Source of the DNA: Escherichia phage vB_EcoM_G2494
Sequence record: MK327935.1
Strand: one strand, 5' to 3'
Length of the DNA stretch: 64,000 nt
The position numbers and the translations under genes are program-made. This document shows positions 1-64,000 of the stretch, in pieces; within the stretch, counting starts at the first letter, position 1, and the number at the start of each line of letters is the position of its first letter. Under the pieces are notes generated by a model. The model did not search any database. It saw only the letters and a list, made by a program, of their open reading frames with translations, and was not told the DNA's origin.

Positions 1-316
1 CTCTTTGATACAGCACGCATAGACGCACGAAAATCATTAATCATCATCATTGCGCGTTGCTGCTTATTGAGACCCTTTGCGCCTTTCCCTTTTAGTTTTT
101 CAACTTCTATTGCTGTTTTAATTTCGCTGGCATAACGAGACATACTTTTAGTGAAAGTCGCATAGGCTATTCCCTTAGAATCTGCAAATGCTTTAGCTGT
201 CATGCCTTTGGCTTTTGCTTTCGCAAATTCTACACCCAATTCGACCCACTGTTTAGACTTTCGTTTTTGGGGAGACGGCTTTTCGTCTTCTGTGATTATT
301 TCAAATACGCTCATAA
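1..316 (-). CDS. partial ORF, N-terminal ~105 codons, continues past window start; occupies the position of T4 gene 2 (DNA end protector) by synteny only
   Basis: ATG at 314-316 on minus strand with open frame to position 1 (MSVFEIITEDEKPSPQKRKSK...); absent from ORF track because no stop in window. Confidence 0.35.
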
Positions 317-325
317 TATTATCCT

Positions 326-802
326 CTATTTGTTAAGCCCTTTAAAGCCAAACACTTTCTTTAATGCATGTTCGGTGATGATCTTAAACTCCATGTTATG
401 CTTTTGACATAAATCAACCGCAGCTTTCCACTTTTCCGTGTTTACAGTATATGTGTAACACTCTTGCATATATCTTTGCTTAGTCTTAGTGGTTATTCTT
501 TTTGGCCTTTCTGGTGGCCTTGTCTCTTTTGCTGGTTTTATTTCCCATAAATGCTCTTTACCATCATCAAACTTAACGTATATATCCATGTAGTAGCGCC
601 TTTTTTTGTTATCGGCGCTGGACCAGTATGGAATCACTACGGTCTCTGACCCCCATTTAGCGACTCTAGGGTTACGGTCTAGCCACTTAAAAATGTGCAA
701 CTCCCAGCTTGACCTATACGTTATTTTATGCAAGTTATTCCCTTTGTACTTCTCAGGATTTTCCGGTCTATACTTGCCCTTATAAGTGTTAGATCCTCCC
801 AT
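326..802 (-). CDS. gp4-position protein (head completion by synteny) with Vsr/PD-(D/E)XK-like nuclease motifs
   Basis: 158 aa, divergently oriented next to gp53 as in T4; motifs YRSSWE ... YMDIYV ... EIKPAKE resemble the endonuclease module attached to the gp17 intein. Confidence 0.5.
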   Translation of the reverse strand: MGGSNTYKGKYRPENPEKYKGNNLHKITYRSSWELHIFKWLDRNPRVAKWGSETVVIPYWSSADNKKRRYYMDIYVKFDDGKEHLWEIKPAKETRPPERPKRITTKTKQRYMQECYTYTVNTEKWKAAVDLCQKHNMEFKIITEHALKKVFGFKGLNK

Positions 803-817
803 TTTAGCACCCTTTAT

Positions 818-825
818 TATAAATA
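818..825 (+). promoter_or_regulatory. T4-type late promoter TATAAATA upstream of gp53
   Basis: exact TATAAATA about 30 nt upstream of the 858 start. Confidence 0.5.
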
Positions 826-857
826 CATAATACTATTTATCAATTGAGGGTGCTAAA

Positions 858-1412
858 ATGCTCTTTTCTTTCTTCCCTGCCATTGAATACAACGGCAAGA
901 TGATTACTGACATTGTGCGCAATTACCGCGCATATTTCAACGCAATAATTTCTGATTATAACATACAAACATATTACATTCAAGGTAGTCCACGACCGGA
1001 ACAAGTTGCATATGAAGTATACGGAAACCAACAACTTTATTGGATCTTGCTGATGCTTAATGACGTATACGATCCGTTCCATGACTGGATCACCGATCAA
1101 GAGACAGCATATGAATCAGCCGAACAGCGATATGCAAATGTAGGAGGAAATCAAGTATTATACCATGTTGATATTGACGGAAACAAGTATTGGAATCTTA
1201 CCGAATATCCGAAAGGATCAAGCAATTGGTATGATAAAGGGGATATTCATCACCGTTATTTGCAGTTTCAGGGTGCATTGTCGGCAGTAGACACACTGGA
1301 AGATGCGATCCTCCGCAATGAGGAACGACGCAAGATCAAGATCATAGATCCTACACAAATTAAACAATTTATTAACGCATTCATTCGAGAAATGGAAAAG
1401 GCTGATGTGTAA
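858..1412 (+). CDS. 53: baseplate wedge protein gp53
   Basis: 184 aa, immediately upstream of gp5; size and position match T4 gp53. Confidence 0.6.
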   Translation: MLFSFFPAIEYNGKMITDIVRNYRAYFNAIISDYNIQTYYIQGSPRPEQVAYEVYGNQQLYWILLMLNDVYDPFHDWITDQETAYESAEQRYANVGGNQVLYHVDIDGNKYWNLTEYPKGSSNWYDKGDIHHRYLQFQGALSAVDTLEDAILRNEERRKIKIIDPTQIKQFINAFIREMEKADV

Positions 1413-1423
1413 GGTGATTAATT

Positions 1424-3223
1424 ATGCTAATGTTTAATAACTCCGTTAAATGGTTTACCGGAATTGTAGAAAACAGGGAAGACCCATTAATGCTGGGGCG
1501 TGTTCAGGTTAGGATTCATGGTATACATCCCTCGCTATCCGCGCACGGTGACATTCAAGGTCTTCCAACCGAAGATCTATTATGGATTACGCCAGTACAA
1601 GATATTACAAGCGCGGCGATCTCCGGTATAGGTCAAAGCCCTACTGGTATTGTTGAAGGTTCAATGGTATTTGGTTTGGCTTTAGATGAACGTTATTTAA
1701 ACTGCGTTATTCTGGGTACTATTGCCGGACAATATACAGAGAAACCACTCACTACAGAGGGTTTTTGTGACCCTTCTGGTGCATATCCTCGTTATATTGG
1801 TAATGATGTTAATATTCTTGCTCGTGGCGGTATTAACCCAGAAACCGGGCAAACAACAAAACCTGATAGTGTCTATATTCGAGATGAAAACACTGGAGTT
1901 GCAGTAAATCCAGACGACGAGCCATTAGACCAAATTCCGGTTGATGATAATCCTGATTTTACAATAGAAAAAATGCTGCGGGGCGATGAGGGATATCGCG
2001 AGAAATGGTATCTTGATTCAGAAGGATATCCGACAATAGGCATCGGGCATTTGATCATTTATAAGAAAACCAGTGATCTGGGTATTATCAATAATGAACT
2101 TTCTAAGCTGGTAGGGCGTGAAGTTACAAACGGAAGACTTACAGCCGAAGAAGTTAGTAAAGTATTTGCTGACGATATAGAAAAGACTCGTCGTGATATG
2201 CGCAAACATCCACGAATTGCACCTGTCTATAATAAATGTAATGCCTCACGTCGTATGGCATTAGAAAATATGGCGTTTCAAATGGGTGTTAGTGGATTGG
2301 GTAAATTTAAGAATAGTCTTGCTGCGATGTTAGCGGAAGAATGGAAACAAGCCTATGATGGATTACGTCAATCGGTGTGGGCTAACCAAACTCCAGGACG
2401 TTCAAGCCGTGTTTCTAAAATTATTCTTACCGGTAACTTAGAATCATATGGCGTAATTGCTCCAAAGAAAGAGGAATCTGTTTCTGAGGATCCGCGAGCA
2501 CGTTTGAGAAATGCCCGTATTGCTGCCTATAAGACGCAGAGAGCAGAAGAAGACCCAGAAGCACCGTTTACCCCACAAGACACACGAATCATGTTTAAAG
2601 AGCCTAAGAGTTCGTATTCTGCAAGGTATCCATATAACCATGTGTACGAGTCAGAGAGCGGTCATATTATCGAGATTGATGATACTCCTTCTCATGAGCG
2701 ATATCATCGTAAACATCCTTCGGGTACATTTGAAGAAACCAGACCGGACGGAACGAGGGTAGAAAAGATTGAAGGTGATGATTATCTGATCGTTAAGCAA
2801 GGCCGTAAAGTAAACGTTAAGGGTAATTTGCAAGTTGTTGTTGAAGGTGACGCGCAAGTTTATTATATGGGTAATGTGATGCAAACCGTTGATGGTAACG
2901 TCACTGAATTTATTCGTGGCAATGTTAATCAGACCGTTGAAGGTACTGCTAACATGCATGTTGTCGGTGATGTTATCGCACAGCTTGACGCTAATTTAAC
3001 GGCTAATGTCAAGGGTAATGCTGAATTAATGATCGAGGGTAACACTACCGAAACAATTAAAGGTAACTATGATTTAACCGTTGAGGGTAATTTTAATATG
3101 ACCGTCAATGGCACTAAATCAGATCAGGTTAATGGTGACTGGTCCCGTAATTGTGGTGCAAGCGTTAAAGATATTGCATCTGGCACAGTTAAAATTGATG
3201 GTAGCCGTATTGATCTTGGGTGA
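1424..3223 (+). CDS. 5: baseplate hub/central spike with tail lysozyme domain, gp5
   Basis: 599 aa; lysozyme motif EGYREKWYLDSEGYPTIGIGHLI matches T4 lysozyme family; C-terminal VxGxxxxx beta-helix repeats (VKGNLQVVVEGDAQV...). Confidence 0.9.
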   Translation: MLMFNNSVKWFTGIVENREDPLMLGRVQVRIHGIHPSLSAHGDIQGLPTEDLLWITPVQDITSAAISGIGQSPTGIVEGSMVFGLALDERYLNCVILGTIAGQYTEKPLTTEGFCDPSGAYPRYIGNDVNILARGGINPETGQTTKPDSVYIRDENTGVAVNPDDEPLDQIPVDDNPDFTIEKMLRGDEGYREKWYLDSEGYPTIGIGHLIIYKKTSDLGIINNELSKLVGREVTNGRLTAEEVSKVFADDIEKTRRDMRKHPRIAPVYNKCNASRRMALENMAFQMGVSGLGKFKNSLAAMLAEEWKQAYDGLRQSVWANQTPGRSSRVSKIILTGNLESYGVIAPKKEESVSEDPRARLRNARIAAYKTQRAEEDPEAPFTPQDTRIMFKEPKSSYSARYPYNHVYESESGHIIEIDDTPSHERYHRKHPSGTFEETRPDGTRVEKIEGDDYLIVKQGRKVNVKGNLQVVVEGDAQVYYMGNVMQTVDGNVTEFIRGNVNQTVEGTANMHVVGDVIAQLDANLTANVKGNAELMIEGNTTETIKGNYDLTVEGNFNMTVNGTKSDQVNGDWSRNCGASVKDIASGTVKIDGSRIDLG

Positions 3224-3231
3224 GGTAACTA

Positions 3232-3798
3232 ATGGTTGAAATTCTTCCGATGAGTTCAAAATTGGAGGATATCAGCGAGCGAGAAATCTTTGAGGTGGTG
3301 TTCTCTTATAAAGCAACGCCACCGGATGCAAATACCACATACACGATTAAAGAGTTTAAGATCAGCGAGTATCGCCCTAATAAGGGCGTTACCGTTGAAG
3401 AAACTAAAATATCTGGTGAGTATCGTGATAGTTTTTCGCTTGGCGCGGATTCTCTTAAATATATAACGAAAGATCGAATTAAAAAATCTGCCGGAAGTTT
3501 TGATGATTTACCAGATCCAACTACCGCAGATCTATATTATTTTAACGCTCCTACACGTCTACAGGAGGTTTATACTTATAAAGTAACCCTAACCTATATC
3601 CAATCTGTTTCAGAGTCTTCTGGGGGTTCTGGTGAAGGAAATAGTGGTGGTTCCAATAGCCGAGAGGGTGCTGGTGAAACTAATCCGCCTCCGGTAGTAA
3701 CAGAACACACAATAGAGAAAGTTTATACTCAAACCGTTTTTGGAAATTGGGATGTGTGGGCGCAGCAACTAAGAGATTATGTACATAGGGGTGTTTAA
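3232..3798 (+). CDS. hypothetical protein at the gp5.1 position
   Basis: 188 aa ORF between gp5 and gp5.4; Gly/Ser-rich linker; no recognised motif. Confidence 0.4.
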   Translation: MVEILPMSSKLEDISEREIFEVVFSYKATPPDANTTYTIKEFKISEYRPNKGVTVEETKISGEYRDSFSLGADSLKYITKDRIKKSAGSFDDLPDPTTADLYYFNAPTRLQEVYTYKVTLTYIQSVSESSGGSGEGNSGGSNSREGAGETNPPPVVTEHTIEKVYTQTVFGNWDVWAQQLRDYVHRGV

Positions 3799-3852
3799 TG
3801 GCTGGCGGGTGTCGATGCCCCGCCGTCATAAATAGTTATATAATGATTTAAT

Positions 3853-4605
3853 ATGAGGTGTTTTATGATTAAAGTGCATGACGATTTCAAAGAACTTTAT
3901 AATGTATGCTCTGAACGTTTTTATTATGATGAAACGAGCGGAACAATTAGACGAAAATATGATTGTAAGAGCAATCATTATAAAGCGGGTGATGTAGTAG
4001 GATATAAAAGAAAACAAAAAAGAACAAATAGTGAAGATGATGTGTTCTATATGTTTACTAAGATTGATGGAGTTTCTTATTCAATTCAACAAATTGTCTT
4101 CTTGCTTACCGAAGGGTATATACCCAATTGCATCGATCATATTAACAGAGACACACTAGATAATCACCGTGAAAATCTTCGTGATGCATCGCGAAGCGGA
4201 AATGCTCGCAATAAATGCAAGGTATATAAAAATGGTTTCGCCTCTTCCGATTACATTGGTGTGTCTAAGCGGGGTTCTGGATTTAGGTGTCGTATTAGAA
4301 TAGACCATGTTATTGCATATGATGAAACGTTCGAAAATGAAACATCTGCCGCATATGCATATAACGTAGAATGTATAAAATTAGGTGTCAGTGAGTATAC
4401 CAACTTTAATAAATTTGAAGACGAAGAATCTGTTAGGAAACTTTACGAAAAAGAGAAAGAAAATAAAGAGTTTCAAGAATATTGGAAGGGAACACATAAA
4501 CAGGGTAAACGATGGGGCGCTAAAGTTAAGAGTGTGCGTTTGGGTACATTCGAAACAAGGGAAGAAGCTAGACTAGCTATAATTCGCTACAAAGAGGGGT
4601 TTTGA
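3853..4605 (+). CDS. free-standing HNH homing endonuclease with AP2-type DNA-binding domains
   Basis: HNH motif [18 protein letters not shown]; AP2-like segments [15 protein letters not shown] and [23 protein letters not shown]; inserted between gp5.1-like and gp5.4. Confidence 0.8.
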
Positions 4606-4898
4606 TGGCTGGTTTATCATATGACAAAGCAAAAACTACTGGACATGGTAATTACGGTCCGACAATAATTAATGCAACTCAATCTAAGGTATTTGTTGAG
4701 GGTATCCCTGTATTAGTCGAAGGAGACCCAATTACACCACATACAAAAACAACAAAGCCTTATGATACACACGGGGGAACTACGGTCGCCAGTACCCCGA
4801 AAGTATTTGTTACCGGAAAGAAAGCAATTCAAATGGCAGATCGTATTAGCTGTGGCGATACCGTCGCTATGGCATCACCGAAGGTATTCATAAAATGA
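4602..4898 (+). CDS. 5.4: PAAR-type spike tip protein gp5.4
   Basis: 98 aa, Gly/Thr/Pro/Val-rich, sits between gp5 region and gp6 as T4 gp5.4. Confidence 0.7.
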
Positions 4899-6799
4899 CA
4901 AAGCAAAAGATTACACAAATTCCTGATATTTTTAATGCTGCTACATTCGATGAAATTAAAAGCGCATTAACAGACTGGATGAGAAACCAGGAAGAATTTA
5001 AAGATTTTGATTTTAATGGTGCTGGTATTAACGTATTGATGGACTTGCTCGCATATAACACTCTGTATATTCAGCAATTCGCTAACGCCGCGCTATATGA
5101 ATCTTTTATCAGAACGGCAATTAAGCGTAGTTCAGTTGTTCAAGCCGCGCAAGATTTAGGATATTTGCCAGCAAGTAAAACTAGTGCATCGACCACAATT
5201 ATGTTGCACGTATCACATCCGCGAAATCCGGCAAGTATTCGAATCCCACGAGGAACTAAATTTATTGCAAGTGTGGATCGCCAGACTTCTTACCCGTTTG
5301 TGACTACAGAAGACGTTGTGAGCGTTTTAGGTTCAAATGGTTTATATACGCCTATGCTTAAAGTCGCACAAGGTCGTATTGTTCGTACAGAAATGTTATT
5401 TGATCCGAAGAAACAAATTCTGATCCGTGATCCTGATATTGACCGCGCTCAGGTTAAGTTGTGGGTAGATGGTGCTGAATGGAAAGACTGGACACGAGAA
5501 AGCATTGTTAACGCAACTGGCGCTAGTAATATTTTCTATATGCGTGAAACCGTAGACGGTCATACAGAAATCTTCTTTGGTGAAGGTGAATCAACTTTAT
5601 CTGCTGCTGGCGGGGCGCTGGAAGCAAATTATATTGGTGGACTTAAGCCGTCAACTGGTGCTAATATTGTTATCGAATATATTAGCACTAAAGGCGCGGA
5701 AGCAAACGGTTCAGTTAATTTTACATATGCGGATACCCTTGCATCTATCTCTATTGTTAAAATTATTGAGAATCCGACAAATGATCGTGATTATGTCGGT
5801 GCAGATGGTGGTGGTGATCCTGAATCAATCGAACGTATCCGTGAACTTGCTCCGGTAATGCGTGAATCTCAGCGTCGTTGTGTGACTGCTTCCGACTATG
5901 AGGCTTTTGTGTCTAGCCGTTTTGGTAGTATTGTTCAGGCGGTACAATGTTTCACCGACCGAGAAAAACCGGGTTATGCTTTTGTTGCTGTTAAGCCTAA
6001 ATCTGGCTTGCGCTTGACAACCGTTCAAAAAGAAGATATGCGGGATTATCTGGCAAAATATAACCTTGCCCCTATCACGCCGAGCATCATTGACCCTAAC
6101 TATCTGTATATTAAACAGAATATTAAAGTTTCCTATTCAATCAACGACTTGTCAGAATCAGAGCAGTGGTTGCGCGGTGCGGTTATTGATCAGATTGATG
6201 CATATTATACCGACGAAGTGGAAATTTTTAACCAGACCTTTAGTAAGTCTAAAATGCTTGCGCGTATTGACAAAGCTGATGTATCTGTGATAGGTTCTAG
6301 TGCAGAAATCGAGATGGTGCGCGAGATCGACAACTTCTATAAAGCACCGATGGCGGGAATCAAGTTTTTAAACCAGTATAAGAGCGGAATCAAGTCTAGT
6401 TCATTCAACTTCGAAAAGGACGACAAGCAATATCCGATCCATTATGTAAGTACAGAAATGAACAAAGAATCAGGTTTAGCTAAATTGTTGGTTGGACCTT
6501 TCCCTGTTGATTCTACAATCGCTTTACCGCACTATTCCGGCACTGATTTTGATAAAGAGGTTATTGACGGGGCGGACCTATACTTTGAGGTTGGAGAAGT
6601 TCAGCATTATGACGACCTTATTTCATGGGATCTGGGTAAACTGAATATCAATAGCGATCGCTTTACTGGTTCATATATTGAGTTGACAGCTAAACCGATT
6701 GCTGATAACATCTTTACTAAAGACGGTTCTTTGATCGTGTTTGAAAACGATCTCCGTCCTCAGTACACAACTATTAGTCTGGAGGCAATTGCTCAATGA
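4895..6799 (+). CDS. 6: baseplate wedge subunit gp6
   Basis: 634 aa; long conserved blocks vs T4 gp6 ([50 protein letters not shown]). Confidence 0.9.
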
Positions 6800-9700
6800 T
6801 TAAAGCGCCTAGTGTAACTAGCTTGACAATAGAAAAATTGTCTGCTAATCAGGCGTATATCACATGGGATGACGTAGGCGAAAACTTCTTTTATTTTGTG
6901 GAGTTAGCCGAAACCAGAACACGAGACGGGGAGATCATCCCCGTCGATGAGTTAAGCTGGGTAAACCTGGGATATACTGCCGACCAAAACTGGTTTGAGG
7001 ATAAAAACCTTTTTCCAGAATATTATTACAAATTTCGTGTAGCAGTAGCCGCAGAAGGATTTGAACAAAGTAAATGGATTGAAACCGAAGAGTTTCAGAC
7101 ATTTAAAACAAACGCATATAATTTTTCTATGATGCGAGAGTTCAACCTTGCAAACGAGTTTATAAAGGAAAAATTTACATACGATAATCGAGAGTATGTC
7201 AAGTTTAATACCGACCTTATTCAAGCATCATTGATGAAGGAAGATTTTGTCTTTAGTCCTGAATATGCAAACATGACAAATATCTCAAACTACATTGTAG
7301 TTGATGAGAACTTTCATGAAATACAGGATCACATAGAAAAAGTTTGTATTGATATAAACCGCACTATGTTAGCGGAAATGAACGGTGTTTTGTACCTTTT
7401 CGAACGGTTCCAGCCGATTGTGAAAGTGTCAAATGATAAAGGTCAATCATGGAAAGCATACAAGGCTTTTAATGACCGTGTAGGAAATCCGGTTTCCCGC
7501 ACATGCGTTTATCAGTCTAAAACCACTACTTACGTTTTAGGATATGACCGAATCTTTTACGGACGACAAGCTAGCGATACTCGATGGAGCGCGGACGATG
7601 TTCGATTTAGTGATGATACGATCACTTTTGCAAAGGTTGGTGACGAGAACGATTTAGGCATTGACGTTGAGGTCTTTGGTGTATTTTCCAGATTAACAGG
7701 GGACACCACAAAATACGCCGAAGCTATGGCGTGCAGTGATGACTATTTGTGGGTTGGTGCTAAAGATGTTATTCGCCGGATTCGTCTTAAGAATACTCCA
7801 GTTGATACCGTACAGGGTTCGCCTACGTTTGGAGAAAAAATATTCGATCCTGATGTTATCCGAGTAACAGGAAATGATAAAGCTGTCATTCAGAAAATGG
7901 ATGTGATCGACGGTAAATTGCTTGTATTTGTTACTGGTGAAGTTAAACAGCGTTATCAAGATCCAACCAAACCAGAAAACGTTGTTCCGTCAGATGATGC
8001 GGGTGTATACTTAATAGGGAGTGATGGTCTGTCTTTTCAGAGAGTATTTGGCAACACTCCGCAGGAAAGGGAATATATTCAGCATGGGTTCAGTAATATG
8101 TCAACCAATGGTGATGAGGTGTTTATAAGCCATTATAATCATCACTTCGAAAGCATTTTACCTGATCCAGAAACTGCCGCGAAATATGAATTGGGCGAAG
8201 CTGTAAAATATTCTCAGGAGCCAACTTATCTAACTGATAAGAAAATACATCAAACTACTTTCAGAGCAAGTTATGATGATTTGCGTATTTGGGAGTTAGG
8301 ACCGCAAGCGTATTATAATGAGGCCGACTATACATGGATGCGTCGAAACGGTGTTCGTGTATGGATCACAAATGATAATCGCCCGTTGGTTGTTTATCCA
8401 GAAGTTGTCTATACGCAGGAAGTTGATACTTCCGGCATTCTTGATAAAAACAGAATTAACCGTGAAGTTTATGATAAAGGGACCGTGACCTGTTATCTTA
8501 ACAATGTTAAATTTGAAGGATTCAAACAATATGCATCCGGTGTAATGTTCCATAAAAACACGGGAGAGATCATTGGATTCTATCAATTTAATTATCGTGT
8601 TCGTGACCAAGTTGGTGTATATTGGAAACCTACAAATGTAGCATTTGTTGCTGAATTGCAAAATCAGGTTCGAGAGGTTCCCTGGGTTCCGGTTCACTAC
8701 GATCGAGAGCAAGATCCAGATTTGCGACCTTTACTGAATAAGATGACACCTGATAGCTTTTTACTTGAGAACGAAAATTTCAGAAAATTCTCTGAATATT
8801 ATCTGCAATTCTTAAGTGATGGTTCAGGAACATATTATAATAAACTAAAAAATCTGATTAAAAACAAATATCCACGCGAGCAAGATGCATATGAGTATCT
8901 TTGGTCAGAGATGAACAAACGAAACATCTATGCAGATAAAAACAAGCGAGATGCGGTAGTAAGATTCTTTGAATCCCGCAAATCAGATTTTTATTCCACT
9001 AAGGGCGTGGAGGCTTCTTATAAGTTCTTGTTTAAGTTACTTTATAATGAAGATGTGGAAATTGAGGTTGAATCACAAGCCGGACTAGAGTATGATATTG
9101 TTGTTAGTTCAACGAACATTGACGAGGATATCGTAGGTCGCACGATTTATACCCCGACCGGACGGGCTAACGTGACTTATCTTGAAAGGGAATATGAAGG
9201 TGGACGTCTACGCTGGCGAGTAACCATTCATAACCTGATCGGGCGGTTCGAAGAAGGTCAAGTGATCAAATCAGAGAAAACAGCGTTTGAAGGGATGATC
9301 CTTGTTGGTGTGCGTGGTAAAGAGTTGTTGAGTAGTTCAATCGACTATATCAACCGCTCACGAAGCCAATACACCATGAAGATTAAAAGTGCATTGCCAG
9401 TTTCGCGCTATGCAAATGATGTAATGCGATTCGTTCATCCTGTCGGCTTTGGGTTTATCGGTGTTACCCTGCTTACGATGTTCATTAACAGCGGGTTGAG
9501 CATGAAGCACACCGAGACGATAATTCAATCTCTGAAAAATTATAAGTTTGACAGCGGATTGCCTAGCGTGTATCCTGATCGGGTGGCAGACCTTGACGTT
9601 GACGGAAACATTAAGAAAGACCCACTAACAGGGAAACCATTATACTTAACGTCACCGACAATGGGCGAAGAGTTCCCCGTTCCTCCTGAATATGATCAGG

Positions 9701-9882
9701 AGAACAGCGAATTGTTCCACGGACTTAAAGCAAGCGAACGAAGATTTGCAATGAGTCCACTGTTTGACCAGTCGGCGGTAACATTCTCTATGTTCCGTGA
9801 ACTTGTAGATAAACGGTTGAAGGATAATATAGGGAATCCACGCGATCCGAAGAATCCGACACAGAGGAAAATTAATGGCTAA
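6796..9882 (+). CDS. 7: baseplate wedge initiator gp7
   Basis: 1028 aa, size and position as T4 gp7 (1032 aa). Confidence 0.85.
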   Translation: MIKAPSVTSLTIEKLSANQAYITWDDVGENFFYFVELAETRTRDGEIIPVDELSWVNLGYTADQNWFEDKNLFPEYYYKFRVAVAAEGFEQSKWIETEEFQTFKTNAYNFSMMREFNLANEFIKEKFTYDNREYVKFNTDLIQASLMKEDFVFSPEYANMTNISNYIVVDENFHEIQDHIEKVCIDINRTMLAEMNGVLYLFERFQPIVKVSNDKGQSWKAYKAFNDRVGNPVSRTCVYQSKTTTYVLGYDRIFYGRQASDTRWSADDVRFSDDTITFAKVGDENDLGIDVEVFGVFSRLTGDTTKYAEAMACSDDYLWVGAKDVIRRIRLKNTPVDTVQGSPTFGEKIFDPDVIRVTGNDKAVIQKMDVIDGKLLVFVTGEVKQRYQDPTKPENVVPSDDAGVYLIGSDGLSFQRVFGNTPQEREYIQHGFSNMSTNGDEVFISHYNHHFESILPDPETAAKYELGEAVKYSQEPTYLTDKKIHQTTFRASYDDLRIWELGPQAYYNEADYTWMRRNGVRVWITNDNRPLVVYPEVVYTQEVDTSGILDKNRINREVYDKGTVTCYLNNVKFEGFKQYASGVMFHKNTGEIIGFYQFNYRVRDQVGVYWKPTNVAFVAELQNQVREVPWVPVHYDREQDPDLRPLLNKMTPDSFLLENENFRKFSEYYLQFLSDGSGTYYNKLKNLIKNKYPREQDAYEYLWSEMNKRNIYADKNKRDAVVRFFESRKSDFYSTKGVEASYKFLFKLLYNEDVEIEVESQAGLEYDIVVSSTNIDEDIVGRTIYTPTGRANVTYLEREYEGGRLRWRVTIHNLIGRFEEGQVIKSEKTAFEGMILVGVRGKELLSSSIDYINRSRSQYTMKIKSALPVSRYANDVMRFVHPVGFGFIGVTLLTMFINSGLSMKHTETIIQSLKNYKFDSGLPSVYPDRVADLDVDGNIKKDPLTGKPLYLTSPTMGEEFPVPPEYDQENSELFHGLKASERRFAMSPLFDQSAVTFSMFRELVDKRLKDNIGNPRDPKNPTQRKING

Positions 9883-10870
9883 TGAAAATAGTGTGATCTA
9901 TCGCTCAATCATTACTAGTAAATTCAGAACGGAAAAACTTCTGAATTTCTATAATTCTGTAGGCGATGAGGCAAATCAAATTACAATTTATGGAACGTTT
10001 GGACGTTCGGAGCCGTGGTCAGAAAACGAAAAAGAGGTGGGCTTTGCCCCACCTTATCCGACCGATTCAACGGCTGGTGTTGTTGACATGTGGACCCATA
10101 TGATGGGGGCGGTTAAGATTAACAAATCACTTCTTGATGCGGTTATCCCTCGTAAAGATTGGGGTGATACCGGACAGGATAACCCGCGCACATTCTTTAT
10201 CAATGACATTGTTGTTGTCAACTCAGCACCATATAACCGAACTGATGTTGGTAGCGGCTGGATGGTGTATCGCGTAACCGATGTTCCTGATCGCGGTTAC
10301 TGCTCGATTTCAAGCATTGACGCTAAAGTAGAGTGTTTGAAGTTGGGCGGAAAGTGGACACCCACTCATGAATCAATTGCGCCACCTGTAGGAAAGGGCG
10401 ATTCTATTGATATGGGTGATGGGTATCGTTGGGAATATCTGTACACAATTCCACCTGATGCGGCGATCAACCGTTGCACCAATGAACATATTGTTGTACC
10501 GTTCCCCGATGAACTGCGACAAGATCCGGCGCGTTGGGGCTATGACAATGTGATCACATGGTATAATGACTATAATCTTCTTTATCGGCTGAAAGTAGTA
10601 ACTTTGCGTTTTCAGGCTTATATGGACTCTGCGCAATTCCCAACTACCGCGTTAGTGGGTAATACTGGTTTCCGTCAGTTAAGCATTATCCTTAACCCAT
10701 TGGAAAAGAAAGCACGCCCTAGCGATCCAGACGTTAAAGCGGTCAAAGATAAGTACCGACCGCAAGACTTAGAGCCACACTCAGGCGAAATGATCTACAT
10801 GGAAAACCGACAACCTATCGTTCGGTCATTAGATCAAACAGAACTTGTTTCTGTATTGTTTGAGTTCTAA
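9875..10870 (+). CDS. 8: baseplate wedge subunit gp8
   Basis: 331 aa; near-collinear with T4 gp8 (VIYRSIITSKFRTEKLLNFYNS, GEMIYMENRQPI). Confidence 0.9.
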   Translation: MANENSVIYRSIITSKFRTEKLLNFYNSVGDEANQITIYGTFGRSEPWSENEKEVGFAPPYPTDSTAGVVDMWTHMMGAVKINKSLLDAVIPRKDWGDTGQDNPRTFFINDIVVVNSAPYNRTDVGSGWMVYRVTDVPDRGYCSISSIDAKVECLKLGGKWTPTHESIAPPVGKGDSIDMGDGYRWEYLYTIPPDAAINRCTNEHIVVPFPDELRQDPARWGYDNVITWYNDYNLLYRLKVVTLRFQAYMDSAQFPTTALVGNTGFRQLSIILNPLEKKARPSDPDVKAVKDKYRPQDLEPHSGEMIYMENRQPIVRSLDQTELVSVLFEF

Positions 10871-10883
10871 GTGTATGATTTTA

Positions 10884-10913
10884 AAAGCCAATTCGAGAGA
10901 GTTGGCTTTTTCT
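10884..10913 (+). terminator. rho-independent terminator after gp8
   Basis: stem AAGCCAA/TTGGCTT followed by T-run. Confidence 0.6.
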
Positions 10914-10923
10914 ATTTTGAGTG

Positions 10924-10951
10924 TTGACAATCTTATTTGGTAAGGTATAAT
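10924..10951 (+). promoter_or_regulatory. sigma70-type early promoter
   Basis: GTGTTGACA, ~16-nt spacer, TATAAT, then ACACAC; same architecture as the minus-strand early promoters at 54-62 kb. Confidence 0.7.
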
Positions 10952-10980
10952 ACACACATCTAAACAACGGAGGATAAATT

Positions 10981-11238
10981 ATGGCACGTCGTAAATTTAC
11001 AGATAATTGTGAAGCAATTCAGGTATCCCCTTGCGGTTGGGATGTGATCGCGAACGGTGAAAAGATCGGAGAGATCATCGATCATACTCATTCATCATTA
11101 GCCGATTACACCGATGAACTGTGGGAGGGTATCAACTTCATGAATGACACTAAACGATTCAAGACTATCGACGAAGCTATCTATTTTGTGTATAATCCAA
11201 CTTTCGGTATGTGGGGAACTAGAAAATGGCACGCGTAA
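10981..11238 (+). CDS. hypothetical early protein
   Basis: 85 aa; strong SD GGAGGA; first gene of three-gene cassette; starts MAR. Confidence 0.5.
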   Translation: MARRKFTDNCEAIQVSPCGWDVIANGEKIGEIIDHTHSSLADYTDELWEGINFMNDTKRFKTIDEAIYFVYNPTFGMWGTRKWHA

Positions 11239-11558
11239 ATATTAAATTGCATTACACAATGAATAAAGCTAAGTTCCCAATGCAAAAGCATTACTATGGT
11301 CTACGTGCACAAGATCCTAAACTCTATGGTACTCATTGGTTTTGTAAACATGATAACCAATGGCACACATACGAAGAAATGCACGAGATGATGAAACAGG
11401 GTATTGAATTTAGTTATTCTAATTATGACCATCGTATAACTTGCATTCGAAAATTGAAACGATGGATTCGTAAGAATCCGCAATTTAAAAACTTTGTGTT
11501 CTTTATGTCTCATGTTTATTTGGGACATAGCGTTACCGTCACAGCAAAGGTTAAATAA
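11226..11558 (+). CDS. hypothetical early protein
   Basis: 110 aa; overlaps previous gene; starts MAR. Confidence 0.5.
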   Translation: MARVNIKLHYTMNKAKFPMQKHYYGLRAQDPKLYGTHWFCKHDNQWHTYEEMHEMMKQGIEFSYSNYDHRITCIRKLKRWIRKNPQFKNFVFFMSHVYLGHSVTVTAKVK

Positions 11559-12397
11559 TGGCACGACTTTCTAAACAAGAACAAAAATTACACGATCGGG
11601 CGATGGAGTTGATTAATTCAGATCGTCCATTGACATTTGAAGAAAAAGAATTTTGCTATAACAATTATCATGGCGATGGACTAGGTGGTTCCGGTGCATT
11701 CTTTACCCCAGAATGGCTTGCCTGGGATTTTACCATTGATGCACACTGCACCGGAAAAGTATTAGATCTTTGTGCGGGGATCGGTCGCTTATCTTTTTGT
11801 ATGTTACATCGTTGTAAGCCAGAAAAGATCGTATGCGTCGAACTCAATCCAGAATTTGCGCGGATTGGCAAGCGACTATTACCGGAGGCAGAATGGATCA
11901 CCAGCGATGTATTCGAATTTGAGTCAAACGAAAAATTCGATGTGGTGATCAGCAATCCACCTTTCGGTAAAATCAATACTACAGACACAAAGGATGTATT
12001 TGAATATACTGGCGGTGAGTTTGAATTTAAGGTTATGACGTTAGGCCAGAAGTTTGCCGATGTAGGTTATTTTATTGTTCCTGCTAGTTCCGCTGGGTTT
12101 GCTTATTCCGGTAGACCTTATTATGATGAATCAGTGAAGTCTAATAAATATCTAAAATGGAGCAAACAAACTGGTTTGGTGACTTACGCCGGATGTGGGA
12201 TCGATACATCAATCTATCGCGATGAATGGCATAGTACCAACGTTTTAACAGAAGTGGTTGAGGTTCGGTATTACGAGAAAGAAGCCGTAGAAGCGCCTAA
12301 ATCACGTCCTAACGAACAAATAGAAGAAAGTAAGGAGATCACCTTACCGAAACAGGAAAGCGAGTCTGGGACGCTCTCAGATTTGTTTGACATTTAA
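11558..12397 (+). CDS. gamma-class N6-adenine DNA methyltransferase (orphan)
   Basis: 279 aa; motif X GAFFTP, motif I VLDLCAGIGRLS, motif IV ISNPPFG in gamma order; TAATG start overlap with upstream gene. Confidence 0.65.
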   Translation: MARLSKQEQKLHDRAMELINSDRPLTFEEKEFCYNNYHGDGLGGSGAFFTPEWLAWDFTIDAHCTGKVLDLCAGIGRLSFCMLHRCKPEKIVCVELNPEFARIGKRLLPEAEWITSDVFEFESNEKFDVVISNPPFGKINTTDTKDVFEYTGGEFEFKVMTLGQKFADVGYFIVPASSAGFAYSGRPYYDESVKSNKYLKWSKQTGLVTYAGCGIDTSIYRDEWHSTNVLTEVVEVRYYEKEAVEAPKSRPNEQIEESKEITLPKQESESGTLSDLFDI

Positions 12398-12401
12398 TTA
12401 T

Positions 12402-12428
12402 AAGCCGTCCTTGTGGGCGGCTTTTTTG
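12402..12428 (+). terminator. rho-independent terminator after methyltransferase cassette
   Basis: GC hairpin AAGCCGTCC...GGGCGGCTT followed by TTTTTT. Confidence 0.6.
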
Positions 12429-12437
12429 TATGTATTT

Positions 12438-12445
12438 TATAAATA
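12438..12445 (+). promoter_or_regulatory. T4-type late promoter TATAAATA upstream of gp9
   Basis: exact TATAAATA ~28 nt upstream of ATG. Confidence 0.55.
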
Positions 12446-12472
12446 ATACATCATAACATGAGGAATTAAACA

Positions 12473-13327
12473 ATGGCACAAGTTCCAAAGAAAAGAATAG
12501 ACACAGGTACTGTCGGCAATCCATCGACTGGCGATATCTTATATGATGGCGGTAATAAAATTAACGATAACTTTGATTCAATATATGACGCATTTGCTGA
12601 TCAACGGTTTAAAGACGTAGACCACGGCGTAGGAAGAATGGTTATTCATGCAACCGGATACTATCAGAAACATCCACGTCAAAGCTACTCTGGGTCCGCT
12701 GTTGAGATTGGGAGTCTACACGATATCGATACAACTCAAGGCGCACTTATTGCTATTCTACCTAAAGCAAAGGTTGGTGAGGGTGTTGTATTCATAAATA
12801 GTAACGGTAGCTTTTCAACGACGACACCGCTCAATATTAGAACTCAAGCAGGTGATTCTATTAGCGGGTATTCCGGTGATGCTATAATAACACAACCATT
12901 TTCAAAAGTCACTGTTTGGTGTACTGCCGTTGAAGGTAGTCGCGTAACATGGCGATTGGGTATCGAAAGTATGTTTACCGATACAACAACGCCATTAGAT
13001 AAAACAGTTAACGTAACTGGAGTAGCAACAAACGTTGCTATTGCCGCAAAAACAGAATACGTTTCCATCAAATTATTAACTACCGCTAGCAATACATCCG
13101 GTTCAAAAATGCGTTCAAGTGAAACGCTACTGATGATTGATTCTAAAGCCGGAAAAGTTTATGCGACGGAATATGCAGTTTTGCAGAAGACAGAAGACGA
13201 ATTATACACGGTTCGTTATTTCATCGGTTCCGGCGATAAAGTATATGCAGAGTATAAGGCTACTGGCGAAAATATTCGTTTAGCAGTTAAAGCCGTAGAC
13301 ACTATTAAAATCGGGGTTGCTACATGA
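12473..13327 (+). CDS. 9: baseplate wedge / long tail fiber connector gp9
   Basis: 284 aa; strong similarity to T4 gp9 (IDTG..GN.STGDIL.DGGNKIN, HATGYYQKH, VFINSNGS, SIESMF, KIGVA). Confidence 0.9.
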   Translation: MAQVPKKRIDTGTVGNPSTGDILYDGGNKINDNFDSIYDAFADQRFKDVDHGVGRMVIHATGYYQKHPRQSYSGSAVEIGSLHDIDTTQGALIAILPKAKVGEGVVFINSNGSFSTTTPLNIRTQAGDSISGYSGDAIITQPFSKVTVWCTAVEGSRVTWRLGIESMFTDTTTPLDKTVNVTGVATNVAIAAKTEYVSIKLLTTASNTSGSKMRSSETLLMIDSKAGKVYATEYAVLQKTEDELYTVRYFIGSGDKVYAEYKATGENIRLAVKAVDTIKIGVAT

Positions 13328-15126
13328 AACAATTAATTAATATCGGTAACGTTGTTGATGACGGTACAGGTGATTATCTAAGAAAAGGCGGTCAAAAGAT
13401 TAATGACAACTTTTCTGAACTTTATACTAAGCTGGGGGATGGTGATATCCCTCATGCATCCGGCGCGTGGAAAACTCACACACAACCAGTATTAAAACCA
13501 AATTTTGGTGATGCATGGGCAATTAATACAACGAACAACGCTGTTTCTGTTGAATTGCCTAAAGGAAGCGCGAGTGATTACAATAAAACAATTAAACTTC
13601 GTGATGTTTGGCGCTCATGGGCTGCACATAACGTAACATTGAAGCCAGCACAAGGTGATACCATTAAGGGATCTCCAATCGACCGTGAGTTGTATAAAGA
13701 TTTTATGGATGTTGAACTGGTTTATTGTGCGCCTGGACGCTGGGAATATATCGAAAACAAGCGAGTTGACACGATCACCACGTCTGACCTAAGCACAGTA
13801 GCTAAGGAAGTTTATATTGCCACAGAAGGGCAAACAGATTTCCCTAATGTATTTGGTTCTAACACATATAACACTCGAAATGTTGAAGTATATTATCGAG
13901 GAAACCTTTTATATTATGGCAAGTCTTTTAGTAATGACTCTAACTACGGTTCAATTGGTGAGGATGGATCACTTGTTGAACTTGATGGCAAAAGCATAAA
14001 ACTTCGTTTTCCTTGTTCGGCTGGGGACACCGTTCAAATTATTACATATATGGACGGAATTGCATCATTCCGATCTAGTTATATCACACACACAATTAGA
14101 GTGTATGATACCGGAATGACAGCACTAGAAACTATTCCGGGTGAAGTGTGGGTAGGTGATTTATCGACGAAAAAAGAATTTACCAATGCTGATTTGGGAG
14201 TTAGTAAACGTGATATAATTAACCCAAATTCATTTGAGTTATTAATAAATGGCACTCAAATGATTAAAGCTGGTGATGCTGATCTTCCTTCGTTTGTTTG
14301 TGAAGGTGCTGACGGAGAAACCGAAGAGAGTTGCGCACTTGCTGGCGGTCAGTGGGTACAGTCTGGAGAAGATTATTCACTGGTATTTGATGAGAATAGC
14401 ATTGTAACAGGGATTAAATTAGCTAAAGCGTTGGACAATAGAGATACTATAACAATTCGTTGGTTTAATAACGATATCGGAACTCTATTAGAATGGGATG
14501 GTGTCGGCGGAATTAAAGAAAAAGCAGACAAGATTTATCTCAATAACGAAGACGAAGTTAATTTAACAAAACAAATTGAATATACAGACTTCCAGAATCC
14601 TAGTCAGAAAAACACTCGTCCGGCAGAAGAGTATTCAGGTCGAATTATGGATATATATTCACTGTTTGATATTTTTCATCCGGTCGGCACGATATACGAA
14701 AACGCACATAACCCAGCTAACCCAGCGACCTATATGGGGTTTGGTATCTGGGTTCGGTATGCGGAAGGAGAATTTCTTGCTGGTTGGTCTTCCGATGCCA
14801 GCGACCAGAATTTTGCATTAAACAATAACGATCTTGATATTCATGGACAACCTACACACACCGCTGGTGGTACTGGTGGTGAAGTTGCCTATCAAATCAA
14901 GAAAGATATGATTCCTGAATTACAATCCAGCGATCGTGTTTTGGTGAAAGACGATACAGGGTCAATTATCATTGGTGGCTGTCAAGTTGATCCTGATGCG
15001 GCAGGTCCAGCGTTTACGAAATATAGAGAGGATATCGTAAAAGTTAATTCTGGAAATGCTGATCCATCAATGATGGGCATTCTTCCTCCATATCGCACCG
15101 TTCATCGCTGGTTAAGGGTAGGTTAA
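13324..15126 (+). CDS. 10: baseplate wedge subunit and tail pin gp10
   Basis: 600 aa; N-terminal domain resembles gp9 N-terminus; size as T4 gp10. Confidence 0.8.
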   Translation: MKQLINIGNVVDDGTGDYLRKGGQKINDNFSELYTKLGDGDIPHASGAWKTHTQPVLKPNFGDAWAINTTNNAVSVELPKGSASDYNKTIKLRDVWRSWAAHNVTLKPAQGDTIKGSPIDRELYKDFMDVELVYCAPGRWEYIENKRVDTITTSDLSTVAKEVYIATEGQTDFPNVFGSNTYNTRNVEVYYRGNLLYYGKSFSNDSNYGSIGEDGSLVELDGKSIKLRFPCSAGDTVQIITYMDGIASFRSSYITHTIRVYDTGMTALETIPGEVWVGDLSTKKEFTNADLGVSKRDIINPNSFELLINGTQMIKAGDADLPSFVCEGADGETEESCALAGGQWVQSGEDYSLVFDENSIVTGIKLAKALDNRDTITIRWFNNDIGTLLEWDGVGGIKEKADKIYLNNEDEVNLTKQIEYTDFQNPSQKNTRPAEEYSGRIMDIYSLFDIFHPVGTIYENAHNPANPATYMGFGIWVRYAEGEFLAGWSSDASDQNFALNNNDLDIHGQPTHTAGGTGGEVAYQIKKDMIPELQSSDRVLVKDDTGSIIIGGCQVDPDAAGPAFTKYREDIVKVNSGNADPSMMGILPPYRTVHRWLRVG

Positions 15127-15127
15127 T

Positions 15128-15772
15128 ATGATTTCTAAAACACGTTCTAAAGCAAGCGTATTTTCTAGCGACGCAGCATTCATTTCATACGATCCGGGGT
15201 CTAAAGACCCCATTATTGGTGACATTCGCCCAATTGGTGGATTAAACGTAGACCAATCTCGCAAAGGTTCTTTTATTAACAACGTACAATCAGCCATTGA
15301 TGATTTGTATAGCATTTCTATGCTTAATGTCGGTGATGTATTGGTAACTACAAATTCAACTCCACCGGAAGCGGCGGGACAAATAGAAACTCTTTCTTTC
15401 ACTGGAACGGTAACAAATAAACACGATCCAGCCGCGAAAAAAGTTGTGATTGAAGTTTTGGGTTATCCATTTGTTGTTAATGTTGGAACATCGAATGTTG
15501 CATTATGCGAAATGGTCACAACAAAATTTACTGAATTGAAAGACAAAAGTATCTTATTCTCTAGAGTTGAGAGGAAAGGTACTGGCAACGATAAAATAGA
15601 GATTCAGTATATTGATTCAAATGCACACGAAGCAACGGTCGTAGAAAAATATGGTATTAGCGTTCGTGGGGAAATAAATTCCCCTGCTCGTTATGGTTAT
15701 GGTGCATGGTCCAGAATGGGAACGGAAGAAAAATTTGGTTCAACACTATTTTATTTTAAGCGTATTGCGTAA
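15128..15772 (+). CDS. 11: baseplate wedge subunit and tail pin gp11
   Basis: 214 aa, position and size. Confidence 0.7.
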   Translation: MISKTRSKASVFSSDAAFISYDPGSKDPIIGDIRPIGGLNVDQSRKGSFINNVQSAIDDLYSISMLNVGDVLVTTNSTPPEAAGQIETLSFTGTVTNKHDPAAKKVVIEVLGYPFVVNVGTSNVALCEMVTTKFTELKDKSILFSRVERKGTGNDKIEIQYIDSNAHEATVVEKYGISVRGEINSPARYGYGAWSRMGTEEKFGSTLFYFKRIA

Positions 15773-15782
15773 GGTGTAAATT

Positions 15783-17186
15783 ATGAATAACACTATTAAT
15801 CACGTAAAAGACGATGCACAGTATGTTAAGTTTGACCCTACCGGAAATTGGCCTAGCAATATAAAAAACGTACAAGCGGCATTAGCCGCTATTCAGGGGT
15901 TTGCTATTGCAGGTCTTCCAACGGCAACCGAAGAAACAGCGGGTATTGCTGAAATTGCTACTCAAAAAGAAGTAGATGATGGGTTGGATGGAACTAAAAT
16001 TGTTACCCCAAAAACATTGGCTGTTAAGCTGTCAAGACCGGACGCAACAAAACTTGTCAAAGGGATCACTCGCTATGCTAATAACGATGAAGCTATGGGC
16101 GATACTCCAAATATTGCAATTGGTCCTGATACATTAACCCATGTATTCGAGAAGAAGAAGGCAACGGAAACCGTACAGGGTACAATTAAAATTTGTTCTA
16201 TGGATGCGGCAAAAATAGGTAGCGATGACACTATGGCAGTAACGCCTAAAAAGATGCACGCTGCGATTGCTCAGATTGTTCCTGGATTGATCCCAGAGCA
16301 AAATACCGCTTCCGAATCCCGTGAGGGTCTAGTTAGGCTGGCAACAAGCCAACAAACGCTTGCTGGTACTATCAGAGAAGGATTTGCCGTTAGCCCATAT
16401 GCATTTTCCAACGCAAGAGCCAATGAAAATCAGGCGGGTACTGTTAAAATTGCGTCATCCCAACAAATGATTGACGGTAATGACAACACAGTAGTAGTAT
16501 CAGCACAAAAATTTGCGAACACTAAAGCAACCACTGGACAATTCGGTGTTGTTAAGCTAACAGATAATCCCAGTTCCGGTGAAGCAAATGCTGCGTTATC
16601 TGCAAATGCTCGTGTATTGCCTCTAAGCGGTGGTGTCGTTACTGGTGATGTGTATCGTCATAGTGGAGGTGACGGAAACCAGTTTACCACTAAAAACGAA
16701 ATGGATGCATGGTGTATGCCAATTGGTGCAATTATTCTAACTGCATTCAATAGCAATGATCACGGCGCATTTAAAATTTGTAACGGTCAATGGTTAAATA
16801 AACACCAATATCCAGTATTATTTTCACGAATCGGTTTCACTTACGGCGGAGATGGCGGAGACAACTTTGCTCTACCCGATATGCGAGGGCTTGTTGCTAG
16901 AGGATGCGACCACGGTCGAGGACTAGACCCAGGTCGTGGATTTGGTACTTATCAAGACGACACCATGCAACATATGACAGGTAACTTCCCTGTAGCTAAC
17001 CGTTGGCGCGGTTGGACTGGTGGTGCATTTGCCATCACAGGCGGTCAATGGAGCACGAACTATAAAAACGGTGGTGGTGATGATTGGGGTAGTATTGTTA
17101 ACTTTGACAGCGCAAGACAGGTTAGAACGTCTGGCGAAACTCGCGTTAAAAGCCTTGCATTAAACTACATGATAAGGGTACAATAA
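15783..17186 (+). CDS. 12: short tail fiber gp12
   Basis: 467 aa; blocks shared with T4 gp12 (YVKFDP, LATSQ..AGTIREGFAVSPYAF, NFALPDMRGL, SLALNYMIRV). Confidence 0.85.
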   Translation: MNNTINHVKDDAQYVKFDPTGNWPSNIKNVQAALAAIQGFAIAGLPTATEETAGIAEIATQKEVDDGLDGTKIVTPKTLAVKLSRPDATKLVKGITRYANNDEAMGDTPNIAIGPDTLTHVFEKKKATETVQGTIKICSMDAAKIGSDDTMAVTPKKMHAAIAQIVPGLIPEQNTASESREGLVRLATSQQTLAGTIREGFAVSPYAFSNARANENQAGTVKIASSQQMIDGNDNTVVVSAQKFANTKATTGQFGVVKLTDNPSSGEANAALSANARVLPLSGGVVTGDVYRHSGGDGNQFTTKNEMDAWCMPIGAIILTAFNSNDHGAFKICNGQWLNKHQYPVLFSRIGFTYGGDGGDNFALPDMRGLVARGCDHGRGLDPGRGFGTYQDDTMQHMTGNFPVANRWRGWTGGAFAITGGQWSTNYKNGGGDDWGSIVNFDSARQVRTSGETRVKSLALNYMIRVQ

Positions 17187-18955
17187 TGATCGAACAGTTA
17201 AACATTCGAAAGATCCCTAACGTCGATGGTGTCCCTGGAGAGGGACAGCATTCTATTAGCTGGATTAAAAATGGTGAATGTCTAAGCGCAGCAACCACAG
17301 AAACAGGACACGAGGGGACGCTTAACCGCGCCCCTTATGCGATTCAAGAAAATATTGTTCGTCTGGATGAAAATTCTAAGACAACGGTAACAAAAGTTAA
17401 CGAAGTTGTTACAGCAGTTAATGATATTAAAACTACTTTAGGCGCGGTTGCTGATGGTAGTATTATTGATATTGTCAATCAAACTATTGCAAAGGTTGAG
17501 TCTGTAGAAGAAAATTTAGGAGAAACTTCAAGGACATTACAAACCACAGTAGATGAACTGGCAGAAACAGGAAAGAAAATTGGTGTTCGTCCGGCAGCAG
17601 ATCCGAGTACACGAACAATATATGATGATATTTCTTTCATCAAACAAGAATTGGGTGCTTTCCCTAACTTCACTATCAACGGTTCTCCAGATCCGGGTAG
17701 TTCAGGTTCCGGTATCAAATATCGAGTTATCCAGAATACGGAAGCATTAAACAACCACGATCAGCGAATCCGCCAACTAGAAAACGACTGGCAAGATTCT
17801 GACGTTGGAGAGCTAACAAAACAAGTTAACAAAATACGAAGCGAGCTAGGCGATACATCACTAGCAACACAGGACAATGTTTATCTTCGTCTTCGCACAA
17901 ACACTAGCAATATCGCTAGTATATCAAACGAAGTTCAGGAAGTAAAGAAAGCGATTCTATTTGAATCAATTCCTGATATCGGGACTAAAGTAACTAAGCT
18001 ACAATCTGATTATACACAGCTTAATGATGAAGTCAACGGCTTTGACGCTGGTATCCGTCCTCGTTTAACTCTTCTGGAAAATACGATTGGCAATCCTCAA
18101 GCCGCTGGAAGTATTGATTATCGATTGACTAATCAAGAACGGGAATTTGTAGATCTTAAATCTATTGTCGGTGTTAGTGGTGCTGATGGCCTACGTGGTG
18201 AGGTTGCACGAATCTCTAACACAGTTGGTACTGATAGTGAGCGTCATACTATCGCAGGTCGTCTAAAAATTGTAGAAAATACACAGGGACGACTAGAAGC
18301 TAGCGTACAGGATATCGAGCAAATGATCGGAGATCGAGATTCCGGTCTAACCGCCGGGGTTATTAAGCTGTCAAGCGACATGTACGGCAATCCAGAAGGA
18401 AGCACGCAGCTTGAACAAGATGGGGTCGTGAAAACTGTTAAGGAATTGAGCACATCAAATGCAAGCAAGGTAACAGACGTTCCTGATGATGGTTTCCATT
18501 ATCTACGTAAGCACGGGGAATGGGTTCAGGTCGCATGGGCGGCTGGTACATTTAAAAACACCGCTCAGATTGATATTACTCTCGACGGACAAGATCAATA
18601 CAAAGGAATCCCGCTAAACGATATGACCGAAGAAGTTCCTGCGCGTGGAATGGTTAAGAGCGAATCTCTTGTTACGGTTAACGACAAAGGCTTATTCCGT
18701 TGTGATTTCCGTTGTTCTGTACATGCGGCAAATAACGCTACTTTCGTAGTCGGTATTGCTAAAAATGGTCTGATTGTACATGAGGTACGAAATGGTCATT
18801 ATGGAACTGATGATTTAATTAGCTATTCTACCAGTGCTTTCCTAAATATTGAAAAGGGCGACCGGATCGATATTCGCATTAAGGGCGTATCCGAAGAAGC
18901 ATTAGCGCAACAGCTACAAATTAAAGAGTTCCTCTTTGGAATTTCTCCGGTATAA
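17186..18955 (+). CDS. wac: fibritin (wac) with ~130-aa extension beyond the foldon-like segment
   Basis: N-terminus SISWIKNGE as T4 fibritin; coiled-coil heptads; foldon-like HYLRKHGEWVQV followed by extra C-terminal domain. Confidence 0.8.
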   Translation: MIEQLNIRKIPNVDGVPGEGQHSISWIKNGECLSAATTETGHEGTLNRAPYAIQENIVRLDENSKTTVTKVNEVVTAVNDIKTTLGAVADGSIIDIVNQTIAKVESVEENLGETSRTLQTTVDELAETGKKIGVRPAADPSTRTIYDDISFIKQELGAFPNFTINGSPDPGSSGSGIKYRVIQNTEALNNHDQRIRQLENDWQDSDVGELTKQVNKIRSELGDTSLATQDNVYLRLRTNTSNIASISNEVQEVKKAILFESIPDIGTKVTKLQSDYTQLNDEVNGFDAGIRPRLTLLENTIGNPQAAGSIDYRLTNQEREFVDLKSIVGVSGADGLRGEVARISNTVGTDSERHTIAGRLKIVENTQGRLEASVQDIEQMIGDRDSGLTAGVIKLSSDMYGNPEGSTQLEQDGVVKTVKELSTSNASKVTDVPDDGFHYLRKHGEWVQVAWAAGTFKNTAQIDITLDGQDQYKGIPLNDMTEEVPARGMVKSESLVTVNDKGLFRCDFRCSVHAANNATFVVGIAKNGLIVHEVRNGHYGTDDLISYSTSAFLNIEKGDRIDIRIKGVSEEALAQQLQIKEFLFGISPV

Positions 18956-18961
18956 GAAATT

Positions 18962-18984
18962 AAAGGGGCGTTAAGCCCCTTTTC
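18962..18984 (+). terminator. terminator hairpin after wac
   Basis: GGGGCGTTAAGCCCC followed by TTTT. Confidence 0.55.
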
Positions 18985-19001
18985 CGTTTATAGGTGATAT
19001 T

Positions 19002-19934
19002 ATGTCAGGATATGTAACCAATAACCCAAGAGAATTAAAAGACGCTATTCTGCGTCGTTTAGGCGCACCAGTAATTAACGTAGAAGTCACAGAAGACCAG
19101 ATTTACGATTGTATTCAGAGAGCACTAGAACTCTATGGGGAATATCATTTCGATGGTGTGAATAAAGGATATAAAGTATTTCGTGTTAGTGCAGAGCAAG
19201 CGCAACATGGGGTATTTGATTTAAGCGATTCTGGTGTATTCGCAGTAACTAAAATAATTCGAACAAACGTAGGTAGCGCGGCTACGATGGATGGCACTGC
19301 CGTTTATCCGTGGTTTACCGACTTTCTGTTGGGTTTAGCGGGTGTAAATGGCGGTTTAGGATCTGGCTGTAGTAAATTTTATGGTCCAAATGCAATGGGC
19401 GGTGATCTAGGATATTTCGAACAGCTTATGAGCTATCGAGCCACTATGCAAAATATGCTCAATCCGCTGCCAGACTATTGGTATAATAGCGCAAACGGAC
19501 AACTTAAGATTACAGGAAACTTCCGAGAAGGTGATCTCATTGTTGTTGAATTATATGTTAAAAGCTATATAGACGTTCCTGATATGATCGGCGCGGTTGC
19601 TGGTTATGCTCATGCAGGAGGATGTTCTACCGCTGGCGGGATTAGCGCCGTTTATGATAATCCAACTGCTGGTTTAAGCGGGATTGTTGCTGGAATGGGA
19701 CCGATCCGTGATAACAAGCAGGGCGCATATAATAACCGTTGGGTTAAAGACATGGCAACCGCTTTCACTAAGGAGGTTTGGGGGTCCATCATGGCTAAAC
19801 ATCAAGGTCTGCAATTACCCGGCGGTGTCACTGTTGATGGTATCCGAATCATTGAAGAAGCACGCGCCGACATTGAGAAATTGCGACAAGAACTAGAATT
19901 ATTAGATCCTCCGTTCGGCATCCTCATGATTTGA
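19002..19934 (+). CDS. 13: neck protein gp13
   Basis: 310 aa; highly similar to T4 gp13 ([62 protein letters not shown]). Confidence 0.9.
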
Positions 19935-19970
19935 TTTATTGGGGGAGTATTCCCCCATTTGGAGTAACAT

Positions 19971-20711
19971 ATGTTTAACAACACTCTTTTTGCTCGCCTT
20001 GAATCGCAGAAGGACTACGAGAATACACGACAAACAGAGATTCTTAATCCTTATGTGAACTTTCACAAATATACAAATACTCAGACGTTAGCCGACGTTA
20101 TGGTCGCCGAAGCTATTCAGATGCGAGGTGTAGAATTATATTACATCCCTCGTGAATTTGTCAAACCAGATATGATCTTTGGTGAGGATGTTCAAAGCAA
20201 ATTTACTAAAGCATGGAAATTTGCGGCTTATATTAACTCATTTGATGGGTATGAAGGAGCGGGTAATTTCTTCTCTAGTTTCGGGTATCAAGCTAATGAT
20301 GAACTAACTTTTACGGTTAACCCCAACCTATTCAAGCATCAAGTAGATGATCAAGAGCCAAAATCAGGTGACTTAATTTATATTCCAATGAGTAATGATC
20401 TCTTTGAAATTAATTACGTCGAGCCATATCAGCCGTTTTTTCAGGCTGGAAAAAATGCCATGCGTAAAATTATTGCAGAGAAATTCGTGTATAGCGGTGA
20501 GGAATTGCGACCAGAATTACAACGCAATGAGGGAATTAATGTTGATGAGTTTGCGGATCTGGATCTTGCACCGATCACTAATCTGGACGGGTTAACAGAT
20601 ATCAACTTAGATCAGTACAAAGAAGATAAGCAATTCAGAAGCGAAGGACAAGATTTTATTGATCCGTTTGATCCTATTAATGGCAAGGGTTCACCTTTCG
20701 CCGATTTTTGA
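19971..20711 (+). CDS. 14: neck protein gp14
   Basis: 246 aa, position and size. Confidence 0.7.
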
Positions 20712-20751
20712 TAAATACTTGTATTGATATAATATAAGGATCTAATGACTT

Positions 20752-21507
20752 ATGAAAAACTATTATCTATACGAAATAAAGAACAATATAAATGGTAAGA
20801 TATATGTTGGCATTCGTGGGTATGATGGTGACATAAGTCAAGATCCTTATATGGGTAGTGGATTGACTCTTAAGAGGTCTATTAAAAAGAACGGGATAGA
20901 AAACTTCACAAAAACAATTCTCAAAACGTTTGACTCATGGAAAGAGGCAAGGAAAGCAGAAAGAGAAATAGTTACAGAGGAATTTGTAAAAAGAGAAGAT
21001 ACCTATAATGTTTCGGTTGGTGGACAAGGTGGAAATACTCACGCTGGGATGAGCGAAGAACGAAGAAAACTTGCAAGCGAAAGACACGCAGAAGCAAACC
21101 GAAATAGAGTATGGAAGCAAGAATCTAGAGATAAGGTTAGCGCAAGATTCAAAGGTCATAAGCTATCACAGAAGCAGATAGACGCGCTAAAGAAGGCAAA
21201 CACAGGAAGAAAGTTCACAGAAGAACACAAGTTCAAAATAGGTAAAACGTGGCGAGGAAAGAAACGACCAGATATAGGAGAGAAGGTTGCGGCAAAATTA
21301 ACAGGGAGAAAACTACCCCCAGAACATGTGGCAGCAATAACGCAAAATACACCGAGAGGAAAACAACACTTTAGGGCAAAAAGATTCTTCATCGACGATA
21401 TGGAATTTTATATTTTGAGTGACGCAGCTAAAATGTTTGGTATAAGTTATAAAACGGTTAAAGCTAGACTTCTCTCAGATAAGTTTCCTACATGGAGATA
21501 TGAATAA
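20752..21507 (+). CDS. free-standing GIY-YIG homing endonuclease (Seg-like)
   Basis: GIY-YIG motif YLYEIKNNINGKIYVGI; NUMOD-like repeats; C-terminal HTH ILSDAAKMFGISYKTVKARL; inserted between gp14 and gp15. Confidence 0.8.
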   Translation: MKNYYLYEIKNNINGKIYVGIRGYDGDISQDPYMGSGLTLKRSIKKNGIENFTKTILKTFDSWKEARKAEREIVTEEFVKREDTYNVSVGGQGGNTHAGMSEERRKLASERHAEANRNRVWKQESRDKVSARFKGHKLSQKQIDALKKANTGRKFTEEHKFKIGKTWRGKKRPDIGEKVAAKLTGRKLPPEHVAAITQNTPRGKQHFRAKRFFIDDMEFYILSDAAKMFGISYKTVKARLLSDKFPTWRYE

Positions 21508-22396
21508 ATGTTTTCACATTTTTACAATTCGTCAATTAGACGGTATATTGTATTGCTGGGTAATTTATTCTCCGGCGTACAAATTAAAAGGGTGCGTAGC
21601 GACGGTGAGCGTTTTATTAAAGTTCCTATCACCTACGCAAAGAAAGAAAAATTCATGATGAGTCTGGACAAATATAACAATATCTCAAGTGAGGAAGACG
21701 TAGCAAAGGTAGAAACTATTTTACCGCGTATGTGTCTTTCTTTGATTGATATGACATACGCCCAGAACTTTAAAACAAATATTGCAAATAAGACAGTACC
21801 AAAATATACGGCTGATGGAATCAGGAGCGTAACACAATATAATCCTGTACCATATAAGTTTACTTTCGAGTTAGGGATTTATACGCGTACAATATAATCC
21901 TGTACCATATAAGTTTACTTTCGAGTTAGGGATTTATACGCGTAACGAAGATGATATGTTTCAGATAATTGAACAGATTCTTCCTTACTTCCAGCCTCAT
22001 TTTAACTGTAAGATTAAAGAACTACACGGTAATGATGTATGGATTGATCGAGATATTCAGGTCACTATTAGTTCTATTACTCCAGATGAACAGGTAGGCG
22101 AAGATAAGTTTTCTCGTCGTCGTCTTGAGTGGACCATTATGTTCGAATTTATCGGCTTTATATATCCTCCAGCTACCGACGTTAAGGGGGAAATTAGAAC
22201 GATTTATCTTGATTTTCATGCTAATTCTCGTGAATTAAATCCTAGCGGTAATTTTGAATCAGTGGATCACGAGGTCGTTAAACGTGACGTCGAGCAAGAA
22301 GATTGGGACGGAACAATCAAAGAATCATATTCTAGTGATATTCCAATACCAGTTGCACCAACTCCACCGGGTCCACGTATTGTAAGAGAATTTTAA
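21508..22396 (+). pseudogene. 15: gene 15 (tail sheath stabiliser/tail completion) split into two ORFs (21508..21897 and 21956..22396) by a frameshifting tandem duplication
   Basis: N-part ends ...ELGIYTRTI*, C-part starts MFQIIEQILPYFQPHF; removing one 55-bp repeat copy restores the continuous T4-like sequence ...GIYTRNEDDMFQIIEQ... Confidence 0.7.
21835..21944 (+). repeat. perfect 55-bp tandem direct duplication inside gene 15
   Basis: caatataatcctgtaccatataagtttactttcgagttagggatttatacgcgta present twice back to back (21835-21889 and 21890-21944). Confidence 0.85.
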
Positions 22397-22409
22397 GAGG
22401 TATTTTATT

Positions 22410-26015
<3,606 letters not shown>

Positions 26016-26049
26016 ATACGATAATGCATAAAAAGATGAGGAAATTCTA

Positions 26050-28053
26050 ATGACTCTATTATCACCGGGTTTCGAAACGAAAGAAACTACTCTCTCCACT
26101 ACCATTGTGCAATCTGCGAGTGGTCGCGCGGCGATGGTAGGTAAATTTCAATGGGGTCCAGCTTTCCAGATTGTTCAAGTAACTAATGAAGTTGAATTAG
26201 TTAATAAATTTGGTCAGCCGGATAATAACACCGCAGACTATTTCATGAGCGGGGCTAACTTCCTCCAGTATGGCAATGACCTGCGTGTTGTTCGTGTACT
26301 CAATAAAGAAAAAGCAAAAAACGCAACCGCACTGGCTGGTAACGTCGAGTTTGAAATCACAAACGAAGGTTCAAACTATGAAGTAGGCGATACCATCAAG
26401 ATTAAACATAACCGTCAAGATATTGAAACGGCTGGTAAAGTAACTAAAGTTGATGGTGATGGTAAAGTTAAGGGCGTATTTATCCCAACTGGTAAAATTA
26501 TCGCTCACGCTAAAGCAATCGGTGTATATCCAGAACTTGATGGCGGTTGGACGGCAGAGTTCACTTCTTCGTCAGGTAACGGTAGTGCGGCGCTGTCAGT
26601 AACTAAAATTGTTACTGATTCCGGTCTTCTGTTAACGGATCTGGAAACTTCCCGCGCCAATATCACAAATCAAACTTTCTTGACTAAACTCCAGAAGTAT
26701 GATATGCCAGCGGTAAGCGCGATCTATGCTGGTGAGATTGGCAACTCGCTGGAAGTTGAAATTCTGGCACGTAGCTCGTTCAGTGGCGCGGTAGCACCTG
26801 AATTAACTATGTATCCGTTCGGCGGAACTCGTTCCGCAGCACGCAACCTAATTCCATATGCACCGCAGAATGATAATCAATATGCGTTTATTGTTCGTCG
26901 AGATGGTGTTGTGGTAGAATCCTATGTACTGTCTACTCTGAAAGGGGATAAAGACGTATACGGCAATTCTATCTACATGGACGACTTCTTTGCTCGTGGT
27001 TCTAGCCAGTACATCTATGCAACCGCTCAGGGCTGGGTCGATGGTTTCAGTGGTATTATCTCTCTCGCTGGTGGTGTTTCTGCTAACGAAGCAACGACTG
27101 GTGGAGTTGGTTCTGATCCGTTCATCGGTGCGATGATGCAAGGTTGGGATCTGTTTGCTGAACGAGAATCTATTCACGTAAACCTGTTGATCGCTGGTGC
27201 ATGTGCTGGCGAAGGCGATGCGTTCTCTACCGTACAGAAACATGCTGTTTCCATCGGTGATGAGCGTCAGGATTGCTTAGTAATAGTTTCTCCGCCGCGT
27301 AGCACTGTTGTTAATATTCCGGTGACTACCGCAATTGATAACCTGATTGCATGGCGCGAAGGTTCAGGAAACTATAATGAAAACAACATGAACATTAATA
27401 CCACTTACGCGGTTATTGATGGTAACTACAAGTATCAGTATGACAAATACAACGACGTAAACCGTTGGGTTCCGTTGGCTGCTGATATTGCTGGTTTGTG
27501 CGCTCGTACTGATGCTGTATCCCAGCCGTGGATGAGTCCGGCAGGTTATAACCGTGGTCAGATCATGAACGTGGTTAAACTGGCTATTGAGCCTCGCAAG
27601 GCACACCGTGATCGTCTGTATCAGGCTGCAATTAACCCGGTGATCGGTGCTGGTGGTGAAGGGTTTATCCTGATGGGTGATAAAACCGCTACGACTGTTC
27701 CTAGCCCGTTTGACCGCATTAACGTTCGTCGTCTGTTTAACATGCTGAAAAAGAATATCGGCGATTCAAGCAAATACAAACTGTTTGAAAACAACGATAA
27801 CTTTACTCGCGCTTCCTTCCGTATGGAGGTTTCGCAATATCTCAGCACGATTCGCTCTCTTGGTGGCATTTATGACTTCCGAGTACAATGCGACACCACG
27901 AACAACACGCCGGATGTAATTGATCGTAACGAATTTGTTGCTAGTATGTTCATCAAACCAGCAAAATCGATCAACTATATCATGCTCAATTTCACTGCTG
28001 TTGCAACTGGTTCTGATTTTGACGAAATTATCGGTCCAGCTAACCAGGCATAA
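26050..28053 (+). CDS. 18: tail sheath protein gp18
   Basis: 667 aa, position and size; follows gp17. Confidence 0.85.
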   Translation: MTLLSPGFETKETTLSTTIVQSASGRAAMVGKFQWGPAFQIVQVTNEVELVNKFGQPDNNTADYFMSGANFLQYGNDLRVVRVLNKEKAKNATALAGNVEFEITNEGSNYEVGDTIKIKHNRQDIETAGKVTKVDGDGKVKGVFIPTGKIIAHAKAIGVYPELDGGWTAEFTSSSGNGSAALSVTKIVTDSGLLLTDLETSRANITNQTFLTKLQKYDMPAVSAIYAGEIGNSLEVEILARSSFSGAVAPELTMYPFGGTRSAARNLIPYAPQNDNQYAFIVRRDGVVVESYVLSTLKGDKDVYGNSIYMDDFFARGSSQYIYATAQGWVDGFSGIISLAGGVSANEATTGGVGSDPFIGAMMQGWDLFAERESIHVNLLIAGACAGEGDAFSTVQKHAVSIGDERQDCLVIVSPPRSTVVNIPVTTAIDNLIAWREGSGNYNENNMNINTTYAVIDGNYKYQYDKYNDVNRWVPLAADIAGLCARTDAVSQPWMSPAGYNRGQIMNVVKLAIEPRKAHRDRLYQAAINPVIGAGGEGFILMGDKTATTVPSPFDRINVRRLFNMLKKNIGDSSKYKLFENNDNFTRASFRMEVSQYLSTIRSLGGIYDFRVQCDTTNNTPDVIDRNEFVASMFIKPAKSINYIMLNFTAVATGSDFDEIIGPANQA

Positions 28054-28126
28054 TCAGTAAATTAGCATAGATTAAAAGTTAAATCAAGCGGGGAGAAAAT
28101 CCCCGCTCTATTAAGGAATATCAATT

Positions 28127-28621
28127 ATGGCACTCGATTTGAATGATATTACACGCGGTTTCGAGTCTGGCGATTTTGCTCGTCCTAACCTGTTTGAAGT
28201 TGAGATCCCGTATCTGGGGCAAAACTTTAAGCTGATGTGTAAGGCTGCGACTGTCCCTGCTGCTACCGTAGAAAAAATTGCTGTAGGCTATCAAAACCGT
28301 AAAATTAACATCGCTGGCGACCGTGTATACGACGACTGGACCATCACTGTATTCAACGATGACGCACACAAGATCCGTGATGCTATCGTTGCATGGAGCG
28401 ATCAGACACATGGCACAGGTTCGGCGATCACTGGTGCAACTCCTGCACAATATAAGAAACAAGCTATTGTTCGTCAACTTAACCGTAACACCGAATCAAC
28501 TAGCGAAAAAACATTGTACGGTATTTTCCCGACCAACGTTGGTGAAGTAACCCTCGATTGGGAACAAAACAACGAAGTTGAAACGTTTGAAGTTACTTTT
28601 GCTATCGATTGGGTAGAATAA
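28127..28621 (+). CDS. 19: tail tube protein gp19
   Basis: 164 aa, position and size. Confidence 0.85.
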   Translation: MALDLNDITRGFESGDFARPNLFEVEIPYLGQNFKLMCKAATVPAATVEKIAVGYQNRKINIAGDRVYDDWTITVFNDDAHKIRDAIVAWSDQTHGTGSAITGATPAQYKKQAIVRQLNRNTESTSEKTLYGIFPTNVGEVTLDWEQNNEVETFEVTFAIDWVE

Positions 28622-28679
28622 ATATATTATCATGCGGGGAGAAGTTCCCCGCCTAATTTCTCCCAATTCGAGGTGAATA

Positions 28680-30245
28680 ATGTTTAGTAGATTAAAAATG
28701 CTTGCGCGTTGGGCTGATTTTGACAACGACAAATACGAAGAACAAATTAAAGATAAAGCAGAGTCTATCGCCGCACCTAAAAACAATGATGGTGCTACGG
28801 AAGTAGAAATTAATGATAATTTACCTGCTAGCGCGTGGAACTCTCTTACCCAGCAATTTTACAGCACCGACCAGAAAATCAGCACAACTAAGCAATTAGT
28901 TAACACATATCGCGGTTTGATGAATAACCATGAAGTCGAAAACGCTGTACAAAATATCGTTAACGATGCGATTGTATTTGAAGAAGGTCATGAAGTTGTT
29001 TCATTAAATCTTGAGGAGACTGGCTTTAGTGAATCTGTAAAAGAGCGCATTCATGAAGAATTTAAAGATCTTTTAAACACTATCCAGTTTGATAGGCGCG
29101 GTCAGGATATGTTCCGTCGCTGGTATGTCGATTCTCGTATTTTCTTCCATAAAATCATCGGCAAAAATCCAAAAGATGGTATCGTAGAATTACGCCAGCT
29201 TGACCCACGTAATCTTGAATATGTTCGCGAGATCATTACAGAAGACACACCGGAAGGTAAAATTTATAAAGCAACGAAAGAATATTTCATTTACACTGTA
29301 GGCAATAGCTCTTATTGCGCAGGTGGTCAAGTATTCTCTCCTAATAGTCGCGTTAAAATCCCGCGTAGTGCTATTACATACGCTCACAGCGGCTTGATGG
29401 ATTGCGATGATAAATATATCATTGGTTATTTGCATCGGGCTGTTAAGCCAGCAAACCAGCTTAAATTGTTGGAAGACGCAATGGTCGTTTATCGTATCAC
29501 GCGTGCACCGGAACGCCGAGTGTTCTTTATTGATACCGGAAACATGAACAACCGCAAGGCTGCACAGCACATGAACTCAGTGGCACAGTCTTTTAAAAAC
29601 CGCGTTGTTTATGATGCATCGACTGGTAAACTTAAAAACCAGCAAGCAAATCTATCAATGACAGAGGACTACTGGTTACAGCGTCGAGATGGTAAAGCAA
29701 TAACCGACGTTACTACTTTACCCGGTGCATCCGGTATGAGTGATATCGATGATATTCGCTACTTTAACCGTAAATTGTATGAAGCGTTGCGTGTACCATT
29801 GTCCCGTAGTAATCTCTCTGATGCTAATATGGTTATTGGTGGTGACGGTTCAGAAATTACTCGCGATGAGTTGGAATTTTCGAAATTCATTAGAACTCTG
29901 CAATCACAGTTTTCGGAAGTATTGCGCGATCCACTTAAATATAATCTGATCCTTAAAAATGTAATTACGGAAGACGATTGGGATCGTGAAATAAATAATA
30001 TCAAGGTGGTTTTCCATCGGGACTCTTATTATACAGAAGTTAAAGACGCGGAAATTTTAGAACGTCGAATCGGTCTAATCGAACGTATCGCCCCTTACAT
30101 TGGTAAGTATTTCTCTAACCAGACAGTGATGCGTGACATTCTGAAATATACCGATGACCAGATGGACACCGAGAAGAAACAGATCGAAGAAGAAGCGAAC
30201 GATCCGCGCTTTAAACAAACTCCCGATGAAATAGAGGATTTTTAA
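28680..30245 (+). CDS. 20: portal vertex protein gp20
   Basis: 521 aa, position and size. Confidence 0.85.
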   Translation: MFSRLKMLARWADFDNDKYEEQIKDKAESIAAPKNNDGATEVEINDNLPASAWNSLTQQFYSTDQKISTTKQLVNTYRGLMNNHEVENAVQNIVNDAIVFEEGHEVVSLNLEETGFSESVKERIHEEFKDLLNTIQFDRRGQDMFRRWYVDSRIFFHKIIGKNPKDGIVELRQLDPRNLEYVREIITEDTPEGKIYKATKEYFIYTVGNSSYCAGGQVFSPNSRVKIPRSAITYAHSGLMDCDDKYIIGYLHRAVKPANQLKLLEDAMVVYRITRAPERRVFFIDTGNMNNRKAAQHMNSVAQSFKNRVVYDASTGKLKNQQANLSMTEDYWLQRRDGKAITDVTTLPGASGMSDIDDIRYFNRKLYEALRVPLSRSNLSDANMVIGGDGSEITRDELEFSKFIRTLQSQFSEVLRDPLKYNLILKNVITEDDWDREINNIKVVFHRDSYYTEVKDAEILERRIGLIERIAPYIGKYFSNQTVMRDILKYTDDQMDTEKKQIEEEANDPRFKQTPDEIEDF

Positions 30246-30485
30246 ATGAAACAATTTATCGAAGCAATTAAAACTCGCGATCTAACGCTGATCGAAAAAG
30301 AATTTGATAAGATCATGGAGGCTAAAAAAGCCCAGATCATCGAATCCCAGCGTGTCGAAATCGCATCCAGCGTCATGATCGAAGGTGAAGAAGAAAAAGA
30401 CCGCGATGATGAAGATATGGAAGATGAGGACGACGAAGACGAAGATCGCAAAGACGATAAAAAAGACAAAGAAGACGACGAATAA
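30246..30485 (+). CDS. 67: prohead core protein gp67
   Basis: 79 aa with highly acidic C-terminus (EDEDDEDEDRKDDKKDKEDDE) as T4 gp67. Confidence 0.7.
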   Translation: MKQFIEAIKTRDLTLIEKEFDKIMEAKKAQIIESQRVEIASSVMIEGEEEKDRDDEDMEDEDDEDEDRKDDKKDKEDDE

Positions 30486-30497
30486 TAGGAAGCCAAC

Positions 30498-30905
30498 ATG
30501 ATTAAAGATTTTACTCCTAAAGCTGACTTAGAAACTTTTCTGCCGGAAGCACAGGAAAAATTGGACATGTTGGCTATGTTTGAGTCAGAAGAACTATTGA
30601 AAATCGTTGAAGGTATCTCCGAGGATGAGCCGGAACTGGCGGTAGCAATGCTGTCTATCATCGACGGAATTACTGTAAATGAAGCAATGGTTAAACATGT
30701 AAACGCACGCGGGGAAGTTGCACGTAAGAAAGATCGCAAAACCCGTGAGCGTAATGCTTACATGACTACTGGCCTAAGCAAAGCTAAACGCCGTCAAATT
30801 GCCCGTCGTGCTGCAAAAACCAAACGTGCAAATCCATCTATCGAACGTCATGCGGAACGTAAGCGCAAAAAAGCAATGCGTAAACGTAAGGCGTTAGGAT
30901 TATAA
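30498..30905 (+). CDS. 68: prohead core protein gp68
   Basis: 135 aa, basic C-terminus, position between 67 and 21. Confidence 0.65.
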   Translation: MIKDFTPKADLETFLPEAQEKLDMLAMFESEELLKIVEGISEDEPELAVAMLSIIDGITVNEAMVKHVNARGEVARKKDRKTRERNAYMTTGLSKAKRRQIARRAAKTKRANPSIERHAERKRKKAMRKRKALGL

Positions 30906-30916
30906 CAGGAAACAAC

Positions 30917-31612
30917 ATGGAAAAGAACGAATTACTGATCGAACAATGGGGCGTTCCTTGTGCTCGCGGTAGTTCGTCATTGCTTGAATCATTTGATGAT
31001 AAGGCTACAGGAAATCTCTATATTCAAGGGATTTTCCTGCAAGCCGAAACAGTAAACCGTAATAAACGCTGGTATCCTCGCAGTGTTCTAGAAAATGCGG
31101 TTACTAAATACATACATGAACAAGTTGAGACACATCAAGCTCTAGGCGAACTTAATCACCCAGCAAGAGCAATGCCAGATCCATCCAATGCTTGCATCAT
31201 AATTGAAAAATTATGGTGGGAAGGTAATAACGTGATGGGTAAAGCCCGTGTTATTGAAGGGGATAAAGGCGCAGGTGATAAACTTGCTGCACTGATTCGC
31301 GCTGGCTGGATTCCTGGCGTTTCCTCCCGTGGGTTGGGTCGGTTGAAAGACTCTGGTCGCGGATACAATATTGTACAGGAAGGTTTTGTGTTGACGGTTG
31401 GTGTTGATGTTGTATGGGGTCCGAGCGCACCAGATGCGTGGGTAACTCCTGTGGTTGAGTCAACGGATAGCGATTCTAGCGCGTCAGACGCACCAGAAAG
31501 CGATAAAACCGAAAAAGTGATTAACCCTACAGCCTCACAACAAAACATCGTAGAATCGAATAATAGCGCGTTTATGGCGCTCGCAGAAGCGTTATCTAAA
31601 CGCTATAAATAA
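30917..31612 (+). CDS. 21: prohead core scaffold protease gp21
   Basis: 231 aa, position; LIEQWG N-terminus. Confidence 0.8.
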   Translation: MEKNELLIEQWGVPCARGSSSLLESFDDKATGNLYIQGIFLQAETVNRNKRWYPRSVLENAVTKYIHEQVETHQALGELNHPARAMPDPSNACIIIEKLWWEGNNVMGKARVIEGDKGAGDKLAALIRAGWIPGVSSRGLGRLKDSGRGYNIVQEGFVLTVGVDVVWGPSAPDAWVTPVVESTDSDSSASDAPESDKTEKVINPTASQQNIVESNNSAFMALAEALSKRYK

Positions 31613-31643
31613 TAACGTCGTTATCAACAAGAAGGTTATAACC

Positions 31644-32438
31644 ATGCTTAAAGAAATGCTGCTCGAAGAAGCAAAACAGATCACCGTAGACGTTGCTCTC
31701 GATGACCTGTTTGAATCCGTCGAACTGTCGCCGGAAGTAAAAGAAAATTTTGGTACTATCTACGCTCAGGCGGTAAAAGCTAATGCTGTTGCACTGGCAG
31801 AAAGCCACATTGAAAAAATCGCCGCTAAAGCCGATGAACTGGTAGAATCAAAGGTCGAAGAAGCACGCACCGAGATTGAAACCAAACTGTACGAAGATGC
31901 AGATAAATTCCTGAATCACTTAGGCGCTAAATGGCTGGCGGAAAATAAAGAAGCCGTTACCCGTAATATTAAAGCGGATCTGTGCGAATCCCTGATTGGT
32001 TCTCTGAAAGATGTTTTCGTTACTCACAATGTTGTAGTACCGGAAGAATCTGTAGACGTTGTTTCTGAACTTGACGAAGCACTCAAAGAAGAAAAAGAAA
32101 AAACCTCCGAACTCTTTGATGCCAAACTGCAACTTGAAAGCGAAATTCGTGGCATGAAGCGCGAACAAGCGATCAATGAAAGCACTCGTGATCTTTCCGA
32201 TACTCAGAAAGAAAAAGTAACCGCGCTGATTGAAGGTCTGGAATATAGCGAAACTTTCGATAAGAAATTAACTGCAATTGTCGAAATGGTTGCTAAGAAA
32301 GAAGACAAACCAGCGAAGATTGAAGAATCACTAAATACTGATGCCGACAAGCTGAATGTTATTGCAGAAGCTGTCGAAGAATCAGAGAAAAAGGCAACTG
32401 TAGATTCCGGCGTATCCCGCTACCTGAATTTCATCTAA
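31644..32438 (+). CDS. 22: prohead core scaffold protein gp22
   Basis: 264 aa, Glu/Lys-rich helical scaffold-like, position. Confidence 0.8.
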   Translation: MLKEMLLEEAKQITVDVALDDLFESVELSPEVKENFGTIYAQAVKANAVALAESHIEKIAAKADELVESKVEEARTEIETKLYEDADKFLNHLGAKWLAENKEAVTRNIKADLCESLIGSLKDVFVTHNVVVPEESVDVVSELDEALKEEKEKTSELFDAKLQLESEIRGMKREQAINESTRDLSDTQKEKVTALIEGLEYSETFDKKLTAIVEMVAKKEDKPAKIEESLNTDADKLNVIAEAVEESEKKATVDSGVSRYLNFI

Positions 32439-32456
32439 TGTAATTCAAATCTACTT

Positions 32457-32464
32457 TATAAATA
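32457..32464 (+). promoter_or_regulatory. T4-type late promoter TATAAATA upstream of gp23
   Basis: exact TATAAATA ~34 nt upstream of ATG. Confidence 0.6.
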
Positions 32465-32497
32465 CTTTAGGTTAACAACAAACAAGGTTTAAAGAAC

Positions 32498-34081
32498 ATG
32501 AAAACTACCAAAGAACTGATGGAAAAATGGTCCCCGCTGCTGGAGAACGAAAAACTGCCGGAAATCGCAACTGCGTCTAAGCAGAAACTGGTTGCTAAAA
32601 TTCTGGAATCTCAGGAAGCGGATTTTGCTGTAGACCCGATCTATAAGGATGAAAAAGTTGTTGAAGCATTTGGTGGCTTTATCACCGAAGCAGAAGTTGC
32701 TGGCGACCACGGTTACGATGCATCCAAAATCGCCGCAGGTCAGACCACTGGTGCAATCACCAACGTAGGTCCGGCTGTTATCGGTATGGTTCGCCGTGCT
32801 ATCCCTAACCTGATCGCATTTGATATTTGTGGCGTTCAGCCGATGAGCACTCCGACTAGCCAGATCTTTGCAATCCGTTCTGTATACGGTGGCGATCCGC
32901 TGAAATCCGATGCTCGCGAAGCATTCCACCCGATGTTTGCGCCGGATGTATATCATAGCTCTCTTGCCGCTAAAGACGCAACCGCAAGCTCTCCGACTGG
33001 TACTGCATTCCAGAAACTGCAAAACAGCCAAGCAATCAACGAAGGTGATATTGTATATCACGTATTCGAACAGACTGGTATTGCATATCTGCAAAACGTT
33101 AAAGGTTCTACCGTAACACCTACTCAGGCGGGAGATACCCTTGATGAATGCGTAATGAAGCTGATCGAAAAAGGCGAACTGGCTGAAATTGCTGCTGGTA
33201 TGGCTACTTCCATCGCTGAATTGCAGCAAGGGTTTAATGGTTCTCAGAATAACCCGTGGAACGAAATGTCAATGCGTATTGACAAACAGGTTGTTGAAGC
33301 GAAATCTCGCCAACTGAAAGCCCGTTACTCTATCGAAGTTGCGCAGGATCTGCGTGCTGTACACGGTATGGATGCTGACGCTGAACTGAATGCTATCCTG
33401 GCTAACGAAGTTCTGCTGGAAATCAACCGTGAAATCGTTGACGTCATCAACTTTACCGCTCAGGTTGGTAAGACTGGTATGACTCAGACCGTTGGTTCTA
33501 AAGCTGGTGTATTTGACCTGCAAGACCCGATCGATACTCGCGGTGCTCGTTGGGCTGGTGAATCCTTCAAATCTCTGATCTATCAGATCGACAAAGAAGC
33601 TGCTGAAATCGCTCGTCAGACTGGTCGCGGTGCTGGTAACTTTATTATCGCTTCCCGTAACGTTGTAAACATTCTGGCTTCTGCTGATCAGGGTATCAGT
33701 CTTGCTATGCAGGGTGCTGCACAGGGTCTGAACACCGACACCACTAAAGCTGTTTTCGCTGGTGTTCTGGCTGGTAAGTATAAAGTATTCATCGACCAGT
33801 ATGCTCGTCAGGACTACTTCACCGTAGGTTACAAAGGCGACAACGAAATGGATGCTGGTATCTACTATGCTCCGTATGTTGCTCTGACTCCGCTGCGTGC
33901 AACTGATCCGCAGTCTTTCCACCCGGTTCTGGGCTTCAAGACTCGCTACGGCATCGGTATTAACCCGTTTGCAGACAGCAAATCCCAGGCACCGTCCGCT
34001 CGCATCACCTCCGGTATGTTGAGCAAAGACAGCGTAGGTAAAAACGCATACTTCCGTCGTGTATGGGTTAAAGGTTGCTAA
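32498..34081 (+). CDS. 23: major capsid protein gp23
   Basis: 527 aa; near-collinear identity to T4 gp23 (PLLENEKLPEI, GDHGYDASKIAAGQT, MVRRAIPNLIAFDICGVQPM, GIYYAPYVALTPLR, KTRYGIGINPFA, NAYFRRV). Confidence 0.95.
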   Translation: MKTTKELMEKWSPLLENEKLPEIATASKQKLVAKILESQEADFAVDPIYKDEKVVEAFGGFITEAEVAGDHGYDASKIAAGQTTGAITNVGPAVIGMVRRAIPNLIAFDICGVQPMSTPTSQIFAIRSVYGGDPLKSDAREAFHPMFAPDVYHSSLAAKDATASSPTGTAFQKLQNSQAINEGDIVYHVFEQTGIAYLQNVKGSTVTPTQAGDTLDECVMKLIEKGELAEIAAGMATSIAELQQGFNGSQNNPWNEMSMRIDKQVVEAKSRQLKARYSIEVAQDLRAVHGMDADAELNAILANEVLLEINREIVDVINFTAQVGKTGMTQTVGSKAGVFDLQDPIDTRGARWAGESFKSLIYQIDKEAAEIARQTGRGAGNFIIASRNVVNILASADQGISLAMQGAAQGLNTDTTKAVFAGVLAGKYKVFIDQYARQDYFTVGYKGDNEMDAGIYYAPYVALTPLRATDPQSFHPVLGFKTRYGIGINPFADSKSQAPSARITSGMLSKDSVGKNAYFRRVWVKGC

Positions 34082-34166
34082 TATAAGCCAATTCCTGAAA
34101 ACTCCGGTCGGGTGCAATACCCGACTTATCATAAACCTTATGACAGTGTAAAGTGTTAATTCCAAA

Positions 34167-34196
34167 GGGAAGACTCGAAAGGGTCTTCCCTTTTTG
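34167..34196 (+). terminator. rho-independent terminator after gp23
   Basis: GGGAAGAC...GTCTTCCC hairpin followed by TTTTT. Confidence 0.7.
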
Positions 34197-34211
34197 CGTA
34201 TTATATCCCGT

Positions 34212-34219
34212 TATAAATA
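34212..34219 (+). promoter_or_regulatory. late promoter-like TATAAATA
   Basis: exact motif in gp23-gp24 spacer. Confidence 0.4.
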
Positions 34220-34394
34220 AGGTTGCAAGCCTATATTCTATTGGGAGCGAAAATAGATACACACAACAAAGACAGGAAGATGCAGAACATCGGTGGGTTG
34301 CTAGCCTAAATCCGGTGGCTATAATATGTGATTTCTTTTGATGCTGGATTTATTAAAACACAACAAACAATTCCACCAATTTTCGTAGTAACTG

Positions 34395-34547
34395 CATGGC
34401 AAAGGGACAAATGAATGAAATGAGCGTTCATGTTGATATTGGGTCGGATAGATTTTGTAGATATACAGATCTGGTGTATGCCGACCTTGTTATGACATTC
34501 CAGCGTGACGCTAGCGGTAATTTTTGGTTTTGGTACGCTGTTCCCTG
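34395..34547 (+). CDS. small hypothetical ORF (50 aa)
   Basis: ATG..TGA open frame in gp23-gp24 spacer; weak support. Confidence 0.25.
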
Positions 34548-34580
34548 AATTAACCCAAAATTCTCCATAAGGAGGAATGC

Positions 34581-34733
34581 ATGAGTAAGAAAGAAAACAG
34601 CTATGTTATGACTCGTAAGGAATACAACGAATTGATGTTAGCATTAGCTTATGCAATTATTCGTTCTGATCATGCAATTAATCTGGTAAACAAAGTTAAC
34701 CGTAGCGTTGATAATGTTTCTAGGAAGAAGTAA
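34581..34733 (+). CDS. small hypothetical ORF (50 aa)
   Basis: strong SD AAGGAGG before ATG; followed by hairpin GGAATCCTTCGGATTCC plus T-run. Confidence 0.4.
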   Translation: MSKKENSYVMTRKEYNELMLALAYAIIRSDHAINLVNKVNRSVDNVSRKK

Positions 34734-34742
34734 GTTTATTTT

Positions 34743-34770
34743 GGAATCCTTCGGATTCCTTTTTCTTTTT
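34743..34770 (+). terminator. rho-independent terminator
   Basis: GGAATCC-TTCG-GATTCC followed by TTTTTCTTTTT. Confidence 0.65.
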
Positions 34771-34771
34771 G

Positions 34772-34779
34772 TATAAATA
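34772..34779 (+). promoter_or_regulatory. T4-type late promoter TATAAATA upstream of gp24
   Basis: exact motif ~38 nt upstream of the MTHIF start. Confidence 0.55.
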
Positions 34780-34816
34780 TGATATATCCATTAAGGCAAA
34801 TACAGGATTCATAAAC

Positions 34817-36058
34817 ATGACTCATATTTTTACTGAACTGTTGCGGGAATCTACTTCCTCAGTAGCTAACCAGACAGCGCGACCGCAACTATTATCATTA
34901 ACTCGCGCGGTAAACAACCTGATTTTCTCTGATCTGGTAGCAATCCAGCCAACGGATCAACCAGTATCTGCATTGTACGGCCTACGTTATCTTAATCGTG
35001 ATGGTCAGATGACTTTCCGAACTGCTGCGACCTACGGTGGCGCGGCTGGTGATCGCACAGAGATTGAAGAGTTTTCAAAAGAAAAATCTTATGACGAAGG
35101 CGCACTGTTCAAATCAGGCGATGTTGTATACGAAGTTGTGACCGCTGGTACAGTCGGTGAAGATGCCGAAACTCCAGAATCTGCAATCTTTAAAGGCGTA
35201 ATGACAAACAAAATTCGTTTCTATAGCGATTGTGCATCGGTAGAATACTTTGAAGATAAAAACACCGAAATTGCGTCTACCTCTATGCAGTTTGACAAGT
35301 GGCAAGTTAATGTAGGTTCTCGTAAACTGAAAACCTCGTTCACCACTGAATTAATGCAGGATCTTGAGGCAAGCCAAATCAACTCTGAAAACTCTGTAAT
35401 TGATCTTCTGGCTACTGTTGCTTCCGAAGAGATCAACAAAGATATTATTCAGAAGTTGATCACTGTATCATCTCGCTATAAAATTAAAGGGATCACCCCT
35501 GATGGCGTACTTTCTCTCGTTAGCGTTCAGGATGCACCAACACAATCGCGTGAACTTTACCGCTATGCTTGCGAGATGAGCAATCAAATGTTGCGGACTT
35601 CCTCCTTTGCTGGTACATACGTTTTGGCGTCTTCTCGCGTGGTTGGCCTCCTGCAATCATCCGGTTGGATGGAAGAAACCGACAATGCTCTAAGCGAAGG
35701 TCGTCTACGTTGCGGTCTGGAAGTGTACGCAGACACGACAACACCTTTCGATTATATGCTCGTTGGTTGTAAGCACATGATCGGTGATATGGAGAGTGTC
35801 GGTTCTCTGTTCTACTCCCCATATACAGAAGCCGACGGCGCTGGCGCGTATAAGAGCGTAATTGACCCTAATAGCTTCCAGCATCATGTAGCTATTATGA
35901 ATCGTTATTCACTCTCTGTCAACCCATACACATCAAAAGTTGATCAGGAAGAACACCAGGTCATCAAGGGTGACGATTGGGGTAAAATGGCTGGACGTTC
36001 AGAAATGTCCTACATTTTAGGAATCGAACTGCCACCACTTGAGATTGACAACGCTTAA
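34817..36058 (+). CDS. 24: capsid vertex protein gp24
   Basis: 413 aa from ATG at 34817 (track ORF starts earlier at 34769); ELLRESTSS N-terminus and overall similarity to gp23/T4 gp24. Confidence 0.85.
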   Translation: MTHIFTELLRESTSSVANQTARPQLLSLTRAVNNLIFSDLVAIQPTDQPVSALYGLRYLNRDGQMTFRTAATYGGAAGDRTEIEEFSKEKSYDEGALFKSGDVVYEVVTAGTVGEDAETPESAIFKGVMTNKIRFYSDCASVEYFEDKNTEIASTSMQFDKWQVNVGSRKLKTSFTTELMQDLEASQINSENSVIDLLATVASEEINKDIIQKLITVSSRYKIKGITPDGVLSLVSVQDAPTQSRELYRYACEMSNQMLRTSSFAGTYVLASSRVVGLLQSSGWMEETDNALSEGRLRCGLEVYADTTTPFDYMLVGCKHMIGDMESVGSLFYSPYTEADGAGAYKSVIDPNSFQHHVAIMNRYSLSVNPYTSKVDQEEHQVIKGDDWGKMAGRSEMSYILGIELPPLEIDNA

Positions 36059-36646
36059 CTAAATATCTAACCAAGACAAGTCAGATCCGCCAAAGATTTT
36101 TTCGACGGCGGATCTATTTTCTTGATGATATAAGTTAAAACATGGTATCCCATGTCTACGGGCAACATAAACAGCAATTCTAGTTCCTCCCGAAACGATT
36201 CCATTAACTTCTTTCGCCCAAAATATCACACAATCTACAGGGTCATCAAGTGTCTCACCTAAGACTTGAGCAACATTTCTAGAAAACAGATTTTGCATGT
36301 ATAACGGTATAGAACGAGGATTATCATAAACGTGTTCTAATTCATCCATCGCCAGATTTTTTTGTTCTAAGGTTTGCCATGCAATCACATCATGACCGTT
36401 ATGCTTGTGGTCATAAAACTTCCAATTTGGAATGAAAATTTTTCTATAATCTGGATCGTAATACTTCATGAAAGCATTGTCCATACCGTAAGCCCCTCCA
36501 GAATGCGCTACAACGCGATTTTCTGACAATACCCTCCCAATGGTACTAGCCATTATCAAAATGTCGCTAGGCGCTTTTCTAGAGCCTATTAAAGCACATC
36601 TACGAAGTGGTTTTACTCCAAATAGATCTTGTAACTGGTCAAACAT
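36059..36646 (-). CDS. DprA/SLOG-like Rossmann-fold protein
   Basis: 195 aa; ALIGSRKAP...VVAHSGGAYGMDNAF resembles DprA/Smf-type nucleotide-binding motif; occupies the slot where T4 has rnlB. Confidence 0.45.
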   Translation of the reverse strand: MFDQLQDLFGVKPLRRCALIGSRKAPSDILIMASTIGRVLSENRVVAHSGGAYGMDNAFMKYYDPDYRKIFIPNWKFYDHKHNGHDVIAWQTLEQKNLAMDELEHVYDNPRSIPLYMQNLFSRNVAQVLGETLDDPVDCVIFWAKEVNGIVSGGTRIAVYVARRHGIPCFNLYHQENRSAVEKIFGGSDLSWLDI

Positions 36647-36800
36647 AATATTTCCTCCATAGAAAGCAATATCATACTACAAGTTAATAACAAATACAAG
36701 TATCCGCGTAGCGGAAGCGAGCACAGCGAGCAATAAAAACACTTCCAGTAATTGATTAATAAATGTTCGAAACAAATTTTTATTATTCTATAAGATAAGT

Positions 36801-36974
36801 CTTCGTTTTGATCATAATTTAATCACACATGTAAAAACTACACAAAAGGATATCGCTTCGCGAACTCCTACGGAGTATAACATTTGTGTTACAATATGTA
36901 GTGATTAATAATTAACCAAAGATACATTTTCTATGTTCTAAAGATCTTTCTTCGTTTTGATCATAATTTAATCA
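36801..36974. repeat. pair of 25-bp direct repeats (cttcgttttgatcataatttaatca) ~150 bp apart in AT-rich intergenic region
   Basis: copies at 36801-36825 and 36950-36974, each followed by cacatgtaaa. Confidence 0.6.
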
Positions 36975-37025
36975 AACAGTATTAATATCGTGCACATGTA
37001 AACTAAAATTATGTTAATAACATAT

Positions 37026-37053
37026 ACAAAAAAAGCCGCCCCGAAGGACGGCT
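37026..37053 (-). terminator. rho-independent terminator (minus strand)
   Basis: GCCGTCCTTCGGGGCGGC hairpin followed by U-run on minus strand. Confidence 0.65.
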
Positions 37054-37061
37054 AATGTTAA

Positions 37062-37499
37062 TTATTTGTTGATAACGATCTGATTTCGGCGAATGGTAAC
37101 ATTACTCTTAGAGATGATCAGATCATCCGGCACTACGTTAGTTTTGTATGGTTGGAAGCGAACAAGCATCTGATTGCGTTTAGACCCTTCCTTAATCTTG
37201 ATTTCCATCTGGATATTGTTGCCTACGTGAGCAACCGCAATTTCACCTTTATTCTCATAGACCCACTTGCTGGTAACGTCTCCAGCAAAAGCCTTAATAA
37301 CTTGCAATGCTTCGTCGTATGCGGTAGAGCTGTGAACTTTCAGAAGGCCAGCCGTAGCAAGACGGGAGCAGGTGATCGCCGGAGATTGCCAAACATCAAC
37401 ATTAATTTGCTCAATCAGAGTAACACCGCCCTGATCAACTGCTTTGAATGCTTCGAACATTGCCTTTTTCATTGCTACGTGGGTTTTACGGAATTTCAT
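37062..37499 (-). CDS. hypothetical protein
   Basis: 145 aa ORF with terminator downstream. Confidence 0.5.
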   Translation of the reverse strand: MKFRKTHVAMKKAMFEAFKAVDQGGVTLIEQINVDVWQSPAITCSRLATAGLLKVHSSTAYDEALQVIKAFAGDVTSKWVYENKGEIAVAHVGNNIQMEIKIKEGSKRNQMLVRFQPYKTNVVPDDLIISKSNVTIRRNQIVINK

Positions 37500-37545
37500 A
37501 ATTAGTCACCTCTATTGATTAGTTATTCAGAATATTAATTACAAA

Positions 37546-37821
37546 TCAGGACATTGCCCGTTTGAATGCGTCCATTATAACAGTGTTATTTGGCTTGTCA
37601 ACACGTTTTTGAACTTTATTTTTAAATTTTTTGTTGATGTGGTGTTTACGATAAACAACCTTTTCACGGTTGGCGTAAGCCTCGCGTGCATCTTTTACCA
37701 TCAACCATGCCTTAGCCGCATCTTGTCCGCTGATCCCGCCAATCTTTTTAGCAATATCAACAAAATTAAGACCGTGGTCTTCTCGTAGCATGTAAACCAT
37801 TAACGCTGTTTTCTTGTCCAT
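37546..37821 (-). CDS. hypothetical protein (91 aa, starting MDKKTAL)
   Basis: ATGA overlap with stop of upstream membrane-protein ORF; longer track ORF (to 37929) overlaps that gene out of frame. Confidence 0.4.
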   Translation of the reverse strand: MDKKTALMVYMLREDHGLNFVDIAKKIGGISGQDAAKAWLMVKDAREAYANREKVVYRKHHINKKFKNKVQKRVDKPNNTVIMDAFKRAMS

Positions 37822-38018
37822 CACTTCGCCCCATTGACGATTAACAGGATAGTGATCAGCACCGGAAACTGGATCATGATAGTGCCAATAAACCGGATAA
37901 ACGCATTTTCTGACTTCCACACATGACATGCGACTAGCTGATATACCATTGTTGCCACCAAAGCCAGAAAATACATCTCGATTGGTGTTTCTTTGATCAA
38001 TCGTACAATCTCATTCAT
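37821..38018 (-). CDS. small hydrophobic membrane protein
   Basis: 65 aa, two hydrophobic segments; SD GAGGTG upstream. Confidence 0.45.
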   Translation of the reverse strand: MNEIVRLIKETPIEMYFLALVATMVYQLVACHVWKSENAFIRFIGTIMIQFPVLITILLIVNGAK

Positions 38019-38145
38019 ACTTCACCTCATACATTCATAAACACAACAACGAATAGGACAGTAACAGTTATCAACGCCATTTTCAACCCCACATTCATAA
38101 TATTTTCTTCGCCTCACTATGGACAGTAGCATGTCGATGTGTGCC

Positions 38146-38173
38146 ATTATAGGCATCTAAATCGCTCTGTCAA
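38146..38173 (-). promoter_or_regulatory. sigma70-type early promoter (minus strand)
   Basis: TTGACA, 16-nt spacer, TATAAT on minus strand, downstream of hoc terminator. Confidence 0.6.
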
Positions 38174-38183
38174 GCACAAAAAC

Positions 38184-38209
38184 AAAAAAGCCACCCCGAA
38201 GGATGGCTG
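38184..38209 (-). terminator. rho-independent terminator after hoc (minus strand)
   Basis: AGCCATCCTTCGGGGTGGCT hairpin followed by U-run. Confidence 0.65.
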
Positions 38210-38219
38210 ATATATTTCA

Positions 38220-39434
38220 TTAAGCAGGATGCATTTCACGAATGCGTAGAACTCGCTCTAACGTCTCTCGGTCCAGTTTATGTAACTCTTTGGAATGATA
38301 CATGAAACCATTGCGAGATTCCATGCAAGTGCAATCACTATATTTTTCTTCCGCTGCCGCGATTGTCTCCAGATCTTTGGCGTACTTGCTTGTTGAATAA
38401 ACTTCTCGATCACGCCACTCTAACCCAGCCTCATTGAATTTAACAATCTCGTCAAATACCCACCATCCAATGTAGATAAATGAAGTTTTGCGCCACGGGA
38501 TCGGGTGTACGTAACGAAACATTTTAACAACTTCCATCGAACATTTTCGGCTTGTACTTGCTGCAACTTCTACTGTTTCATCTTCGATCTGTTGATATAG
38601 TTTAGCAACACACCAGAATTTGGCTGTGTCATCGTAAGTAGCACTCTCTTTGAACAGATGACCGTCTGGAGTGATAGAAAATCCTTCCAGTGCTTCGCCG
38701 ACCTCACTACCGATCAGAGTCGGTGACATTTGCCCTTCGCGCTGCAAATACCAGTTATATTTGATCGTCAAATTAGGCATACCGCTAGAATCGCCTACAA
38801 TGTTCTCTGACACAACATAATTAAGTAAGATCTCATTACCTAGTGCCACGGTCTTTGATTCCACCACATCCTGATCTAAGTTCATTGTTGCCAGCATTAT
38901 TTTAGTCGATGCGCTAGCGGCTGAATCTTCCGACTCACCCCACACTTTTACAGTATACACGCCGTTTTTATCTGCTGTAAATTCTTGGATTGTAATATCT
39001 TTTTTTGTGTCTATAACGTCTTCGCCCTTACTCCAACTATAATGTAGTTCATAGTTGTCTGCTGGAGTCTTCCCACCAGAAAATTTTACTGTTGCATGTA
39101 ATTCTACGTCTGTTTGTGATGATACGTAGAAATGCTGCGGTTCGGTGATATTTACGATTAATTCAGCTTCTTCCATGAGAAAAACTTCAGATTCTACTGA
39201 TTCCATCGTATCGGTATCCTGTACCGTTACTTTATAGATACCCGCATTTTCACTTGTTGCGTCTGCTACAGATAGCGTAGCTGTGCTATTTTCATGTGGT
39301 TGGTCGTCTTTTGTCCATGTATATGTCAAATTGCTGGGTAATGGTTCGTCACCCGATACAGTCGCCGTTAAGGTGAAACCATCGCCAGCAAGAAAACATC
39401 TTTTGTCAGATTTAATTGATACTGTGAAAGCCAT
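38220..39434 (-). CDS. hoc: highly immunogenic outer capsid protein Hoc
   Basis: 404 aa; Ig-like repeat region plus C-terminal capsid-binding block (YVHPIPWRKTSFIYIGWWVFDEI ... ESRNGFMYH) matching T4 Hoc. Confidence 0.85.
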   Translation of the reverse strand: MAFTVSIKSDKRCFLAGDGFTLTATVSGDEPLPSNLTYTWTKDDQPHENSTATLSVADATSENAGIYKVTVQDTDTMESVESEVFLMEEAELIVNITEPQHFYVSSQTDVELHATVKFSGGKTPADNYELHYSWSKGEDVIDTKKDITIQEFTADKNGVYTVKVWGESEDSAASASTKIMLATMNLDQDVVESKTVALGNEILLNYVVSENIVGDSSGMPNLTIKYNWYLQREGQMSPTLIGSEVGEALEGFSITPDGHLFKESATYDDTAKFWCVAKLYQQIEDETVEVAASTSRKCSMEVVKMFRYVHPIPWRKTSFIYIGWWVFDEIVKFNEAGLEWRDREVYSTSKYAKDLETIAAAEEKYSDCTCMESRNGFMYHSKELHKLDRETLERVLRIREMHPA

Positions 39435-39603
39435 ATAAAGCCACTCCCATAGAAAATCCGAATTTAATTAATTGAAATAGTTGATTGCCATCAACCAGAT
39501 AACCATTGCGAGATTCCAATACATGAGTATTAGAATAGTGATGCAACGAGGCCGAAATAGTATCGATCTCGTCTGGGTATTTGTTCTGTTTGATGTAATA
39601 CAT
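39412..39603 (-). pseudogene. hoc C-terminal-like fragment
   Basis: YYIKQNKYPDEID...HVLESRNGYLVDGNQ parallels the last ~45 residues of Hoc; no good RBS; overlaps hoc start. Confidence 0.4.
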
Positions 39604-39699
39604 TTATTTTGTTAGACATGTAGTATCCTCTTTTTAATTGCATAACGGAACTACAATTAAAATTATAACAAATATTTCACAACTTTTATCACCCAAAAA

Positions 39700-40425
39700 T
39701 TACTTGAGTGTGTGGAATTGGCTGTGTTTAGTCTCTCGCACCTTGACAGACCCATCGCGTTTGATATAATAGATCAGTGACTTGAGTGTGTCGTGTACAT
39801 ACGCGTGCGGGAAACGCTCTGGATACTTCTTCCAATCTGGAGTATTAACGATCCAGTCGAAAATCCACCACGGGCAGGAGTAGTAACCACGACCGCCACC
39901 GATCAAGCAAATGGTCGGACGGAAACCAGTAAGATCGCAAAATGAATCAGTGTCATGTGCTGGGGAACGATGCTCTGCTTCGTTAGAGAAAATGTTGGCT
40001 ACCGGAGATTCCACTTTAACTTCCGGTGCTTCTTCAACATCTGACTTAACTTCTTCGACCACTGGTTCAACTGCCGGAGATTCTTCTTTTGTTTCTTCAA
40101 TGACGATCTCAGGTTCTTTCATTGCTTCAACCAGAGACGGATCAACTTCGTCGAATACCACTTTATCATCTGCGGTGTCTGTTGCCAGAATAAGATCGTT
40201 AATACTGGTTCCTTCTGCCGGAGTTTCTTCTTCCATTTCGGAAGCCAGTTTAGTTAATTCTGTTTCTACGAACTCGATCATGTTCTCTAGCGAGAGCGTC
40301 TTTTTGACCTTTATATCAAATTGTTTTGCGTAGTCCGCTAATTCTGTTTTAGCGGCTTTCTGTGATTCTTTGTCGTCGGACGCCGCAATAGCGCGGAGTT
40401 CTTCGAAATATTCTTTATCAAACAT
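39700..40425 (-). CDS. acidic protein with Hoc-C-terminal-like segment (inh position by synteny)
   Basis: 241 aa; acidic low-complexity middle; C-terminal CPWWIFDWIV...DWKKYPERFPHAYVHDTLK resembles Hoc capsid-binding region. Confidence 0.45.
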   Translation of the reverse strand: MFDKEYFEELRAIAASDDKESQKAAKTELADYAKQFDIKVKKTLSLENMIEFVETELTKLASEMEEETPAEGTSINDLILATDTADDKVVFDEVDPSLVEAMKEPEIVIEETKEESPAVEPVVEEVKSDVEEAPEVKVESPVANIFSNEAEHRSPAHDTDSFCDLTGFRPTICLIGGGRGYYSCPWWIFDWIVNTPDWKKYPERFPHAYVHDTLKSLIYYIKRDGSVKVRETKHSQFHTLK

Positions 40426-40451
40426 GTTATTCTCCTGATTGGTGGTGTTTG

Positions 40452-40459
40452 TATAAATA
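40452..40459 (+). promoter_or_regulatory. late promoter-like TATAAATA upstream of uvsW
   Basis: exact motif ~22 nt upstream of start. Confidence 0.45.
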
Positions 40460-40480
40460 TTTGTATACTGTATTTATTGA

Positions 40481-41998
40481 GTGAGGCTATTCGCTATGCA
40501 AGATATTAAAATTCACTTTCTGAACTACTCCCATGTTCAAATTGAATGTAGCGATTCAATTTTATTAGAAATGCGAGATTATTTTAGTTTTGAAGTCGAG
40601 GGAGCGCGGTTTCAAAAAAGATTTAAGTATGGTGGATGGGATGGGCGTATTCGTCTTTTAGATTACAACGGAAAGCTGCCAATCGGCCTAACTAAAACCG
40701 TGGGAATCTTCGCTAAAAATATGGGCTATAGCGTATGGGTAGATCCTCGCTTATTCGAAAAAGAACAAGTTACAGAAGAAGAAATTACAAAATGGTGTAA
40801 TGACTTAGAATTATATTCCGGTGCTAACAGGATCACCCCGCATTGGTATCAATCAAAGGCTGTCTTTGAAGGTATTCATCATAAACGCCGTATGTTAGTT
40901 TTGCCTACGTCCGCTGGTAAATCTGCGATTGCTTGTATGTTGTCTCGCTGGTACTTAGAGAACTACGAAGGGAAAGTGCTGATCATCGTTCCTACCACGT
41001 CGCTAGTGCTGCAAATGCGTGATGACTTTGTTGATTATCGCCAGTTTCCTTATGAAGCAATTCATACTATCATGAGCGGTACTAGTAAACACGTAGGTGA
41101 TCGCCTGATCGTTGTTAGTACGTGGCAATCAGCATGTAAACAGCCTCGTGAGTGGTTCCAGCAATTTGGGATGGTTATTGTTGACGAATGTCACAAAGCC
41201 ACTGCTAAAAACCTGCTAAACATCGTTACTGATATGGATCATTGCCAATTTAAGATCGGCATGACTGGTTCCCCTCGTGACGGGAAAGCTAACATGATGC
41301 AGTATGTCGGGCTTTTCGGTGATATTTCTAAGATCGTGAGTATTGACCGCCTGATGGAAGAAGGGCAGGTGACAAAACTGAAAATTAACTGTCTTTTCCT
41401 TCGTTATACCGATGATGAATGTAGCGCGGTTAAGGGGCGAGAATATGCGGAAGAGATCAAGTATATTACGTCTAACCCACGACGAAATAAGTTTGCTTGT
41501 AATTTGGCGCTAAAACTCGCTAAGAAGGGCGAAAACGTATTCCTGATGTTCCGCAATACTAAGCACGGAAAACTTATGTATGATGCGTTACAGAAGGTAC
41601 ACGACAAGGTTTATTATATTGACGGTGGAGTTAAGACAGAAGAACGTGATGAATTTAAGAAATTAGCGGAAGGGGAAACCGGGATCATTTGCGTTGCATC
41701 CTATGGTGTGTTCTCTACTGGTGTTTCAATTAAGAATTTGCATCATGTTATTTTCGGTCATCCAGTGAAGGAATCAACTATCGTTCGTCAGAGTATCGGT
41801 CGTGCATTGCGTAAACATGGTTCTAAGGATATTGCAACGGTCTGGGATCTTATAGATCATCTGGCGGTGAAGACAAAGAGCAAGAATGCTAAGAAACAGT
41901 TTAGTCACCTTAATTATGCTCTTAAACATGCCATTGAAAGAATAAAAATTTACAACACCGACCGATTCGAATATGCCACGAAAACCATCGAGATTTAA
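40481..41998 (+). CDS. uvsW: UvsW DNA/RNA helicase
   Basis: 505 aa; extensive identity to T4 UvsW (GGWDGRIRLLDYN, LPTSAGKS, VDECH, GMTGSPRDGKANIMQYVG, ASYGVFSTG, HLNYALKH). Confidence 0.9.
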   Translation: MRLFAMQDIKIHFLNYSHVQIECSDSILLEMRDYFSFEVEGARFQKRFKYGGWDGRIRLLDYNGKLPIGLTKTVGIFAKNMGYSVWVDPRLFEKEQVTEEEITKWCNDLELYSGANRITPHWYQSKAVFEGIHHKRRMLVLPTSAGKSAIACMLSRWYLENYEGKVLIIVPTTSLVLQMRDDFVDYRQFPYEAIHTIMSGTSKHVGDRLIVVSTWQSACKQPREWFQQFGMVIVDECHKATAKNLLNIVTDMDHCQFKIGMTGSPRDGKANMMQYVGLFGDISKIVSIDRLMEEGQVTKLKINCLFLRYTDDECSAVKGREYAEEIKYITSNPRRNKFACNLALKLAKKGENVFLMFRNTKHGKLMYDALQKVHDKVYYIDGGVKTEERDEFKKLAEGETGIICVASYGVFSTGVSIKNLHHVIFGHPVKESTIVRQSIGRALRKHGSKDIATVWDLIDHLAVKTKSKNAKKQFSHLNYALKHAIERIKIYNTDRFEYATKTIEI

Positions 41999-42041
41999 TA
42001 AATAGGGGATTTAATGCCCCTTTATTCTACGGAGATTAAAA

Positions 42042-42278
42042 ATGATTAGCTTTAAACGTTTTTTGGTTGAGGCCGCTATTGACGGTTTCATGAGTAAGAT
42101 TTATTCTTGTAATACTATCGAGGGATTAAATGAACTTGAGGCATATTATGAGAAGCGCAAGAAAGAAACAGAATTGAAACCTGCTGATGATATTTCGATC
42201 CGTGATGCCATCGCTGGACGCCGTAAGCAATTGGAAGCGGACAACGAGCCAGAAGAGGAGCCGGAAGAGGATTTTTAA
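42042..42278 (+). CDS. uvsW.1: UvsW.1
   Basis: 78 aa directly after uvsW, acidic C-terminus. Confidence 0.65.
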   Translation: MISFKRFLVEAAIDGFMSKIYSCNTIEGLNELEAYYEKRKKETELKPADDISIRDAIAGRRKQLEADNEPEEEPEEDF

Positions 42279-42289
42279 GATATAAAAAA

Positions 42290-42308
42290 GCCCCATCAAT
42301 GATGGGGC
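42290..42308. terminator. bidirectional hairpin between convergent uvsW.1 and uvsY-side genes
   Basis: GCCCCATCA-ATGATGGGGC flanked by A/T runs on both sides. Confidence 0.55.
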
Positions 42309-42341
42309 AAAATAAACCAATTAAAATCGGTTATCAACAAA

Positions 42342-42518
42342 TTACATTAACAGCATTGTTTGCTCTACGAGTTGTTCTTGTTCTTCGCCGTTCGCATCTT
42401 CACTAATCGAACGTTCTGTTACTAGCTGTAAGCAGTAGCCAGTGTGAACAACGCCGTTTTCTGTCTGGACGGCTAACGCATCCTCGACAGGTTGTTTACA
42501 ACAAATACAGATTTTCAT
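42342..42518 (-). CDS. small Cys-rich protein (58 aa) downstream of uvsY
   Basis: MKICICCKQPVED...; SD AGGAGG 8 nt upstream; below ORF-track length cutoff. Confidence 0.45.
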   Translation of the reverse strand: MKICICCKQPVEDALAVQTENGVVHTGYCLQLVTERSISEDANGEEQEQLVEQTMLLM

Positions 42519-42539
42519 AAAAATTCCTCCTGCATGTAT

Positions 42540-42947
42540 TTAGCGTCCAGATTCCAGCATACGCAATTCTATAGCATTCTTGATCGCAAATCCACGAGAT
42601 TTAACGATATCAAGTGCGCGACCAGCAAAATCCATTACCATCTGGTAATATGCAATTTTCGTATCAAGCGGTAAGATCTCGTCGTCTGCTGCCATGACAA
42701 CTTTCAATTCTGATTTCTCATATTCAGCGCGACACCAGTCATCACTACGGTTAGTGTAAAAGTCAAGACGATTTTTCATAGCCTTTTTCTTTTTAGCCTC
42801 AAGAGCAATCGTCTCTCTTTTCGCCTCGCTGTAAATCCTTAACCACTTTGAGTATACTACCGGATTATTCAGCGCCTCCCATTGCAACTTAGTCGCATCG
42901 ATCTTCATGTCAGCTTCTAATTGTTCTTTCAAATCGTTTAGGTCCAT
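42540..42947 (-). CDS. uvsY: UvsY recombination mediator
   Basis: 135 aa; similar to T4 UvsY (KLQWEALNN..YSKW, KSELK, SRGFAIK). Confidence 0.85.
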   Translation of the reverse strand: MDLNDLKEQLEADMKIDATKLQWEALNNPVVYSKWLRIYSEAKRETIALEAKKKKAMKNRLDFYTNRSDDWCRAEYEKSELKVVMAADDEILPLDTKIAYYQMVMDFAGRALDIVKSRGFAIKNAIELRMLESGR

Positions 42948-42994
42948 AATATCCCCTTATTCACACTAAGACCTATATCATATCACACACAAAA

Positions 42995-43393
42995 TCACTT
43001 TGCAAGTCTTATGCGTAGTTGTTCAAGATCATCTGGGTTATCTATTACTGAAAAGTAGATTGATACTATGATTGAGTTATCGTCGTACTGCGGAGTTACT
43101 TCTACTGTCAGGTTTCGGACCCGTGGTTCATAGTTTCGGATCGCCTCATTGATGTTTTTTGATAAGGTGTCCACTGTCAGTGGGTTCATGTTCTCAAACA
43201 GTGATTTATTGAGATCGCATCCAAACAGTGGATCAAATGGACGAGATCCCTTGCGAGTAGTCACGATCAGTAGAATAGAATCCTTAACCGCTTTAATCCC
43301 TATGTTCTTTTTAACGTCGTTATTCCACGATCTGGATATATTGAGATCCAAATCAGTATACATCTGATTAATAGTTGCCATGTTATACCTCAA
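42995..43393 (-). CDS. 25: baseplate wedge protein gp25
   Basis: 132 aa; strong similarity to T4 gp25 (TTRKGSRPFDP.FGCDL, FENM.PLT.DT, IRNYEPR, FSVIDNPDD). Confidence 0.85.
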   Translation of the reverse strand: MRYNMATINQMYTDLDLNISRSWNNDVKKNIGIKAVKDSILLIVTTRKGSRPFDPLFGCDLNKSLFENMNPLTVDTLSKNINEAIRNYEPRVRNLTVEVTPQYDDNSIIVSIYFSVIDNPDDLEQLRIRLAK

Positions 43394-44019
43394 AGAATTT
43401 TAAGGAAACTGGATAGACCTGATAATGAATATACACCAGATTCCCCGCATTCGCACTTGATCGGTACTGCCAGCGTGATTTGATTTCTTGTTAGCTCGTC
43501 GATCACTTCTTCCACTTTATCCGTGGTAAGCATATCCAGCACGCGGTCAAAGTCCTGTGCGTTCAGGTCGTCTATATTGAATTGCTGATCGCCGATCACG
43601 ATATATTCGATACATGCAATTACCATCTGCATAATATCAACATCTTCTGTAAACTTAGGTTGACGAAATTTGATTTTTACTTGCCCTAAGTCCAGAATAT
43701 ACGGTTCAACTTCTGGTATCTGTGTGCGTGAAACATCAAGAGAATATACTTTCTCTTTATTGCATACACCACATACCCAAGTAGCATCAATTTTCATCTT
43801 ATTGAGGCTGTGACACCATAAGAGAAGAAAAATATATTCTGCTTCGCATTTCTCTAGCTCTAATGCATTGATCCCCGTACATTCATGTATGATCTCTATA
43901 ACAACCTCTGACAGCTTGCCAGTCTCTTTTGCTGCTACCAGTTTTTGAAATTCGCCGAAGGTGAAAGCACGGGCGTGTATCAACTTTTCGCCTAATTGGA
44001 TCTTGAAAAAGTATTGCAT
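43390..44019 (-). CDS. 26: baseplate hub subunit gp26
   Basis: 209 aa, position and size. Confidence 0.65.
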   Translation of the reverse strand: MQYFFKIQLGEKLIHARAFTFGEFQKLVAAKETGKLSEVVIEIIHECTGINALELEKCEAEYIFLLLWCHSLNKMKIDATWVCGVCNKEKVYSLDVSRTQIPEVEPYILDLGQVKIKFRQPKFTEDVDIMQMVIACIEYIVIGDQQFNIDDLNAQDFDRVLDMLTTDKVEEVIDELTRNQITLAVPIKCECGESGVYSLSGLSSFLKIL

Positions 44020-44061
44020 AATAAAACACCCTTTATAAACACATAGAATTATTTAGTATTT

Positions 44062-44069
44062 TATAAATA
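44062..44069 (+). promoter_or_regulatory. T4-type late promoter TATAAATA upstream of gp51
   Basis: exact motif ~20 nt upstream of ATG. Confidence 0.55.
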
Positions 44070-44089
44070 CCCGAAAGGGGGATTATACC

Positions 44090-44860
44090 ATGAATATTAT
44101 CCGAATAAAACTACCGGAAGGTGTGCAGAGATTTAAACCATTCACGGTAAAAGATTATAGAGATTTCCTTCTGGTGTCAACTGAAATTAAGATGAATCCA
44201 GAAGAAGAACAAACGATTCTGGATGAGCTATTAGAAGAAATATATCCAGAAGTAGATCCGGCATTTCGTGAATATATTTTCCTGAATGTCTTTACTAGTT
44301 CAATTGGTAAAACAAAGATACCGCTTTGTTTTACTTGCCCGACTTGCAACAAAGAAAGAAAAATGTTGCTTAACTTACAGGTTGAAGCACTAAAACCAAT
44401 CGTTCTAGAGGCCGCAGGGCTTAAAATAACTTTCCGGTATGTTAAACCATCAACCGACTATGCAAAAACGTTTCTGGATGCGATAGAGCGTGTATCTGAT
44501 GGTGTTAATGATTATCTATGGACTGAATTACCGGAAGAAGTTAGAGAACAGGTTATAGATTCAATCTCATTTGCTGAATTTGAAGAAGTTGTTAAGCAGA
44601 TGCACACAATCAAGATCGAACAAAAGATATCTTGTTGTGAAAGTCATGACCTGAAATACATAGGTCTTCTTCCATTATTCAAATTGTTGTTGAATCCAGA
44701 TGAGTTATTCATCTTTTATCGAATAAACCATCTATTGGCAAAATCAAATTATTCTATCAGTGATCTTATGGATATGTTACCGATTGAGAGAAACATTGCA
44801 CTGACACTGGTCGAGAAAGACGTAAAAGAGGCAAATAATGCAAAGAACGGGGTTTCCTAA
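44090..44860 (+). CDS. 51: baseplate hub assembly protein gp51
   Basis: 256 aa, position and size. Confidence 0.65.
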   Translation: MNIIRIKLPEGVQRFKPFTVKDYRDFLLVSTEIKMNPEEEQTILDELLEEIYPEVDPAFREYIFLNVFTSSIGKTKIPLCFTCPTCNKERKMLLNLQVEALKPIVLEAAGLKITFRYVKPSTDYAKTFLDAIERVSDGVNDYLWTELPEEVREQVIDSISFAEFEEVVKQMHTIKIEQKISCCESHDLKYIGLLPLFKLLLNPDELFIFYRINHLLAKSNYSISDLMDMLPIERNIALTLVEKDVKEANNAKNGVS

Positions 44861-45947
44861 TGTCTCAATAAAACTTTATCAGGATTATGAGGCATTTCTA
44901 AATCATCGCTTTATAGAATTGGGTGCTACCTTTGTTACAATGACTCTGCGTGATTCGATTCGTGGGGTGAACGAAGGATTGTTGCAATTCTATGATAATA
45001 AGGCGATGCATACAAAATTAAATGGACGAGAGATCATTCAGATTTCGCTATCCACTGCTAATACAGATGAAGTGTTTAACCGAATCTATGGGATCTCTCA
45101 TAGTAATGTAACAATTGACCAAAAATCCGACAACATTTTAACATTCCAGTTAAAGAGCTATCACGAAACACTAAACCTTAAATTTTCTCGCTCATTGACA
45201 AATAACGCTGTTAATAACGTAACTAGCATGATTGATGCCATCTATAAGGAAGTTCCTTTATGGAAACCTACTATAAAGGGTGATAACGTTGTTATTCCTC
45301 GTTGTCCGTGGGTTAGTACCATAAATGACTATATGGATTTTGTGAGGGCATACGGGCAAAGCGTAGAAACAGAGTCTTTCGTGTATTGCTGGGAAGATTT
45401 TGATGGTATAACGATCGCTGGACACGATACAATATTAAAAAATGAGCCAATACCAGCTATAATCTGTGAGCCTAGACTCATGGGGCAATTTATTGATATG
45501 TCGCCTAATCTGATGGTTTTTAATTTCGAGTGGCAGACTAAGAGCAATGCTAAAGTTAAAAATTCATTTAGCAATGTGACATACACAACTATTGATTTTG
45601 TTACTAAGCAGTATAATAAAATTATTGTTGGTAATGGAGATAATATTGCACACTTTGCTCATGGTGGCGCTTATGGCGATTTAACTTATAAGAATGCGTT
45701 TTTGGAAGGTTCTAAACTTGCCACAATAGAACAATATGATTCATATGCTACCGCCGTGTGTCACGGTAATTTCTCGTTGCGCCCCGGTATGGTTATTCGA
45801 TTCTTTGATGAGAAGCAACAAGCACGCAATGATTTTATTGTTGACGAAGTGGTGCATGAAATTAGCCGAGAGCAATCATTAACTCACCTGTATATGATCG
45901 GTAACAGCGAAGAATTACAGGAAGTCAAATTTGAAGGTAAGATATAA
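44838..45947 (+). CDS. 27: baseplate hub subunit gp27
   Basis: 369 aa; similar to T4 gp27 (GFPNVSIKL, MTLRDS, NEG.LQFYD, EIIQIS, THLYM). Confidence 0.85.
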   Translation: MQRTGFPNVSIKLYQDYEAFLNHRFIELGATFVTMTLRDSIRGVNEGLLQFYDNKAMHTKLNGREIIQISLSTANTDEVFNRIYGISHSNVTIDQKSDNILTFQLKSYHETLNLKFSRSLTNNAVNNVTSMIDAIYKEVPLWKPTIKGDNVVIPRCPWVSTINDYMDFVRAYGQSVETESFVYCWEDFDGITIAGHDTILKNEPIPAIICEPRLMGQFIDMSPNLMVFNFEWQTKSNAKVKNSFSNVTYTTIDFVTKQYNKIIVGNGDNIAHFAHGGAYGDLTYKNAFLEGSKLATIEQYDSYATAVCHGNFSLRPGMVIRFFDEKQQARNDFIVDEVVHEISREQSLTHLYMIGNSEELQEVKFEGKI

Positions 45948-46465
45948 TGACAGAAACTAAACCTATGCTAAAATTTGTTGTTCCTGTAAAAAAATTAGAG
46001 ATAAACGGGAAACATATCAAGATCCCAAAAATGGGGATTAAGCAACATCGATTATTAAAAGATGTTCGTAGCTGTGATGAAACATTAAAGATTCTTCTTG
46101 ATTCAATCTGTCCTGGGTTAAACGCTGCCGAGTCTGAATTGGTTATGCTTAACCTTTGTGCGTTTAATGGCAAGTGTCTGGAAGAAAAAGATGGTCTTAA
46201 GCTGTCTGATGTGTATATTTGTACAGAGACTGAATTTACTTTAAATGGTAAAGTCTTTAAATTTAAAAATCCAGTGTATACTTCTGACCCCATTATCGAT
46301 GACGCTGATTTCTTGAGTCATCATTATCACGATCCTAGCGTAGACTTCCATGATTTCCCCGCTTTTATTATGGATTGGGCTACAGGATTAAGAAAAACTA
46401 TTGCACTGGATACACCGGAAGGTACTATCTATGGTGGAATTAACATATTGGATCGCCTATCATGA
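45947..46465 (+). CDS. 28: baseplate hub distal subunit gp28
   Basis: 172 aa, position and size. Confidence 0.65.
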   Translation: MTETKPMLKFVVPVKKLEINGKHIKIPKMGIKQHRLLKDVRSCDETLKILLDSICPGLNAAESELVMLNLCAFNGKCLEEKDGLKLSDVYICTETEFTLNGKVFKFKNPVYTSDPIIDDADFLSHHYHDPSVDFHDFPAFIMDWATGLRKTIALDTPEGTIYGGINILDRLS

Positions 46466-48195
46466 ATAACGCATTAACATCATTTCGCGGGATGCGCAAG
46501 GAAGCGGAAGAAAACCCGATTGATAAACTTAACAAATTAGATAAACTTGATTCTATTGATAATTTGCAAGCTGCTACCGAATTGGTGGCAGAGACAGTAG
46601 AACAAAAATCTAATGAAGTTGTTGGTGCGGTCGAGGATAACACCGCAGCCAATGAATTGACGGCAGAAAATACACAATCTACCGCTGGCAATACCCAAAA
46701 AACTTATGAAGAATTGCAAAAACTCAATAATTTCTCTTCTCAGATGAATGAGAAATTACGTGGTTTTGGTGTTATGATGGAACGTAGATTTGGTGTTGTC
46801 AGTAAAATGGCTAGCGGTATTGGTGCGATTGAAGAAGCATTGAAAAAACCGGAACAACCGCAAACAATGCCATCACCTCAGCCAGTTTTGCCTACTGTAC
46901 CGGAACAGCCTAACAATGACAACTATCAAGGTCTTCCAAAGAAAAAACCAGATGCTGATGACCGAAAGAAAAAGAACGTCACAGATAAGCGTAATGCTGA
47001 TTCTATGGAAAATCTTCTTAAAGTTGTTCGTGGAGGATTTAAAGAAACCATAGGTATCTCTAATAAGGTCTTAGGGATGTTATTTAAGATCACCTTGACC
47101 GCTATGGCAGAAGCCGCAAAATGGGGTGCCATTTTGATGGGTATTGTTTTTGTCATTGATACCCTGATGGTTCATTTCAGATATTGGAGCGATTTATTCG
47201 AGACAAAATTCAGTGAATTTATGGATAAAGCCGGAGAATGGGCTGGACCAATTAGTGATATTCTAACAACTATTCGTCAAGTTCGAGATTATTGGTCTAA
47301 AGGCGAATATGGAGAGTTAATTAAATCTCTTGTTATGGGTATTGGTGATGCATTCTATAAAACCTTTATCCAACTTGATCGAATTATCACTACTGGTATT
47401 GCTAAAATTCTTCGCATGATCCCTGGTATGGGTGATTATGCCGATAAGTTAGAATATGGTGCTTTAAAATCTGCTGTCGCTCAAGGCTATACGCCAAATG
47501 AAAGAGAACTCGAATTAATGGATAAGGTCGAGTCTGAACACGAAGAGGACAAATACGGGGAGCGTACTGGTTGGGCCGGAAAAGCCCGTGATATTGGTGA
47601 GGCTATCGGTGACTCCATTAAAGATAAAGTTAATGAAGGACTTGTTAGTCTGGGATGGAGAGATCAAAAGGATGTTGACGCAGAGAAGCGACAAGAAGAA
47701 TTAAAGCGCGGGGAATATGAGTCTGTTTCTGCTGAACAACGATCTGCTAGTCGTAAACTTAGAATTAAAAGTGAGGGCGCGATCAATAATATTAATGAAG
47801 TTATGGAGAACTTGAGCGGTGACTATGACAAAGAAAGAATGGGAGAGTTGAAAAGGGATATTGATGTTTACCGTGAGAAAGTTCAAGATCCTACATTAGT
47901 TGAAAGTGATCGTTCTCAGTTAGAGCGTCTTATTGAAAAATTTGATGAGATGTATGCTGATAAGACTAAGGGTGTTGTGCAAACACAGCCGGTTCCTGCA
48001 ACTGAAACGGAAACAGCAAAACAAGCGGAGCGTACTGAACAAATGCAGAAACAAGCTGCAATCCAGCAACAAACGACAAATCAGACCTCAAACGTAAATA
48101 ATACACAAATTGTAACAAACAATAGAACTATTAAACAGGGTGCACCAACAACTAGAATTGATGCCCCCGGTACAATTAATATGGGGAACTTTTAA
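46462..48195 (+). CDS. 29: baseplate hub / tail length determinator gp29
   Basis: 577 aa, position and size. Confidence 0.7.
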   Translation: MNNALTSFRGMRKEAEENPIDKLNKLDKLDSIDNLQAATELVAETVEQKSNEVVGAVEDNTAANELTAENTQSTAGNTQKTYEELQKLNNFSSQMNEKLRGFGVMMERRFGVVSKMASGIGAIEEALKKPEQPQTMPSPQPVLPTVPEQPNNDNYQGLPKKKPDADDRKKKNVTDKRNADSMENLLKVVRGGFKETIGISNKVLGMLFKITLTAMAEAAKWGAILMGIVFVIDTLMVHFRYWSDLFETKFSEFMDKAGEWAGPISDILTTIRQVRDYWSKGEYGELIKSLVMGIGDAFYKTFIQLDRIITTGIAKILRMIPGMGDYADKLEYGALKSAVAQGYTPNERELELMDKVESEHEEDKYGERTGWAGKARDIGEAIGDSIKDKVNEGLVSLGWRDQKDVDAEKRQEELKRGEYESVSAEQRSASRKLRIKSEGAINNINEVMENLSGDYDKERMGELKRDIDVYREKVQDPTLVESDRSQLERLIEKFDEMYADKTKGVVQTQPVPATETETAKQAERTEQMQKQAAIQQQTTNQTSNVNNTQIVTNNRTIKQGAPTTRIDAPGTINMGNF

Positions 48196-49253
48196 TGAAA
48201 ATTAGTGTTATCAATGATGCCGTTGATAGCTTTAAAGCGGGGGTTAAAACCTCCGCTGGTTTTACCTCAAAAAATAAAGGGAAAACATTAACCGCTCAAT
48301 TCCCCGCTGAACGTGCTAGCGGTAATGATGCTAGCGGTTATTATATCAACGACTTATATAATAATGGTCTGTTATTCACTGCATACGATTACACATCTCG
48401 TACTACTGGATCGCTGCGTGATTTCAGGAAAAAGAAAAATGTTGCTAGCGGTTTTGGCGGTAGCGTTAATATCGCTGGTTTTGATTTAAATTTGGGTGGG
48501 AGAAATGCTGCATTTGACCGAGAGGCAATTGCTAATATTCTTCTTCCTCGTAGTCAATCTGACGTTGACGCTGCCAGCCATAAGTTTAATGATGTTGGTG
48601 AATCTGTTATTTCTCGCGGCGGTGGTACTTTAGGCGGTGCTCTTTCTAATATGGCATCTACTGCCGTTTTTGGTGGTATCGAAAGTATTACTGGTGGATA
48701 CCTTGCCGATCACGGTGAACAGATTTATAATACTGCGCGAAGCATGTATGCGGGTGCTGACGCACGAACGAAAAACTACGTATGGCATCTAACCCCACGT
48801 AGTATTGAAGACCTTCGCAATATTCTGATCATATACGAAACGTTTTTAGAATTGTCTTATGGTTCTAGTGGTATTTCCAGCACCGCAAAAGAATTAAAAG
48901 CGGAAGTTGATGCGTGGTATAAAAATACACTATTGAGAAAATCCACTCCAGAGGAAGCGAAGAGAAATGATACTCTGTTTGAAGGGATCACCGATTTTCT
49001 ATCAAACGTAATTACTGTATCTAACCCGACAATATGGATGATCTCTAACTTCGGCAAGCGTACATCGTTTGAAGGGCGTAGCGATGCATTTGGTCCCGCT
49101 CAGATCTCAAGTGTACGTCTGGACAAGTCGCCTGATGGTAAGTTTAATGGCCTTGCTATTTCTCCTAACTTGCCGAGTACCTTTGTTCTGGAAGTAACAT
49201 TTAGAGAGATCTTGACACTTTCCCGTGGTACTATATTTGGGAGTGCGGCATAA
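48195..49253 (+). CDS. 48: baseplate tail tube cap gp48
   Basis: 352 aa, position and size. Confidence 0.7.
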   Translation: MKISVINDAVDSFKAGVKTSAGFTSKNKGKTLTAQFPAERASGNDASGYYINDLYNNGLLFTAYDYTSRTTGSLRDFRKKKNVASGFGGSVNIAGFDLNLGGRNAAFDREAIANILLPRSQSDVDAASHKFNDVGESVISRGGGTLGGALSNMASTAVFGGIESITGGYLADHGEQIYNTARSMYAGADARTKNYVWHLTPRSIEDLRNILIIYETFLELSYGSSGISSTAKELKAEVDAWYKNTLLRKSTPEEAKRNDTLFEGITDFLSNVITVSNPTIWMISNFGKRTSFEGRSDAFGPAQISSVRLDKSPDGKFNGLAISPNLPSTFVLEVTFREILTLSRGTIFGSAA

Positions 49254-50185
49254 TGTTTGATTTAAATGACTTTAACGAACAAGCCGCTAACCTTGACTTT
49301 CAGCGATCTAACTTATTCAGCGTGGCATTTGCCACCACTCCAAGTAATAAGACACAAGCGATCCTAGAAAGTATGGGTGGTGCGGTATATGATATTATAC
49401 CAAATGCATTAAATGACTATTTCGGGATTACTCGTGGTGATTATACTGACGCATTAACAAATCTTGCTGTACAGGGTGTTAGGCGTGCTGTTGATTCATC
49501 TGGTGTCAAAAAGTATCTTTTAGGTGCAATGTCATCCCGCGTAGTTCAATCTCTTCTGGGGCAATTTGATGTTGGTACGTATGCTCTTGACTGGTTCAAT
49601 ATGGCATATAAGACAAGCGGTCTTCTGGTGTATGCTGTTAAGGTTCCAGAAAACAGATTGAATTATGAAATGGACCGCAACCACAATGCGCCAAACATTC
49701 GAATTACCGGACGTGATTTTGATCCGCTTGTATTGAGCTTTAGAATGGACTCTAGCGCATCAAACTATAGAGCAATGCAGGATTGGGTTAACTCAGTAGA
49801 AGACCCCGTTACAGGGCTTCGTGCGCTTCCTGTTGACGTTGAAGCAGATATTCAGGTTAACTTACATAACCGAATGGGAGTTCCTCACACGATCATGATG
49901 TTTAATGGTTGTGTTCCTGTTGGTGTGAGTGCACCGGAATTAACCTATGAAAATAACAACGAAATTACAACATTCGATGTTACTTTCGCATATCGTTCTA
50001 TGCAAACTGGTGCTGTAGGAGAGCAAGCCGCGCGAGAATGGATTGAGGATAAGGCAATAAACGCAATAACAAACACTTTCGGCAATAATTTACTTGATAG
50101 TGGGTTATCTGCTGCTGGTAATGCTTTATCGCGTCTAAATGGCGTTGGTGGGCGTGTGGTGAATACTGTCACTAACTGGTTCTGA
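49253..50185 (+). CDS. 54: baseplate tail tube initiator gp54
   Basis: 310 aa, position and size. Confidence 0.7.
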   Translation: MFDLNDFNEQAANLDFQRSNLFSVAFATTPSNKTQAILESMGGAVYDIIPNALNDYFGITRGDYTDALTNLAVQGVRRAVDSSGVKKYLLGAMSSRVVQSLLGQFDVGTYALDWFNMAYKTSGLLVYAVKVPENRLNYEMDRNHNAPNIRITGRDFDPLVLSFRMDSSASNYRAMQDWVNSVEDPVTGLRALPVDVEADIQVNLHNRMGVPHTIMMFNGCVPVGVSAPELTYENNNEITTFDVTFAYRSMQTGAVGEQAAREWIEDKAINAITNTFGNNLLDSGLSAAGNALSRLNGVGGRVVNTVTNWF

Positions 50186-50194
50186 TAAGCGAAA

Positions 50195-50220
50195 GGCGGG
50201 GATTATCCCCCGCCTTTTTA
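50195..50220. terminator. terminator hairpin between convergent gp54 and lipoprotein gene
   Basis: GGCGGGGATTATCCCCCGCC followed by TTTTT. Confidence 0.65.
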
Positions 50221-50703
50221 TTTTGCTAAATCATTGCAATATTTTAGTGCCTTAGTTTGAAATTCTGCGCTGTTAAGTTCTTCATAACGGTCATAATCAC
50301 CGTTTAATGCTGCCTTTCTTGCTTCTTGCTCTATCTGCATGTCAGACATGATAATACAGCGATCCCGTGCTTTCATCTTCTCAAGTTGTATAGACTCTTC
50401 TTTCTGCTTGCGCAATTCTTCTTGACGCTTCTTTTCTTCTTGTGCTTTCTCTTCCCGCGCTTCTTTGATTGCATCCTTGAACATCTGCGTTTGTGGTGCT
50501 AAACCAACTTTAACGCGATCTACGTCTCGACGTTCCATTTTAGAAATAAAGCATGATTCGATCTTATCATCACTTGCATATGTTGCTTTACATTCACGAA
50601 GCAAGAAAACCGGATCTGATTTAGCATTCATCATAGCTTCCATGTTAGCACAACCAGTAAGCATGAATACAGCCGCAAGACCAATTAGTTTAATCATTTT
50701 CAT
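50218..50703 (-). CDS. lipoprotein
   Basis: 161 aa; signal peptide with lipobox LTGC; Glu/Lys-rich helical middle. Confidence 0.6.
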   Translation of the reverse strand: MKMIKLIGLAAVFMLTGCANMEAMMNAKSDPVFLLRECKATYASDDKIESCFISKMERRDVDRVKVGLAPQTQMFKDAIKEAREEKAQEEKKRQEELRKQKEESIQLEKMKARDRCIIMSDMQIEQEARKAALNGDYDRYEELNSAEFQTKALKYCNDLAK

Positions 50704-51524
50704 TTAGTCACCTCACCGAAAATTGTAAATTGTCTACGATTCTCATCGCCGAAAGATTCTACTACGTCGTTTACCTTGACGCAAGTCCCGCGCGGTAAAA
50801 TTACTTCACATTCGCAAGGGTTCCATGCAATGGACCCAACAACAAAACCTTTATGATCTTTTACATCAATCACCCATGATACATTACAAGAATGTTGCAT
50901 CTTTCCGGTCATTGATTCATATCGATTCTCACAATAAAGGCTAGTGCTGTTTGAAAGCCATCCTCCAAAGATGATCGGTGTCATGCTAGTAGATACAAAG
51001 TTTTTAAAGGTAAATTCCTTATCTTCAATAATACGCTCTATTGTCTGAATGTCAAGATGTTGACCGCGATAAAGAGTACCGTTTAACTTTTCGGTTTTAT
51101 CCATGACACAATCCATCAAATCAACAATCTCTGATATCTCATCGGTCATGTCTTCTTCCCCTAAGAGAGCACCATTTACCCATTCGTATTGTTCAGACAC
51201 ATAATCACAGATTGCATTATATTCTGCTGGGGTTATGTTGTTATGTTTGTAATGTTTGAATACATTATCTCCAAAGTCTTCGGAGTGTACTTCATACATC
51301 ACATTAATGATTTTCTTTACAAATCCATAATCTTGTGTCTCGCGCTCAAGGAAGCGGATAACCTTCACATAATCATCAAAGTTAATCTGATCGCTGATCA
51401 TTTCAGTGATCATGTAACCATTAATACCATCAATGTCATATGTTTCGATGTAATTATCCATACGTTCCATCATTGATTCGCGTGATTCTTCCGAAAGACG
51501 AAAATCCTGTAATTTCTTGAACAT
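50700..51524 (-). CDS. ADP-ribosyltransferase, short Alt/Mod-like paralog
   Basis: 274 aa; R-S-ExE motifs (LYRGQ, FVSTS, ECEVILPRG). Confidence 0.7.
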   Translation of the reverse strand: MFKKLQDFRLSEESRESMMERMDNYIETYDIDGINGYMITEMISDQINFDDYVKVIRFLERETQDYGFVKKIINVMYEVHSEDFGDNVFKHYKHNNITPAEYNAICDYVSEQYEWVNGALLGEEDMTDEISEIVDLMDCVMDKTEKLNGTLYRGQHLDIQTIERIIEDKEFTFKNFVSTSMTPIIFGGWLSNSTSLYCENRYESMTGKMQHSCNVSWVIDVKDHKGFVVGSIAWNPCECEVILPRGTCVKVNDVVESFGDENRRQFTIFGEVTK

Positions 51525-51546
51525 TTTAAACCTCCCATATAACAGA

Positions 51547-51585
51547 AAACGGGGCTAGTATAAAACTAGTCCCCGTTTGAGTCAA
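51547..51585 (-). promoter_or_regulatory. overlapping terminator hairpin and sigma70-type promoter
   Basis: minus strand TTGACT, 17-nt spacer, TATACT; spacer and -10 lie inside hairpin AAACGGGGCTAGT...ACTAGTCCCCGTTT. Confidence 0.5.
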
Positions 51586-51602
51586 CCATTATTTCTTAAA
51601 AA

Positions 51603-53654
51603 TTACATTTTAAATTTATCTGGCATTGCGTCTACCGATACCAGATCAGCGATAAGCTGACGTAGAGTTGCCTTATCTGCTTTCTTACGTTCGGTTTTAG
51701 CTTCGGTAATAAATCTGGAGAAAGACAGGTCAGAAGCAGGTTTAACAACACCTTCACGGATGAATGCATCACCGTCCGCGATCATCTCACCAGATTCTTG
51801 TAATGCTGCCAGTTCATTTTTGTTCATAATATGTGCCTCAATGTAATAAGTTTCTTGTGAATCCGTCGATGCCGTAGCACGAGTTACCGTATCAAAGGAT
51901 AACACAACACCGCGAGGAAGTAAAATCTCGCATTCTTTGTAAGCAAATGCTTTGTTACCTACTGGCAACACAGGGATGTTTTCCGCGCCAGCAATGGAGA
52001 AAGCAACATTAGCGCCACCTTCACCGCGAGAGCCAGCCATAGAATCAACACCAGCAACGGCACTAGCCACGTTTGCATTCCAGCCGCCAAAAATGTTAGG
52101 TGCAAGGGAAGTGCTCACATAGTTTTTAAAGTAAAACGCTTTTTGCTTACGTGCAGTTTCCCACATTTGCGACCGGAAGTCCATACCACGATACAGAATA
52201 GTACCCGGATCAAGTTTAACGCCATAGTTGGAGAAGGCATTATCCAGTGCATCACACATCTTGACCAATTCTTCTGGATCTGCGATGCCTTCAAACTCTT
52301 CCAGCTTACGGTCGGTTAGGAAGTTGTTCATATTGATGTATGCTGCATCGGCATATTCGCTCAACACAAAACCTTCCGCGCCTGGCAGATCAAGATCAAT
52401 ATTTGCCATCATTTCACCCATGTTGCTAGCAATTGCTTCAAACATACCGGAAGCAACATTACGTAGGGCATCGGTTTTAATCTGGGTGATATGACTACGC
52501 AGCATTTCAGCTTTTACATCTGCTGGCATAGACTGGTCTACTCGATCCATTGCCAGGGCGGTGATCTTGTTTTCGAATACTTCCTCGCTCATGATTTCTT
52601 TTAAGCGTTTGATTGATGCTGCGATAACTTCCGCAGACAACGGATCATATTGATCCTGAACTTTTACCAGTTCGCTTACTGCGTATTTTGCATCGGCTTC
52701 GCTTTCAAAAATAGTACGCATGAAACCATAGCGAGTGATAATATCACTTGTCCATTCATTCAGAGAACGGGCGGTTGAACGTTCTAAGGCTTGACGATCA
52801 ATCAGAGTATTAAACTGTTTCTTAGGTTCGGCTTCGGTGATATCTTCTTCCGGTTTAAGATTAATTTTTTCTGGATGATTCACATAGTCGCTGTTATAGG
52901 TCGCTTGAGTTTTCAGCATTTCTTCTTTAGTCAAACGAGATTTAGCCGCTACGCGTTGTTCCGCTTCCGCGTTTCGTTCTTCTTCTGACACCAGACTAGC
53001 CGCATACGCCTCATCTTTAGTCAGAGATTCACCAGTAGCCTTAGATACCCAGCGATCACCTAAATCACTTTCTACTTTAGTGAACAAGGAATCATCAAGT
53101 TTAATCCCTTTAATCTTATCAATCGCCATACCGCGACGTTTGACAACAACTAAAGCGATCTTTTTGCTGGTCATTACTTCCTGCTGGAATACTTCAAACT
53201 TCGGTGTACGACGCACCAAACGCTCTATAACGCGCTTAACCAGTTCGGTCTTACCTTTCATGCGGGATACGTTAAAACGGAACATAACAGCGTCTAATTG
53301 CGCTTTACGGGCTGTTTCCATAACCACATCAAAAGCACTTGCCATAACTGCAATCGGGTTATCGCCTAGACCATTTTTAAGCTGTACAATACGACCGCTT
53401 TTGTTCATTTCGCACAGTACAACATGTGCGGTCTTGTCACCCATACGAATGATTTTAGGTGTTTTGTTGGTGAAGTTACAAAGACGGACAATCACATCTT
53501 TATCGCGTGTCTGTACTGCAAAAAGCTGTTTAGGATTCTGCTTAGGCTTTAAGCACTGTACCGGAGCAATACTGCCAAAGTTTTCTTCCTCTTCCGTCAA
53601 CAGCCATTTCTCGAAAGATTCAATCATTAGATCGTCGATTTCTAAGTTAAACAT
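51603..53654 (-). CDS. alt: Alt ADP-ribosyltransferase
   Basis: 683 aa (T4 Alt 682 aa); C-terminal ART motifs ILYRGMDF, YVSTSL, ECEILLPRG. Confidence 0.8.
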   Translation of the reverse strand: MFNLEIDDLMIESFEKWLLTEEEENFGSIAPVQCLKPKQNPKQLFAVQTRDKDVIVRLCNFTNKTPKIIRMGDKTAHVVLCEMNKSGRIVQLKNGLGDNPIAVMASAFDVVMETARKAQLDAVMFRFNVSRMKGKTELVKRVIERLVRRTPKFEVFQQEVMTSKKIALVVVKRRGMAIDKIKGIKLDDSLFTKVESDLGDRWVSKATGESLTKDEAYAASLVSEEERNAEAEQRVAAKSRLTKEEMLKTQATYNSDYVNHPEKINLKPEEDITEAEPKKQFNTLIDRQALERSTARSLNEWTSDIITRYGFMRTIFESEADAKYAVSELVKVQDQYDPLSAEVIAASIKRLKEIMSEEVFENKITALAMDRVDQSMPADVKAEMLRSHITQIKTDALRNVASGMFEAIASNMGEMMANIDLDLPGAEGFVLSEYADAAYINMNNFLTDRKLEEFEGIADPEELVKMCDALDNAFSNYGVKLDPGTILYRGMDFRSQMWETARKQKAFYFKNYVSTSLAPNIFGGWNANVASAVAGVDSMAGSRGEGGANVAFSIAGAENIPVLPVGNKAFAYKECEILLPRGVVLSFDTVTRATASTDSQETYYIEAHIMNKNELAALQESGEMIADGDAFIREGVVKPASDLSFSRFITEAKTERKKADKATLRQLIADLVSVDAMPDKFKM

Positions 53655-53722
53655 TTTATATCCTCTAGTTGATAACCTATAAACCTATATTTATGAAAAC
53701 GGGGCTTAACGCCCCCTTTTTA

Positions 53723-53935
53723 TTATAATGCACCATCGAGCAATTGCTCTAAGGTGTATCCTGAATAGTCTTTTTCAATCAGGATATATTTTCCTACTCG
53801 TTTAATACAACCGCGCATTTCAACGTATTCTGCGTAGTTGATGGTACGAGTTGTTCCATCTTCCAGTAATGCAGTACCGATTTCGTTAATGCGGTCATAA
53901 GTTACGTCGGTAATGATGATTTCGATGTTAGCCAT
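53723..53935 (-). CDS. hypothetical small early protein
   Basis: 70 aa; early promoter and SD upstream. Confidence 0.4.
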   Translation of the reverse strand: MANIEIIITDVTYDRINEIGTALLEDGTTRTINYAEYVEMRGCIKRVGKYILIEKDYSGYTLEQLLDGAL

Positions 53936-53961
53936 TTGATACTCCTTAGTAGTTCGTTTCT

Positions 53962-53990
53962 GTATGTGTGTATTATGATATACACCCTCT
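53962..53990 (-). promoter_or_regulatory. sigma70-type early promoter
   Basis: minus strand GTTGTTGACA, 17 nt, CATAAT. Confidence 0.6.
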
Positions 53991-54005
53991 GTTATGTCAA
54001 CAACT

Positions 54006-54185
54006 TTTAGAACATTTTTGAAATTAATTCTGCTTTGATTTCGCAGAGAACATCTAAAGATTTCTCGTCACCCGCTTTTGCTGCTTCTGCTTGCATTTTT
54101 GAAATGGCTTCAATCTCAGTGCAATTATAAGCCGCTTGAACTTTAGCGATTGCGAGGATTGCCGATTCGATGGTTAAGTGTTTTA
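54006..54185 (-). CDS. small early ORF lacking a canonical start codon (ATA where paralogous contexts have ATG)
   Basis: conserved RBS GGAGAATCAAAC then ATA AAA CAC...; 60-codon open frame; early promoter upstream. Confidence 0.3.
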
Positions 54186-54217
54186 TGTTTGATTCTCCTT
54201 TCGTTTCGGTATGTGTG

Positions 54218-54246
54218 TATTATAGGGGATCGATGATCCCCTGTCA
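54218..54246 (-). promoter_or_regulatory. sigma70-type early promoter with palindromic spacer
   Basis: TTGACA-ggggatcatcgatcccc-TATAAT on minus strand. Confidence 0.65.
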
Positions 54247-54255
54247 ACAACTTTT

Positions 54256-54810
54256 TTAGTTATTTTTTAATTGCTCATCTTGCAATAGGGCAATCACATG
54301 CTGGCGATGTTCTTCCGATTGAGGCACACCGAAAAAGTTTGTTTTGTAGAAATACTCTAATCGGTCTTCTCGTGTGCTCTCTTCCATCATGATCGCGGGT
54401 AGTCCGAGATTTCGGAAACGTCGCTTTTCTGCTGGCGTAAAATCACTGTAATACATCATAGAATCATCATTACCAGCAATGCTAAACTCATCCTTCATGA
54501 AGGAGAATATTGCGTTTAAACGCTGTTTACCGTCCACGATTTCGATCTCATAGCGAGAGCCATCATCAATCTTAGCCATTGCGATAGCACCAACCGGAAA
54601 ATCATTAATCAGGTTTTCGATAAACATACGTTTGTTTTCGGTGTCCCATACTAAAGGACGCTGATAATCTGGGTTCATGTTGATATAGCCATCTTCTAAC
54701 CATGCATCATAAACAGAGATGACAAAGTTTTTAGTATTGGTATAGTAACGGCGTTTAGGCGTTAAACGGTTCATGTTATAGTCTCCTGAATGGATCATCA
54801 CGTAAATCAA
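54256..54810 (-). CDS. DUF262 / ParB-like nuclease-domain protein
   Basis: 184 aa; NPDYQRPLVW ... IVDGKQRLNAIFSF match the DUF262 N-terminal and DGQQR-type motifs. Confidence 0.55.
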   Translation of the reverse strand: MIYVMIHSGDYNMNRLTPKRRYYTNTKNFVISVYDAWLEDGYINMNPDYQRPLVWDTENKRMFIENLINDFPVGAIAMAKIDDGSRYEIEIVDGKQRLNAIFSFMKDEFSIAGNDDSMMYYSDFTPAEKRRFRNLGLPAIMMEESTREDRLEYFYKTNFFGVPQSEEHRQHVIALLQDEQLKNN

Positions 54811-55105
54811 TATCTTTTAAGAACTCATCCCATGAATGGCGGATATTGTTCTTAATTCTCCAGATAAGAGCAGGGATTGAACGCTCTCCCATCTGGAAGT
54901 ATGGATCATATGATCCGTATGCCCAATATGCTACTACAATTCCACAATCAGCGCAATAGTATTCTATTTCACTTGCTGGCGACAAAAGTCCATCAATATG
55001 ATCGGTGATCTTGCTTTCGATGTTATGGCTATGACAATCAGGGCAACGGATGCAATGACCTTGTTTATCGTAATTTGATGTTAGTGAATACTTAAACAAT
55101 CTCAT
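54776..55105 (-). CDS. zinc-ribbon protein
   Basis: 109 aa; CIRCPDC...CADCG. Confidence 0.45.
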   Translation of the reverse strand: MRLFKYSLTSNYDKQGHCIRCPDCHSHNIESKITDHIDGLLSPASEIEYYCADCGIVVAYWAYGSYDPYFQMGERSIPALIWRIKNNIRHSWDEFLKDIDLRDDPFRRL

Positions 55106-55821
55106 TATAGATCCTTATTTGCTTCAAATACTGCCTTTGCGAATCCTCGCGGGGTAAGTGACCTTATAGTCTTTGTTTTCGTTCCTTTCCCGCCTAGCTT
55201 AGAATGCTGTTTACTGTACCCTTTATTAATCTGCAACGGTTTCTTTTCTGGCATTATAAAGCCTTGTCCGGTCCATAAGCAAGTCTTTTTTGGGTACATA
55301 TCACGGGCGGCAATATACTCAGGAAACGTAGGATGCTTATCATCTTCCGGCAAATAACCGCCATATTCCCACGGATGGAACATATAATCAGGCTTACGCC
55401 ACATGCTAGAGATAACGCTTACAGGATTCTCTATCATGTAGGGAACTCCTAGCCATTCACCCAAATAAGCGGTTATTTTGGCTGCCCTTACATCATGAAC
55501 TTGAATCAATGGTCCTTGTTCTCGTTTCTTTCGTTCAAAGTGCGCAGCGCCACTAACAGCTAAATTGGTGCATGGTGGGAATGCAAAGATAATATCCGGT
55601 TTCCCCCATTCAAGGTCCATTGCTCTTTCTAGCCAGTTAAAATCAATCCATGTGTTTACATAGGTAATGTTTGGATGTTCAAATCTGGTATTATACTTTT
55701 TGTATGTTCCGTGGTCGCCATCGTCAGCATTAAAGCAGATCACCTTATGACCTGCTTTAGCCCATTCTAACCCCATTATCCCCGATCCGTCAAAGTTACA
55801 GAATATTAATTTTTGTTTCAT
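55105..55821 (-). CDS. C5-cytosine methyltransferase-like protein (divergent, short)
   Basis: 238 aa; motif I-like FCNFDGSGIMG, motif IV-like FAFPPCTNLAVSG (PCT instead of PCQ), motif VI-like YMIENPVS, C-terminal RSLTPRGFAKAV; no obvious target recognition domain. Confidence 0.45.
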   Translation of the reverse strand: MKQKLIFCNFDGSGIMGLEWAKAGHKVICFNADDGDHGTYKKYNTRFEHPNITYVNTWIDFNWLERAMDLEWGKPDIIFAFPPCTNLAVSGAAHFERKKREQGPLIQVHDVRAAKITAYLGEWLGVPYMIENPVSVISSMWRKPDYMFHPWEYGGYLPEDDKHPTFPEYIAARDMYPKKTCLWTGQGFIMPEKKPLQINKGYSKQHSKLGGKGTKTKTIRSLTPRGFAKAVFEANKDL

Positions 55822-56063
55822 ATACGCCCCTTTAATCCAACACAGATTTTAGAAGGTTCTTTGCCGTGCCACATTAAGTAAAGTCCGTTAATGCGGCCTT
55901 GTTTTGTATATGATTCTTTTCTGATCTTCTTATAGTGTCGTGCTTCCTCAGCCGATTGTTTAGAATACCAATCATAAAGGAAGAGGCACAAAGGCCACCC
56001 ATTAGCGGCCTTAATGCAGTTATTAAGAAATTCCTTATTGCGTTTAATTAATTTTCTTTTCAC
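55818..56063 (-). CDS. hypothetical early protein
   Basis: 81 aa, overlapping start/stop with neighbours (operon). Confidence 0.4.
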   Translation of the reverse strand: MKRKLIKRNKEFLNNCIKAANGWPLCLFLYDWYSKQSAEEARHYKKIRKESYTKQGRINGLYLMWHGKEPSKICVGLKGRI

Positions 56064-56311
56064 GCTGCCCCCATTGGTTTGATAGTAACAGAATCTAAAA
56101 GACCTTTGTTAGCCAGTTCGCGGCAAGTTTTCAGATCCGCAACTTCCCAGCCAGCCGCAATCAGGTTATCAATGAGGCTGTTAGCAACTTCTTCGCTCAT
56201 GAAAGAGCACTGTTTGCCGATGGTGTAGCGTACACGCTGTAATTTCAGTTTACGGAAGCCTTTAACGTTCAGGTCTTTAGCGATTTTCTTTGCGGTTTCG
56301 ATGTTAGCCAT
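56060..56311 (-). CDS. hypothetical early protein
   Basis: 83 aa, first gene behind the promoter at 56352-56380. Confidence 0.4.
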   Translation of the reverse strand: MANIETAKKIAKDLNVKGFRKLKLQRVRYTIGKQCSFMSEEVANSLIDNLIAAGWEVADLKTCRELANKGLLDSVTIKPMGAA

Positions 56312-56351
56312 TGTTTGATTCTCCTAAGTGGTATCTCGTCTTGATGGTTGT

Positions 56352-56380
56352 ATTGTAGGGGAGTTATCCTCCCCTGTCAA
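56352..56380 (-). promoter_or_regulatory. sigma70-type early promoter with palindromic spacer
   Basis: TTGACA-ggggaggataactcccc-TACAAT on minus strand. Confidence 0.6.
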
Positions 56381-56394
56381 CACTTTTTATAAAA

Positions 56395-56562
56395 TTATTT
56401 GTTAATTTCCGGTGCGTTGCTTGGATAGTAACCTTCTTTAACACCCAGGTATTTCGCAACCATCCCTACAATCTTCTGTGCTACTACAATGTCAAATTTC
56501 AGATAATCTTCGCCGTGGGTTTCAATGATATATGCTTCACATGCTGCTTTAGTCTCGAACAT
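56395..56562 (-). CDS. small early protein (55 aa), paralog of 60188..60355
   Basis: MFETKAACEAYIIETHGEDYLKFDIVVAQKIVGMVAKYLGVKEGYYPSNAPEINK; below ORF-track cutoff; conserved RBS GGAGAATCAAA. Confidence 0.5.
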   Translation of the reverse strand: MFETKAACEAYIIETHGEDYLKFDIVVAQKIVGMVAKYLGVKEGYYPSNAPEINK

Positions 56563-56595
56563 TTTGATTCTCCTATTTCGTTTCGTTATGTGTGT

Positions 56596-56624
56596 ATTAT
56601 AGGGGATCTCCCGATCCCCGTCAA
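56596..56624 (-). promoter_or_regulatory. sigma70-type early promoter with palindromic spacer
   Basis: TTGACG-gggatcgggagatcccc-TATAAT on minus strand. Confidence 0.6.
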
Positions 56625-56637
56625 CAACTTTTTAAAA

Positions 56638-57111
56638 TTATTTGCACCAAATTCGAATGATTTCGTCTCGTTCAAATTTTTGCCAGATTACTCGGTCGCC
56701 CGCTGCCATAATCCTGACAAATCCAGTTATATTTCCGGTGTACTTGCTTTTAGTTTCTGCATCATATTCAAAGAATGGAGCTTTAAGATCGCTAAACTCA
56801 TCTTTTCCCACAAACTTCATAACATGACGGTGTGCGTAATATTCGCTTCTTAGTGTTGTTGTGATAGTTCCGTCATCATTTGATTTCAGATGCAATTCGG
56901 CATCTTCATAAAGACTTGCATCTCGTTGTTTACTTTCGATACCATCATTATATGTTGATTTGGTTGCACTCCAACATTGATATGTCTTATCTACATTTTC
57001 GATCTTTTCCTGTGTCATGTCAAAAAGCGGCGCAACCTTTTTCTTAGCCGCGTGCGCAACGTTGGTCATAGACAGTGCCGCAACAACCGCAATAGCAATA
57101 ATTTTCTTCAT
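56638..57111 (-). CDS. secreted/periplasmic protein
   Basis: 157 aa; N-terminal signal peptide MKKIIAIAVVAALSMTNVAHA. Confidence 0.55.
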   Translation of the reverse strand: MKKIIAIAVVAALSMTNVAHAAKKKVAPLFDMTQEKIENVDKTYQCWSATKSTYNDGIESKQRDASLYEDAELHLKSNDDGTITTTLRSEYYAHRHVMKFVGKDEFSDLKAPFFEYDAETKSKYTGNITGFVRIMAAGDRVIWQKFERDEIIRIWCK

Positions 57112-57172
57112 AATATCATCTCCTTTGGTTTATATGGCGGGAGTATCTTAGCAATACTCCCTTAATACTATA

Positions 57173-57454
57173 TTATTCGTGATTAGTTTCGATGTTGTGC
57201 ATTTTGCACCAGTTCAGCCAATCGCCCAGATCTTGATAGTTGATGCTTTTATCTGCTGCCATCGTTTTTGTCTTGATACCCATATGTGCGTTATGAGTAA
57301 GCATTTTTACAGTGAACTCAATTTTATCACCTTTAGCTTTAACATCAACCAGTTTGGTCCACTGGCTACCAGCGCCGCGAATGTTCATACCAACGATGTT
57401 TCCGATGTATGCTTCTTTGTTTTTCAGGATTTCGGTTGCTTTGATGAATTTCAT
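57173..57454 (-). CDS. hypothetical early protein
   Basis: 93 aa; promoter 57488-57516 and RBS upstream. Confidence 0.45.
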   Translation of the reverse strand: MKFIKATEILKNKEAYIGNIVGMNIRGAGSQWTKLVDVKAKGDKIEFTVKMLTHNAHMGIKTKTMAADKSINYQDLGDWLNWCKMHNIETNHE

Positions 57455-57487
57455 TTTTGATTCTCCAGTTCGTTTCGGTATGGGTGT

Positions 57488-57516
57488 ATTATGCTATGTT
57501 CTTACTTTGGTGTCAA
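57488..57516 (-). promoter_or_regulatory. sigma70-type early promoter
   Basis: TTGACA, 17 nt, CATAAT on minus strand. Confidence 0.55.
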
Positions 57517-57524
57517 CAACTTTT

Positions 57525-57794
57525 TTAGATATTTTCAGAAATAAATTTTAAAACTTGACGTAAATGTTTCTCGTCTTTGATAGTCGCCGGAAGTTCTTCT
57601 TTTACTTCCTGTGCAAGATAGATATTTCCGTTCCAAGTGAAAGATCCGTCTTCGTTTACGCGATAGCTGAACATCCACTCGCAATCATTTTCGATTTCAT
57701 ATACACACAGAAGGGTGTAATCTTCAAAGCTATTGATTTCAAGGTCGAAGCCGTGACGTTTTGCAAAGTTGGTAGTGGTTTTAGTCAGTGCCAT
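57525..57794 (-). CDS. hypothetical early protein
   Basis: 89 aa; RBS GGAGAATCAAACA-ATG. Confidence 0.45.
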   Translation of the reverse strand: MALTKTTTNFAKRHGFDLEINSFEDYTLLCVYEIENDCEWMFSYRVNEDGSFTWNGNIYLAQEVKEELPATIKDEKHLRQVLKFISENI

Positions 57795-57834
57795 TGTTTG
57801 ATTCTCCTAAGTGGTATCTCGTTTCGATGTGTGT

Positions 57835-57863
57835 ATTATGCTATAGGCGTGATCTGGTGTCAA
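57835..57863 (-). promoter_or_regulatory. sigma70-type early promoter
   Basis: TTGACA, 17 nt, CATAAT on minus strand. Confidence 0.55.
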
Positions 57864-57920
57864 TGCCTTTTTTAAAATTTTATGCAATAAAAAAGCCGAC
57901 ACTAAGGTCGGCTAATAAAA

Positions 57921-58229
57921 TCATTTAGACAAATAATCATTCTGTGCAATCCGGTCGGCGTATGCTGGTGTTATGTCAATCGCCAGCACTTTAACGCGTG
58001 CTTTCTTGCGACCTGGGTTTTCTCGTAACCAGTGCTCATGACCGTGAACATTTTTATACTGCGATGCTTCTTCGAAGGTACGGATCGGACCTGGGTAATC
58101 AGCGTAAAGGATCTCTAGATCTTCGGTGATGTAAAAATATACATCGTAATTGCTGTTCTCTAGCTTAAGCAGAGACTTTCGGAACATTGGGAGATTTTCG
58201 CGGGTAAATTCAAAGATATTATCTTTCAT
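57921..58229 (-). CDS. HxHW-family small early protein (paralog 1 of 7)
   Basis: 102 aa; YFYITEDLEILY ... HGHEHW ... VLAIDI. Confidence 0.5.
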   Translation of the reverse strand: MKDNIFEFTRENLPMFRKSLLKLENSNYDVYFYITEDLEILYADYPGPIRTFEEASQYKNVHGHEHWLRENPGRKKARVKVLAIDITPAYADRIAQNDYLSK

Positions 58230-58279
58230 AGTATTATCCTCAATAGTTGGATGAAAAGGGGGGCTTAACGCCCCGTATA

Positions 58280-58567
58280 TTAAAACAGTCCTTCCTGTAC
58301 ACCGTAGTAGAGTTCATCGCTGATAATTTCATTAATGCGACGGTGTGCATATTCCTGATTTGCGAAGTTGTCAGCAAGTTCTACTTTAGTTTCGCCGTCA
58401 TGAGTCCATTTAGTGATAACTTTACCATCTGCAAATTTGAAGTTGAACTCTTTAGCTACCGCATCGCGTACCAGACGTGCAAACTTATTGTTGCGGATTG
58501 CATTGTCGGTTTCGTGTTCAGCGTGAGCGAATTTGTTAACTTTCAGAGTGATAGTAATGTATGCCAT
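58280..58567 (-). CDS. small early protein, AKEFN-motif family (paralog of 61845..62156)
   Basis: 95 aa; ARLVRDAVAKEFNFKF vs AILIREVRKALAKEFNTKI in the other copy. Confidence 0.45.
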   Translation of the reverse strand: MAYITITLKVNKFAHAEHETDNAIRNNKFARLVRDAVAKEFNFKFADGKVITKWTHDGETKVELADNFANQEYAHRRINEIISDELYYGVQEGLF

Positions 58568-58613
58568 AATTTGATTCTCCTAGTTAGAAAGTGTATCTCG
58601 TTTCGATGGGTGT

Positions 58614-58642
58614 ATTATGCTATACACCCGATCTTATGTCAA
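58614..58642 (-). promoter_or_regulatory. sigma70-type early promoter
   Basis: TTGACA, 17 nt, CATAAT on minus strand. Confidence 0.55.
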
Positions 58643-58648
58643 CACTTT

Positions 58649-58927
58649 TTATAAAATAATTTTTTGATATTTTTCTATGATGTTTGTGTAGGTCACATCA
58701 ACCGCGAGCACCGTTGCTTCGAATCCACCGTTTAGCCAATGGCTATGATCGTGATCGTTAAAGAAACCGAGGCCAGTGCGAAGACCTTCTTTATATTCGG
58801 CGCGTACATTCAGTTTGTCGTCGATAAACAGATAAAACCATGAATTTTTACTAGGATTGATGATACAACCTTTCAGATTAGGGAGAATATCACGACTAAG
58901 AATAAACTTATCACCTACTTTGAACAT
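58649..58927 (-). CDS. HxHW-family small early protein (paralog 2)
   Basis: start taken at ATG 58925-58927 (MFKVG; track ORF starts at a GTG at 58942); FYLFIDDKLNV ... HDHSHW ... VLAVDV. Confidence 0.5.
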   Translation of the reverse strand: MFKVGDKFILSRDILPNLKGCIINPSKNSWFYLFIDDKLNVRAEYKEGLRTGLGFFNDHDHSHWLNGGFEATVLAVDVTYTNIIEKYQKIIL

Positions 58928-58931
58928 AATA

Positions 58932-59252
58932 TTAGTCCTCACTTATAAGGTCAAACCAATTGTTTTTCGCATAATGCTTAATGCGTGCTTGATCTGCTTC
59001 CGCTGGTGATAGATTCCATGCGATCACTACAACTTCTGACGCATCGTCATCCGTTTCTGATATCCAATGATTGTGATTCATACAGTTATTTGCTATCGCG
59101 TGAGCAAATGATCTCATTACTGGAGACGTATAATCATAGTAACGGATTTTCAGATTTTCATCAACGTACAAATAGATCGTATAAGGTTTATATTCAGTAA
59201 CCAGTAACAGACAGTTACGCAATTCTGGGAAAATCTTTTTAGTTAATTTCAT
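58932..59252 (-). CDS. HxHW-family small early protein (paralog 3)
   Basis: 106 aa; IYLYVDENLKI ... NHNHW ... VVVIAWNL. Confidence 0.5.
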   Translation of the reverse strand: MKLTKKIFPELRNCLLLVTEYKPYTIYLYVDENLKIRYYDYTSPVMRSFAHAIANNCMNHNHWISETDDDASEVVVIAWNLSPAEADQARIKHYAKNNWFDLISED

Positions 59253-59454
59253 AGTCTATTTCTCCGTAATACACGGTAATCCATTTTTCTTCATACTTTG
59301 TATCTTTCCAACACACAATCCCGTTTACTGTGCAATCTTTGGAATTGACGAATGATTCATATTGTTCTGCGTCTTCCATCATTGCATGAGCGGTCTTTTC
59401 ATCGAATATATCGCAGATCGCTTTATATGCTCAATAATCTTTAAATTTGCTCAT
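59239..59454 (-). pseudogene. tandem paralog of 59457..59666 with in-frame TGA at codon 8
   Basis: MSKFKDY-TGA-AYKAICDIF...AMMEDAEQYESF... parallels MSKFKDYKAYQQILRVY...KMMEDASKCPSF... of upstream copy. Confidence 0.4.
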
Positions 59455-59456
59455 AA

Positions 59457-59666
59457 TTAAGACCACTCAAGAGTTTTTGAAAACACATCTATCCATTGTT
59501 GAGTATATGCGGTTTCTTTCCATGATACAATACCAGTAGAATAATGGTTTTTGTTTCCAGAAAAGGACGGGCATTTTGATGCGTCTTCCATCATCTTTTC
59601 GGCGAACTCTGGTTCGTATACTCGCAAGATCTGTTGATATGCTTTGTAGTCTTTAAATTTGCTCAT
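59457..59666 (-). CDS. small early protein (69 aa)
   Basis: intact copy of a tandem gene pair. Confidence 0.45.
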   Translation of the reverse strand: MSKFKDYKAYQQILRVYEPEFAEKMMEDASKCPSFSGNKNHYSTGIVSWKETAYTQQWIDVFSKTLEWS

Positions 59667-59931
59667 AATCGTTAACTACCTTATCAGCTTCTTTTATTGT
59701 TTTTACATCAACTGCGATAACCCGTAAAGGTTCGTCATGGTTCCACCAATGATCGTGAATATCGGCTTGTGATTTATCACCAAAGGAATCACGAATATCA
59801 TTTTTACATTTATAGCTAATGTGACCTTCATAGTCAACATAAAGGTAATTATCGAAAATCGGCGTTTTTAAGATCATACCGAAAAATCTTTCTTTGTGTG
59901 TCTTATCCAGTGTTGCAGTAATTCGCATCAT
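59653..59931 (-). CDS. HxHW-family small early protein (paralog 4)
   Basis: 92 aa; NYLYVDYEGHI ... HDHWW ... VIAVDV. Confidence 0.5.
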   Translation of the reverse strand: MMRITATLDKTHKERFFGMILKTPIFDNYLYVDYEGHISYKCKNDIRDSFGDKSQADIHDHWWNHDEPLRVIAVDVKTIKEADKVVNDYEQI

Positions 59932-59943
59932 AATATATTCCTC

Positions 59944-60123
59944 TTAGAAAGGGATGGTCATTTCTTGAGCTTGTACATTCTCGTTAGGATTAAACTTCAT
60001 CCAACCGATATTGTCTACCAGCATATGCACATTTTTATCATATCCTACGTGAGTAGTCAACACTAAATGTGATTTACCTTCAACGATGATTTCCATGTAC
60101 TTCTGAACTTCGATAGCTTTCAT
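59944..60123 (-). CDS. small early protein (59 aa)
   Basis: RBS GGAGAATCAAA-ATG; MKAIEVQKYMEIIVEGK...; below ORF-track cutoff. Confidence 0.4.
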   Translation of the reverse strand: MKAIEVQKYMEIIVEGKSHLVLTTHVGYDKNVHMLVDNIGWMKFNPNENVQAQEMTIPF

Positions 60124-60155
60124 TTTGATTCTCCGTTTGTTGTCTTGATGGGAGT

Positions 60156-60184
60156 ATCTTACTACTCCCTTTAATCATTGTCAA
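60156..60184 (-). promoter_or_regulatory. sigma70-type early promoter
   Basis: TTGACA, 17 nt, TAAGAT on minus strand. Confidence 0.4.
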
Positions 60185-60187
60185 CGA

Positions 60188-60355
60188 TTATTTGTTAATT
60201 TCCGGTGCGTTGCTTGGATAGTAGCCTTCTTTAACACCCAGATATTTTGCAACCATTCCGGTGATCTTCTGTGCTACTACGATATCGAATTTCAGGTAGT
60301 CTTCACCGTGGTTTGCTACAATGTATGCTTCGCATTCTGCTTTAGTCTGGAACAT
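60188..60355 (-). CDS. small early protein (55 aa), paralog of 56395..56562
   Basis: MFQTKAECEAYIVANHGEDYLKFDIVVAQKITGMVAKYLGVKEGYYPSNAPEINK; track ORF extended to 60448 runs through the promoter and is rejected. Confidence 0.5.
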   Translation of the reverse strand: MFQTKAECEAYIVANHGEDYLKFDIVVAQKITGMVAKYLGVKEGYYPSNAPEINK

Positions 60356-60389
60356 TTTTGATTCTCCTATATCTCGTTGGTATGTGTGT

Positions 60390-60418
60390 AGTATAGGGGA
60401 TCGGTGATCCCCTGTCAA
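60390..60418 (-). promoter_or_regulatory. sigma70-type early promoter with palindromic spacer
   Basis: TTGACA-ggggatcaccgatcccc-TATACT on minus strand. Confidence 0.6.
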
Positions 60419-60428
60419 CAACTTTTTT

Positions 60429-60737
60429 TTATTCTTCATCTTCATCATTATCTTTATATGCGTACTTCATAAATTTGTCTGCTACTTCGTCCGCGTTTTC
60501 AGGTTCTACGTCTGACGCTAGGACAACAGCTAGTTCGGTTTTGTCGTTTCCATCATACCAATGATTATGAGTGTCGTTTTCTTCGATATAAAACGAATCA
60601 GTTGGAGTTGTGCGACAATATACGTCTAAATTCCCATCGATATAAAAGATCCAATCCGAATACAAAATGATTGTTTTAGCAAGATTTTTATTGTCTCTCA
60701 CAAAAGGTTCTGAGACAAATAGCTTAGTTTGTTCCAT
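60429..60737 (-). CDS. HxHW-family small early protein (paralog 5)
   Basis: start at ATG 60735-60737 (MEQTK) with SD GAGGA; IFYIDGNLDVY ... HNHW ... VVLASDV; acidic tail. Confidence 0.5.
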   Translation of the reverse strand: MEQTKLFVSEPFVRDNKNLAKTIILYSDWIFYIDGNLDVYCRTTPTDSFYIEENDTHNHWYDGNDKTELAVVLASDVEPENADEVADKFMKYAYKDNDEDEE

Positions 60738-60753
60738 AACATTTTCCTCAAAA

Positions 60754-60945
60754 TTATACAGCTTCGTAAACTTCCCAATGTCCAGCGCCAACACGCTTAA
60801 CGAAAAGGTTTTCTTTGATGTTATTCATAAACGTCTGGATGGATTTAATGCGGTTTGAAGGTTTCCAGTCTTCGTTGGAATTGCGTCGATACATCATAAC
60901 ATTACCAGTTCGCTTATATTCAGCAACCATTTTAAGACCATACAT
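60754..60945 (-). CDS. hypothetical small early protein
   Basis: 63 aa ORF ending immediately before RBS of next gene. Confidence 0.35.
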   Translation of the reverse strand: MYGLKMVAEYKRTGNVMMYRRNSNEDWKPSNRIKSIQTFMNNIKENLFVKRVGAGHWEVYEAV

Positions 60946-60996
60946 AATATTATCATCAATTTGTGGGAGAGTATTACCCTCCCGATTATTGTTATA

Positions 60997-61305
60997 CTAC
61001 ATTACGCAAAATGGCGTGTCAATACTTCTTTTTGCTGTTCCGCTAAGATTCTCGATCTCTCCTGGCATAACATCAACCGCCAGAACTTCTACAACATCCT
61101 CTGATCCTAACCAGTGAGTATGACCTTTGTAGAACTTGATATCCCATTTATCGCTATCGCTAGCCCACCACACATCACCGTCTATAAAGTTGATGTAAAG
61201 CACACTACGACACATTGAATTAGTTACTTTCAATACTGCGCCTTTCATCTCTTCCACGGTATGGTCTTCCATTTTGAAGACCTCGCCTACCTTAACTTTT
61301 GCCAT
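60997..61305 (-). CDS. HxHW-family small early protein (paralog 6)
   Basis: start at ATG 61303-61305 (MAKVKVG); LYINFIDGDVWW ... HTHW ... VLAVDV. Confidence 0.5.
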   Translation of the reverse strand: MAKVKVGEVFKMEDHTVEEMKGAVLKVTNSMCRSVLYINFIDGDVWWASDSDKWDIKFYKGHTHWLGSEDVVEVLAVDVMPGEIENLSGTAKRSIDTPFCVM

Positions 61306-61306
61306 G

Positions 61307-61573
61307 TTACATGTTCCGAATATGTTTAGATGCATCTTCCAGTTCGTCGATAGTGACACTGTGAGCCAGTAAGTGTACTGGTTGTGGTTCTTCACCTTCC
61401 ATAGTATTGATCAGATGACCGTTTCCTGGGTGGAATGTATCGTTGCCGTTCCAAATAGCATACACATCATCTTCTGTTACGTAGATAATAAGTCCAATCG
61501 GTGATTCTGGTAATTGAAAAATTTTACCCACTGCATCTTTGCGATTGTCTACGATATCTTTGACTGTCTTCAT
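61307..61573 (-). CDS. HxHW-family-related small early protein (paralog 7, motif degenerate)
   Basis: 88 aa; LIIYVTEDDVYAI conserved strand, GNGHLI in place of HxHW. Confidence 0.45.
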   Translation of the reverse strand: MKTVKDIVDNRKDAVGKIFQLPESPIGLIIYVTEDDVYAIWNGNDTFHPGNGHLINTMEGEEPQPVHLLAHSVTIDELEDASKHIRNM

Positions 61574-61582
61574 TTAGTTACC

Positions 61583-61762
61583 TCTCTTTAAATTACATCA
61601 CAATCACGCCAGCCGTAGAAAGTTGATGTTTCAACTGAGCATTTTCTGCTACTGTCAAATCAATAATTTCTTGTGACGCTGCAATCATATAGCCATTGGT
61701 GATATTGTTTTGCATCAGTTCAATGGTTTCTTCGTTGTAGCGGATTTTAGCGATGATTTCGT
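61583..61762 (-). CDS. small early protein (59 aa)
   Basis: RBS GGAGAATCAATT-ATG; MNFNEIIAKIRYNEETIELMQ...; below ORF-track cutoff. Confidence 0.4.
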
Positions 61763-61806
61763 TGAAGTTCATAATTGATTCTCCTAGTTCGTTTCGGTAT
61801 GTGTGT

Positions 61807-61836
61807 ATTATAGGGGAGTTTAACCTCCCCTGTCAA
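61807..61836 (-). promoter_or_regulatory. sigma70-type early promoter with palindromic spacer
   Basis: TTGACA-ggggaggttaaactcccc-TATAAT on minus strand. Confidence 0.6.
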
Positions 61837-61844
61837 CAACTTTT

Positions 61845-62156
61845 TTAAAGTTTTTCCATGATAACGGTCATAATTACATCTTCTGCGCGAGCGGTCAGAT
61901 TATCAGCGTCAGCATGTGGGCGGTTGGTTGTTACAGAGATAACACCGTTGCGCACTGGTTTGATATTGATATCAAGATGATCCGCGAAACGTTCGCCAGT
62001 TACAGAATGAATTTTGGTGTTAAATTCTTTTGCCAGTGCCTTGCGAACTTCACGAATCAGGATAGCGTTTTTCAGTTGGTTCTCCGCGCTCATGGTCTTC
62101 TGGGTGTTCATGGTTCCGTCGAAGTCAATCATTGGCAGCGTTACGATGTATTTCAT
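61845..62156 (-). CDS. small early protein, AKEFN-motif family
   Basis: 103 aa; paralog of 58280..58567. Confidence 0.45.
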   Translation of the reverse strand: MKYIVTLPMIDFDGTMNTQKTMSAENQLKNAILIREVRKALAKEFNTKIHSVTGERFADHLDINIKPVRNGVISVTTNRPHADADNLTARAEDVIMTVIMEKL

Positions 62157-62201
62157 TTTTGATTCTCCGTTTAAGAAAGTGTGTTTCGTTTTGATGTGTG
62201 T

Positions 62202-62230
62202 AGTATAGGGGATACGTGATCCCCTGTCAA
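62202..62230 (-). promoter_or_regulatory. sigma70-type early promoter with palindromic spacer
   Basis: TTGACA-ggggatcacgtatcccc-TATACT on minus strand. Confidence 0.6.
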
Positions 62231-62322
62231 CAACTTTTTTGAATTATTTTTTCATGAGCTTAATGGCTTCTTCCATAGCCAGCACATTTCGATAGTTAGG
62301 GTATCGTGTTAGATCGTCATAC

Positions 62323-62354
62323 ATTCGCTTAAGGGTGGATTCGCTTAAGGGTGG
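62323..62354. repeat. perfect 16-bp tandem duplication (attcgcttaagggtgg x2)
   Basis: copies at 62323-62338 and 62339-62354. Confidence 0.8.
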
Positions 62355-62589
62355 AAACTTCCTCAAACTCTGGGTTTTCTAGATACAGTTGAACAAATTG
62401 TTTCTCTACCATCTCGGCTTTTAGCTTGTCTGCTTGTTCCTGTTCATATGATTTAGTTGGACCCAACACCAACAAAATGATAAAGGTGATCAACGATAGG
62501 AGAACATAACCGATAACGCTACGGTTTAAACGGCTTGCGTACATGCCTACCAGGAAAACAAAAAGGATATAGATAAACAGAAAGAACAT
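62329..62589 (-). CDS. small membrane protein, C-terminus truncated by a 16-bp tandem duplication
   Basis: 86 aa with two hydrophobic segments; removing one repeat copy extends the frame to ~109 aa ending at ~62244. Confidence 0.5.
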   Translation of the reverse strand: MFFLFIYILFVFLVGMYASRLNRSVIGYVLLSLITFIILLVLGPTKSYEQEQADKLKAEMVEKQFVQLYLENPEFEEVSTLKRIHP

Positions 62590-62596
62590 ATAATGG

Positions 62597-63070
62597 TTAC
62601 TCCTTATTTTCGCGCTCGTACTTTTCGAAATAAAATTCTACTGGCTGGTCGTGGATTGACAGTAAGCCAAAGCGTTTAGCCGCTCGCAATCCCATATTGC
62701 GCTGAATGTACTTCTGGAAGTTCTCGCGTATACACTTACGCCAGTATTCTAAGCCCATACAGCTTTTGTAAAGATTGCATTGCACACAAGCCGGATTCAT
62801 ATTATCAAGTATATCGTGCTCCGGTTTATGCATTCCTACAACCTTATACTTCCACGATCCATCATCATTACGGGCAATTCGTCCATTTTCATCATAGACT
62901 ACCTTTGAGCGTCGCAATACTGGTTTGATGTGGTCTGCGTGCCATCGGTCCCCTAGTTCCTCGCCACAATAGGCACAACGCCCACCGTATTTCATTTTCA
63001 GGATCTGGCGTTGCTCTTTCTTTGACAATTTTTTAGGTTTAGGGGCTTTCGCCCCTTCATTATCACACAT
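62597..63070 (-). CDS. HNH endonuclease
   Basis: 157 aa; CAYCGEELGDRWHADHIKP ... NMNPACVQCNLYK HNH/zinc-finger motifs; basic N-terminus. Confidence 0.65.
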   Translation of the reverse strand: MCDNEGAKAPKPKKLSKKEQRQILKMKYGGRCAYCGEELGDRWHADHIKPVLRRSKVVYDENGRIARNDDGSWKYKVVGMHKPEHDILDNMNPACVQCNLYKSCMGLEYWRKCIRENFQKYIQRNMGLRAAKRFGLLSIHDQPVEFYFEKYERENKE

Positions 63071-64000
63071 CGAATACCTCTTTTACTGTATTTGCAGTGG
63101 TCTTGTCGTAGCGAATACGTTTGATGATCGGGAGAAATAAAGAGAACTCCGGTTCATCTTCTTTACGTGATTTGCTGCGGATATACCCGTTGCATGTCAT
63201 CTCAATGACTTTTCCAATCAGGTTATGACGGTCAGCCCATAACATTTCTCGGTCGAGTTCATTTCGACGATCGAACGGAATTACACGTTCAGTACCATCA
63301 TCACCTTTTTCGGTTGTAGTGTCGGTTAATCCCGATCCGGTGTTAGTCATCATTCGTCCGCACGCACTACGGACAGTAAAACCGCCTACCTTATTGGGGT
63401 CTTTACTATGCGGATATGCATCAACAATTTCCGCGTCGAAGTCAATCACTTCTTTAAATTTAACCTGATCTTTACTACGGCGATCTTCAAATACACCATG
63501 TAAATTTTTAAGGATAATACCTTCTAAGCCCATGTTTACATAGCGATGATATACTTCGCGAGCTTCATCGATATTGTTAACTACAGTGTTTTCGATTATC
63601 TGAACACGAGGATCGTTAAGTTCTTCAACAATCTGTTTTAGTTCTTCGAATCGATCTTTATATTGCTTCGTTGCTTTCTCGTTTCCGTAATACACATCAC
63701 GGTCGATAACATCCCAGACAGTGTAAACAATACATTGGGCTTCTTCTTTTGGAATAGTTCCTTTAAGTGATTTGTTGAGGATACCATTTCCGGTCTGACG
63801 ATCTGCAACAACGGATTCTTTCACTGCTTCCGCTACTGGCGTTAATGGCATTTCCTCTTCTTCAAATATCCATGACAGAGTACCATCATAAACGCTTTCA
63901 ACGAAGTTCTGCGCTGGTGTTTGCGAAAGGGTAGGCATATATACCAATTCGCCATCTAGAACAATTCCACGGCCTCGTAGACGCTCTAAAACCGCAAACA
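63063..64000 (-). CDS. 30: ATP-dependent DNA ligase gp30, C-terminal part (gene continues beyond window end)
   Basis: ligase motifs EGIILKN and DQVKFK; track ORF starts at an internal Met (63947) but the frame is open to the window edge. Confidence 0.7.
   Translation of the reverse strand, partial: FAVLERLRGRGIVLDGELVYMPTLSQTPAQNFVESVYDGTLSWIFEEEEMPLTPVAEAVKESVVADRQTGNGILNKSLKGTIPKEEAQCIVYTVWDVIDRDVYYGNEKATKQYKDRFEELKQIVEELNDPRVQIIENTVVNNIDEAREVYHRYVNMGLEGIILKNLHGVFEDRRSKDQVKFKEVIDFDAEIVDAYPHSKDPNKVGGFTVRSACGRMMTNTGSGLTDTTTEKGDDGTERVIPFDRRNELDREMLWADRHNLIGKVIEMTCNGYIRSKSRKEDEPEFSLFLPIIKRIRYDKTTANTVKEVFDV

Follow-up and report, generated by a model that had tools for sequence, protein, structure and literature searches.

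Gene product 15 (gp15) of T4-type phages binds gp3 and the last ring of gp18, by which the tail is completed and becomes competent for head attachment (PMC3004832). Given this role, a phage that is propagated cannot lack gp15, of which only six copies are needed per virion (PMC3004832). In the DNA analysed here, a window of 64,000 nucleotides from a T4-type coliphage of the genus Krischvirus (RB49/JSE group) in the Straboviridae, the gene for gp15 is interrupted by a segment of 55 bp that is present twice. The question is whether this lesion belongs to the phage, which would then have to live with a broken tail gene, or to the process by which the sequence was put together.

The Duplication and Its Effect on gp15

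Tandem Repeats Finder places a repeat of period 55 at 21834-21944, with 2.0 copies, 100% matches and zero indels. The first copy of the unit (ACAATATAATCCTGTACCATATAAGTTTACTTTCGAGTTAGGGATTTATACGCGT) lies at 21834-21888 on the plus strand, in the native frame of gp15, where it takes up codons 110-127. The second copy, at 21889-21943 on the same strand, is 100% identical and abuts the first head to tail with no spacer. Since each base equals the base 55 positions further on for a run of 56 positions, the boundary of the unit can be shifted by one base, and the interval 21835-21944, under which the two back-to-back copies were initially described, is equally valid. The junction at 21888/21889 reads TTATACGCGT up to the boundary and ACAATATAATCC beyond it, which can also be written as GGGATTTATACGCGT followed by ACAATATAATCCTGTACC, and the microhomology at the boundary amounts to 1 bp. 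In a search of the 64-kb window for perfect direct repeats of at least 25 nt, this duplication was the only one found. Simple arithmetic gives a chance expectation of about 64000/4^55, or about 5e-29, for a repeat of 55 bp.

Because 55 mod 3 is 1, copy 2 is entered from upstream in the wrong frame, and the frame that opens at 21508 meets a TAA stop at 21895-21897. The product is an N-terminal fragment of 129 aa (21508-21897, plus strand) ending in ...GIYTRTI. The remainder of the protein continues in the +1 frame, open from position 21875 onwards; the next ATG in that frame is at 21956 (448 mod 3 = 1), from which a C-terminal fragment of 146 aa extends to 22396 on the plus strand. The two fragments match positions 1-118 and 122-242 of the 245 positions of the Pfam profile PF16724, and the break thus falls in the middle of a single domain. 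When one copy of the unit is deleted, an ORF of 277 aa is obtained that reads ...GIYTRNEDDMFQIIEQILPYFQPHF..., and its residues 1-272 align with residues 1-271 of T4 gp15 (PDB 3j2m/4hud) at E = 5.4e-100. Judged by this alignment, the restored ORF is collinear with T4 gp15, the tail terminator or sheath stabiliser (PF16724). The original prediction had proposed the stop after GIYTRTI, the restart in the +1 frame at 21956 and the collinearity on deletion of one copy, and all three were borne out.

Can the two fragments be expressed as they stand? The Shine-Dalgarno pairing upstream of the ATG at 21956 was calculated at -1.0 kcal/mol; 19 genuine genes nearby gave values of -3.3 to -8.2 kcal/mol, and the 1335 ATGs of the plus strand average -1.6 kcal/mol. 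The C-terminal fragment is predicted to be without a ribosome-binding site. The stop of the first ORF is located 59 nt upstream of this ATG, a distance that makes translational coupling unlikely. Neither downstream start signals nor a split conserved in relatives was found for a functional two-ORF gp15, and a two-piece protein was rejected on the grounds of the missing ribosome-binding site and the break in mid-domain. The split gene is predicted not to be adapted to function.

Distribution among Relatives

The unit is present as a single copy in all 76 related Krischvirus sequences examined, which comprise 63 phage records, 10 contigs encoding a homing endonuclease identical to the one encoded next to gp15 in the window, and three metagenome or virome contigs. 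The 63 phage records are those matched by 1.1 kb around the duplication, with at least 95% identity at the best place in 57 of them, and the best match of the window in the phage collection reaches 98.4% identity over 24 kb; in the E. coli genome collection the window had zero matches. Every one of the 63 aligns as two pieces, with a span 55 bases shorter than that of the query. When a 71-bp probe with the junction at its centre was used, none of the phage records contained the intact junction; 54 of the 63 matched this probe, only as two separate pieces.

The same picture was obtained beyond the phage records. The 277-aa gp15 is encoded in all ten of the contigs listed (10 of 23) that encode the identical 251-aa endonuclease. 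The exact 55-mer was found once each in three contigs of IMG/VR or metagenomic origin, and when IMG/VR and the metagenome collection were searched for contigs that contain the unit twice, or that begin and end with it as a raw contig with a direct terminal repeat would, only these three one-copy contigs were returned. The junction, queried as a 33-mer, had zero exact matches in IMG/VR or JGI metagenomes. An exact-protein look-up of both truncated gp15 proteins found neither among 153 billion recorded gene positions.

The age of the duplication can be judged from the closest genomes. The restored gp15 gene differs from that of phage AV108 at one of 834 bases, and in 400-bp windows across the duplication site, AV108 shows 0-1 mismatches per 400 bp. 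The nearest relatives are unchanged on both flanks. This near-identity, together with the same closest relatives on either side, means that the duplication has essentially zero evolutionary age; neither divergence between the copies nor a compensating change was seen in comparison with relatives. The idea that two strains were joined into a chimera at this point was considered and found to be unsupported, as the nearest relative never switches in the 400-bp mismatch counts. A variable position directly next to the unit, which would form a branch point in a de Bruijn graph, was also sought; the only one is at 21888, the last base of the unit, and it varies only in FL20.

A Probable Artefact of Assembly or Finishing

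Circular permutation and terminal redundancy characterise T4-type genomes. When a genome is circular or circularly permuted, a de Bruijn assembler writes it out as a linear contig, the two ends of which repeat k bases; by default, k goes up to 55 in metaSPAdes and, for shorter reads, in SPAdes. We put the probability at about 85% that the 55-bp duplication arose in assembly or finishing and is no part of the phage DNA; the evidence is circumstantial, and all of it points in the same direction. The two copies are 100% identical and adjacent, their length equals a common assembler k, near-identical genomes that were assembled independently lack the duplication, and the genome is of a type that assembles as a circle (Krischvirus, T4-type, a group for which circular permutation is established).

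The artefact could have arisen as follows. At default settings, the circularly permuted genome would have given a contig with its last k bases, here 55, repeated at both ends. If this contig was closed, rotated, re-opened or wrapped with the overlap left untrimmed, the overlap would have become an internal, perfect, head-to-tail duplication of 55 bp. Concatenation of two contigs that are neighbours in the graph and overlap by a k-mer would be an alternative route to the same outcome. The old contig ends would have fallen inside gp15 by chance, so that the join appears as a +1 frameshift, and the true genome would contain one copy of the unit and an intact 277-aa gp15. We infer both the connection with k = 55 and the rotation.

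Similar cases have been reported. The T4-like coliphage 132, assembled using SPAdes v3.12.0 at its defaults, gave contig ends with a 55-bp overlap, "which indicated a circular genome"; one of these ends was cut off, and the circle was then opened anew so as to match T4 (PMC8483715). A circular metagenomic contig with ends "overlapping by 55 bp" was described as well (PMC8851603). The k-mer end overlaps of SPAdes and metaSPAdes share with the present case an exact direct repeat of 55 bp in a circularly permuted T4-type coliphage; the difference is that the repeat here is internal and not at the two ends, the closing or rotation being the step that would have brought it there. Spurious repeats of about 79 bp were found in short-read-only assemblies of phages, and most of them proved to be artefacts by Sanger sequencing (PMC10438801). 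These przondovirus repeats resemble the duplication in being short repeats in otherwise correct phage assemblies, but they have another length, come from another phage group and lie near terminal-repeat regions (PMC10438801). The original prediction had offered an artefact, a scar tolerated through some compensating mechanism or a defective genome; the artefact is the option favoured by the evidence, and an untrimmed 55-bp overlap of the reported kind (PMC8483715, PMC8851603) is a specific mechanism that the prediction had not named. The tolerated-lesion options are not supported.

The quality of the sequence as a whole was assessed by a tblastn comparison of the window with 48 coding sequences annotated in phage FL20. 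Full-length recovery in one frame was found for 43 of them, and one more runs off the start of the window. The remaining four are gp15, split by the frameshift; gp17, which has a 1284-bp insertion; a homing endonuclease gene specific to FL20, which is absent; and the neighbour of the latter, which differs at its N-terminus. Among the 48 sequences compared, gp15 is the only one that is frameshifted. Errors are thus not widespread in the sequence, in keeping with one join event.

The Less Likely Case of a Genuine Recent Duplication

It is improbable, in our view, that the duplication is a genuine and very recent frameshift mutation, such that a defective gp15 mutant dominated the sample or a leaky one was helped by revertants or by co-infecting wild type. 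Tandem duplications do arise spontaneously in T4-type phages, a consensus sequence cannot tell a real duplication from an artefact, and the match of 55 to an assembler k could be a coincidence. With only six copies of gp15 needed per virion (PMC3004832), slight leakiness might also permit some growth. However, the requirement for gp15 in tail completion would make such a mutation lethal or nearly so, none of the relatives carries it, a microhomology of 1 bp at the boundary says little for slippage, the second half of the gene is without a ribosome-binding site, and the length is that of a default assembler k. Singer et al. are said to have found in 1982 that about 50 bp of homology is enough for efficient recombination in T4. 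At such efficiency, a tandem repeat of 55 bp would collapse to wild type, and the mutant would be outcompeted. Spontaneous tandem-duplication frameshifts known from T4, for instance in rII, are likewise head to tail and of a length that is not a multiple of 3, but they occur in non-essential or conditionally essential genes under selection and usually between short direct repeats, whereas the gene here is essential and the microhomology is 1 bp. Were the duplication real, the way in which an essential tail gene tolerates a frameshift would become a question, and the sequence supports nothing of it.

The Neighbouring Homing Endonuclease

The gene for a free-standing homing endonuclease of the GIY-YIG/I-TevI type is located at 20752-21507 on the plus strand, between gp14 and gp15. 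Its product has an I-TevI-type DNA-binding domain and weak matches to the SegE GIY-YIG domain and NUMOD3. The ORF ends 327 bp upstream of the duplication, in agreement with the roughly 330 bp that had been noted, and a double-strand break made by this enzyme within gp15 could be imagined to have left the duplication as a repair scar. For Seg-type enzymes such as SegG, cleavage at a distance of a few hundred bp from the site of insertion is known.

Comparison of alleles with and without the endonuclease gene argues against this. The gene is present in JSE, TB34, FL20 and AV108 and absent from RB49 and W115. A cluster of 11 substitutions in gp15 codons 2-6 (21513-21525, plus strand; MFSHFY versus MFGWHY) splits the endonuclease-carrying from the endonuclease-free genomes, and the endonuclease-linked differences in gp15 are confined to this cluster, about 310 bp upstream of the duplication. 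The gp15 gene of W115 has only one further difference, at 21600, with the rest of about 810 bp identical, so W115 is identical to the window across the duplicated segment. This confinement places the target of the endonuclease most plausibly at the gp14/gp15 junction, and the cluster in codons 2-6 probably represents the target site in its disrupted form. It was also seen that gp15 is intact in the ten listed contigs that have the identical endonuclease. Break repair in T4-type phages relies on homology, and duplications of 55 bp are not among its known products; moreover, a scar of this kind would remain lethal. We consider a cleavage scar very unlikely and have rejected it on the position of the endonuclease-linked changes; the endonuclease is probably irrelevant to the duplication, and the link suggested in the original prediction is not supported.

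Hypothetical Recoding of the Split Gene

It is scarcely credible that a real duplication is read through by recoding, whether the ribosome hops 55 nt from one copy to the other or shifts by +1 where the two frames overlap for 20 nt (21875-21894). The bypass of T4 gene 60 is the natural comparison, its coding gap of 50 nt being close to 55 nt. Both are interruptions of about 50 nt in an essential gene of the T4 family with matched codons on either side, a tandem duplication gives identical take-off and landing codons 55 nt apart, and little gp15 is needed per virion. In gene 60, however, a stop directly follows the take-off codon, and a take-off stem-loop, a nascent-peptide signal and conservation accompany it; these are absent here. 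The ATA at 21892-21894, the codon just before the TAA stop, lacks an in-frame partner 55 nt downstream, and a take-off codon and stop with a matched in-frame landing codon and a stem-loop was not found at the duplication. No stable local hairpin is predicted, as the local RNA folds no better than shuffled sequences (z = -1.46; the fold was equalled or bettered by 14 of 200 shuffles), and an Rfam search of the whole window gave zero matches. A known +1 slippery motif was not seen, a +1 shift would add 18-19 aa within a single-domain fold, and none of the relatives conserves the arrangement. We give next to no credence to the idea that a viable phage has here acquired its own recent counterpart of the gene 60 bypass, which it would tolerate because six gp15 subunits suffice.

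Other Insertions and Repeats in the Window

The gene for the large terminase gp17 (22904-26015) is broken by the 1284-bp insertion directly after the Walker-B motif FIYIDE, with a span given as 23670-23953 through 24953. The first of the two resulting ORFs (22904-24655, 583 aa) contains gp17 residues 1-256, a 12-residue stretch, Cys-rich zinc-ribbon-like motifs and then a nuclease of the PD-(D/E)xK type, which is TnsA-like or endonuclease-I-like; an exact-protein look-up did not find this ORF on record. The second (24636-26015, 459 aa) begins with a 106-aa extension ending in ...NNVESHN, followed, from a C onwards, by gp17 residues 257-607. The extension matches the C-fragment of the engineered "Cat" consensus atypically split intein (PDB 6dsl_B, E = 1e-12), and the intein models of Pfam and NCBIfam gave no match. 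The insertion has the appearance of a naturally occurring split intein, atypical in the manner of AceL-TerL and accompanied by a nuclease, an arrangement that has been termed fractured genes (PMC2677866). Phage TB34 is annotated with the same two gp17 ORFs.

Further mobile elements were seen in related contigs. A Logan contig of ERR3588751 has a different insertion in gp17, where a single ORF of 938 aa (12098-14914) shows a faint LAGLIDADG match; the site is equivalent to about 23395 in the window, and the insertion resembles an ordinary intein that occupies another site of the gene. A Logan contig of SRR12268560 has an extra SegE-like GIY-YIG gene (8368-9183) between gp13 and gp14 and an unannotated ORF of 199 aa (16005-16604) between gp18 and gp19, which shows how many slots for mobile nucleases there are in the late-gene cluster. 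The homing endonuclease gene that is specific to FL20 (FL20 39651-40382) is absent from the window at about 40430-40490. Beside this slot, the window gene at 40481-41998 (GTG start) is 81.6% identical to its FL20 counterpart and has a different N-terminus, another case in which divergence is concentrated at the boundary of an endonuclease insertion.

Two other kinds of repeat were noted. At least seven dispersed intergenic repeats of about 45-65 nt (families D1-D5) occur at 53940-62250, with a conserved hairpin core of GTATGTGTGTATTATAGGGGATC...GATCCCCTGTCAACAAC followed by a T-run; we take them to resemble the promoter/stem-loop (PeSL) cassettes of RB49-type phages. A perfect 16-bp tandem repeat (ATTCGCTTAAGGGTGG, 2.1 copies) is present at 62323-62355 in the early-gene region.

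Implications

The recorded sequence contains the duplication, which is unique to it and to which nothing in it is adapted. If the duplication is an artefact of assembly or finishing, the source sequence would need the deletion of one 55-bp copy, and the value of the finding would be for quality control only. The gp15 gene as deposited would then be mis-annotated, as two fragments or as a pseudogene. A screening rule would follow for other genomes, namely, that a perfect tandem duplication whose length equals a default k (21, 33, 55, 77, 99 or 127) and which breaks a conserved gene bears the mark of an untrimmed circularisation overlap.

Follow-up and report, generated by a model that had tools for sequence, protein, structure and literature searches.

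The small ORF between inh and hoc in a Krischvirus genome as the probable leftover of a deleted second hoc gene, beside an intact Inh with a Hoc-related C-terminal domain

Two Hoc-domain proteins per phage have been described for Serratia phage Muldoon (1174-aa and 314-aa Hoc) and for Enterobacter phage PG7 (PMC10385173), and in such phages the two proteins share the capsid-binding domain and differ in the number of their Ig-like domains (Fokine et al. 2023, PMC10385173). A PG7 protein of 511 aa carries the Hoc capsid-binding domain at its N-terminus, joined to a GDSL lipase domain (PMC10385173). The Hoc residues that contact the capsomer are W309/W310, D313, E355-S-R-N-G359 and Y293/H295/R300, and in T4 Hoc the ESRNG loop contacts the capsomer centre (PMC10385173). 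In the T4-like genomes examined, hoc adjoins inh, and in T4 itself inh is followed directly by hoc. The T4 Inh protein (inh/lip) is annotated in databases as an inhibitor of the prohead protease gp21 and as a minor head protein.

The window, a 64,000-nt stretch of the genome of Escherichia phage vB_EcoM_G2494 (MK327935.1), was identified as Krischvirus (RB49/Phi1-like T4-type phage), with 97-98.6% identity to Krischvirus genomes in which inh, a hypothetical ORF and hoc are annotated. All window features given below lie on the minus strand, where the order is inh (241 aa, 39700-40425), a 63-aa ORF (39412-39603; RB49p168.2, phrog_32100) that overlaps the start of hoc, and hoc (38220-39434), so that both ORFs upstream of hoc are where a preliminary description of the locus had placed them. 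The hoc product has Pfam PKD/Ig matches and was recognized by phrog_1149 (E 6e-83) and by an 87-position HMM of the Hoc C-domain built in the present analysis (Hoc_C, 122.8 bits), and a terminator-like hairpin (38189-38208) lies directly 3′ of its stop codon. We conclude, with a probability of about 0.92, that the small ORF is the leftover of a deleted second hoc gene (hoc2), and that its 241-aa neighbour is an intact Inh whose C-terminal domain is related to Hoc. No description of a two-hoc versus one-hoc polymorphism within Krischvirus was found in the literature searched.

The resemblance of the small ORF to the Hoc C-terminus, first noticed by reading the sequence, proved to be well above chance. 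Residues 7-45 matched residues 349-387 of the window Hoc in BLASTP (E 2e-8), the ORF was recognized by the PHROG Hoc profile phrog_1149 (E 2.9e-6), and it scored 36.8 bits against the Hoc_C HMM (E 2.6e-10 among the 1293 six-frame ORFs of the window). Its weak tblastn matches were almost only Hoc genes, spread across many T4-like genera. The match is confined to positions 45-83 of the 87 HMM positions and so covers only the latter half of the capsid-binding domain. Compared with the Hoc proteins of T4 and RB49 (highly immunogenic outer capsid protein; PDB 8T1X for the T4 C-domain, 3SHS for RB49 domains 1-3), the remnant has the ESRNG loop in common. HMM and sequence alignment with the complete capsid-binding domain revealed neither strand 1 with its YVHPxPxR motif, nor strand 2, nor the WW helix, and the ORF gave no Pfam match, so that no Ig-like or PKD domain was seen; the translation signals are missing as well. 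A complete capsid-binding domain, an Ig-like or PKD domain and an intact frame with start signals, which would characterize a functional Hoc, are thus all lacking.

As an intact multi-Ig gene encoding 846-847 aa, hoc2 is preserved in six genomes of Krischvirus, among them Brandy, JK32, SSG23, UPWr_E1 and G2248. The 846-aa gene of Brandy lies exactly between inh and hoc, and the order inh-hoc2-hoc was established for Brandy plus four fetched of the five further intact copies. In the hoc2 product some eight Ig-like domains precede a Hoc capsid-binding domain; the Brandy protein has Pfam matches to Ig_2 and Ig_3, starts with MSDKINILHQT and ends, before the stop codon, with KYPDEIETIAASLHHYSNTHVLESRNGYLVDGTQLF. 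The intact Krischvirus gene (846 aa, Ig_2/Ig_3) fits the pattern of the second Hoc in Muldoon and PG7, whereas the window lacks the second gene as a gene and retains 148 nt of its 2541 nt, out of frame. Three states of the locus were distinguished: intact hoc2 (n = 6), a Phi1 type (12 records), and the window type, which is consistent with 33 records that match the 3′ side of the junction only.

Both ends of hoc2 could be located in the window. The surviving RBS (AAAGAGGA) and ATG (39617-39633) align with the 5′ UTR and start of hoc2 in Brandy, UPWr_E1, G2248, JK32 and SSG23, the 5′ UTR with the RBS being 91% identical between the window and Brandy. They are followed by a 5′ remnant of 12 codons, MSNKINVLHQTE (39584-39619), where the intact genes begin with MSDKINILHQT or MSNKINVLHQTE. 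Across a deletion junction at 39583-39588, the 3′ remnant (39472-39583) comprises the last 36 codons (KYPDEIDTISASLHHYSNTHVLESRNGYLVDGNQLF) and the former stop codon, mutated from TAA to CAA (39472-39474); it is 88% identical at the nucleotide level to Brandy (L003:2502-2724) at the same locus, and 36% identical over 39 residues to the C-domain of the window Hoc. The remaining stretch up to hoc (39435-39471) is the former hoc2-hoc intergenic spacer according to alignments with the intact genomes, and has kept the hoc RBS. The two ends of hoc2 are joined out of frame, with about 2.4 kb (2.39 kb) gone. The 3′ remnant thus combines significant similarity to the Hoc C-domain with synteny to an intact paralogue, which indicates descent from a hoc gene. 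The suggestion that the remains of a second Hoc-type decoration gene lie here consequently stands for the small ORF, with an intact gene at the same place in relatives, but does not hold for the 241-aa protein.

Sequence comparison shows that the remnant arose in two steps from an ancestral order inh, hoc2, hairpin, hoc, which the six genomes with intact hoc2 still have. An illegitimate deletion of about 2.3 kb first fused hoc2 at about codon 40 out of frame to its last 36 codons, producing the Phi1 type, and a second deletion of 75 bp between two CAGAA repeats then produced the window type, common to RB49. Phi1-type genomes retain 75 bp more than the window, with CAGAA on either side; in the window a single CAGAA (39584-39588) marks the second deletion, and the 3′ remnant begins at 39583. 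Loss of the stop codon and of the hairpin between hoc2 and hoc came afterwards. The intact genomes have a terminator-like hairpin here (GCCGACCTTCGGGTCGGC), annotated in G2248, which a 13-nt deletion has removed from the window, and a scan of the window between inh and hoc gave no terminator-like site on the minus strand. Among the six intact genes, UPWr_E1 comes nearest to the 5′ remnant, whereas the 3′ remnant is most like Brandy, JK32 and SSG23; as none of the six is the parental hoc2 allele, the first deletion cannot be placed with single-base precision. A sequencing error as the cause of the broken frame was rejected, since dozens of independent genomes share this junction.

The large gene is found in only six of about 58 matching records, and this count, together with the direct succession of inh and hoc in T4, would also suit the reverse history, in which the Brandy-type gene is a recent insertion and the short spacer of the window is ancestral. 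However, an empty site would not hold what the window keeps, namely the hoc2 RBS, the ATG plus 12 codons (37 in Phi1) and the last 36 codons. In addition, the intact copies have diverged to 60-96% amino acid identity among themselves, yet under purifying selection, which points to an old gene and makes a recent insertion extremely improbable.

With hoc2 deleted, the make-up of the 63-aa ORF can be read codon by codon: six off-frame codons (MYYIKQ), one junction codon, 36 native hoc2 codons, the former stop codon, and 19 read-through codons whose residues correspond to former intergenic sequence read after the stop was lost. The earlier observation that this ORF has no convincing RBS is borne out by the sequence before its ATG at 39603, CTAACAAAATAAATG. 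A strong RBS, AAAGAGGA, is located 16 nt further upstream, and it serves the other frame, being that of the original hoc2 start. Translation from this surviving RBS would yield just a 29-aa nonsense peptide (MSNKINVLHQTEQIPRRDRYYFGLVASLF, 39530-39619), in which the 3′ remnant is read out of frame; Phi1 ORF168.1 (54 aa) is its counterpart. Duplicated YYIK codons had been taken as a sign of rearrangement; the four letters do occur in both ORFs, but they are no rearrangement scar, and the match is coincidental because the copy in the small ORF is hoc2 codons 6-12 (NVLHQTE) read in the wrong frame.

Could the small ORF nevertheless encode a functional protein, for instance a free Hoc half-domain that modulates the binding of Hoc to the capsid, or one with a new role? 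The frame is open in the window-type genomes among the matches listed at full coverage, it forms a PHROG of its own, phrog_32100, and it keeps ESRNG, the loop through which T4 Hoc touches the centre of the capsomer. Its conservation weighs little, however, because the window-type genomes are 97-99% identical. Function is further opposed by the missing RBS, by the absence of strands 1-2 and the WW helix, and by the ex-intergenic origin of the terminal 19 residues; moreover, the ORF is absent from the gene calls in three contigs, and in Phi1-type genomes two stops close the frame, leaving 46 aa from a TTG. Substitutions in the last 36 codons point to relaxed constraint and argue in the same direction, with an excess of nonsynonymous changes in the remnants (4-5, including the stop loss, versus 1-3 synonymous) and 0-1 nonsynonymous versus up to 18 synonymous codon differences in the intact genes. 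We therefore consider a functional small protein quite unlikely. Judged from its sequence, the 63-aa ORF is best described as an accidental frame through hoc2 debris, an ordinary pseudogene, and both it and the 29-aa ORF are probably non-functional. RB49p168.2, Phi1 ORF168.1 and phrog_32100 are accordingly pieces of one deleted gene and should be annotated as a pseudogene instead of as hypothetical families. The virion of the window phage would be expected to carry one kind of Hoc fibre where two would otherwise compete for the gp23 hexamer centres, and the three Krischvirus states (an intact 846-aa second Hoc fibre, one deletion, two deletions) offer a natural comparison that would probe the contribution of a long Hoc fibre, which might concern adhesion, dispersion or host range.

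The 241-aa protein is an intact orthologue of T4 Inh. Residues 1-241 aligned with positions 1-229 of the 229-position phrog_1051 (E 2e-76), the gene is annotated as inh in Phi1 and other records, and Pfam assigns Phage_Inh_N (PF26097) and Phage_Inh_C (PF26098) to proteins 98-100% identical to it. Like T4 Inh, it consists of two domains joined by an acidic linker, and it is 58% identical to T4 Inh over the C-domain (about residues 165-241; 39703-39933). By annotation, the window Inh would be an inhibitor of the gp21 protease and a head protein. Among 88 cluster representatives of the family, the C-domain ends within 10 residues of the C-terminus in all 86 full-length matches, T4 included, and the other two are N-terminal fragments.

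These data bear on the earlier proposal that a single Hoc-type domain or gene once comprised both the C-terminus of the 241-aa protein and the 63-aa ORF, and was broken up by a rearrangement or by an insertion flanked by duplicated YYIK codons. The motif order does look colinear with Hoc, WWxFDxIV lying in the 241-aa protein and ESRNG in the small ORF, and YYIK stands at either end of the gap. However, Inh is full length, and where Hoc has ESRNG it has a matching loop of its own, which reads RETKHS in the window and RETRNS in the family. The two pieces, described earlier as successive parts of the Hoc domain, in fact overlap on the Hoc_C HMM (positions 17-75 for the 241-aa protein and 45-83 for the small ORF). 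In the gap between them lie the RBS and start of a different gene, of which six genomes have an intact copy, and MYYIKQ, as noted above, is out-of-frame hoc2. A split gene, with the 241-aa protein as one broken piece, is thus barely credible. Two further explanations of the gap were discarded: a translational bypass or programmed frameshift over about 160 nt, as in T4 gene 60, is contradicted by the constant end of Inh and by the start of another gene within the gap, and the remnant of a mobile element or homing endonuclease between duplicated target codons by the homology of the gap to the hoc2 5′ UTR and start.

The Hoc-like C-terminus of the 241-aa protein is a separate matter. In pairwise comparison the likeness noted earlier is marginal (window Inh against window Hoc, WWIFDWIV versus WWVFDEIV, BLASTP E 0.056), but profile comparison indicates that it is real: hhalign of Inh_C with Hoc_C gave a probability of 96.7% and E 3.8e-10 over 74 of about 85 columns, and reciprocal hmmsearch gave 25-36 bits. 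Inh_C also shares the fold of the T4 Hoc C-domain (8T1X) in structure comparison. At about 18-20% identity, the likeness is detected by profiles or fold only. A single-sequence phmmer search with Inh_C against 1.84 billion representatives recovered Inh proteins only and no Hoc, which indicates that profiles are needed to find the relationship; Pfam keeps Phage_Inh_C separate from Hoc and places it on no recorded Hoc protein, and neither the 2023 Hoc structure paper (PMC10385173) nor the T4 head reviews searched mention a relationship between Inh and Hoc.

Convergence or chance resemblance could be invoked on account of the weak pairwise BLASTP values (E 0.056 in the window; 0.001 in CfP1), the Foldseek E of 0.39, which is non-significant alone, and the first-strand Hoc motif YVHPxPxR (Y293/H295/R300), which is absent from all Inh proteins compared. 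This explanation has a small chance at best, given the hhalign and reciprocal HMM matches, the alignment of the key functional residues and the adjoining positions of the inh and hoc genes. Read against the contact residues of Hoc (PMC10385173), the family equivalents are RE(T/S)RNS for the ESRNG loop and P(W/Y)W..D.I for W310/D313. On profile and fold comparison, the Inh C-domain is a complete, full-length homologue of the Hoc capsid-binding domain in the T4-like genera sampled. The alternative raised in the preliminary description, a Hoc-type capsid-binding domain reused on a different protein, is thereby supported, with Inh as that protein. The case resembles the 511-aa protein of PG7 in placing a docking domain on an unrelated module, as proposed for Inh; Inh_C is, however, much more diverged, and the annotation of Inh is that of a protease inhibitor, not of a surface display protein.

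The relationship between the Inh and Hoc domains is a more interesting by-product of the analysis than the pseudogene, and it gives a concrete hypothesis for the position on the T4 head of Inh, a poorly studied protein. Since Inh_C is homologous to the Hoc domain, Inh probably docks in a Hoc-like manner on gp23 capsomers. The fuller scheme, in which Inh docks on gp23 through its Hoc-type domain, Inh, Hoc and, in genomes that have it, Hoc2 derive from one ancestral module and are encoded side by side, and docking takes place perhaps at the hexamer site of the prohead before expansion, is put forward tentatively, and we judge the odds to be somewhat against it. If it is true, the hexamer centre would be a site that Inh fills or marks, perhaps at a stage when Hoc is still unable to bind, and the reported protease-inhibitor and minor-head roles of Inh would be tied to one defined binding site. 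Competition for this site would then have natural variants in the RETKHS loop that replaces RETRNS in Krischvirus and in the loss of hoc2 from most isolates. The RE(T/S)RNS loop occurs in 70 of 85 Inh proteins, and RETKHS, found in the window, sets the Krischvirus proteins apart from most other T4-like Inh.

The 2.7 kb around the inh-hoc interval are 97-98.6% identical to 50-odd genomes of Krischvirus, the T4-type myoviruses of E. coli, among them RB49, Phi1, JSE and GEC-3S. In transcription order, the minus strand carries inh (39700-40425, 241 aa), a small ORF (39412-39603, 63 aa) and, last of the three, hoc (38220-39434, 404 aa), and uvsW (plus strand, from 40481) diverges from inh. In curated records, the 241-aa protein appears as Inh, the inhibitor of the prohead protease gp21, and the 63-aa ORF as hypothetical RB49p168.2; the Phi1 annotation places another small ORF, ORF168.1, in this spacer. 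In vB_Eco_TB34, each of inh and uvsW is annotated as two separate CDS (L002, 2196-2920 and 2991-3694), probably through assembly frameshifts rather than biology, since both genes are intact in all other relatives.

The preliminary description, whose observation was partly confirmed and whose interpretation was partly supported, had read the C-terminus of the 241-aa protein and the small ORF as successive parts of the Hoc capsid-binding domain. The small ORF does resemble the Hoc C-terminus: BLASTP aligned its residues 7-45 with residues 349-387 of the window's own Hoc (E 2e-8), the PHROG Hoc profile matched it at E 2.9e-6, and it scored 36.8 bits on an HMM built here from 30 Hoc C-domains. A tblastn search of 50,697 phage records returned weak matches in many genera, almost only on Hoc genes. 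That the ORF lacks an RBS was likewise upheld. Pairwise likeness of the 241-aa C-terminus to Hoc was marginal (E 0.056, WWIFDWIV versus WWVFDEIV), and the two segments overlap rather than succeed each other, covering HMM positions 17-75 (241-aa protein) and 45-83 (small ORF).

One tblastn match, only 76% identical, fell on the terminal part of a large annotated gene in phage Brandy, where inh is followed by this gene (2541 nt, 846 aa; hereafter hoc2) and then by hoc. Its product starts with MSDKINILHQT and ends with ...YVHPIPWRRTSFQYQGYWVLDEI...KYPDEIETIAASLHHYSNTHVLESRNGYLVDGTQLF before the stop; the Pfam matches (Ig_2 and Ig_3) together with the Hoc-like end identify it as a long Hoc paralogue. 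Intact hoc2 was found in five more records (SSG23, SFHK24, JK32, UPWr_E1 and G2248; 60-96% amino acid identity), and the four of these that were fetched, all classified as Krischvirus, showed the inh-hoc2-hoc order.

Alignment of the window to the intact-hoc2 genomes located both ends of the gene between inh and hoc, which, given its intact state in relatives, bears out the proposal of a remnant second Hoc gene. The 5' remnant (39633-39584, minus strand) comprises the 5' UTR with its RBS AAAGAGGA and the ATG plus 12 codons (MSNKINVLHQTE); the 3' remnant (39583-39472, minus strand), joined to it out of frame, holds the last 36 codons and the former stop. In all, 148 of 2541 nt are left and ~2.39 kb are missing. 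Twelve records of the Phi1 type share the identical 3' junction and retain a further 75 bp of 5' sequence (hoc2 codons 13-37), flanked on both sides by CAGAA. At least 33 records, RB49 among them, match the 3' side of the junction only, which fits the window type. In the simplest history, one deletion of about 2.3 kb would have generated the Phi1 type, and removal of 75 bp between the CAGAA repeats would then have generated the window type. Compared with all intact genes, the remnants have the hoc2 stop changed from TAA to CAA and have lost 13 nt from the hoc2-hoc hairpin GCCGACCTTCGGGTCGGC, which the G2248 record labels a terminator. Sequence comparison shows that the locus arose from a late gene cluster inh-hoc2-hoc through two illegitimate deletions, and we put the probability that the interval is such a deletion remnant at a little over nine in ten.

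The hairpin is strong in intact-hoc2 genomes (L003:2621-2669 in Brandy; L059:3550-3569) and has its window counterpart at 39435-39471; its loss, common to all deletion-type genomes, may have re-established read-through to hoc once the gene upstream had gone. The remnant is also mosaic with respect to the surviving intact alleles (Phi1, L001:3083-3157, against L058 and L003): UPWr_E1 hoc2 is all but identical to the 5' piece, seen in Phi1, and the nearest relatives of the 3' piece are those of Brandy, JK32 and SSG23. Therefore, either no sequenced intact gene is the parental allele or the deletion was followed by recombination.

The 63-aa ORF proved to be a five-part chimera, in which M1-Q6 read hoc2 codons 6-12 (NVLHQTE) in the wrong frame, N7 spans the deletion junction, K8-F43 are native hoc2 sequence, Q44 is the mutated hoc2 stop and L45-N63 run from the former intergenic spacer into the hoc start. 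The YYIK once taken as duplicated at the junction is coincidental, because it belongs to the conserved family motif SLxYYI in Inh and to off-frame hoc2 codons in the small ORF. Two stops within the extra 75 bp interrupt this frame in Phi1-type genomes, where a 46-aa ORF beginning at a TTG is left. Among intact hoc2 genes, the final 36 codons show up to 18 synonymous versus 0-1 nonsynonymous differences, whereas between the remnants and the intact genes nearest to them there are 4-5 nonsynonymous (stop loss included) and 1-3 synonymous differences; by these counts, constraint on the remnant is relaxed. Gene callers left the ORF uncalled in three independent contigs. We infer that the inh-hoc interval is a pseudogene, in which the surviving hoc2 RBS would yield a 29-aa nonsense peptide and the 63-aa frame would be translated poorly or not at all.

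The 241-aa protein, for its part, is a complete Inh: phrog_1051 aligns with it end to end (E 2e-76), T4 Inh shares 58% identity with its C-terminal 74 residues up to the very last one, and Pfam assigns Phage_Inh_N and Phage_Inh_C to proteins 98-100% identical to it. A phmmer search with Inh residues 151-241 against 1.84 billion cluster representatives matched 88 proteins, with no longer protein and no Hoc among them; the domain ended within 10 residues of the C-terminus in all 86 full-length matches (about 120-280 aa), and the other two were fragments aligned over the linker only. The end-to-end phrog_1051 match and the family-wide C-terminal position of the domain rule out Inh as a broken fragment, and with it the idea that Inh and the ORF form one broken domain.

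By-eye comparison of T4 and Citrobacter phage CfP1 sequences showed a likeness beyond the WW motif (RETRNS in Inh versus ESRNG in Hoc), and profile tests were therefore run. The Hoc C-domain HMM scored Inh C-termini at up to 36.4 bits, and the reciprocal search reached 25.8 bits; hhalign of the two C-domain alignments gave a probability of 96.7% (E 3.8e-10) over 74 columns, essentially all of both domains. An AlphaFold2 model of the window's Inh (86-sequence alignment; pLDDT 95-98 over residues 160-241) ranked the T4 Hoc C-domain chain (8T1X) first in Foldseek (TM 0.58 normalised to target, E 0.39). Profiles and model together show that the Inh C-domain is a Hoc-type domain, and this homology supports the other suggestion of the preliminary description, a capsid-targeting domain reused on another protein. 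Docking of Hoc at the hexamer centre involves W309/W310 at the start of helix 1, D313 and the loop E355-S-R-N-G359, with R357 pairing with D313 and N358 bonding to gp23 R344 (Fokine et al. 2023, PMC10385173). The Inh family has the counterparts P(W/Y)W..D.I and, in 70 of 85 cluster representatives, RE(T/S)RNS, and lacks the YVHPxPxR strand of Hoc; Inh would dock on gp23 capsomers via this domain. Inh goes unmentioned in PMC10385173, Pfam treats Phage_Inh_C as a family of its own with no match on recorded Hoc proteins, and the searchable literature yielded no statement of an Inh-Hoc relationship, although it may have been mentioned elsewhere earlier; the homology is the part that may be of use to a T4 head specialist.

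The Krischvirus Inh loop reads RETKHS (residues 230-235, window 39718-39735) instead of RETRNS or RESRNS; it corresponds to the ESRNG loop that Hoc places at the capsomer centre, and docking may be altered or lost in the genus. Pseudotevenvirus-type Hoc-like proteins (L004:6295-7035 in CfP1; L009-L021) carry the capsid-binding domain at the N-terminus, at loci where two unrelated genes separate inh and hoc. In the L014 copy the domain is interrupted by an in-frame stop (YID*TDVD), which reflects either a further gene in decay or an error of sequencing.

The window phage would display the 404-aa Hoc only. Brandy-type relatives would display two fibre types with one common docking domain and, as a result, in competition for the hexamer centres, where Hoc sits in T4 (155 sites per capsid, PMC10385173). 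Precedents for a second Hoc paralogue, and for a Hoc docking domain attached to other cargo, exist in Muldoon and PG7 (PMC10385173), and decay of such a paralogue is nothing unusual. The finding serves mainly annotation hygiene and points to a natural two-Hoc versus one-Hoc polymorphism.

A perfect sigma-70 consensus (39743-39770, plus strand; TTGACA, 16 nt, TATAAT, with an upstream TG) lies antisense inside the inh 3' end, directed toward uvsW. Phi1, UPWr_E1, G2248, JK32 and SSG23 have the site unchanged or with one spacer base different, and the corresponding codons in T4 inh lack it. The site could serve as a promoter for early antisense transcription, or it could simply result from the conserved codons for YYIKRDGSVKV. 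Another perfect sigma-70 consensus promoter (38146-38173, minus strand), conserved in relatives, follows closely after the terminator hairpin of hoc (38189-38208); the gene cluster that comes next (24.3 and others) is presumably transcribed from it.

Follow-up and report, generated by a model that had tools for sequence, protein, structure and literature searches.

The early-promoter region and its cassettes

The stretch of DNA analysed here (64,000 nt of Escherichia phage vB_EcoM_G2494, MK327935.1; hereafter the window) belongs to a Krischvirus, i.e. an RB49/phi1-like T4-type coliphage, and its early-promoter region shares 95-97% identity with Krischvirus phages. The promoter cassettes occupy a hyperplastic region between the DNA ligase gene gp30 and alt, equivalent to ORF182-212 of phi1 and ORF183-213 of RB49; an alt homolog lies within it, and no integrase or recombinase is annotated there. 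All six minus-strand promoters in which the first-pass annotation had noticed a GC-rich spacer palindrome were recovered with sigma-70 consensus elements (first six rows of Table 1), five at the positions given and one displaced by a single nucleotide, its correct start being 54219 rather than 54218. Each runs from TTGACA or, at site 56624, TTGACG, through GGGGAT(N)ATCCCC or GGGGAG(N)CTCCCC, to TATAAT, TATACT or TACAAT, with a perfect 6-7 bp inverted repeat of the G4...C4 type filling a spacer of 17 nt (18 nt at site 61836). The prefix is GTTGTTGAC at five of the six sites and AGTGTTGACA at site 56380, and in RNAfold predictions the six spacer hairpins gain an A-U pair formed by the final -35 base and the initial -10 base.

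The spacer palindromes are non-random, far beyond chance. Among 42 sites matching TTGAC-N-[T/C]AnnnT across the window, six carry a perfect spacer inverted repeat of at least 6 bp, against a mean of 0.054 in 2000 mononucleotide shuffles of the same spacers, none of which reached six; such a comparison with shuffled spacers had been proposed as a check. The chance of a spacer palindrome is 0.0002-0.004 per site, and every GGGGA[T/G]..[A/C]TCCCC hairpin of the whole window falls within these six spacers.

Table 1. Promoters and stem-loops of the early region. Folding is given as energy in kcal/mol, then z.
Feature	Position	Strand	Elements	Folding	Comparison and context
PeSL211/210	62202-62230	-	TTGACA, hairpin GGGGATCACGTATCCCC (62208-62224), TATACT; drives ORF210 homolog (62156-61845)		Matches RB49 PeSL211/210 over the ~95 nt compared (reference NC_005066)
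PeSL210/209	61807-61836	-	TTGACA, GGGGAGGTTAAACTCCCC (61813-61830, 18-nt spacer), TATAAT	-15.6; -3.2	GGGGATCGGGAGATCCCC variant at orthologous site in GEC-3S, Phi1, ECD7
PeSL206/205	60390-60418	-	TTGACA, GGGGATCACCGATCCCC (60396-60412), TATACT; drives ORF205 homolog		-35, hairpin and -10 all identical to phi1 copy
PeSL192/191	56596-56624	-	TTGACG, GGGATCGGGAGATCCCC (hairpin 56602-56619), TATAAT; drives ORF191 homolog, a paralog of ORF205		Right boundary of ORF192 cassette
PeSL191/190	56352-56380	-	TTGACA, GGGGAGGATAACTCCCC (56358-56374), TACAAT	-19.4; -4.6	Spacer unchanged in 10 of 13 relatives; one added C in Phi1; site absent from JK32
PeSL187/186	54219-54247	-	TTGACA, GGGGATCATCGATCCCC (54225-54241), TATAAT	-16.7; -5.1	Recombined with 54000 cassette in relatives without ORF186
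PeSL after alt	51547-51585	-	TTGACT-N17-TATACT; spacer and -10 within bulged hairpin		Identical in 12 of 12 relatives whose fetched locus covers the site
PeSL199/198 (-10-overlapping subclass)	58608-58642	-	TTGACA-N17-CATAAT; hairpin GGGTGTAT-agcata-ATACACCC (58608-58629)		
PeSL205/204 (-10-overlapping subclass)	60150-60184	-	TTGACA-N17-TAAGAT; hairpin GGGAGTA-gtaaga-TACTCCC (60150-60169)	-15.7; -4.6	
Upstream-stem-loop subclass	57835-57913	-	Terminator AGCCGAC..GTCGGCT+T6 (57894-57913), then TTGACA-N17-CATAAT (57835-57863)		406-nt ORF195/196 insertion here in RB49, TB34, Sf20, JK32; flanking 97-nt repeat
Promoter of same family, no stem-loop	57488-57516	-	TTGACA-ccaaagtaagaacatag-CATAAT	-2.0; +0.15	
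PeSL186/185	53972-54000	-	TTGACA-N17-CATAAT; weak 6-bp GTGTAT/ATACAC repeat around -10		Partner of 54247 in ORF186 deletion
Stem-loop at PeSL193/192 position	57139-57161	-	GGGAGTAT-tgctaag-ATACTCCC with TAAGAT -10-like box		Left end of ORF192 cassette (boundary at 57172); RB49 reference also carries ORF192
Downstream-stem-loop subclass	60965-61022	-	Promoter-like TTGACA-N17-TAGTAT (60994-61022), then GGGAG-ggtaatact-CTCCC (60965-60983)		

A seventh promoter (51557-51585) had been placed with its spacer and -10 inside a longer hairpin, and does lie in one (51547-51578), which has 13 bp with one bulge, a folding energy of -18.9 kcal/mol and UUUUC behind it. This element, called a promoter in the GEC-3S annotation and a terminator in that of TB34, unites a promoter with a canonical intrinsic terminator. 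The accompanying remark that other early promoters of the region lack the palindrome holds only for the hairpin-free promoter at 57516: at 58642, 60184 and, weakly, 54000 an inverted repeat overlaps the -10, 57863 is immediately preceded by a canonical terminator, and 61022 has its stem-loop downstream.

The cassettes are near-identical copies of about 100 bp, spaced every 250-1500 bp. Each has, in order, an A-rich tract containing the upstream ORFan's stop codon, (G)TTGTTGACA, the G4-loop-C4 spacer hairpin, a -10 of TATAAT or TATACT, the leader ACACACATACCGAAACGA, which is conserved, and the Shine-Dalgarno sequence GGAGAATCAAA with ATG. The 88-nt cassette was found in 58 records of the phage collection, at 6-10 sites in each genome; every one of these records bears the name of an Escherichia, Shigella or Enterobacteria phage or of Krischvirus, and no other record of the collection contains it.

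Identity of the cassettes

We consider it probable (roughly 85%) that the early-promoter palindromes belong to promoter-early stem-loops (PeSLs), composite regulatory cassettes of phages of the RB49/phi1 type (Krischvirus) that were defined for RB49 and phi1 at the same genome locus (Arbiol, Comeau, Kutateladze, Adamia and Krisch, 2010, Genome Biol Evol 2:140, PMC2839356). Shared with the published elements are the phage genus and the ORF182-212 locus; a sigma-70 promoter close to consensus, preceded by an A-rich tract that contains the stop codon of the gene before it; a stem-loop of the G4-loop-C4 type separating -35 from -10; a leader and Shine-Dalgarno sequence that are conserved; and the link with ORFan indels, together with chimeric cassettes. 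A stem-loop between -35 and -10 defines one of the two commonest PeSL subclasses (Arbiol et al., 2010), and the RB49/phi1 form was later termed 'GN-loop-CN' (Comeau, Arbiol and Krisch, 2014, Genome Biol Evol 6:1611, PMC4122927). The finding is an ordinary one because PeSLs were already described in 2010 in RB49 and phi1 at the same locus: the element had been named and partly tested before, an identity that the first-pass annotation missed. Differences from the RB49/phi1 PeSLs are at the level of the isolate only, this genome having its own set of loop variants, an RB49-type ORF192 cassette together with ORF211, and three apparently damaged ORFans.

Stem conservation and cassette exchange

The genome was compared with 13 relatives, and spacer variants were counted over 11 genomes, which hold 28 distinct variants with 11 loops and stems intact throughout. 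A T:A to G:C change in the stem is compensatory, with both arms altered together, and at PeSL199/198 two compensatory pair changes separate GGGTGTAT/ATACACCC from GGGGATAT/ATATCCCC in relatives. The comparison indicates that the hairpin structure is under selection. In three further stem variants A is replaced by G, which gives G.U pairing on the sense strand; such a replacement destabilizes the antisense hairpin by 2.7-5 kcal/mol and the sense hairpin by only 0.4-0.6, an asymmetry drawn from three related variants at one stem position of the spacer class and one in the -10 class, for which G-run expansion could be an alternative cause.

The proposal that the palindromes mark a recombination hotspot shuffling early gene cassettes is backed both by Arbiol et al. 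(2010) and by comparison with the 13 relatives. Single chimeric cassettes mark the precise points at which relatives lack ORF186, ORF191 or ORF210, the ORF192 cassette has PeSLs at both boundaries, and hairpin variants are exchanged between orthologous sites. PeSL+ORF205 and PeSL+ORF191 are duplicates (84% identity), and phage Cognac has lost the whole stretch between them. Cassettes account for 12% of the region and contain 8 of the 14 distinct indel boundaries (P about 8e-5). Of eight indel events, three have their boundaries wholly outside the cassettes as defined, namely a 265-nt ORF at 61571-61305, ORF189.1, and a 747-nt deletion of ORF211 and ORF210 whose right end lies 6 nt beyond the cassette limit; PeSLs are therefore not the sole indel route. 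As the cassettes are near-identical and repeated at such intervals, the T4-type recombination machinery would exchange between them, leading to ORFan deletion, insertion, duplication and swap. Exchange appears to proceed by general homologous recombination over about 100 bp of conserved sequence, and since T4-type recombination needs less than 50 bp of homology (Arbiol et al., 2010), a special recombination site is unnecessary.

It is decidedly unlikely that the folded hairpin or cruciform acts instead at the DNA level, as an attC-like recognition site through which a structure-specific phage or host protein targets recombination, with any effect on transcription secondary. Hairpin variants do shift between orthologous sites, and the 3-nt loop pairs ACC/GGT and GCC/GGC are exact reverse complements, as expected if the palindrome folds and flips. 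However, besides the want of an annotated integrase or recombinase, the overlaps at chimeric junctions lie in the conserved leader (42-56 nt, ORF186) or the A-rich upstream tract and not in the hairpin, the same events involve cassettes whose hairpin is absent or elsewhere, and G.T variants weaken the DNA hairpin on one strand. Horwitz and Loeb reportedly described, in 1988, synthetic promoters with a palindromic spacer that were regulated by cruciform extrusion. Those promoters likewise have an inverted repeat between -35 and -10, but with loops of 3-6 nt the arms here, at just 6-8 bp, are probably too short for stable cruciform extrusion in vivo.

Transcriptional role of the stem-loops

Host sigma-70 RNA polymerase would start about 7 nt past the -10, and the hairpin would therefore be absent from the cassette's own transcript. 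Polymerase arriving from the upstream gene would transcribe the palindrome, and the hairpin formed in the nascent RNA (-10 to -15 kcal/mol) would attenuate or terminate the upstream transcript, so that each small gene would form an insulated unit. Published PeSL experiments cover promoter activity, terminator activity and mini-circles; the PeSL206/205 promoter gave about 13,000 Miller units, and the PeSL211/210 stem-loop cut lacZ expression to a degree similar to rrnB T1, the terminator test described there concerning one stem-loop only, in a plasmid reporter (Arbiol et al., 2010). With Rho-independent terminators the spacer hairpins share a GC-rich stem of 7-8 bp, a comparable stability and a position just past a stop codon, and the region has four fully canonical terminators, the hairpin at 51547-51578 being one of them. 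The six spacer hairpins differ in having no U-tract (tail UAUAAU or UAUACU): their tails, UAUAAUAC or UAUACUAC, hold 3-4 U in 8, making them poor intrinsic terminators by the usual rule, and a consensus terminator scan picked none of the six, while it returned canonical hairpin and T-run terminators at 58260-58274, 57894-57913 and 53701-53715 in the same region. We infer that the spacer hairpins of the window terminate efficiently in the phage context.

The stem with no U-tract behind it, its place 15-25 nt past the upstream stop codon, and the retention of sense RNA stems with tolerance of G.U pairs would suit a hairpin that is no terminator in its own right but chiefly a processing signal or 3'-end stabilizer of the upstream mRNA, guarding it against 3' exonucleases once termination or cleavage has occurred elsewhere. 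We regard this as unlikely, given that a stabilizer alone would not lower downstream expression as the PeSL211/210 stem-loop did in the reporter assay described above, and a processing site is not evident. The first-pass annotation had suggested a structure that blocks antisense read-through; blocking agrees with the published terminator or attenuator function, but against sense transcription from the upstream gene. That the hairpins halt plus-strand transcription entering the early region is highly improbable, although plus-strand folding is equal or slightly better (-13 to -16 kcal/mol) and a plus-strand T6 run lies beyond the palindrome. This run begins 10 nt past the stem, with TGTCAACAAC between, the A to G variants, the only stem variants tolerated, specifically weaken the antisense hairpin, and in GEC-3S an annotated both-strand terminator (L001 11921-11939), with the last early gene on one side and gp54 on the other, already parts the converging late genes from the early region.

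An operator for a phage or host regulator had also been envisaged; that a dimeric repressor of either origin binds the palindrome and switches the early promoters off is scarcely plausible. A protein bound to a perfect palindrome exactly between -35 and -10 would block polymerase there, and four of the six palindromes contain two GATC (Dam) sites. Against this, half-site spacing varies with loops of 3, 4, 5 and 6 nt, the half-sites themselves differ (GGGGAT or GGGGAG) with the other arm changed to match, G.T is tolerated, and the same promoter family includes members whose hairpin is elsewhere or absent; no cognate regulator for the palindrome is evident. Moreover, T4-type phages shut off early promoters by AsiA and ADP-ribosylation and are not known to use operators for this, and the alt homolog lies in this region.

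Related systems

Integron cassettes with attC hairpins resemble PeSL cassettes in that single small genes are mobile as units between repeated hairpin-forming sites, and phage 'morons' in being small mobile genes with their own promoter and terminator, both comparisons having been drawn by Arbiol et al. (2010); PeSL cassettes differ in lacking an integrase and in each having its own strong promoter. The PeSL and PmSL motifs of T4/PST and KVP40/nt-1 share the composite of promoter and stem-loop, the hyperplastic regions and the gene swaps, but have different promoters (TTTACW-N17-TAYWAT or TTGYVH-N17-TAWWAT) and different stems (AGNA-loop-TCNT or A3-4G3-loop-C3T3-4) (Comeau et al., 2014), and are analogues, not sequence homologues, of the RB49-like cassettes.

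Architecture and distribution of the early cassettes

Between positions 51400 and 62400 the minus strand, when read through, carries a row of small genes, most of which are preceded by a nearly invariant cassette. An A-rich tract holding the stop codon of the upstream gene is followed by (G)TTGTTGACA, the spacer, a TATAAT, TATACT or CATAAT hexamer, a conserved leader beginning ACACACATACCGAAACGA, then GGAGAATCAAA and the ATG. At six promoters the whole spacer (17 nt; 18 nt at 61836) is taken up by GGGGAT(C)-loop-(G)ATCCCC or GGGGAG-loop-CTCCCC. These sites match the sigma-70 early consensus TTGACA-N17-TATAAT at 11-12 of its 12 positions, the 20 nt 5' of the -35 are 80-90% A+T, and the TAA stop of the upstream gene lies 8-20 nt before the -35. 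The Shine-Dalgarno sequence GGAGAATCA and an ATG follow at five of the six, the exception being 54190, where ATA takes the place of the ATG. The G4/C4 inverted repeats are perfect over 6-7 bp (-10 to -15 kcal/mol, z -2.3 to -5.1), and the cassettes folded as RNA reach -11.7 to -19.4 kcal/mol (z -2.3 to -5.1). The first-pass annotation had placed these six palindrome-filled spacers correctly to within one base, and the seventh promoter, with its spacer and -10 inside a 13-bp hairpin, is as it was described there. Its statement that the other early promoters in the region lack the palindrome needs amending, given that most of them do have a hairpin, in another position: the window also has stem-loops of the -10-overlapping, upstream and downstream subclasses.

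Early promoters, terminators and small ORFs with a shared C-terminal pattern in the window
Feature	Position (nt)	Strand	Description
PeSL211/210	62202-62230	minus	Spacer-hairpin promoter, from sequence reading
PeSL210/209	61807-61836	minus	Spacer-hairpin promoter, from sequence reading
PeSL206/205	60390-60418	minus	Spacer-hairpin promoter, from sequence reading
PeSL192/191	56596-56624	minus	Spacer-hairpin promoter, from sequence reading
PeSL191/190	56352-56380	minus	Spacer-hairpin promoter, from sequence reading
PeSL187/186	54219-54247	minus	Spacer-hairpin promoter, from sequence reading
Seventh site	51557-51585	minus	TTGACT-N17-TATACT; spacer and -10 within 13-bp bulged hairpin 51547-51578, then UUUUC
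Other promoter	58642	minus	Inverted repeat overlapping -10
Other promoter	60184	minus	Inverted repeat overlapping -10
Other promoter	54000	minus	Inverted repeat overlapping -10, weak
Other promoter	57863	minus	Canonical terminator immediately upstream
Other promoter	61022	minus	Stem-loop downstream
Other promoter	57516	minus	Only one of the other promoters without any stem-loop
Canonical terminator	58260-58274		
Canonical terminator	57894-57913		
Canonical terminator	53701-53715		
Canonical terminator	51547-51578		Hairpin of the seventh site
Small ORF	57921-58229	minus	Shared C-terminal pattern
Small ORF	58649-58942	minus	Shared C-terminal pattern
Small ORF	58932-59252	minus	Shared C-terminal pattern
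Small ORF	59653-59931	minus	Shared C-terminal pattern
Small ORF	60997-61395	minus	Shared C-terminal pattern

The palindromes are highly non-random. The entire 64-kb window has 42 TTGAC-N-[T/C]AnnnT sites. In six of them the spacer holds a perfect inverted repeat of 6 bp or more, against a mean of 0.054 such sites when each spacer was shuffled; none of 2000 shuffles reached six, and the per-site probability in shuffled spacers is 0.0002-0.004. All GGGGA[T/G]...[A/C]TCCCC hairpins of the window fall in the six spacers. A spacer-neutral promoter pattern searched across viral contigs returned 90 stretches, nearly all of them lone chance matches in unrelated contigs and only two in Krischvirus contigs, and was left out of the analysis.

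The region is 95-97% identical to that of Krischvirus phages such as RB49, Phi1, GEC-3S, ECD7 and G2248, and is the counterpart of phi1 ORF182-212 and RB49 ORF183-213, small genes of unknown function; in all annotated relatives this hyperplastic interval between gp30 ligase and alt is made up of small hypothetical ORFs. Searched against a phage collection, the 88-nt cassette turned up in 58 records, at 6-10 positions in each genome; every one of these records names an Escherichia, Shigella or Enterobacteria phage or Krischvirus, and the rest of the collection gave no match. A scan of 50500-64000 with Rfam 15 assigned no family, its sole match being a chance-level snoRNA (21.9 bits against a gathering score of 50, E 0.63).

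Correspondence with published elements

Exactly these elements were named promoter-early stem-loops (PeSLs) in RB49 and phi1 by Arbiol et al. (2010; PMC2839356), who already counted all PeSLs, at about 50 per genome. A PeSL of the RB49/phi1 type has a stable stem-loop, in most cases polyG...polyC, at any of five positions with respect to the promoter, the one between -35 and -10 being that of the six sites here. In the reporter assays of that paper, lacZ downstream of the PeSL211/210 stem-loop was reduced about as much as by rrnB T1. The same study gives an output of about 13,000 Miller units for the PeSL206/205 promoter, and intact PeSL clones mostly acquired -35 or -10 mutations (PMC2839356). 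In its authors' proposal, the flanking ORFans are deleted, inserted and shuffled via mini-circles when PeSLs recombine, with RB49 ORF192 and ORF210 as examples, and for both of these inverse PCR detected such mini-circles during infection (PMC2839356). Comeau et al. (2014; PMC4122927) later extended the idea to T4/PST and KVP40/nt-1, describing the RB49/phi1 stem-loop as 'GN-loop-CN'.

Over the ~95 nt compared, the 62230 cassette of the window is the same as PeSL211/210 of the RB49 reference, the -35, hairpin and -10 of the 60418 cassette are those of phi1 PeSL206/205, and the RB49-type ORF192 cassette is carried as well. The published promoter activity (PeSL206/205) and terminator or attenuator activity (PeSL211/210) concern elements with the same -35, hairpin and -10 as these two window copies. 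The window elements are already known: the 2010 study, on the same phage group and locus, had named and classified them and tested them in part, and as a discovery they carry little weight. Their recognition nevertheless has value for annotation: in most GenBank records of these phages the cassettes carry no mark, or only the tag 'promoter' or 'terminator'. The GEC-3S record already marks the sites as promoters.

Conserved stems and variable loops

Cassettes were catalogued in the window and in 13 related loci. A MAFFT alignment of 20 spacer variants placed its gaps before the stem rather than in the loop, putting the columns out of structural register, and pairs were therefore tabulated per sequence with RNAfold. 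Among 11 genomes, 28 distinct spacer variants hold eleven loops (ACC, GGT, ATC, GCC, ACA, CACGT, CACAT, GGGA, TGGA, GATAA and GTTAAA), and a twelfth, GGC, occurs in KFS-EC. The stems are retained throughout despite the change of loop, one variant being disruptive and one lacking a G, and GGGGAT/ATCCCC differs from GGGGAG/CTCCCC by a compensatory change of T:A to G:C. In three variants an A to G stem change yields a G.U pair on the sense strand, at a cost of 0.4-0.6 kcal/mol to the sense hairpin and 2.7-5 kcal/mol to the antisense hairpin; the opposite pattern occurs in none. The -10-overlapping class likewise has two compensatory pairs, reading GGGTGTAT...ATACACCC in the window and two relatives, and GGGGATAT...ATATCCCC in most other relatives.

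Among the 3-nt loops, ACC and GGT are exact reverse complements, as are GCC and GGC, in some cases at orthologous sites. One such pair among five 3-nt loops has a chance probability of ~0.15, which falls to ~0.02 by hand estimate with the second pair (KFS-EC/SFHK24), two pairs that are not independent because the variants are related by single mutations. Such loops could arise if the whole palindrome is inverted now and then, for instance through template switching, but the statistical case is weak and conversion from a different cassette would be an alternative source.

Function of the spacer hairpin

Standard sigma-70 geometry would place the transcription start about 7 nt past the -10, such that a cassette's own transcript never includes its spacer hairpin, which could act as RNA only on read-through transcripts from upstream, or else as DNA. 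The most likely function is attenuation of sense read-through, which would make every ORFan an insulated transcription unit. This reading draws on the conserved stems and free loops, the sense-strand G.U pairs, the published reporter result and the placement of the spacer hairpin, 15-25 nt past the upstream stop codon. The six spacer hairpins differ from intrinsic (Rho-independent) terminators in having the stem without a U-rich tract directly behind it, their tails being TATAATAC or TATACTAC (UAUAAUAC / UAUACUAC), whereas the seventh site fits the terminator rule as read from the sequence. A terminator scan requiring at least five T in eight finds none of the six spacer hairpins. The missing U-tract is the weak point of the attenuation reading, and the strength of their termination in the phage context is inferred.

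Attenuation has to be weighed against several other functions, two of which were suggested by the first-pass annotation. If the palindrome were the operator of a dimeric DNA-binding regulator, then a fixed half-site spacing would be required, yet the half-sites are separated by 3, 4, 5 or 6 nt. They also covary between GGGGATC and GGGGAGG, G.T variants occur, and cassettes work with the hairpin elsewhere or absent; the operator reading is consequently not supported. The suggestion that the hairpins block antisense read-through survives in part. A block to read-through is consistent with the reporter result and the sense G.U pairs, on the sense strand; termination of antisense (plus-strand) transcription is contradicted by the 10-nt gap that precedes the plus-strand T-run, and by the G.U variants, whose cost falls mainly on the antisense hairpin. 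A purely stabilizing role at the 3' end of the upstream mRNA is hard to square with the published reporter result (PMC2839356).

The original authors also raised the possibility of a DNA-level recombination signal (PMC2839356). Besides attenuating, the G4-loop-C4 palindrome would then adopt a folded form in supercoiled or single-stranded DNA, to be bound by a putative phage protein that catalyzes excision and insertion of cassettes. If true, this would constitute integron-like, hairpin-targeted gene shuffling in a lytic T4-type phage, with the ACC/GGT and GCC/GGC loops as footprints of folding. We consider such a signal very improbable, as the overlaps at the junctions map to the conserved leader or to the A-rich tract, not to the hairpin, and cassettes without a hairpin join in too.

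Recombination between cassettes

About 100 bp of near-identity every few hundred bases offers a substrate for homologous recombination by the phage, as comparison of the sequences shows directly. One chimeric cassette stands in place of two cassettes and the intervening gene at three places: ORF186 (RB49-OZ, Sf20, JK32, pEJ01 and Cognac, and ECD7 by alignment junction), ORF191 (JK32) and ORF210 (SFHK24 and JK32). The 406-nt ORF195/196 insertion has a 97-nt repeat of the 57863 cassette at its flanks, and the 529-nt ORF192 cassette, bounded by a stem-loop at 57139-57161 and the 56624 cassette, is missing in 10 of 11 aligned relatives and present in the RB49 reference. Overall, cassettes make up ~12% of the region but contain 8 of 14 distinct indel boundaries (binomial P about 8e-5). 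Together with the chimeric PeSLs, this bears out the earlier proposal of a recombination hotspot that shuffles early cassettes.

At orthologous positions in different genomes the hairpin variant may differ while its flanks are unchanged, which points to conversion between cassettes. Moreover, PeSL plus ORF205 (60436-60187) and PeSL plus ORF191 (56635-56394) are duplicates of about 84% identity; in Cognac (L103:5701-6203) a single gene of the ORF205/191 type is directly followed by ORF190, indicating that the ~4 kb between the duplicates are gone. More broadly, recognition of PeSLs accounts for gene-content differences here between therapeutic coliphages that are otherwise 95-97% identical.

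Neighboring observations

Three ORFans within 8 kb appear damaged in this isolate. The ORF211 homolog (62329-62589, minus) has a 16-bp tandem duplication, CCACCCTTAAGCGAAT x2 at ~62334-62365, which is not in G2248, Sf20 or the RB49 reference, and shifts the frame to leave a small membrane protein of 86 aa rather than about 114. The ORF186 homolog begins with ATA (54187-54189, minus) after the PeSL187/186 Shine-Dalgarno sequence, where all six relatives that keep the gene have ATG; it may be silent in this isolate, or the change may be a sequencing error. The third, the ORF201 homolog (59239-59445, minus), has TGA at codon 8 (~59424), which is CGA in GEC-3S, Phi1, SFHK24, ECD7 and JK32; the neighboring ORF202 is its paralog, with the same MSKFKDY start. 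The product of the ORF192-type gene (56638-57111, minus) is 157 aa long and has at its N terminus a segment resembling a signal peptide, MKKIIAIAVVAALSMTNVAHA. A C-terminal pattern, approximately H-x-HW...(V/I)(L/I)A(V/I)D(V/I), recurs in at least five small ORFs over 57921-61395 on the minus strand, which look like a paralogous ORFan family expanded within the hyperplastic region.

The GGGGATC...GATCCCC stems put one or two GATC (Dam) sites in the promoter spacer at 54225-54241, 56602-56619, 60396-60412 and 62208-62224, and the region also contains a methyltransferase gene (55105-55821). Outside the early region, the plus-strand part of the window has three perfect CGGGGAG-N3-4-TCCCCG hairpins (6927-6943, 28089-28105 and 28635-28651), in the G4/C4 style of the early stem-loops. 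At ~800-860 on the minus strand, an inverted repeat of 13-14 bp, ATTTTAGCACCCT...AGGGTGCTAAAAT, encloses in its loop a promoter-like TTGATA-N16-TATAAT whose first base is 843; the 70-nt stretch folds at -27 kcal/mol.

Follow-up and report, generated by a model that had tools for sequence, protein, structure and literature searches.

A PeSL-bounded early cassette of a Krischvirus phage carries a compact Dcm-like methylase gene next to a stand-alone DUF262 gene

The five tightly coupled genes on the minus strand at positions 54256-56380 of a 64,000-nucleotide stretch of Escherichia phage vB_EcoM_G2494 DNA (MK327935.1; the window) are known kinds of genes that have been brought together in a shuffling-prone region. 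Our reading of the locus, which we consider likely to be correct as a whole (probability about 0.7), is that it is an early cassette bounded by PeSL elements, in which a working, compact Dcm-like methylase and a DUF262 protein lacking a nuclease are neighbors as a result of shuffling. It draws on what we observed directly in gene structure, folds, motif conservation and family membership, and on the lack of a conserved linkage. A sequence-only reading of the same DNA had instead proposed that the methylase and the DUF262 protein may form a functional module.

RB49 and 60 other Krischvirus genomes have 97-98% nucleotide identity to the window, with conserved gene order. The five-gene region is at least 80% covered in 54 of the 63 matching records, and this stable linkage inside Krischvirus is compatible with some functional interplay. 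As the sequence-only reading had recognized, a promoter precedes the five genes (56352-56380, minus strand), with TTGACA and TACAAT 17 nt apart (11 of 12 positions matching the sigma-70 consensus). Its spacer contains a GGGG...CCCC hairpin, GGGGAGGATAACTCCCC. The element is preceded by an AT-rich stretch and closely followed by a Shine-Dalgarno sequence and a start codon. These are, together with a G-tract/C-tract stem-loop in a sigma-70 consensus promoter, the attributes of a PeSL-type early promoter, and the element is the counterpart of the PeSL between ORF190 and ORF191 of RB49, which recombines (PMC2839356). PeSLs in RB49 have been shown by experiment to be sigma-70 early promoters, terminators and recombination sites (PMC2839356). 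The next PeSL (54219-54247, minus strand), a promoter with a 12/12 match to the consensus and a GGGGATCATCGATCCCC hairpin, closes the cassette at its downstream end and opens the following one. Across the window there are 3 instances of the exact hairpin-promoter pattern, compared to 0.00 expected, and a scan of the five-gene unit found no strong internal promoter or terminator; a single early transcription unit is thus supported. Architecture and location are identical to those of the PeSL cassettes of RB49 and phi1 (the HPR3 region of RB49, ORF186-191), so this is the same system with no difference that we could identify. We take the locus to be a single early cassette between two PeSLs, situated in a hyperplastic region that is subject to shuffling of accessory genes.

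Variation at the cassette boundary is seen between the near-identical Krischvirus phages SAP and TB34, which differ in their DNA (one has hmC-type DNA). Their ORFs at the locus are identical, and the sole difference there is a 79-bp PeSL duplication in SAP, affecting the 54219-54247 element downstream of the DUF262 gene. We considered the operon as a cause of the difference in DNA and rejected it, because we judged this duplication to be insufficient.

Three of the five genes code for small proteins. The first gene (56060-56311, minus strand; 83 aa; RB49p190 homolog; phrog_14908, unknown function) is an ORFan confined to close relatives, with 13 homologs that are all short, and its product has a weak PADLOC match to positions 722-785 of RT_UG35 (E = 2.6e-5). 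The second (55818-56063, minus strand; 81 aa; RB49p189.1 homolog; phrog_7065) has a GTG start that overlaps the preceding stop codon. The fourth (54776-55105, minus strand; 109 aa; RB49p188; phrog_2993) overlaps the stop codon of the methylase gene in a TAATG. Its product had been called a zinc-ribbon protein from the sequence, and we see the same CxxCxxC...CxxC pattern (C18/C21/C24 and C51/C54) as well as a match to Pfam Zn_Ribbon_TF that is under the cut-off (E = 1.1e-4). Homologs of this protein are found without a methylase neighbor in Nonagvirus and Felixounavirus phages.

The third gene (55105-55821, minus strand; RB49p189), which has an ATGA overlap with the gene upstream, codes for a 238-aa protein in which C5-cytosine methyltransferase-like motifs had been noticed, and the conservation of these motifs bears the observation out. 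FDGSG, FPPCT, ENPVS and the C-terminal IRSLTPRG, which is followed by a helix, are invariant or nearly so among 39 homologs; motif I (F10-D-G-S-G14), P82-P83-C84, E131-N132-P133 and a WR are invariant. The catalytic residues are C84 (in FPPCT) and E131 (in ENPVS), and also K177/K178. The fold is closest to those of solved C5-methyltransferases, and the best structural match is DNMT3B, a small-TRD enzyme. In an hhalign comparison with M.HhaI, motif I aligned to F18-G23 and C84 to C81; the comparison was run to place IRSLTPRG and the helix as motif IX/X, and motifs I-IV alone aligned. Profile databases gave mixed results: the match to Pfam PF00145 covers residues 10-100 at 14.2 bits (E = 0.03), short of the 22-bit cut-off, and PF00145 is matched at E <= 0.01 by 6 of the 39 family members (best 1.3e-6), whereas phrog_757 is matched at 4e-90. 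NCBIfam had no match for either this protein or the DUF262 protein. Judged by its motifs and fold, the protein appears to be a true C5-cytosine DNA methyltransferase, though a compact one.

M.HhaI, E. coli Dcm and DNMT3A/B have in common with this protein the class I methyltransferase fold and the order of motifs I (FxGxG), IV (PC) and VI (ENV), but it is approximately 90-240 residues shorter than they are. Unlike these canonical enzymes, it has an insert of ~70 aa instead of a small/TRD domain, and its C-terminus has motifs IX and X in merged or reduced form. The sequence-only reading had stated that there is no room for a target-recognition domain. A separate domain of this kind between motifs VIII and IX is indeed absent, but the statement went too far: the ENV/WR core is separated from the C-terminal motif by ~70 residues (roughly 143-215), and DNMT3B too manages with a small TRD.

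The relatives of the protein do not support taking it for an oddity or a decoy. It is an ordinary member of a large and already studied phage Dcm-like family, which comprises 7,310 homologous clusters, all of ~230 aa, and was counted in 1,518 phage genomes; a homolog with 57% identity is reported to methylate DNA in vivo. This homolog is the KarlJaspers/K42-type Dcm of Drexlerviridae, a trigger of retron Ec86 (Eco1), which is ~236 aa long and collinear with the 238-aa methylase over its full length. The identity value was obtained via the near-identical egaa protein (57%, E = 2e-92), whose gene has 94.5% nucleotide identity to the KarlJaspers gene for a 'Dcm-like C5 cytosine methyltransferase'. 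Both are early accessory genes, and both proteins have the catalytic Cys, Glu and Lys-Lys, with C82, E128, K175 and K176 of the KarlJaspers-type Dcm corresponding to C84, E131, K177 and K178 here. The settings differ: the KarlJaspers/K42-type gene is in T1-like siphoviruses, whereas ours is in a T4-like myovirus and has different neighbors.

The KarlJaspers-type Dcm places 5mC on msDNA, as detected by LC-MS, and triggers Ec86, whereas its C82A/E128A/K175A/K176A mutant does neither (bioRxiv 10.1101/2023.08.16.553469). We infer the enzymatic activity and target site of the 238-aa methylase, like the biological role of every gene in the cassette. As predicted from the homolog, the enzyme would flip its target cytosine, Cys84 would attack C6 with the assistance of Glu131, and a methyl group from SAM would be put on C5 at a short specific site. 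It would be made straight after infection, from a host sigma-70 promoter.

The requirement for the catalytic residues and the detection of 5mC in the homolog bear on a different proposal, in which the 238-aa protein makes no 5mC in DNA but instead sequesters SAM, has RNA or nucleotides as its substrate, or transfers a group other than methyl, as phage CmoX does when it takes carboxymethyl from carboxy-SAM. E. coli does make carboxy-SAM (PMC12783734), the family scores below the Pfam threshold and is without a canonical TRD, and the invariant Arg225 in the C-terminal motif is a candidate counterpart of CmoX Arg350. However, the CmoX family is characterized by SPPC and R350 and by linkage to phage cmoA and cmoY (PMC12783734), whereas the motif here is FPPC and the operon has neither cmoA nor cmoY; the best structural match, DNMT3B, is moreover a SAM-using DNA methylase. 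We regard this proposal as highly improbable.

For the target site of this C5-cytosine methylase, the nearest guide is the CCWGG context of the homolog, which comes from one preprint and was reported there from mutating the msDNA motif rather than from genome-wide mapping (bioRxiv 10.1101/2023.08.16.553469). CCWGG is depleted about 3-fold in the window (27 sites, compared to ~80 expected), which counts against full self-protection of these sites because depletion would then be needless. HpaII and NheI both cut RB49 DNA (PMC4041780), and modified nucleosides were not detectable in DNA of TB34, which has the same operon (PMC13390438), so methylation is expected to be site-specific rather than global. 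A likely benefit is that methylation would shield phage DNA from restriction enzymes with overlapping sites, at the cost of 5mC marks that retron Ec86 or type IV enzymes, for instance, could detect. Although the KarlJaspers/K42-type Dcm triggers Ec86, E. coli B, the natural Ec86 host, serves routinely for the propagation of RB49 (bioRxiv 10.1101/2023.08.16.553469; PMC4041780), and therefore either the methylase does not trigger this retron or the phage counteracts it.

The last gene (54256-54774, minus strand; RB49p187) codes for a stand-alone DUF262 protein, the GmrSD N-terminal domain with a ParB/sulfiredoxin-like fold. Its length had been given as 184 aa, from a TTG at 54810, but this is a mechanical extension of the ORF; the most likely start is the ATG at 54774, which has an AGGAG 8 nt upstream, agrees with the RB49 annotation and gives a protein of 172 aa. 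The identification as DUF262-like holds: the protein matches Pfam GmrSD_N (PF03235) with 72.8 bits (E = 5e-20; cut-off 33.2 bits), and its motifs Y37-Q-R..V-W43, D81-G-K-Q-R85 and N146-F-F-G149 include the PDYQRPLVW and DGKQRL that had been pointed out. Among homologs, Y37, Q38, R39, W43, Q84 and N146 are invariant, and conservation is 90% or higher at D81, G82, R85 and G149. The BrxU domain can be aligned at all three motifs, with an identity of only ~16%. Thus the profile and structure comparisons that had been suggested for both proteins yielded neither an unrelated fold nor a failed DUF262 alignment.

DUF262 domains with the QR..W, DGxQR and N..G motifs are also N-terminal in GmrSD, BrxU, SspE and HEC-06, but unlike these proteins the phage protein ends after the domain. 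Lacking both a linker and a DUF1524/HNH nuclease, it is unable to act alone as a restriction enzyme, and we found no nuclease domain (DUF1524/HNH or other) in the five operon proteins or in the conserved neighbors of its relatives. In GmrSD/BrxU-type enzymes the DUF262 domain serves in dimerization and NTP sensing. The phage protein would most likely be NTP-binding and DNA-associated, and would work alone or with other partners.

To assess whether the two genes form a pair, we examined 80 loci from IMG/VR that have a DUF262 relative and 80 that have the methylase, using a distance limit of 10 kb. Only 2 of the 80 DUF262 loci have a methylase within this distance, and only 2 of the 80 methylase loci have a DUF262 gene; all are from Krischvirus, and the other 78 methylase loci have neither DUF262 nor the zinc ribbon. 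DUF262 relatives with 35-38% identity occur in RB43-like and Slopekvirus phages, and in RB43 and Matisse, for example, there is no methylase nearby. Conversely, hundreds of phages have the methylase without any DUF262 gene. In a diverged relative (contig L180), the methylase ORF is precisely absent from an otherwise recognizable cassette of p190, p189.1 (69% identical to the 81-aa protein), zinc ribbon (cysteines kept) and DUF262. A search for a conserved partner directly upstream or downstream of the DUF262 relatives found variable neighbors, with the zinc ribbon confined to Krischvirus-like contigs. Since the methylase and DUF262 genes adjoin solely in Krischvirus, a functional pairing of the two is improbable, and their adjacency would stem from cassette shuffling instead of an obligate partnership.

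These results weigh against the proposed module, in which the methylase adds 5mC and the DUF262 protein protects that DNA by poisoning or decoying host GmrSD/BrxU-type or other type IV enzymes. The genes do form a single operon that is conserved across Krischvirus, and the DUF262 protein retains the three motifs and aligns with the BrxU domain. BrxU cuts 5mC-containing DNA (PMC13390438), so a C5 methylase creates a type IV liability, and one known type IV enzyme is encoded by two genes and has a GmrS subunit without a nuclease (PMC12373910), so DUF262-only proteins are able to join such complexes. However, a specific mimic of a subunit would be expected to share more than ~16% identity with the BrxU domain, and the unmodified appearance of TB34 DNA and the lack of linkage outside Krischvirus are also unfavorable. 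We consider the module very unlikely.

The nearest relatives of the DUF262 protein are from T4-like phages without an hmC pathway (RB49-like, RB43-like and Slopekvirus), which fits another possible role, as an offensive or exclusion factor unrelated to the methylase: a GmrS-like sensor of hmC, glucosyl-hmC or phosphorothioate that acts with a nuclease partner against co-infecting T-even-type phages or host DNA. The protein matches the PADLOC defense models NsnA (2e-20) and PD-T4-2_A (4e-12), and the NTP-hydrolyzing motifs of BrxU and HEC-06 are conserved in it. With no nuclease domain in the protein, operon or conserved neighbors, we give this role little credence. One DUF262 homolog carries the label 'DefenseFinder protein'. 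Our literature search found no study of stand-alone phage DUF262 proteins. A broader conjecture, speculative and rather unlikely, is that nuclease-free DUF262 proteins of ~170 aa, encoded by T4-like phages without hmC (Krischvirus, RB43-like, Slopekvirus and related), form their own class of GmrS-like factors, acting as dominant-negative inhibitors of host GmrSD/BrxU/SspE-type enzymes or as anti-competitor sensors, and in Krischvirus offsetting the type IV or retron liability of the methylase.

Under the reading that we prefer, of a shuffled early cassette, a protein that seems to be TRD-less belongs to a methylase family that is among the commonest in phages, which matters for annotation. For Krischvirus phages, some of which are therapy candidates, sparse 5mC is predicted rather than fully unmodified DNA, and the phages could be open to detection by type IV enzymes that depend on 5mC or by systems of the retron Ec86 type.

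The region at 54000-56700 matches Escherichia phage RB49 and some 60 further genomes of Krischvirus over its full length at 97-98% identity, and its gene order is that of RB49p186-p192, with the alt ADP-ribosyltransferase gene lying upstream. A six-frame ORF list and the sequence itself confirm the layout proposed in the sequence-only reading, with one promoter ahead of five minus-strand genes whose stop and start codons overlap or abut. The promoter is TTGACA-17-TACAAT (56380-56352), with a GGGG...CCCC hairpin inside its spacer. Three exact copies of this hairpin-promoter pattern lie in the window, where none is expected. These hairpin promoters are the promoter-early stem-loops (PeSLs) of phages RB49 and phi1, for which experiments have established strong early sigma-70 promoter activity, termination and recombination; the one between ORFs 190 and 191, equivalent to the promoter at 56380-56352, was seen recombining into mini-circles (PMC2839356). 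The next minus-strand PeSL (54247-54219) forms the closing end of the cassette, and we found no strong internal signal in the cassette sequence between the two.

Outside the cassette, a minus-strand ORF at 56638-57111 (157 aa; its N-terminus, MKKIIAIAVVAALSMTNVAHA, is signal-peptide-like) is the positional counterpart of RB49 ORFan192 (RB49p192), a mini-circle-forming cassette with PeSLs on its flanks that is missing in phi1 (PMC2839356). Most Krischvirus matches end at about 56643 in the window (query position 2643 of 2701), and the match continues past this point in RB49, MIZ2, MIZ3, MIZ6 and FL38. The first gene of the operon (83 aa, 56060-56311, minus strand) is an ORFan except for a weak PADLOC match to the C-terminal region of RT_UG35, a defence-associated reverse transcriptase model (positions 722-785 of 938, E = 2.6e-5, 20.6 bits), which is curious as the family of the neighbouring methylase triggers a retron.

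The C5-methyltransferase fold that had been suggested for the 238-aa protein proved right. Its Pfam DNA_methylase match is sub-threshold and covers only residues 10-100 (E = 0.03), but the protein belongs firmly to PHROGs family phrog_757, 'DNA methyltransferase' (4e-90), and RB49p189 already carries that name in RefSeq. In an alignment of 39 homologues, FDGSG (motif I), FPPCT (motif IV), ENPVS (motif VI), WR, KK-TC-W and LGGK..TK.IRSLTPRG are all invariant or nearly so. AlphaFold2 models the protein with confidence (pLDDT 90, pTM 0.89), and hhalign against M.HhaI aligns motif I and places Cys84 on the catalytic Cys81. Nor is the protein an orphan curiosity: besides its phrog_757 membership, 7,310 clusters of homologues turned up among 5.8 billion proteins searched, with lengths of 225-260 aa in essentially every case, and by tblastn the family is present in 1,518 of 50,697 phage records, its carriers including Drexlerviridae, Dhillonvirus, Webervirus, Vequintavirinae and phiKO2. 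Several GenBank records, those of phages W115 and kaaroe among them, start this gene at an internal ATG (672 bp, 223 aa), which would cut off the invariant motif I at residues 10-14 in the N-terminal stretch (window 55777-55821); the conserved start gives 238 aa.

A close homologue has already been characterised. The 236-aa protein of phage egaa is 57% identical to the window methylase (E = 2e-92), and the egaa gene is 94.5% identical to that of the 'Dcm-like C5 cytosine methyltransferase' of BASEL phage KarlJaspers. In a preprint on retron Ec86, the escape mutants isolated from a KarlJaspers-type phage all map to the 711-bp dcm gene; expression of this Dcm is toxic only together with Ec86, LC-MS detects 5mC on msDNA in its presence, and the effect is lost with C82A/E128A/K175A/K176A (10.1101/2023.08.16.553469). 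Counted along the egaa alignment, these four residues are exactly Cys84, Glu131, Lys177 and Lys178 of the window methylase, all invariant. Because the homologue makes 5mC and its mutated residues are invariant here, the family can by analogy be regarded as real, compact C5 DNA methylases, and it is very improbable that the 238-aa protein uses carboxy-SAM or a non-DNA substrate instead. Core and C-terminal motif are separated by an insert of about 70 residues, presumably a recognition element of minimal size.

The methylase is not a global modifier of Krischvirus DNA. HpaII and NheI, both sensitive to 5mC, cut RB49 DNA (PMC4041780), and phage TB34, which has the same operon at 98% identity, has no non-canonical nucleosides detectable by HPLC/MS (PMC13390438). 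By our own estimate, sparse site-specific methylation, at some 27 CCWGG sites in 64 kb, would probably escape the sensitivity of that assay. RB49 was propagated on E. coli B (PMC4041780), the native host of retron Ec86 (10.1101/2023.08.16.553469), and therefore a methylase of the window type either spares the retron or is counteracted.

Restriction sites are strongly avoided across the window (1-64000) relative to maximal-order Markov expectation: CCWGG occurs 27 times (about 80 expected), GGCC 25 (74), GAATTC 0 (20), GGATCC 1 (13), CCATGG 0 (7.5) and GGTACC 0 (6.5), whereas GATC is not depleted (374 observed, 344 expected). This avoidance fits a phage whose DNA is largely unmodified and which relies on site loss. 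Phages SAP and TB34 are reported to be 99.96% identical, with hmC/glucosyl-hmC in SAP DNA and unmodified DNA in TB34 (PMC13390438). Their sole difference in the operon locus is a 79-bp tandem PeSL duplication just downstream of the DUF262 gene (positions 753-831 of our SAP locus, against 752 in TB34; equivalent to about 54250 in the window), which yields a small extra ORF, SAP_052. The duplication makes up the greater part of the 112 bp by which the two genomes differ in length.

The last gene is annotated 'DUF262 domain protein' in phage W115, and this assignment is borne out by an above-threshold match to Pfam GmrSD_N (5e-20) and by alignment of three DUF262 motifs with BrxU; among the PADLOC defence models, NsnA and PD-T4-2_A hit it as well. 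A start at the upstream TTG (184 aa) was not upheld, the ATG at 54774 (172 aa) being most plausible from its good Shine-Dalgarno sequence and the RB49 annotation. An exhaustive HMMER search found 6,160 representatives. The nearest are stand-alone proteins of 160-190 aa, or proteins of about 270 aa with an N-terminal extension, and those we examined have no other Pfam domain. Relatives with 35-38% identity along their whole length come from RB43, from Slopekvirus and from further large phages of Enterobacteriaceae. Y37, Q38, R39, W43, Q84 and N146 are invariant in the family, and D81, G82, R85 and G149 nearly so; the family profile matches BrxU at 2e-9 with all three motifs aligned. Like BrxU and HEC-06, the protein thus has a complete DUF262 domain with the residues that these enzymes use for NTP hydrolysis, but it lacks their DUF1524/HNH nuclease. 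We found no paper on the role of nuclease-less phage DUF262 proteins. In the Slopekvirus Klebsiella phage Matisse, a 304-aa gene without a Pfam domain (4504-5418 of our Matisse locus) overlaps the end of the DUF262 homologue and could be its lineage-specific partner; in RB43 the corresponding place is taken by an ORF of just 41 aa.

The sequence-only reading had joined methylase and DUF262 protein in a possible modification, decoy or anti-restriction module, and the linkage evidence argues against obligate pairing. Among IMG/VR loci with 10-kb flanks, the methylase is present in 2 of 80 with a DUF262 relative, both Krischvirus; of 80 methylase loci, 2 have DUF262 or the zinc ribbon, again Krischvirus. 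Individual inspection found no methylase or zinc-ribbon homologue near DUF262 at five of five loci, and no DUF262 or zinc ribbon near the methylase at another five of five. The most telling case is a metagenomic contig (L180, 1-2573; ENA ERZ27254724 k141_110561) with diverged homologues of p190, p189.1, the zinc ribbon and DUF262, 56-73% identical and in the same order, a 46-aa ORF between the last two, and a PeSL after DUF262. It has no methylase gene, and the absence is clean because the ATG of the zinc-ribbon gene overlaps the stop codon of p189.1. To judge from these gene orders, the methylase is a separable insertion or deletion in an older four-gene cassette and each gene functions elsewhere without the other, which argues against an obligate module; within Krischvirus, a lineage-specific interplay may exist. 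In the Krischvirus phage kaaroe, and probably also in ELT3 and ELT4, an additional ORF of 59 aa separates the zinc-ribbon gene from the DUF262 gene (1074-1253 of our kaaroe locus). It has no Pfam match and resembles the 46-aa ORF of the contig in placement only.

Kinship to BrxU and a neighbour from a 5mC-forming family would suit a DUF262 protein that inhibits type IV enzymes attacking 5mC DNA; with the two genes so rarely linked, we consider this unlikely. We consider it equally unlikely that the DUF262 protein acts, independently of the methylase, as a sensor turned on modified competitors. The best-supported reading is that the methylase is an early-expressed, site-specific C5 methylase, by which the phage would methylate its own DNA against restriction at the price of being detectable, and that the neighbouring DUF262 protein is an independent, putatively NTP-binding accessory protein of the ParB/Srx fold. 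Nothing in the cassette, in the type of its promoter or in the two protein families is new: all are known, and near-identical genomes already have them annotated.
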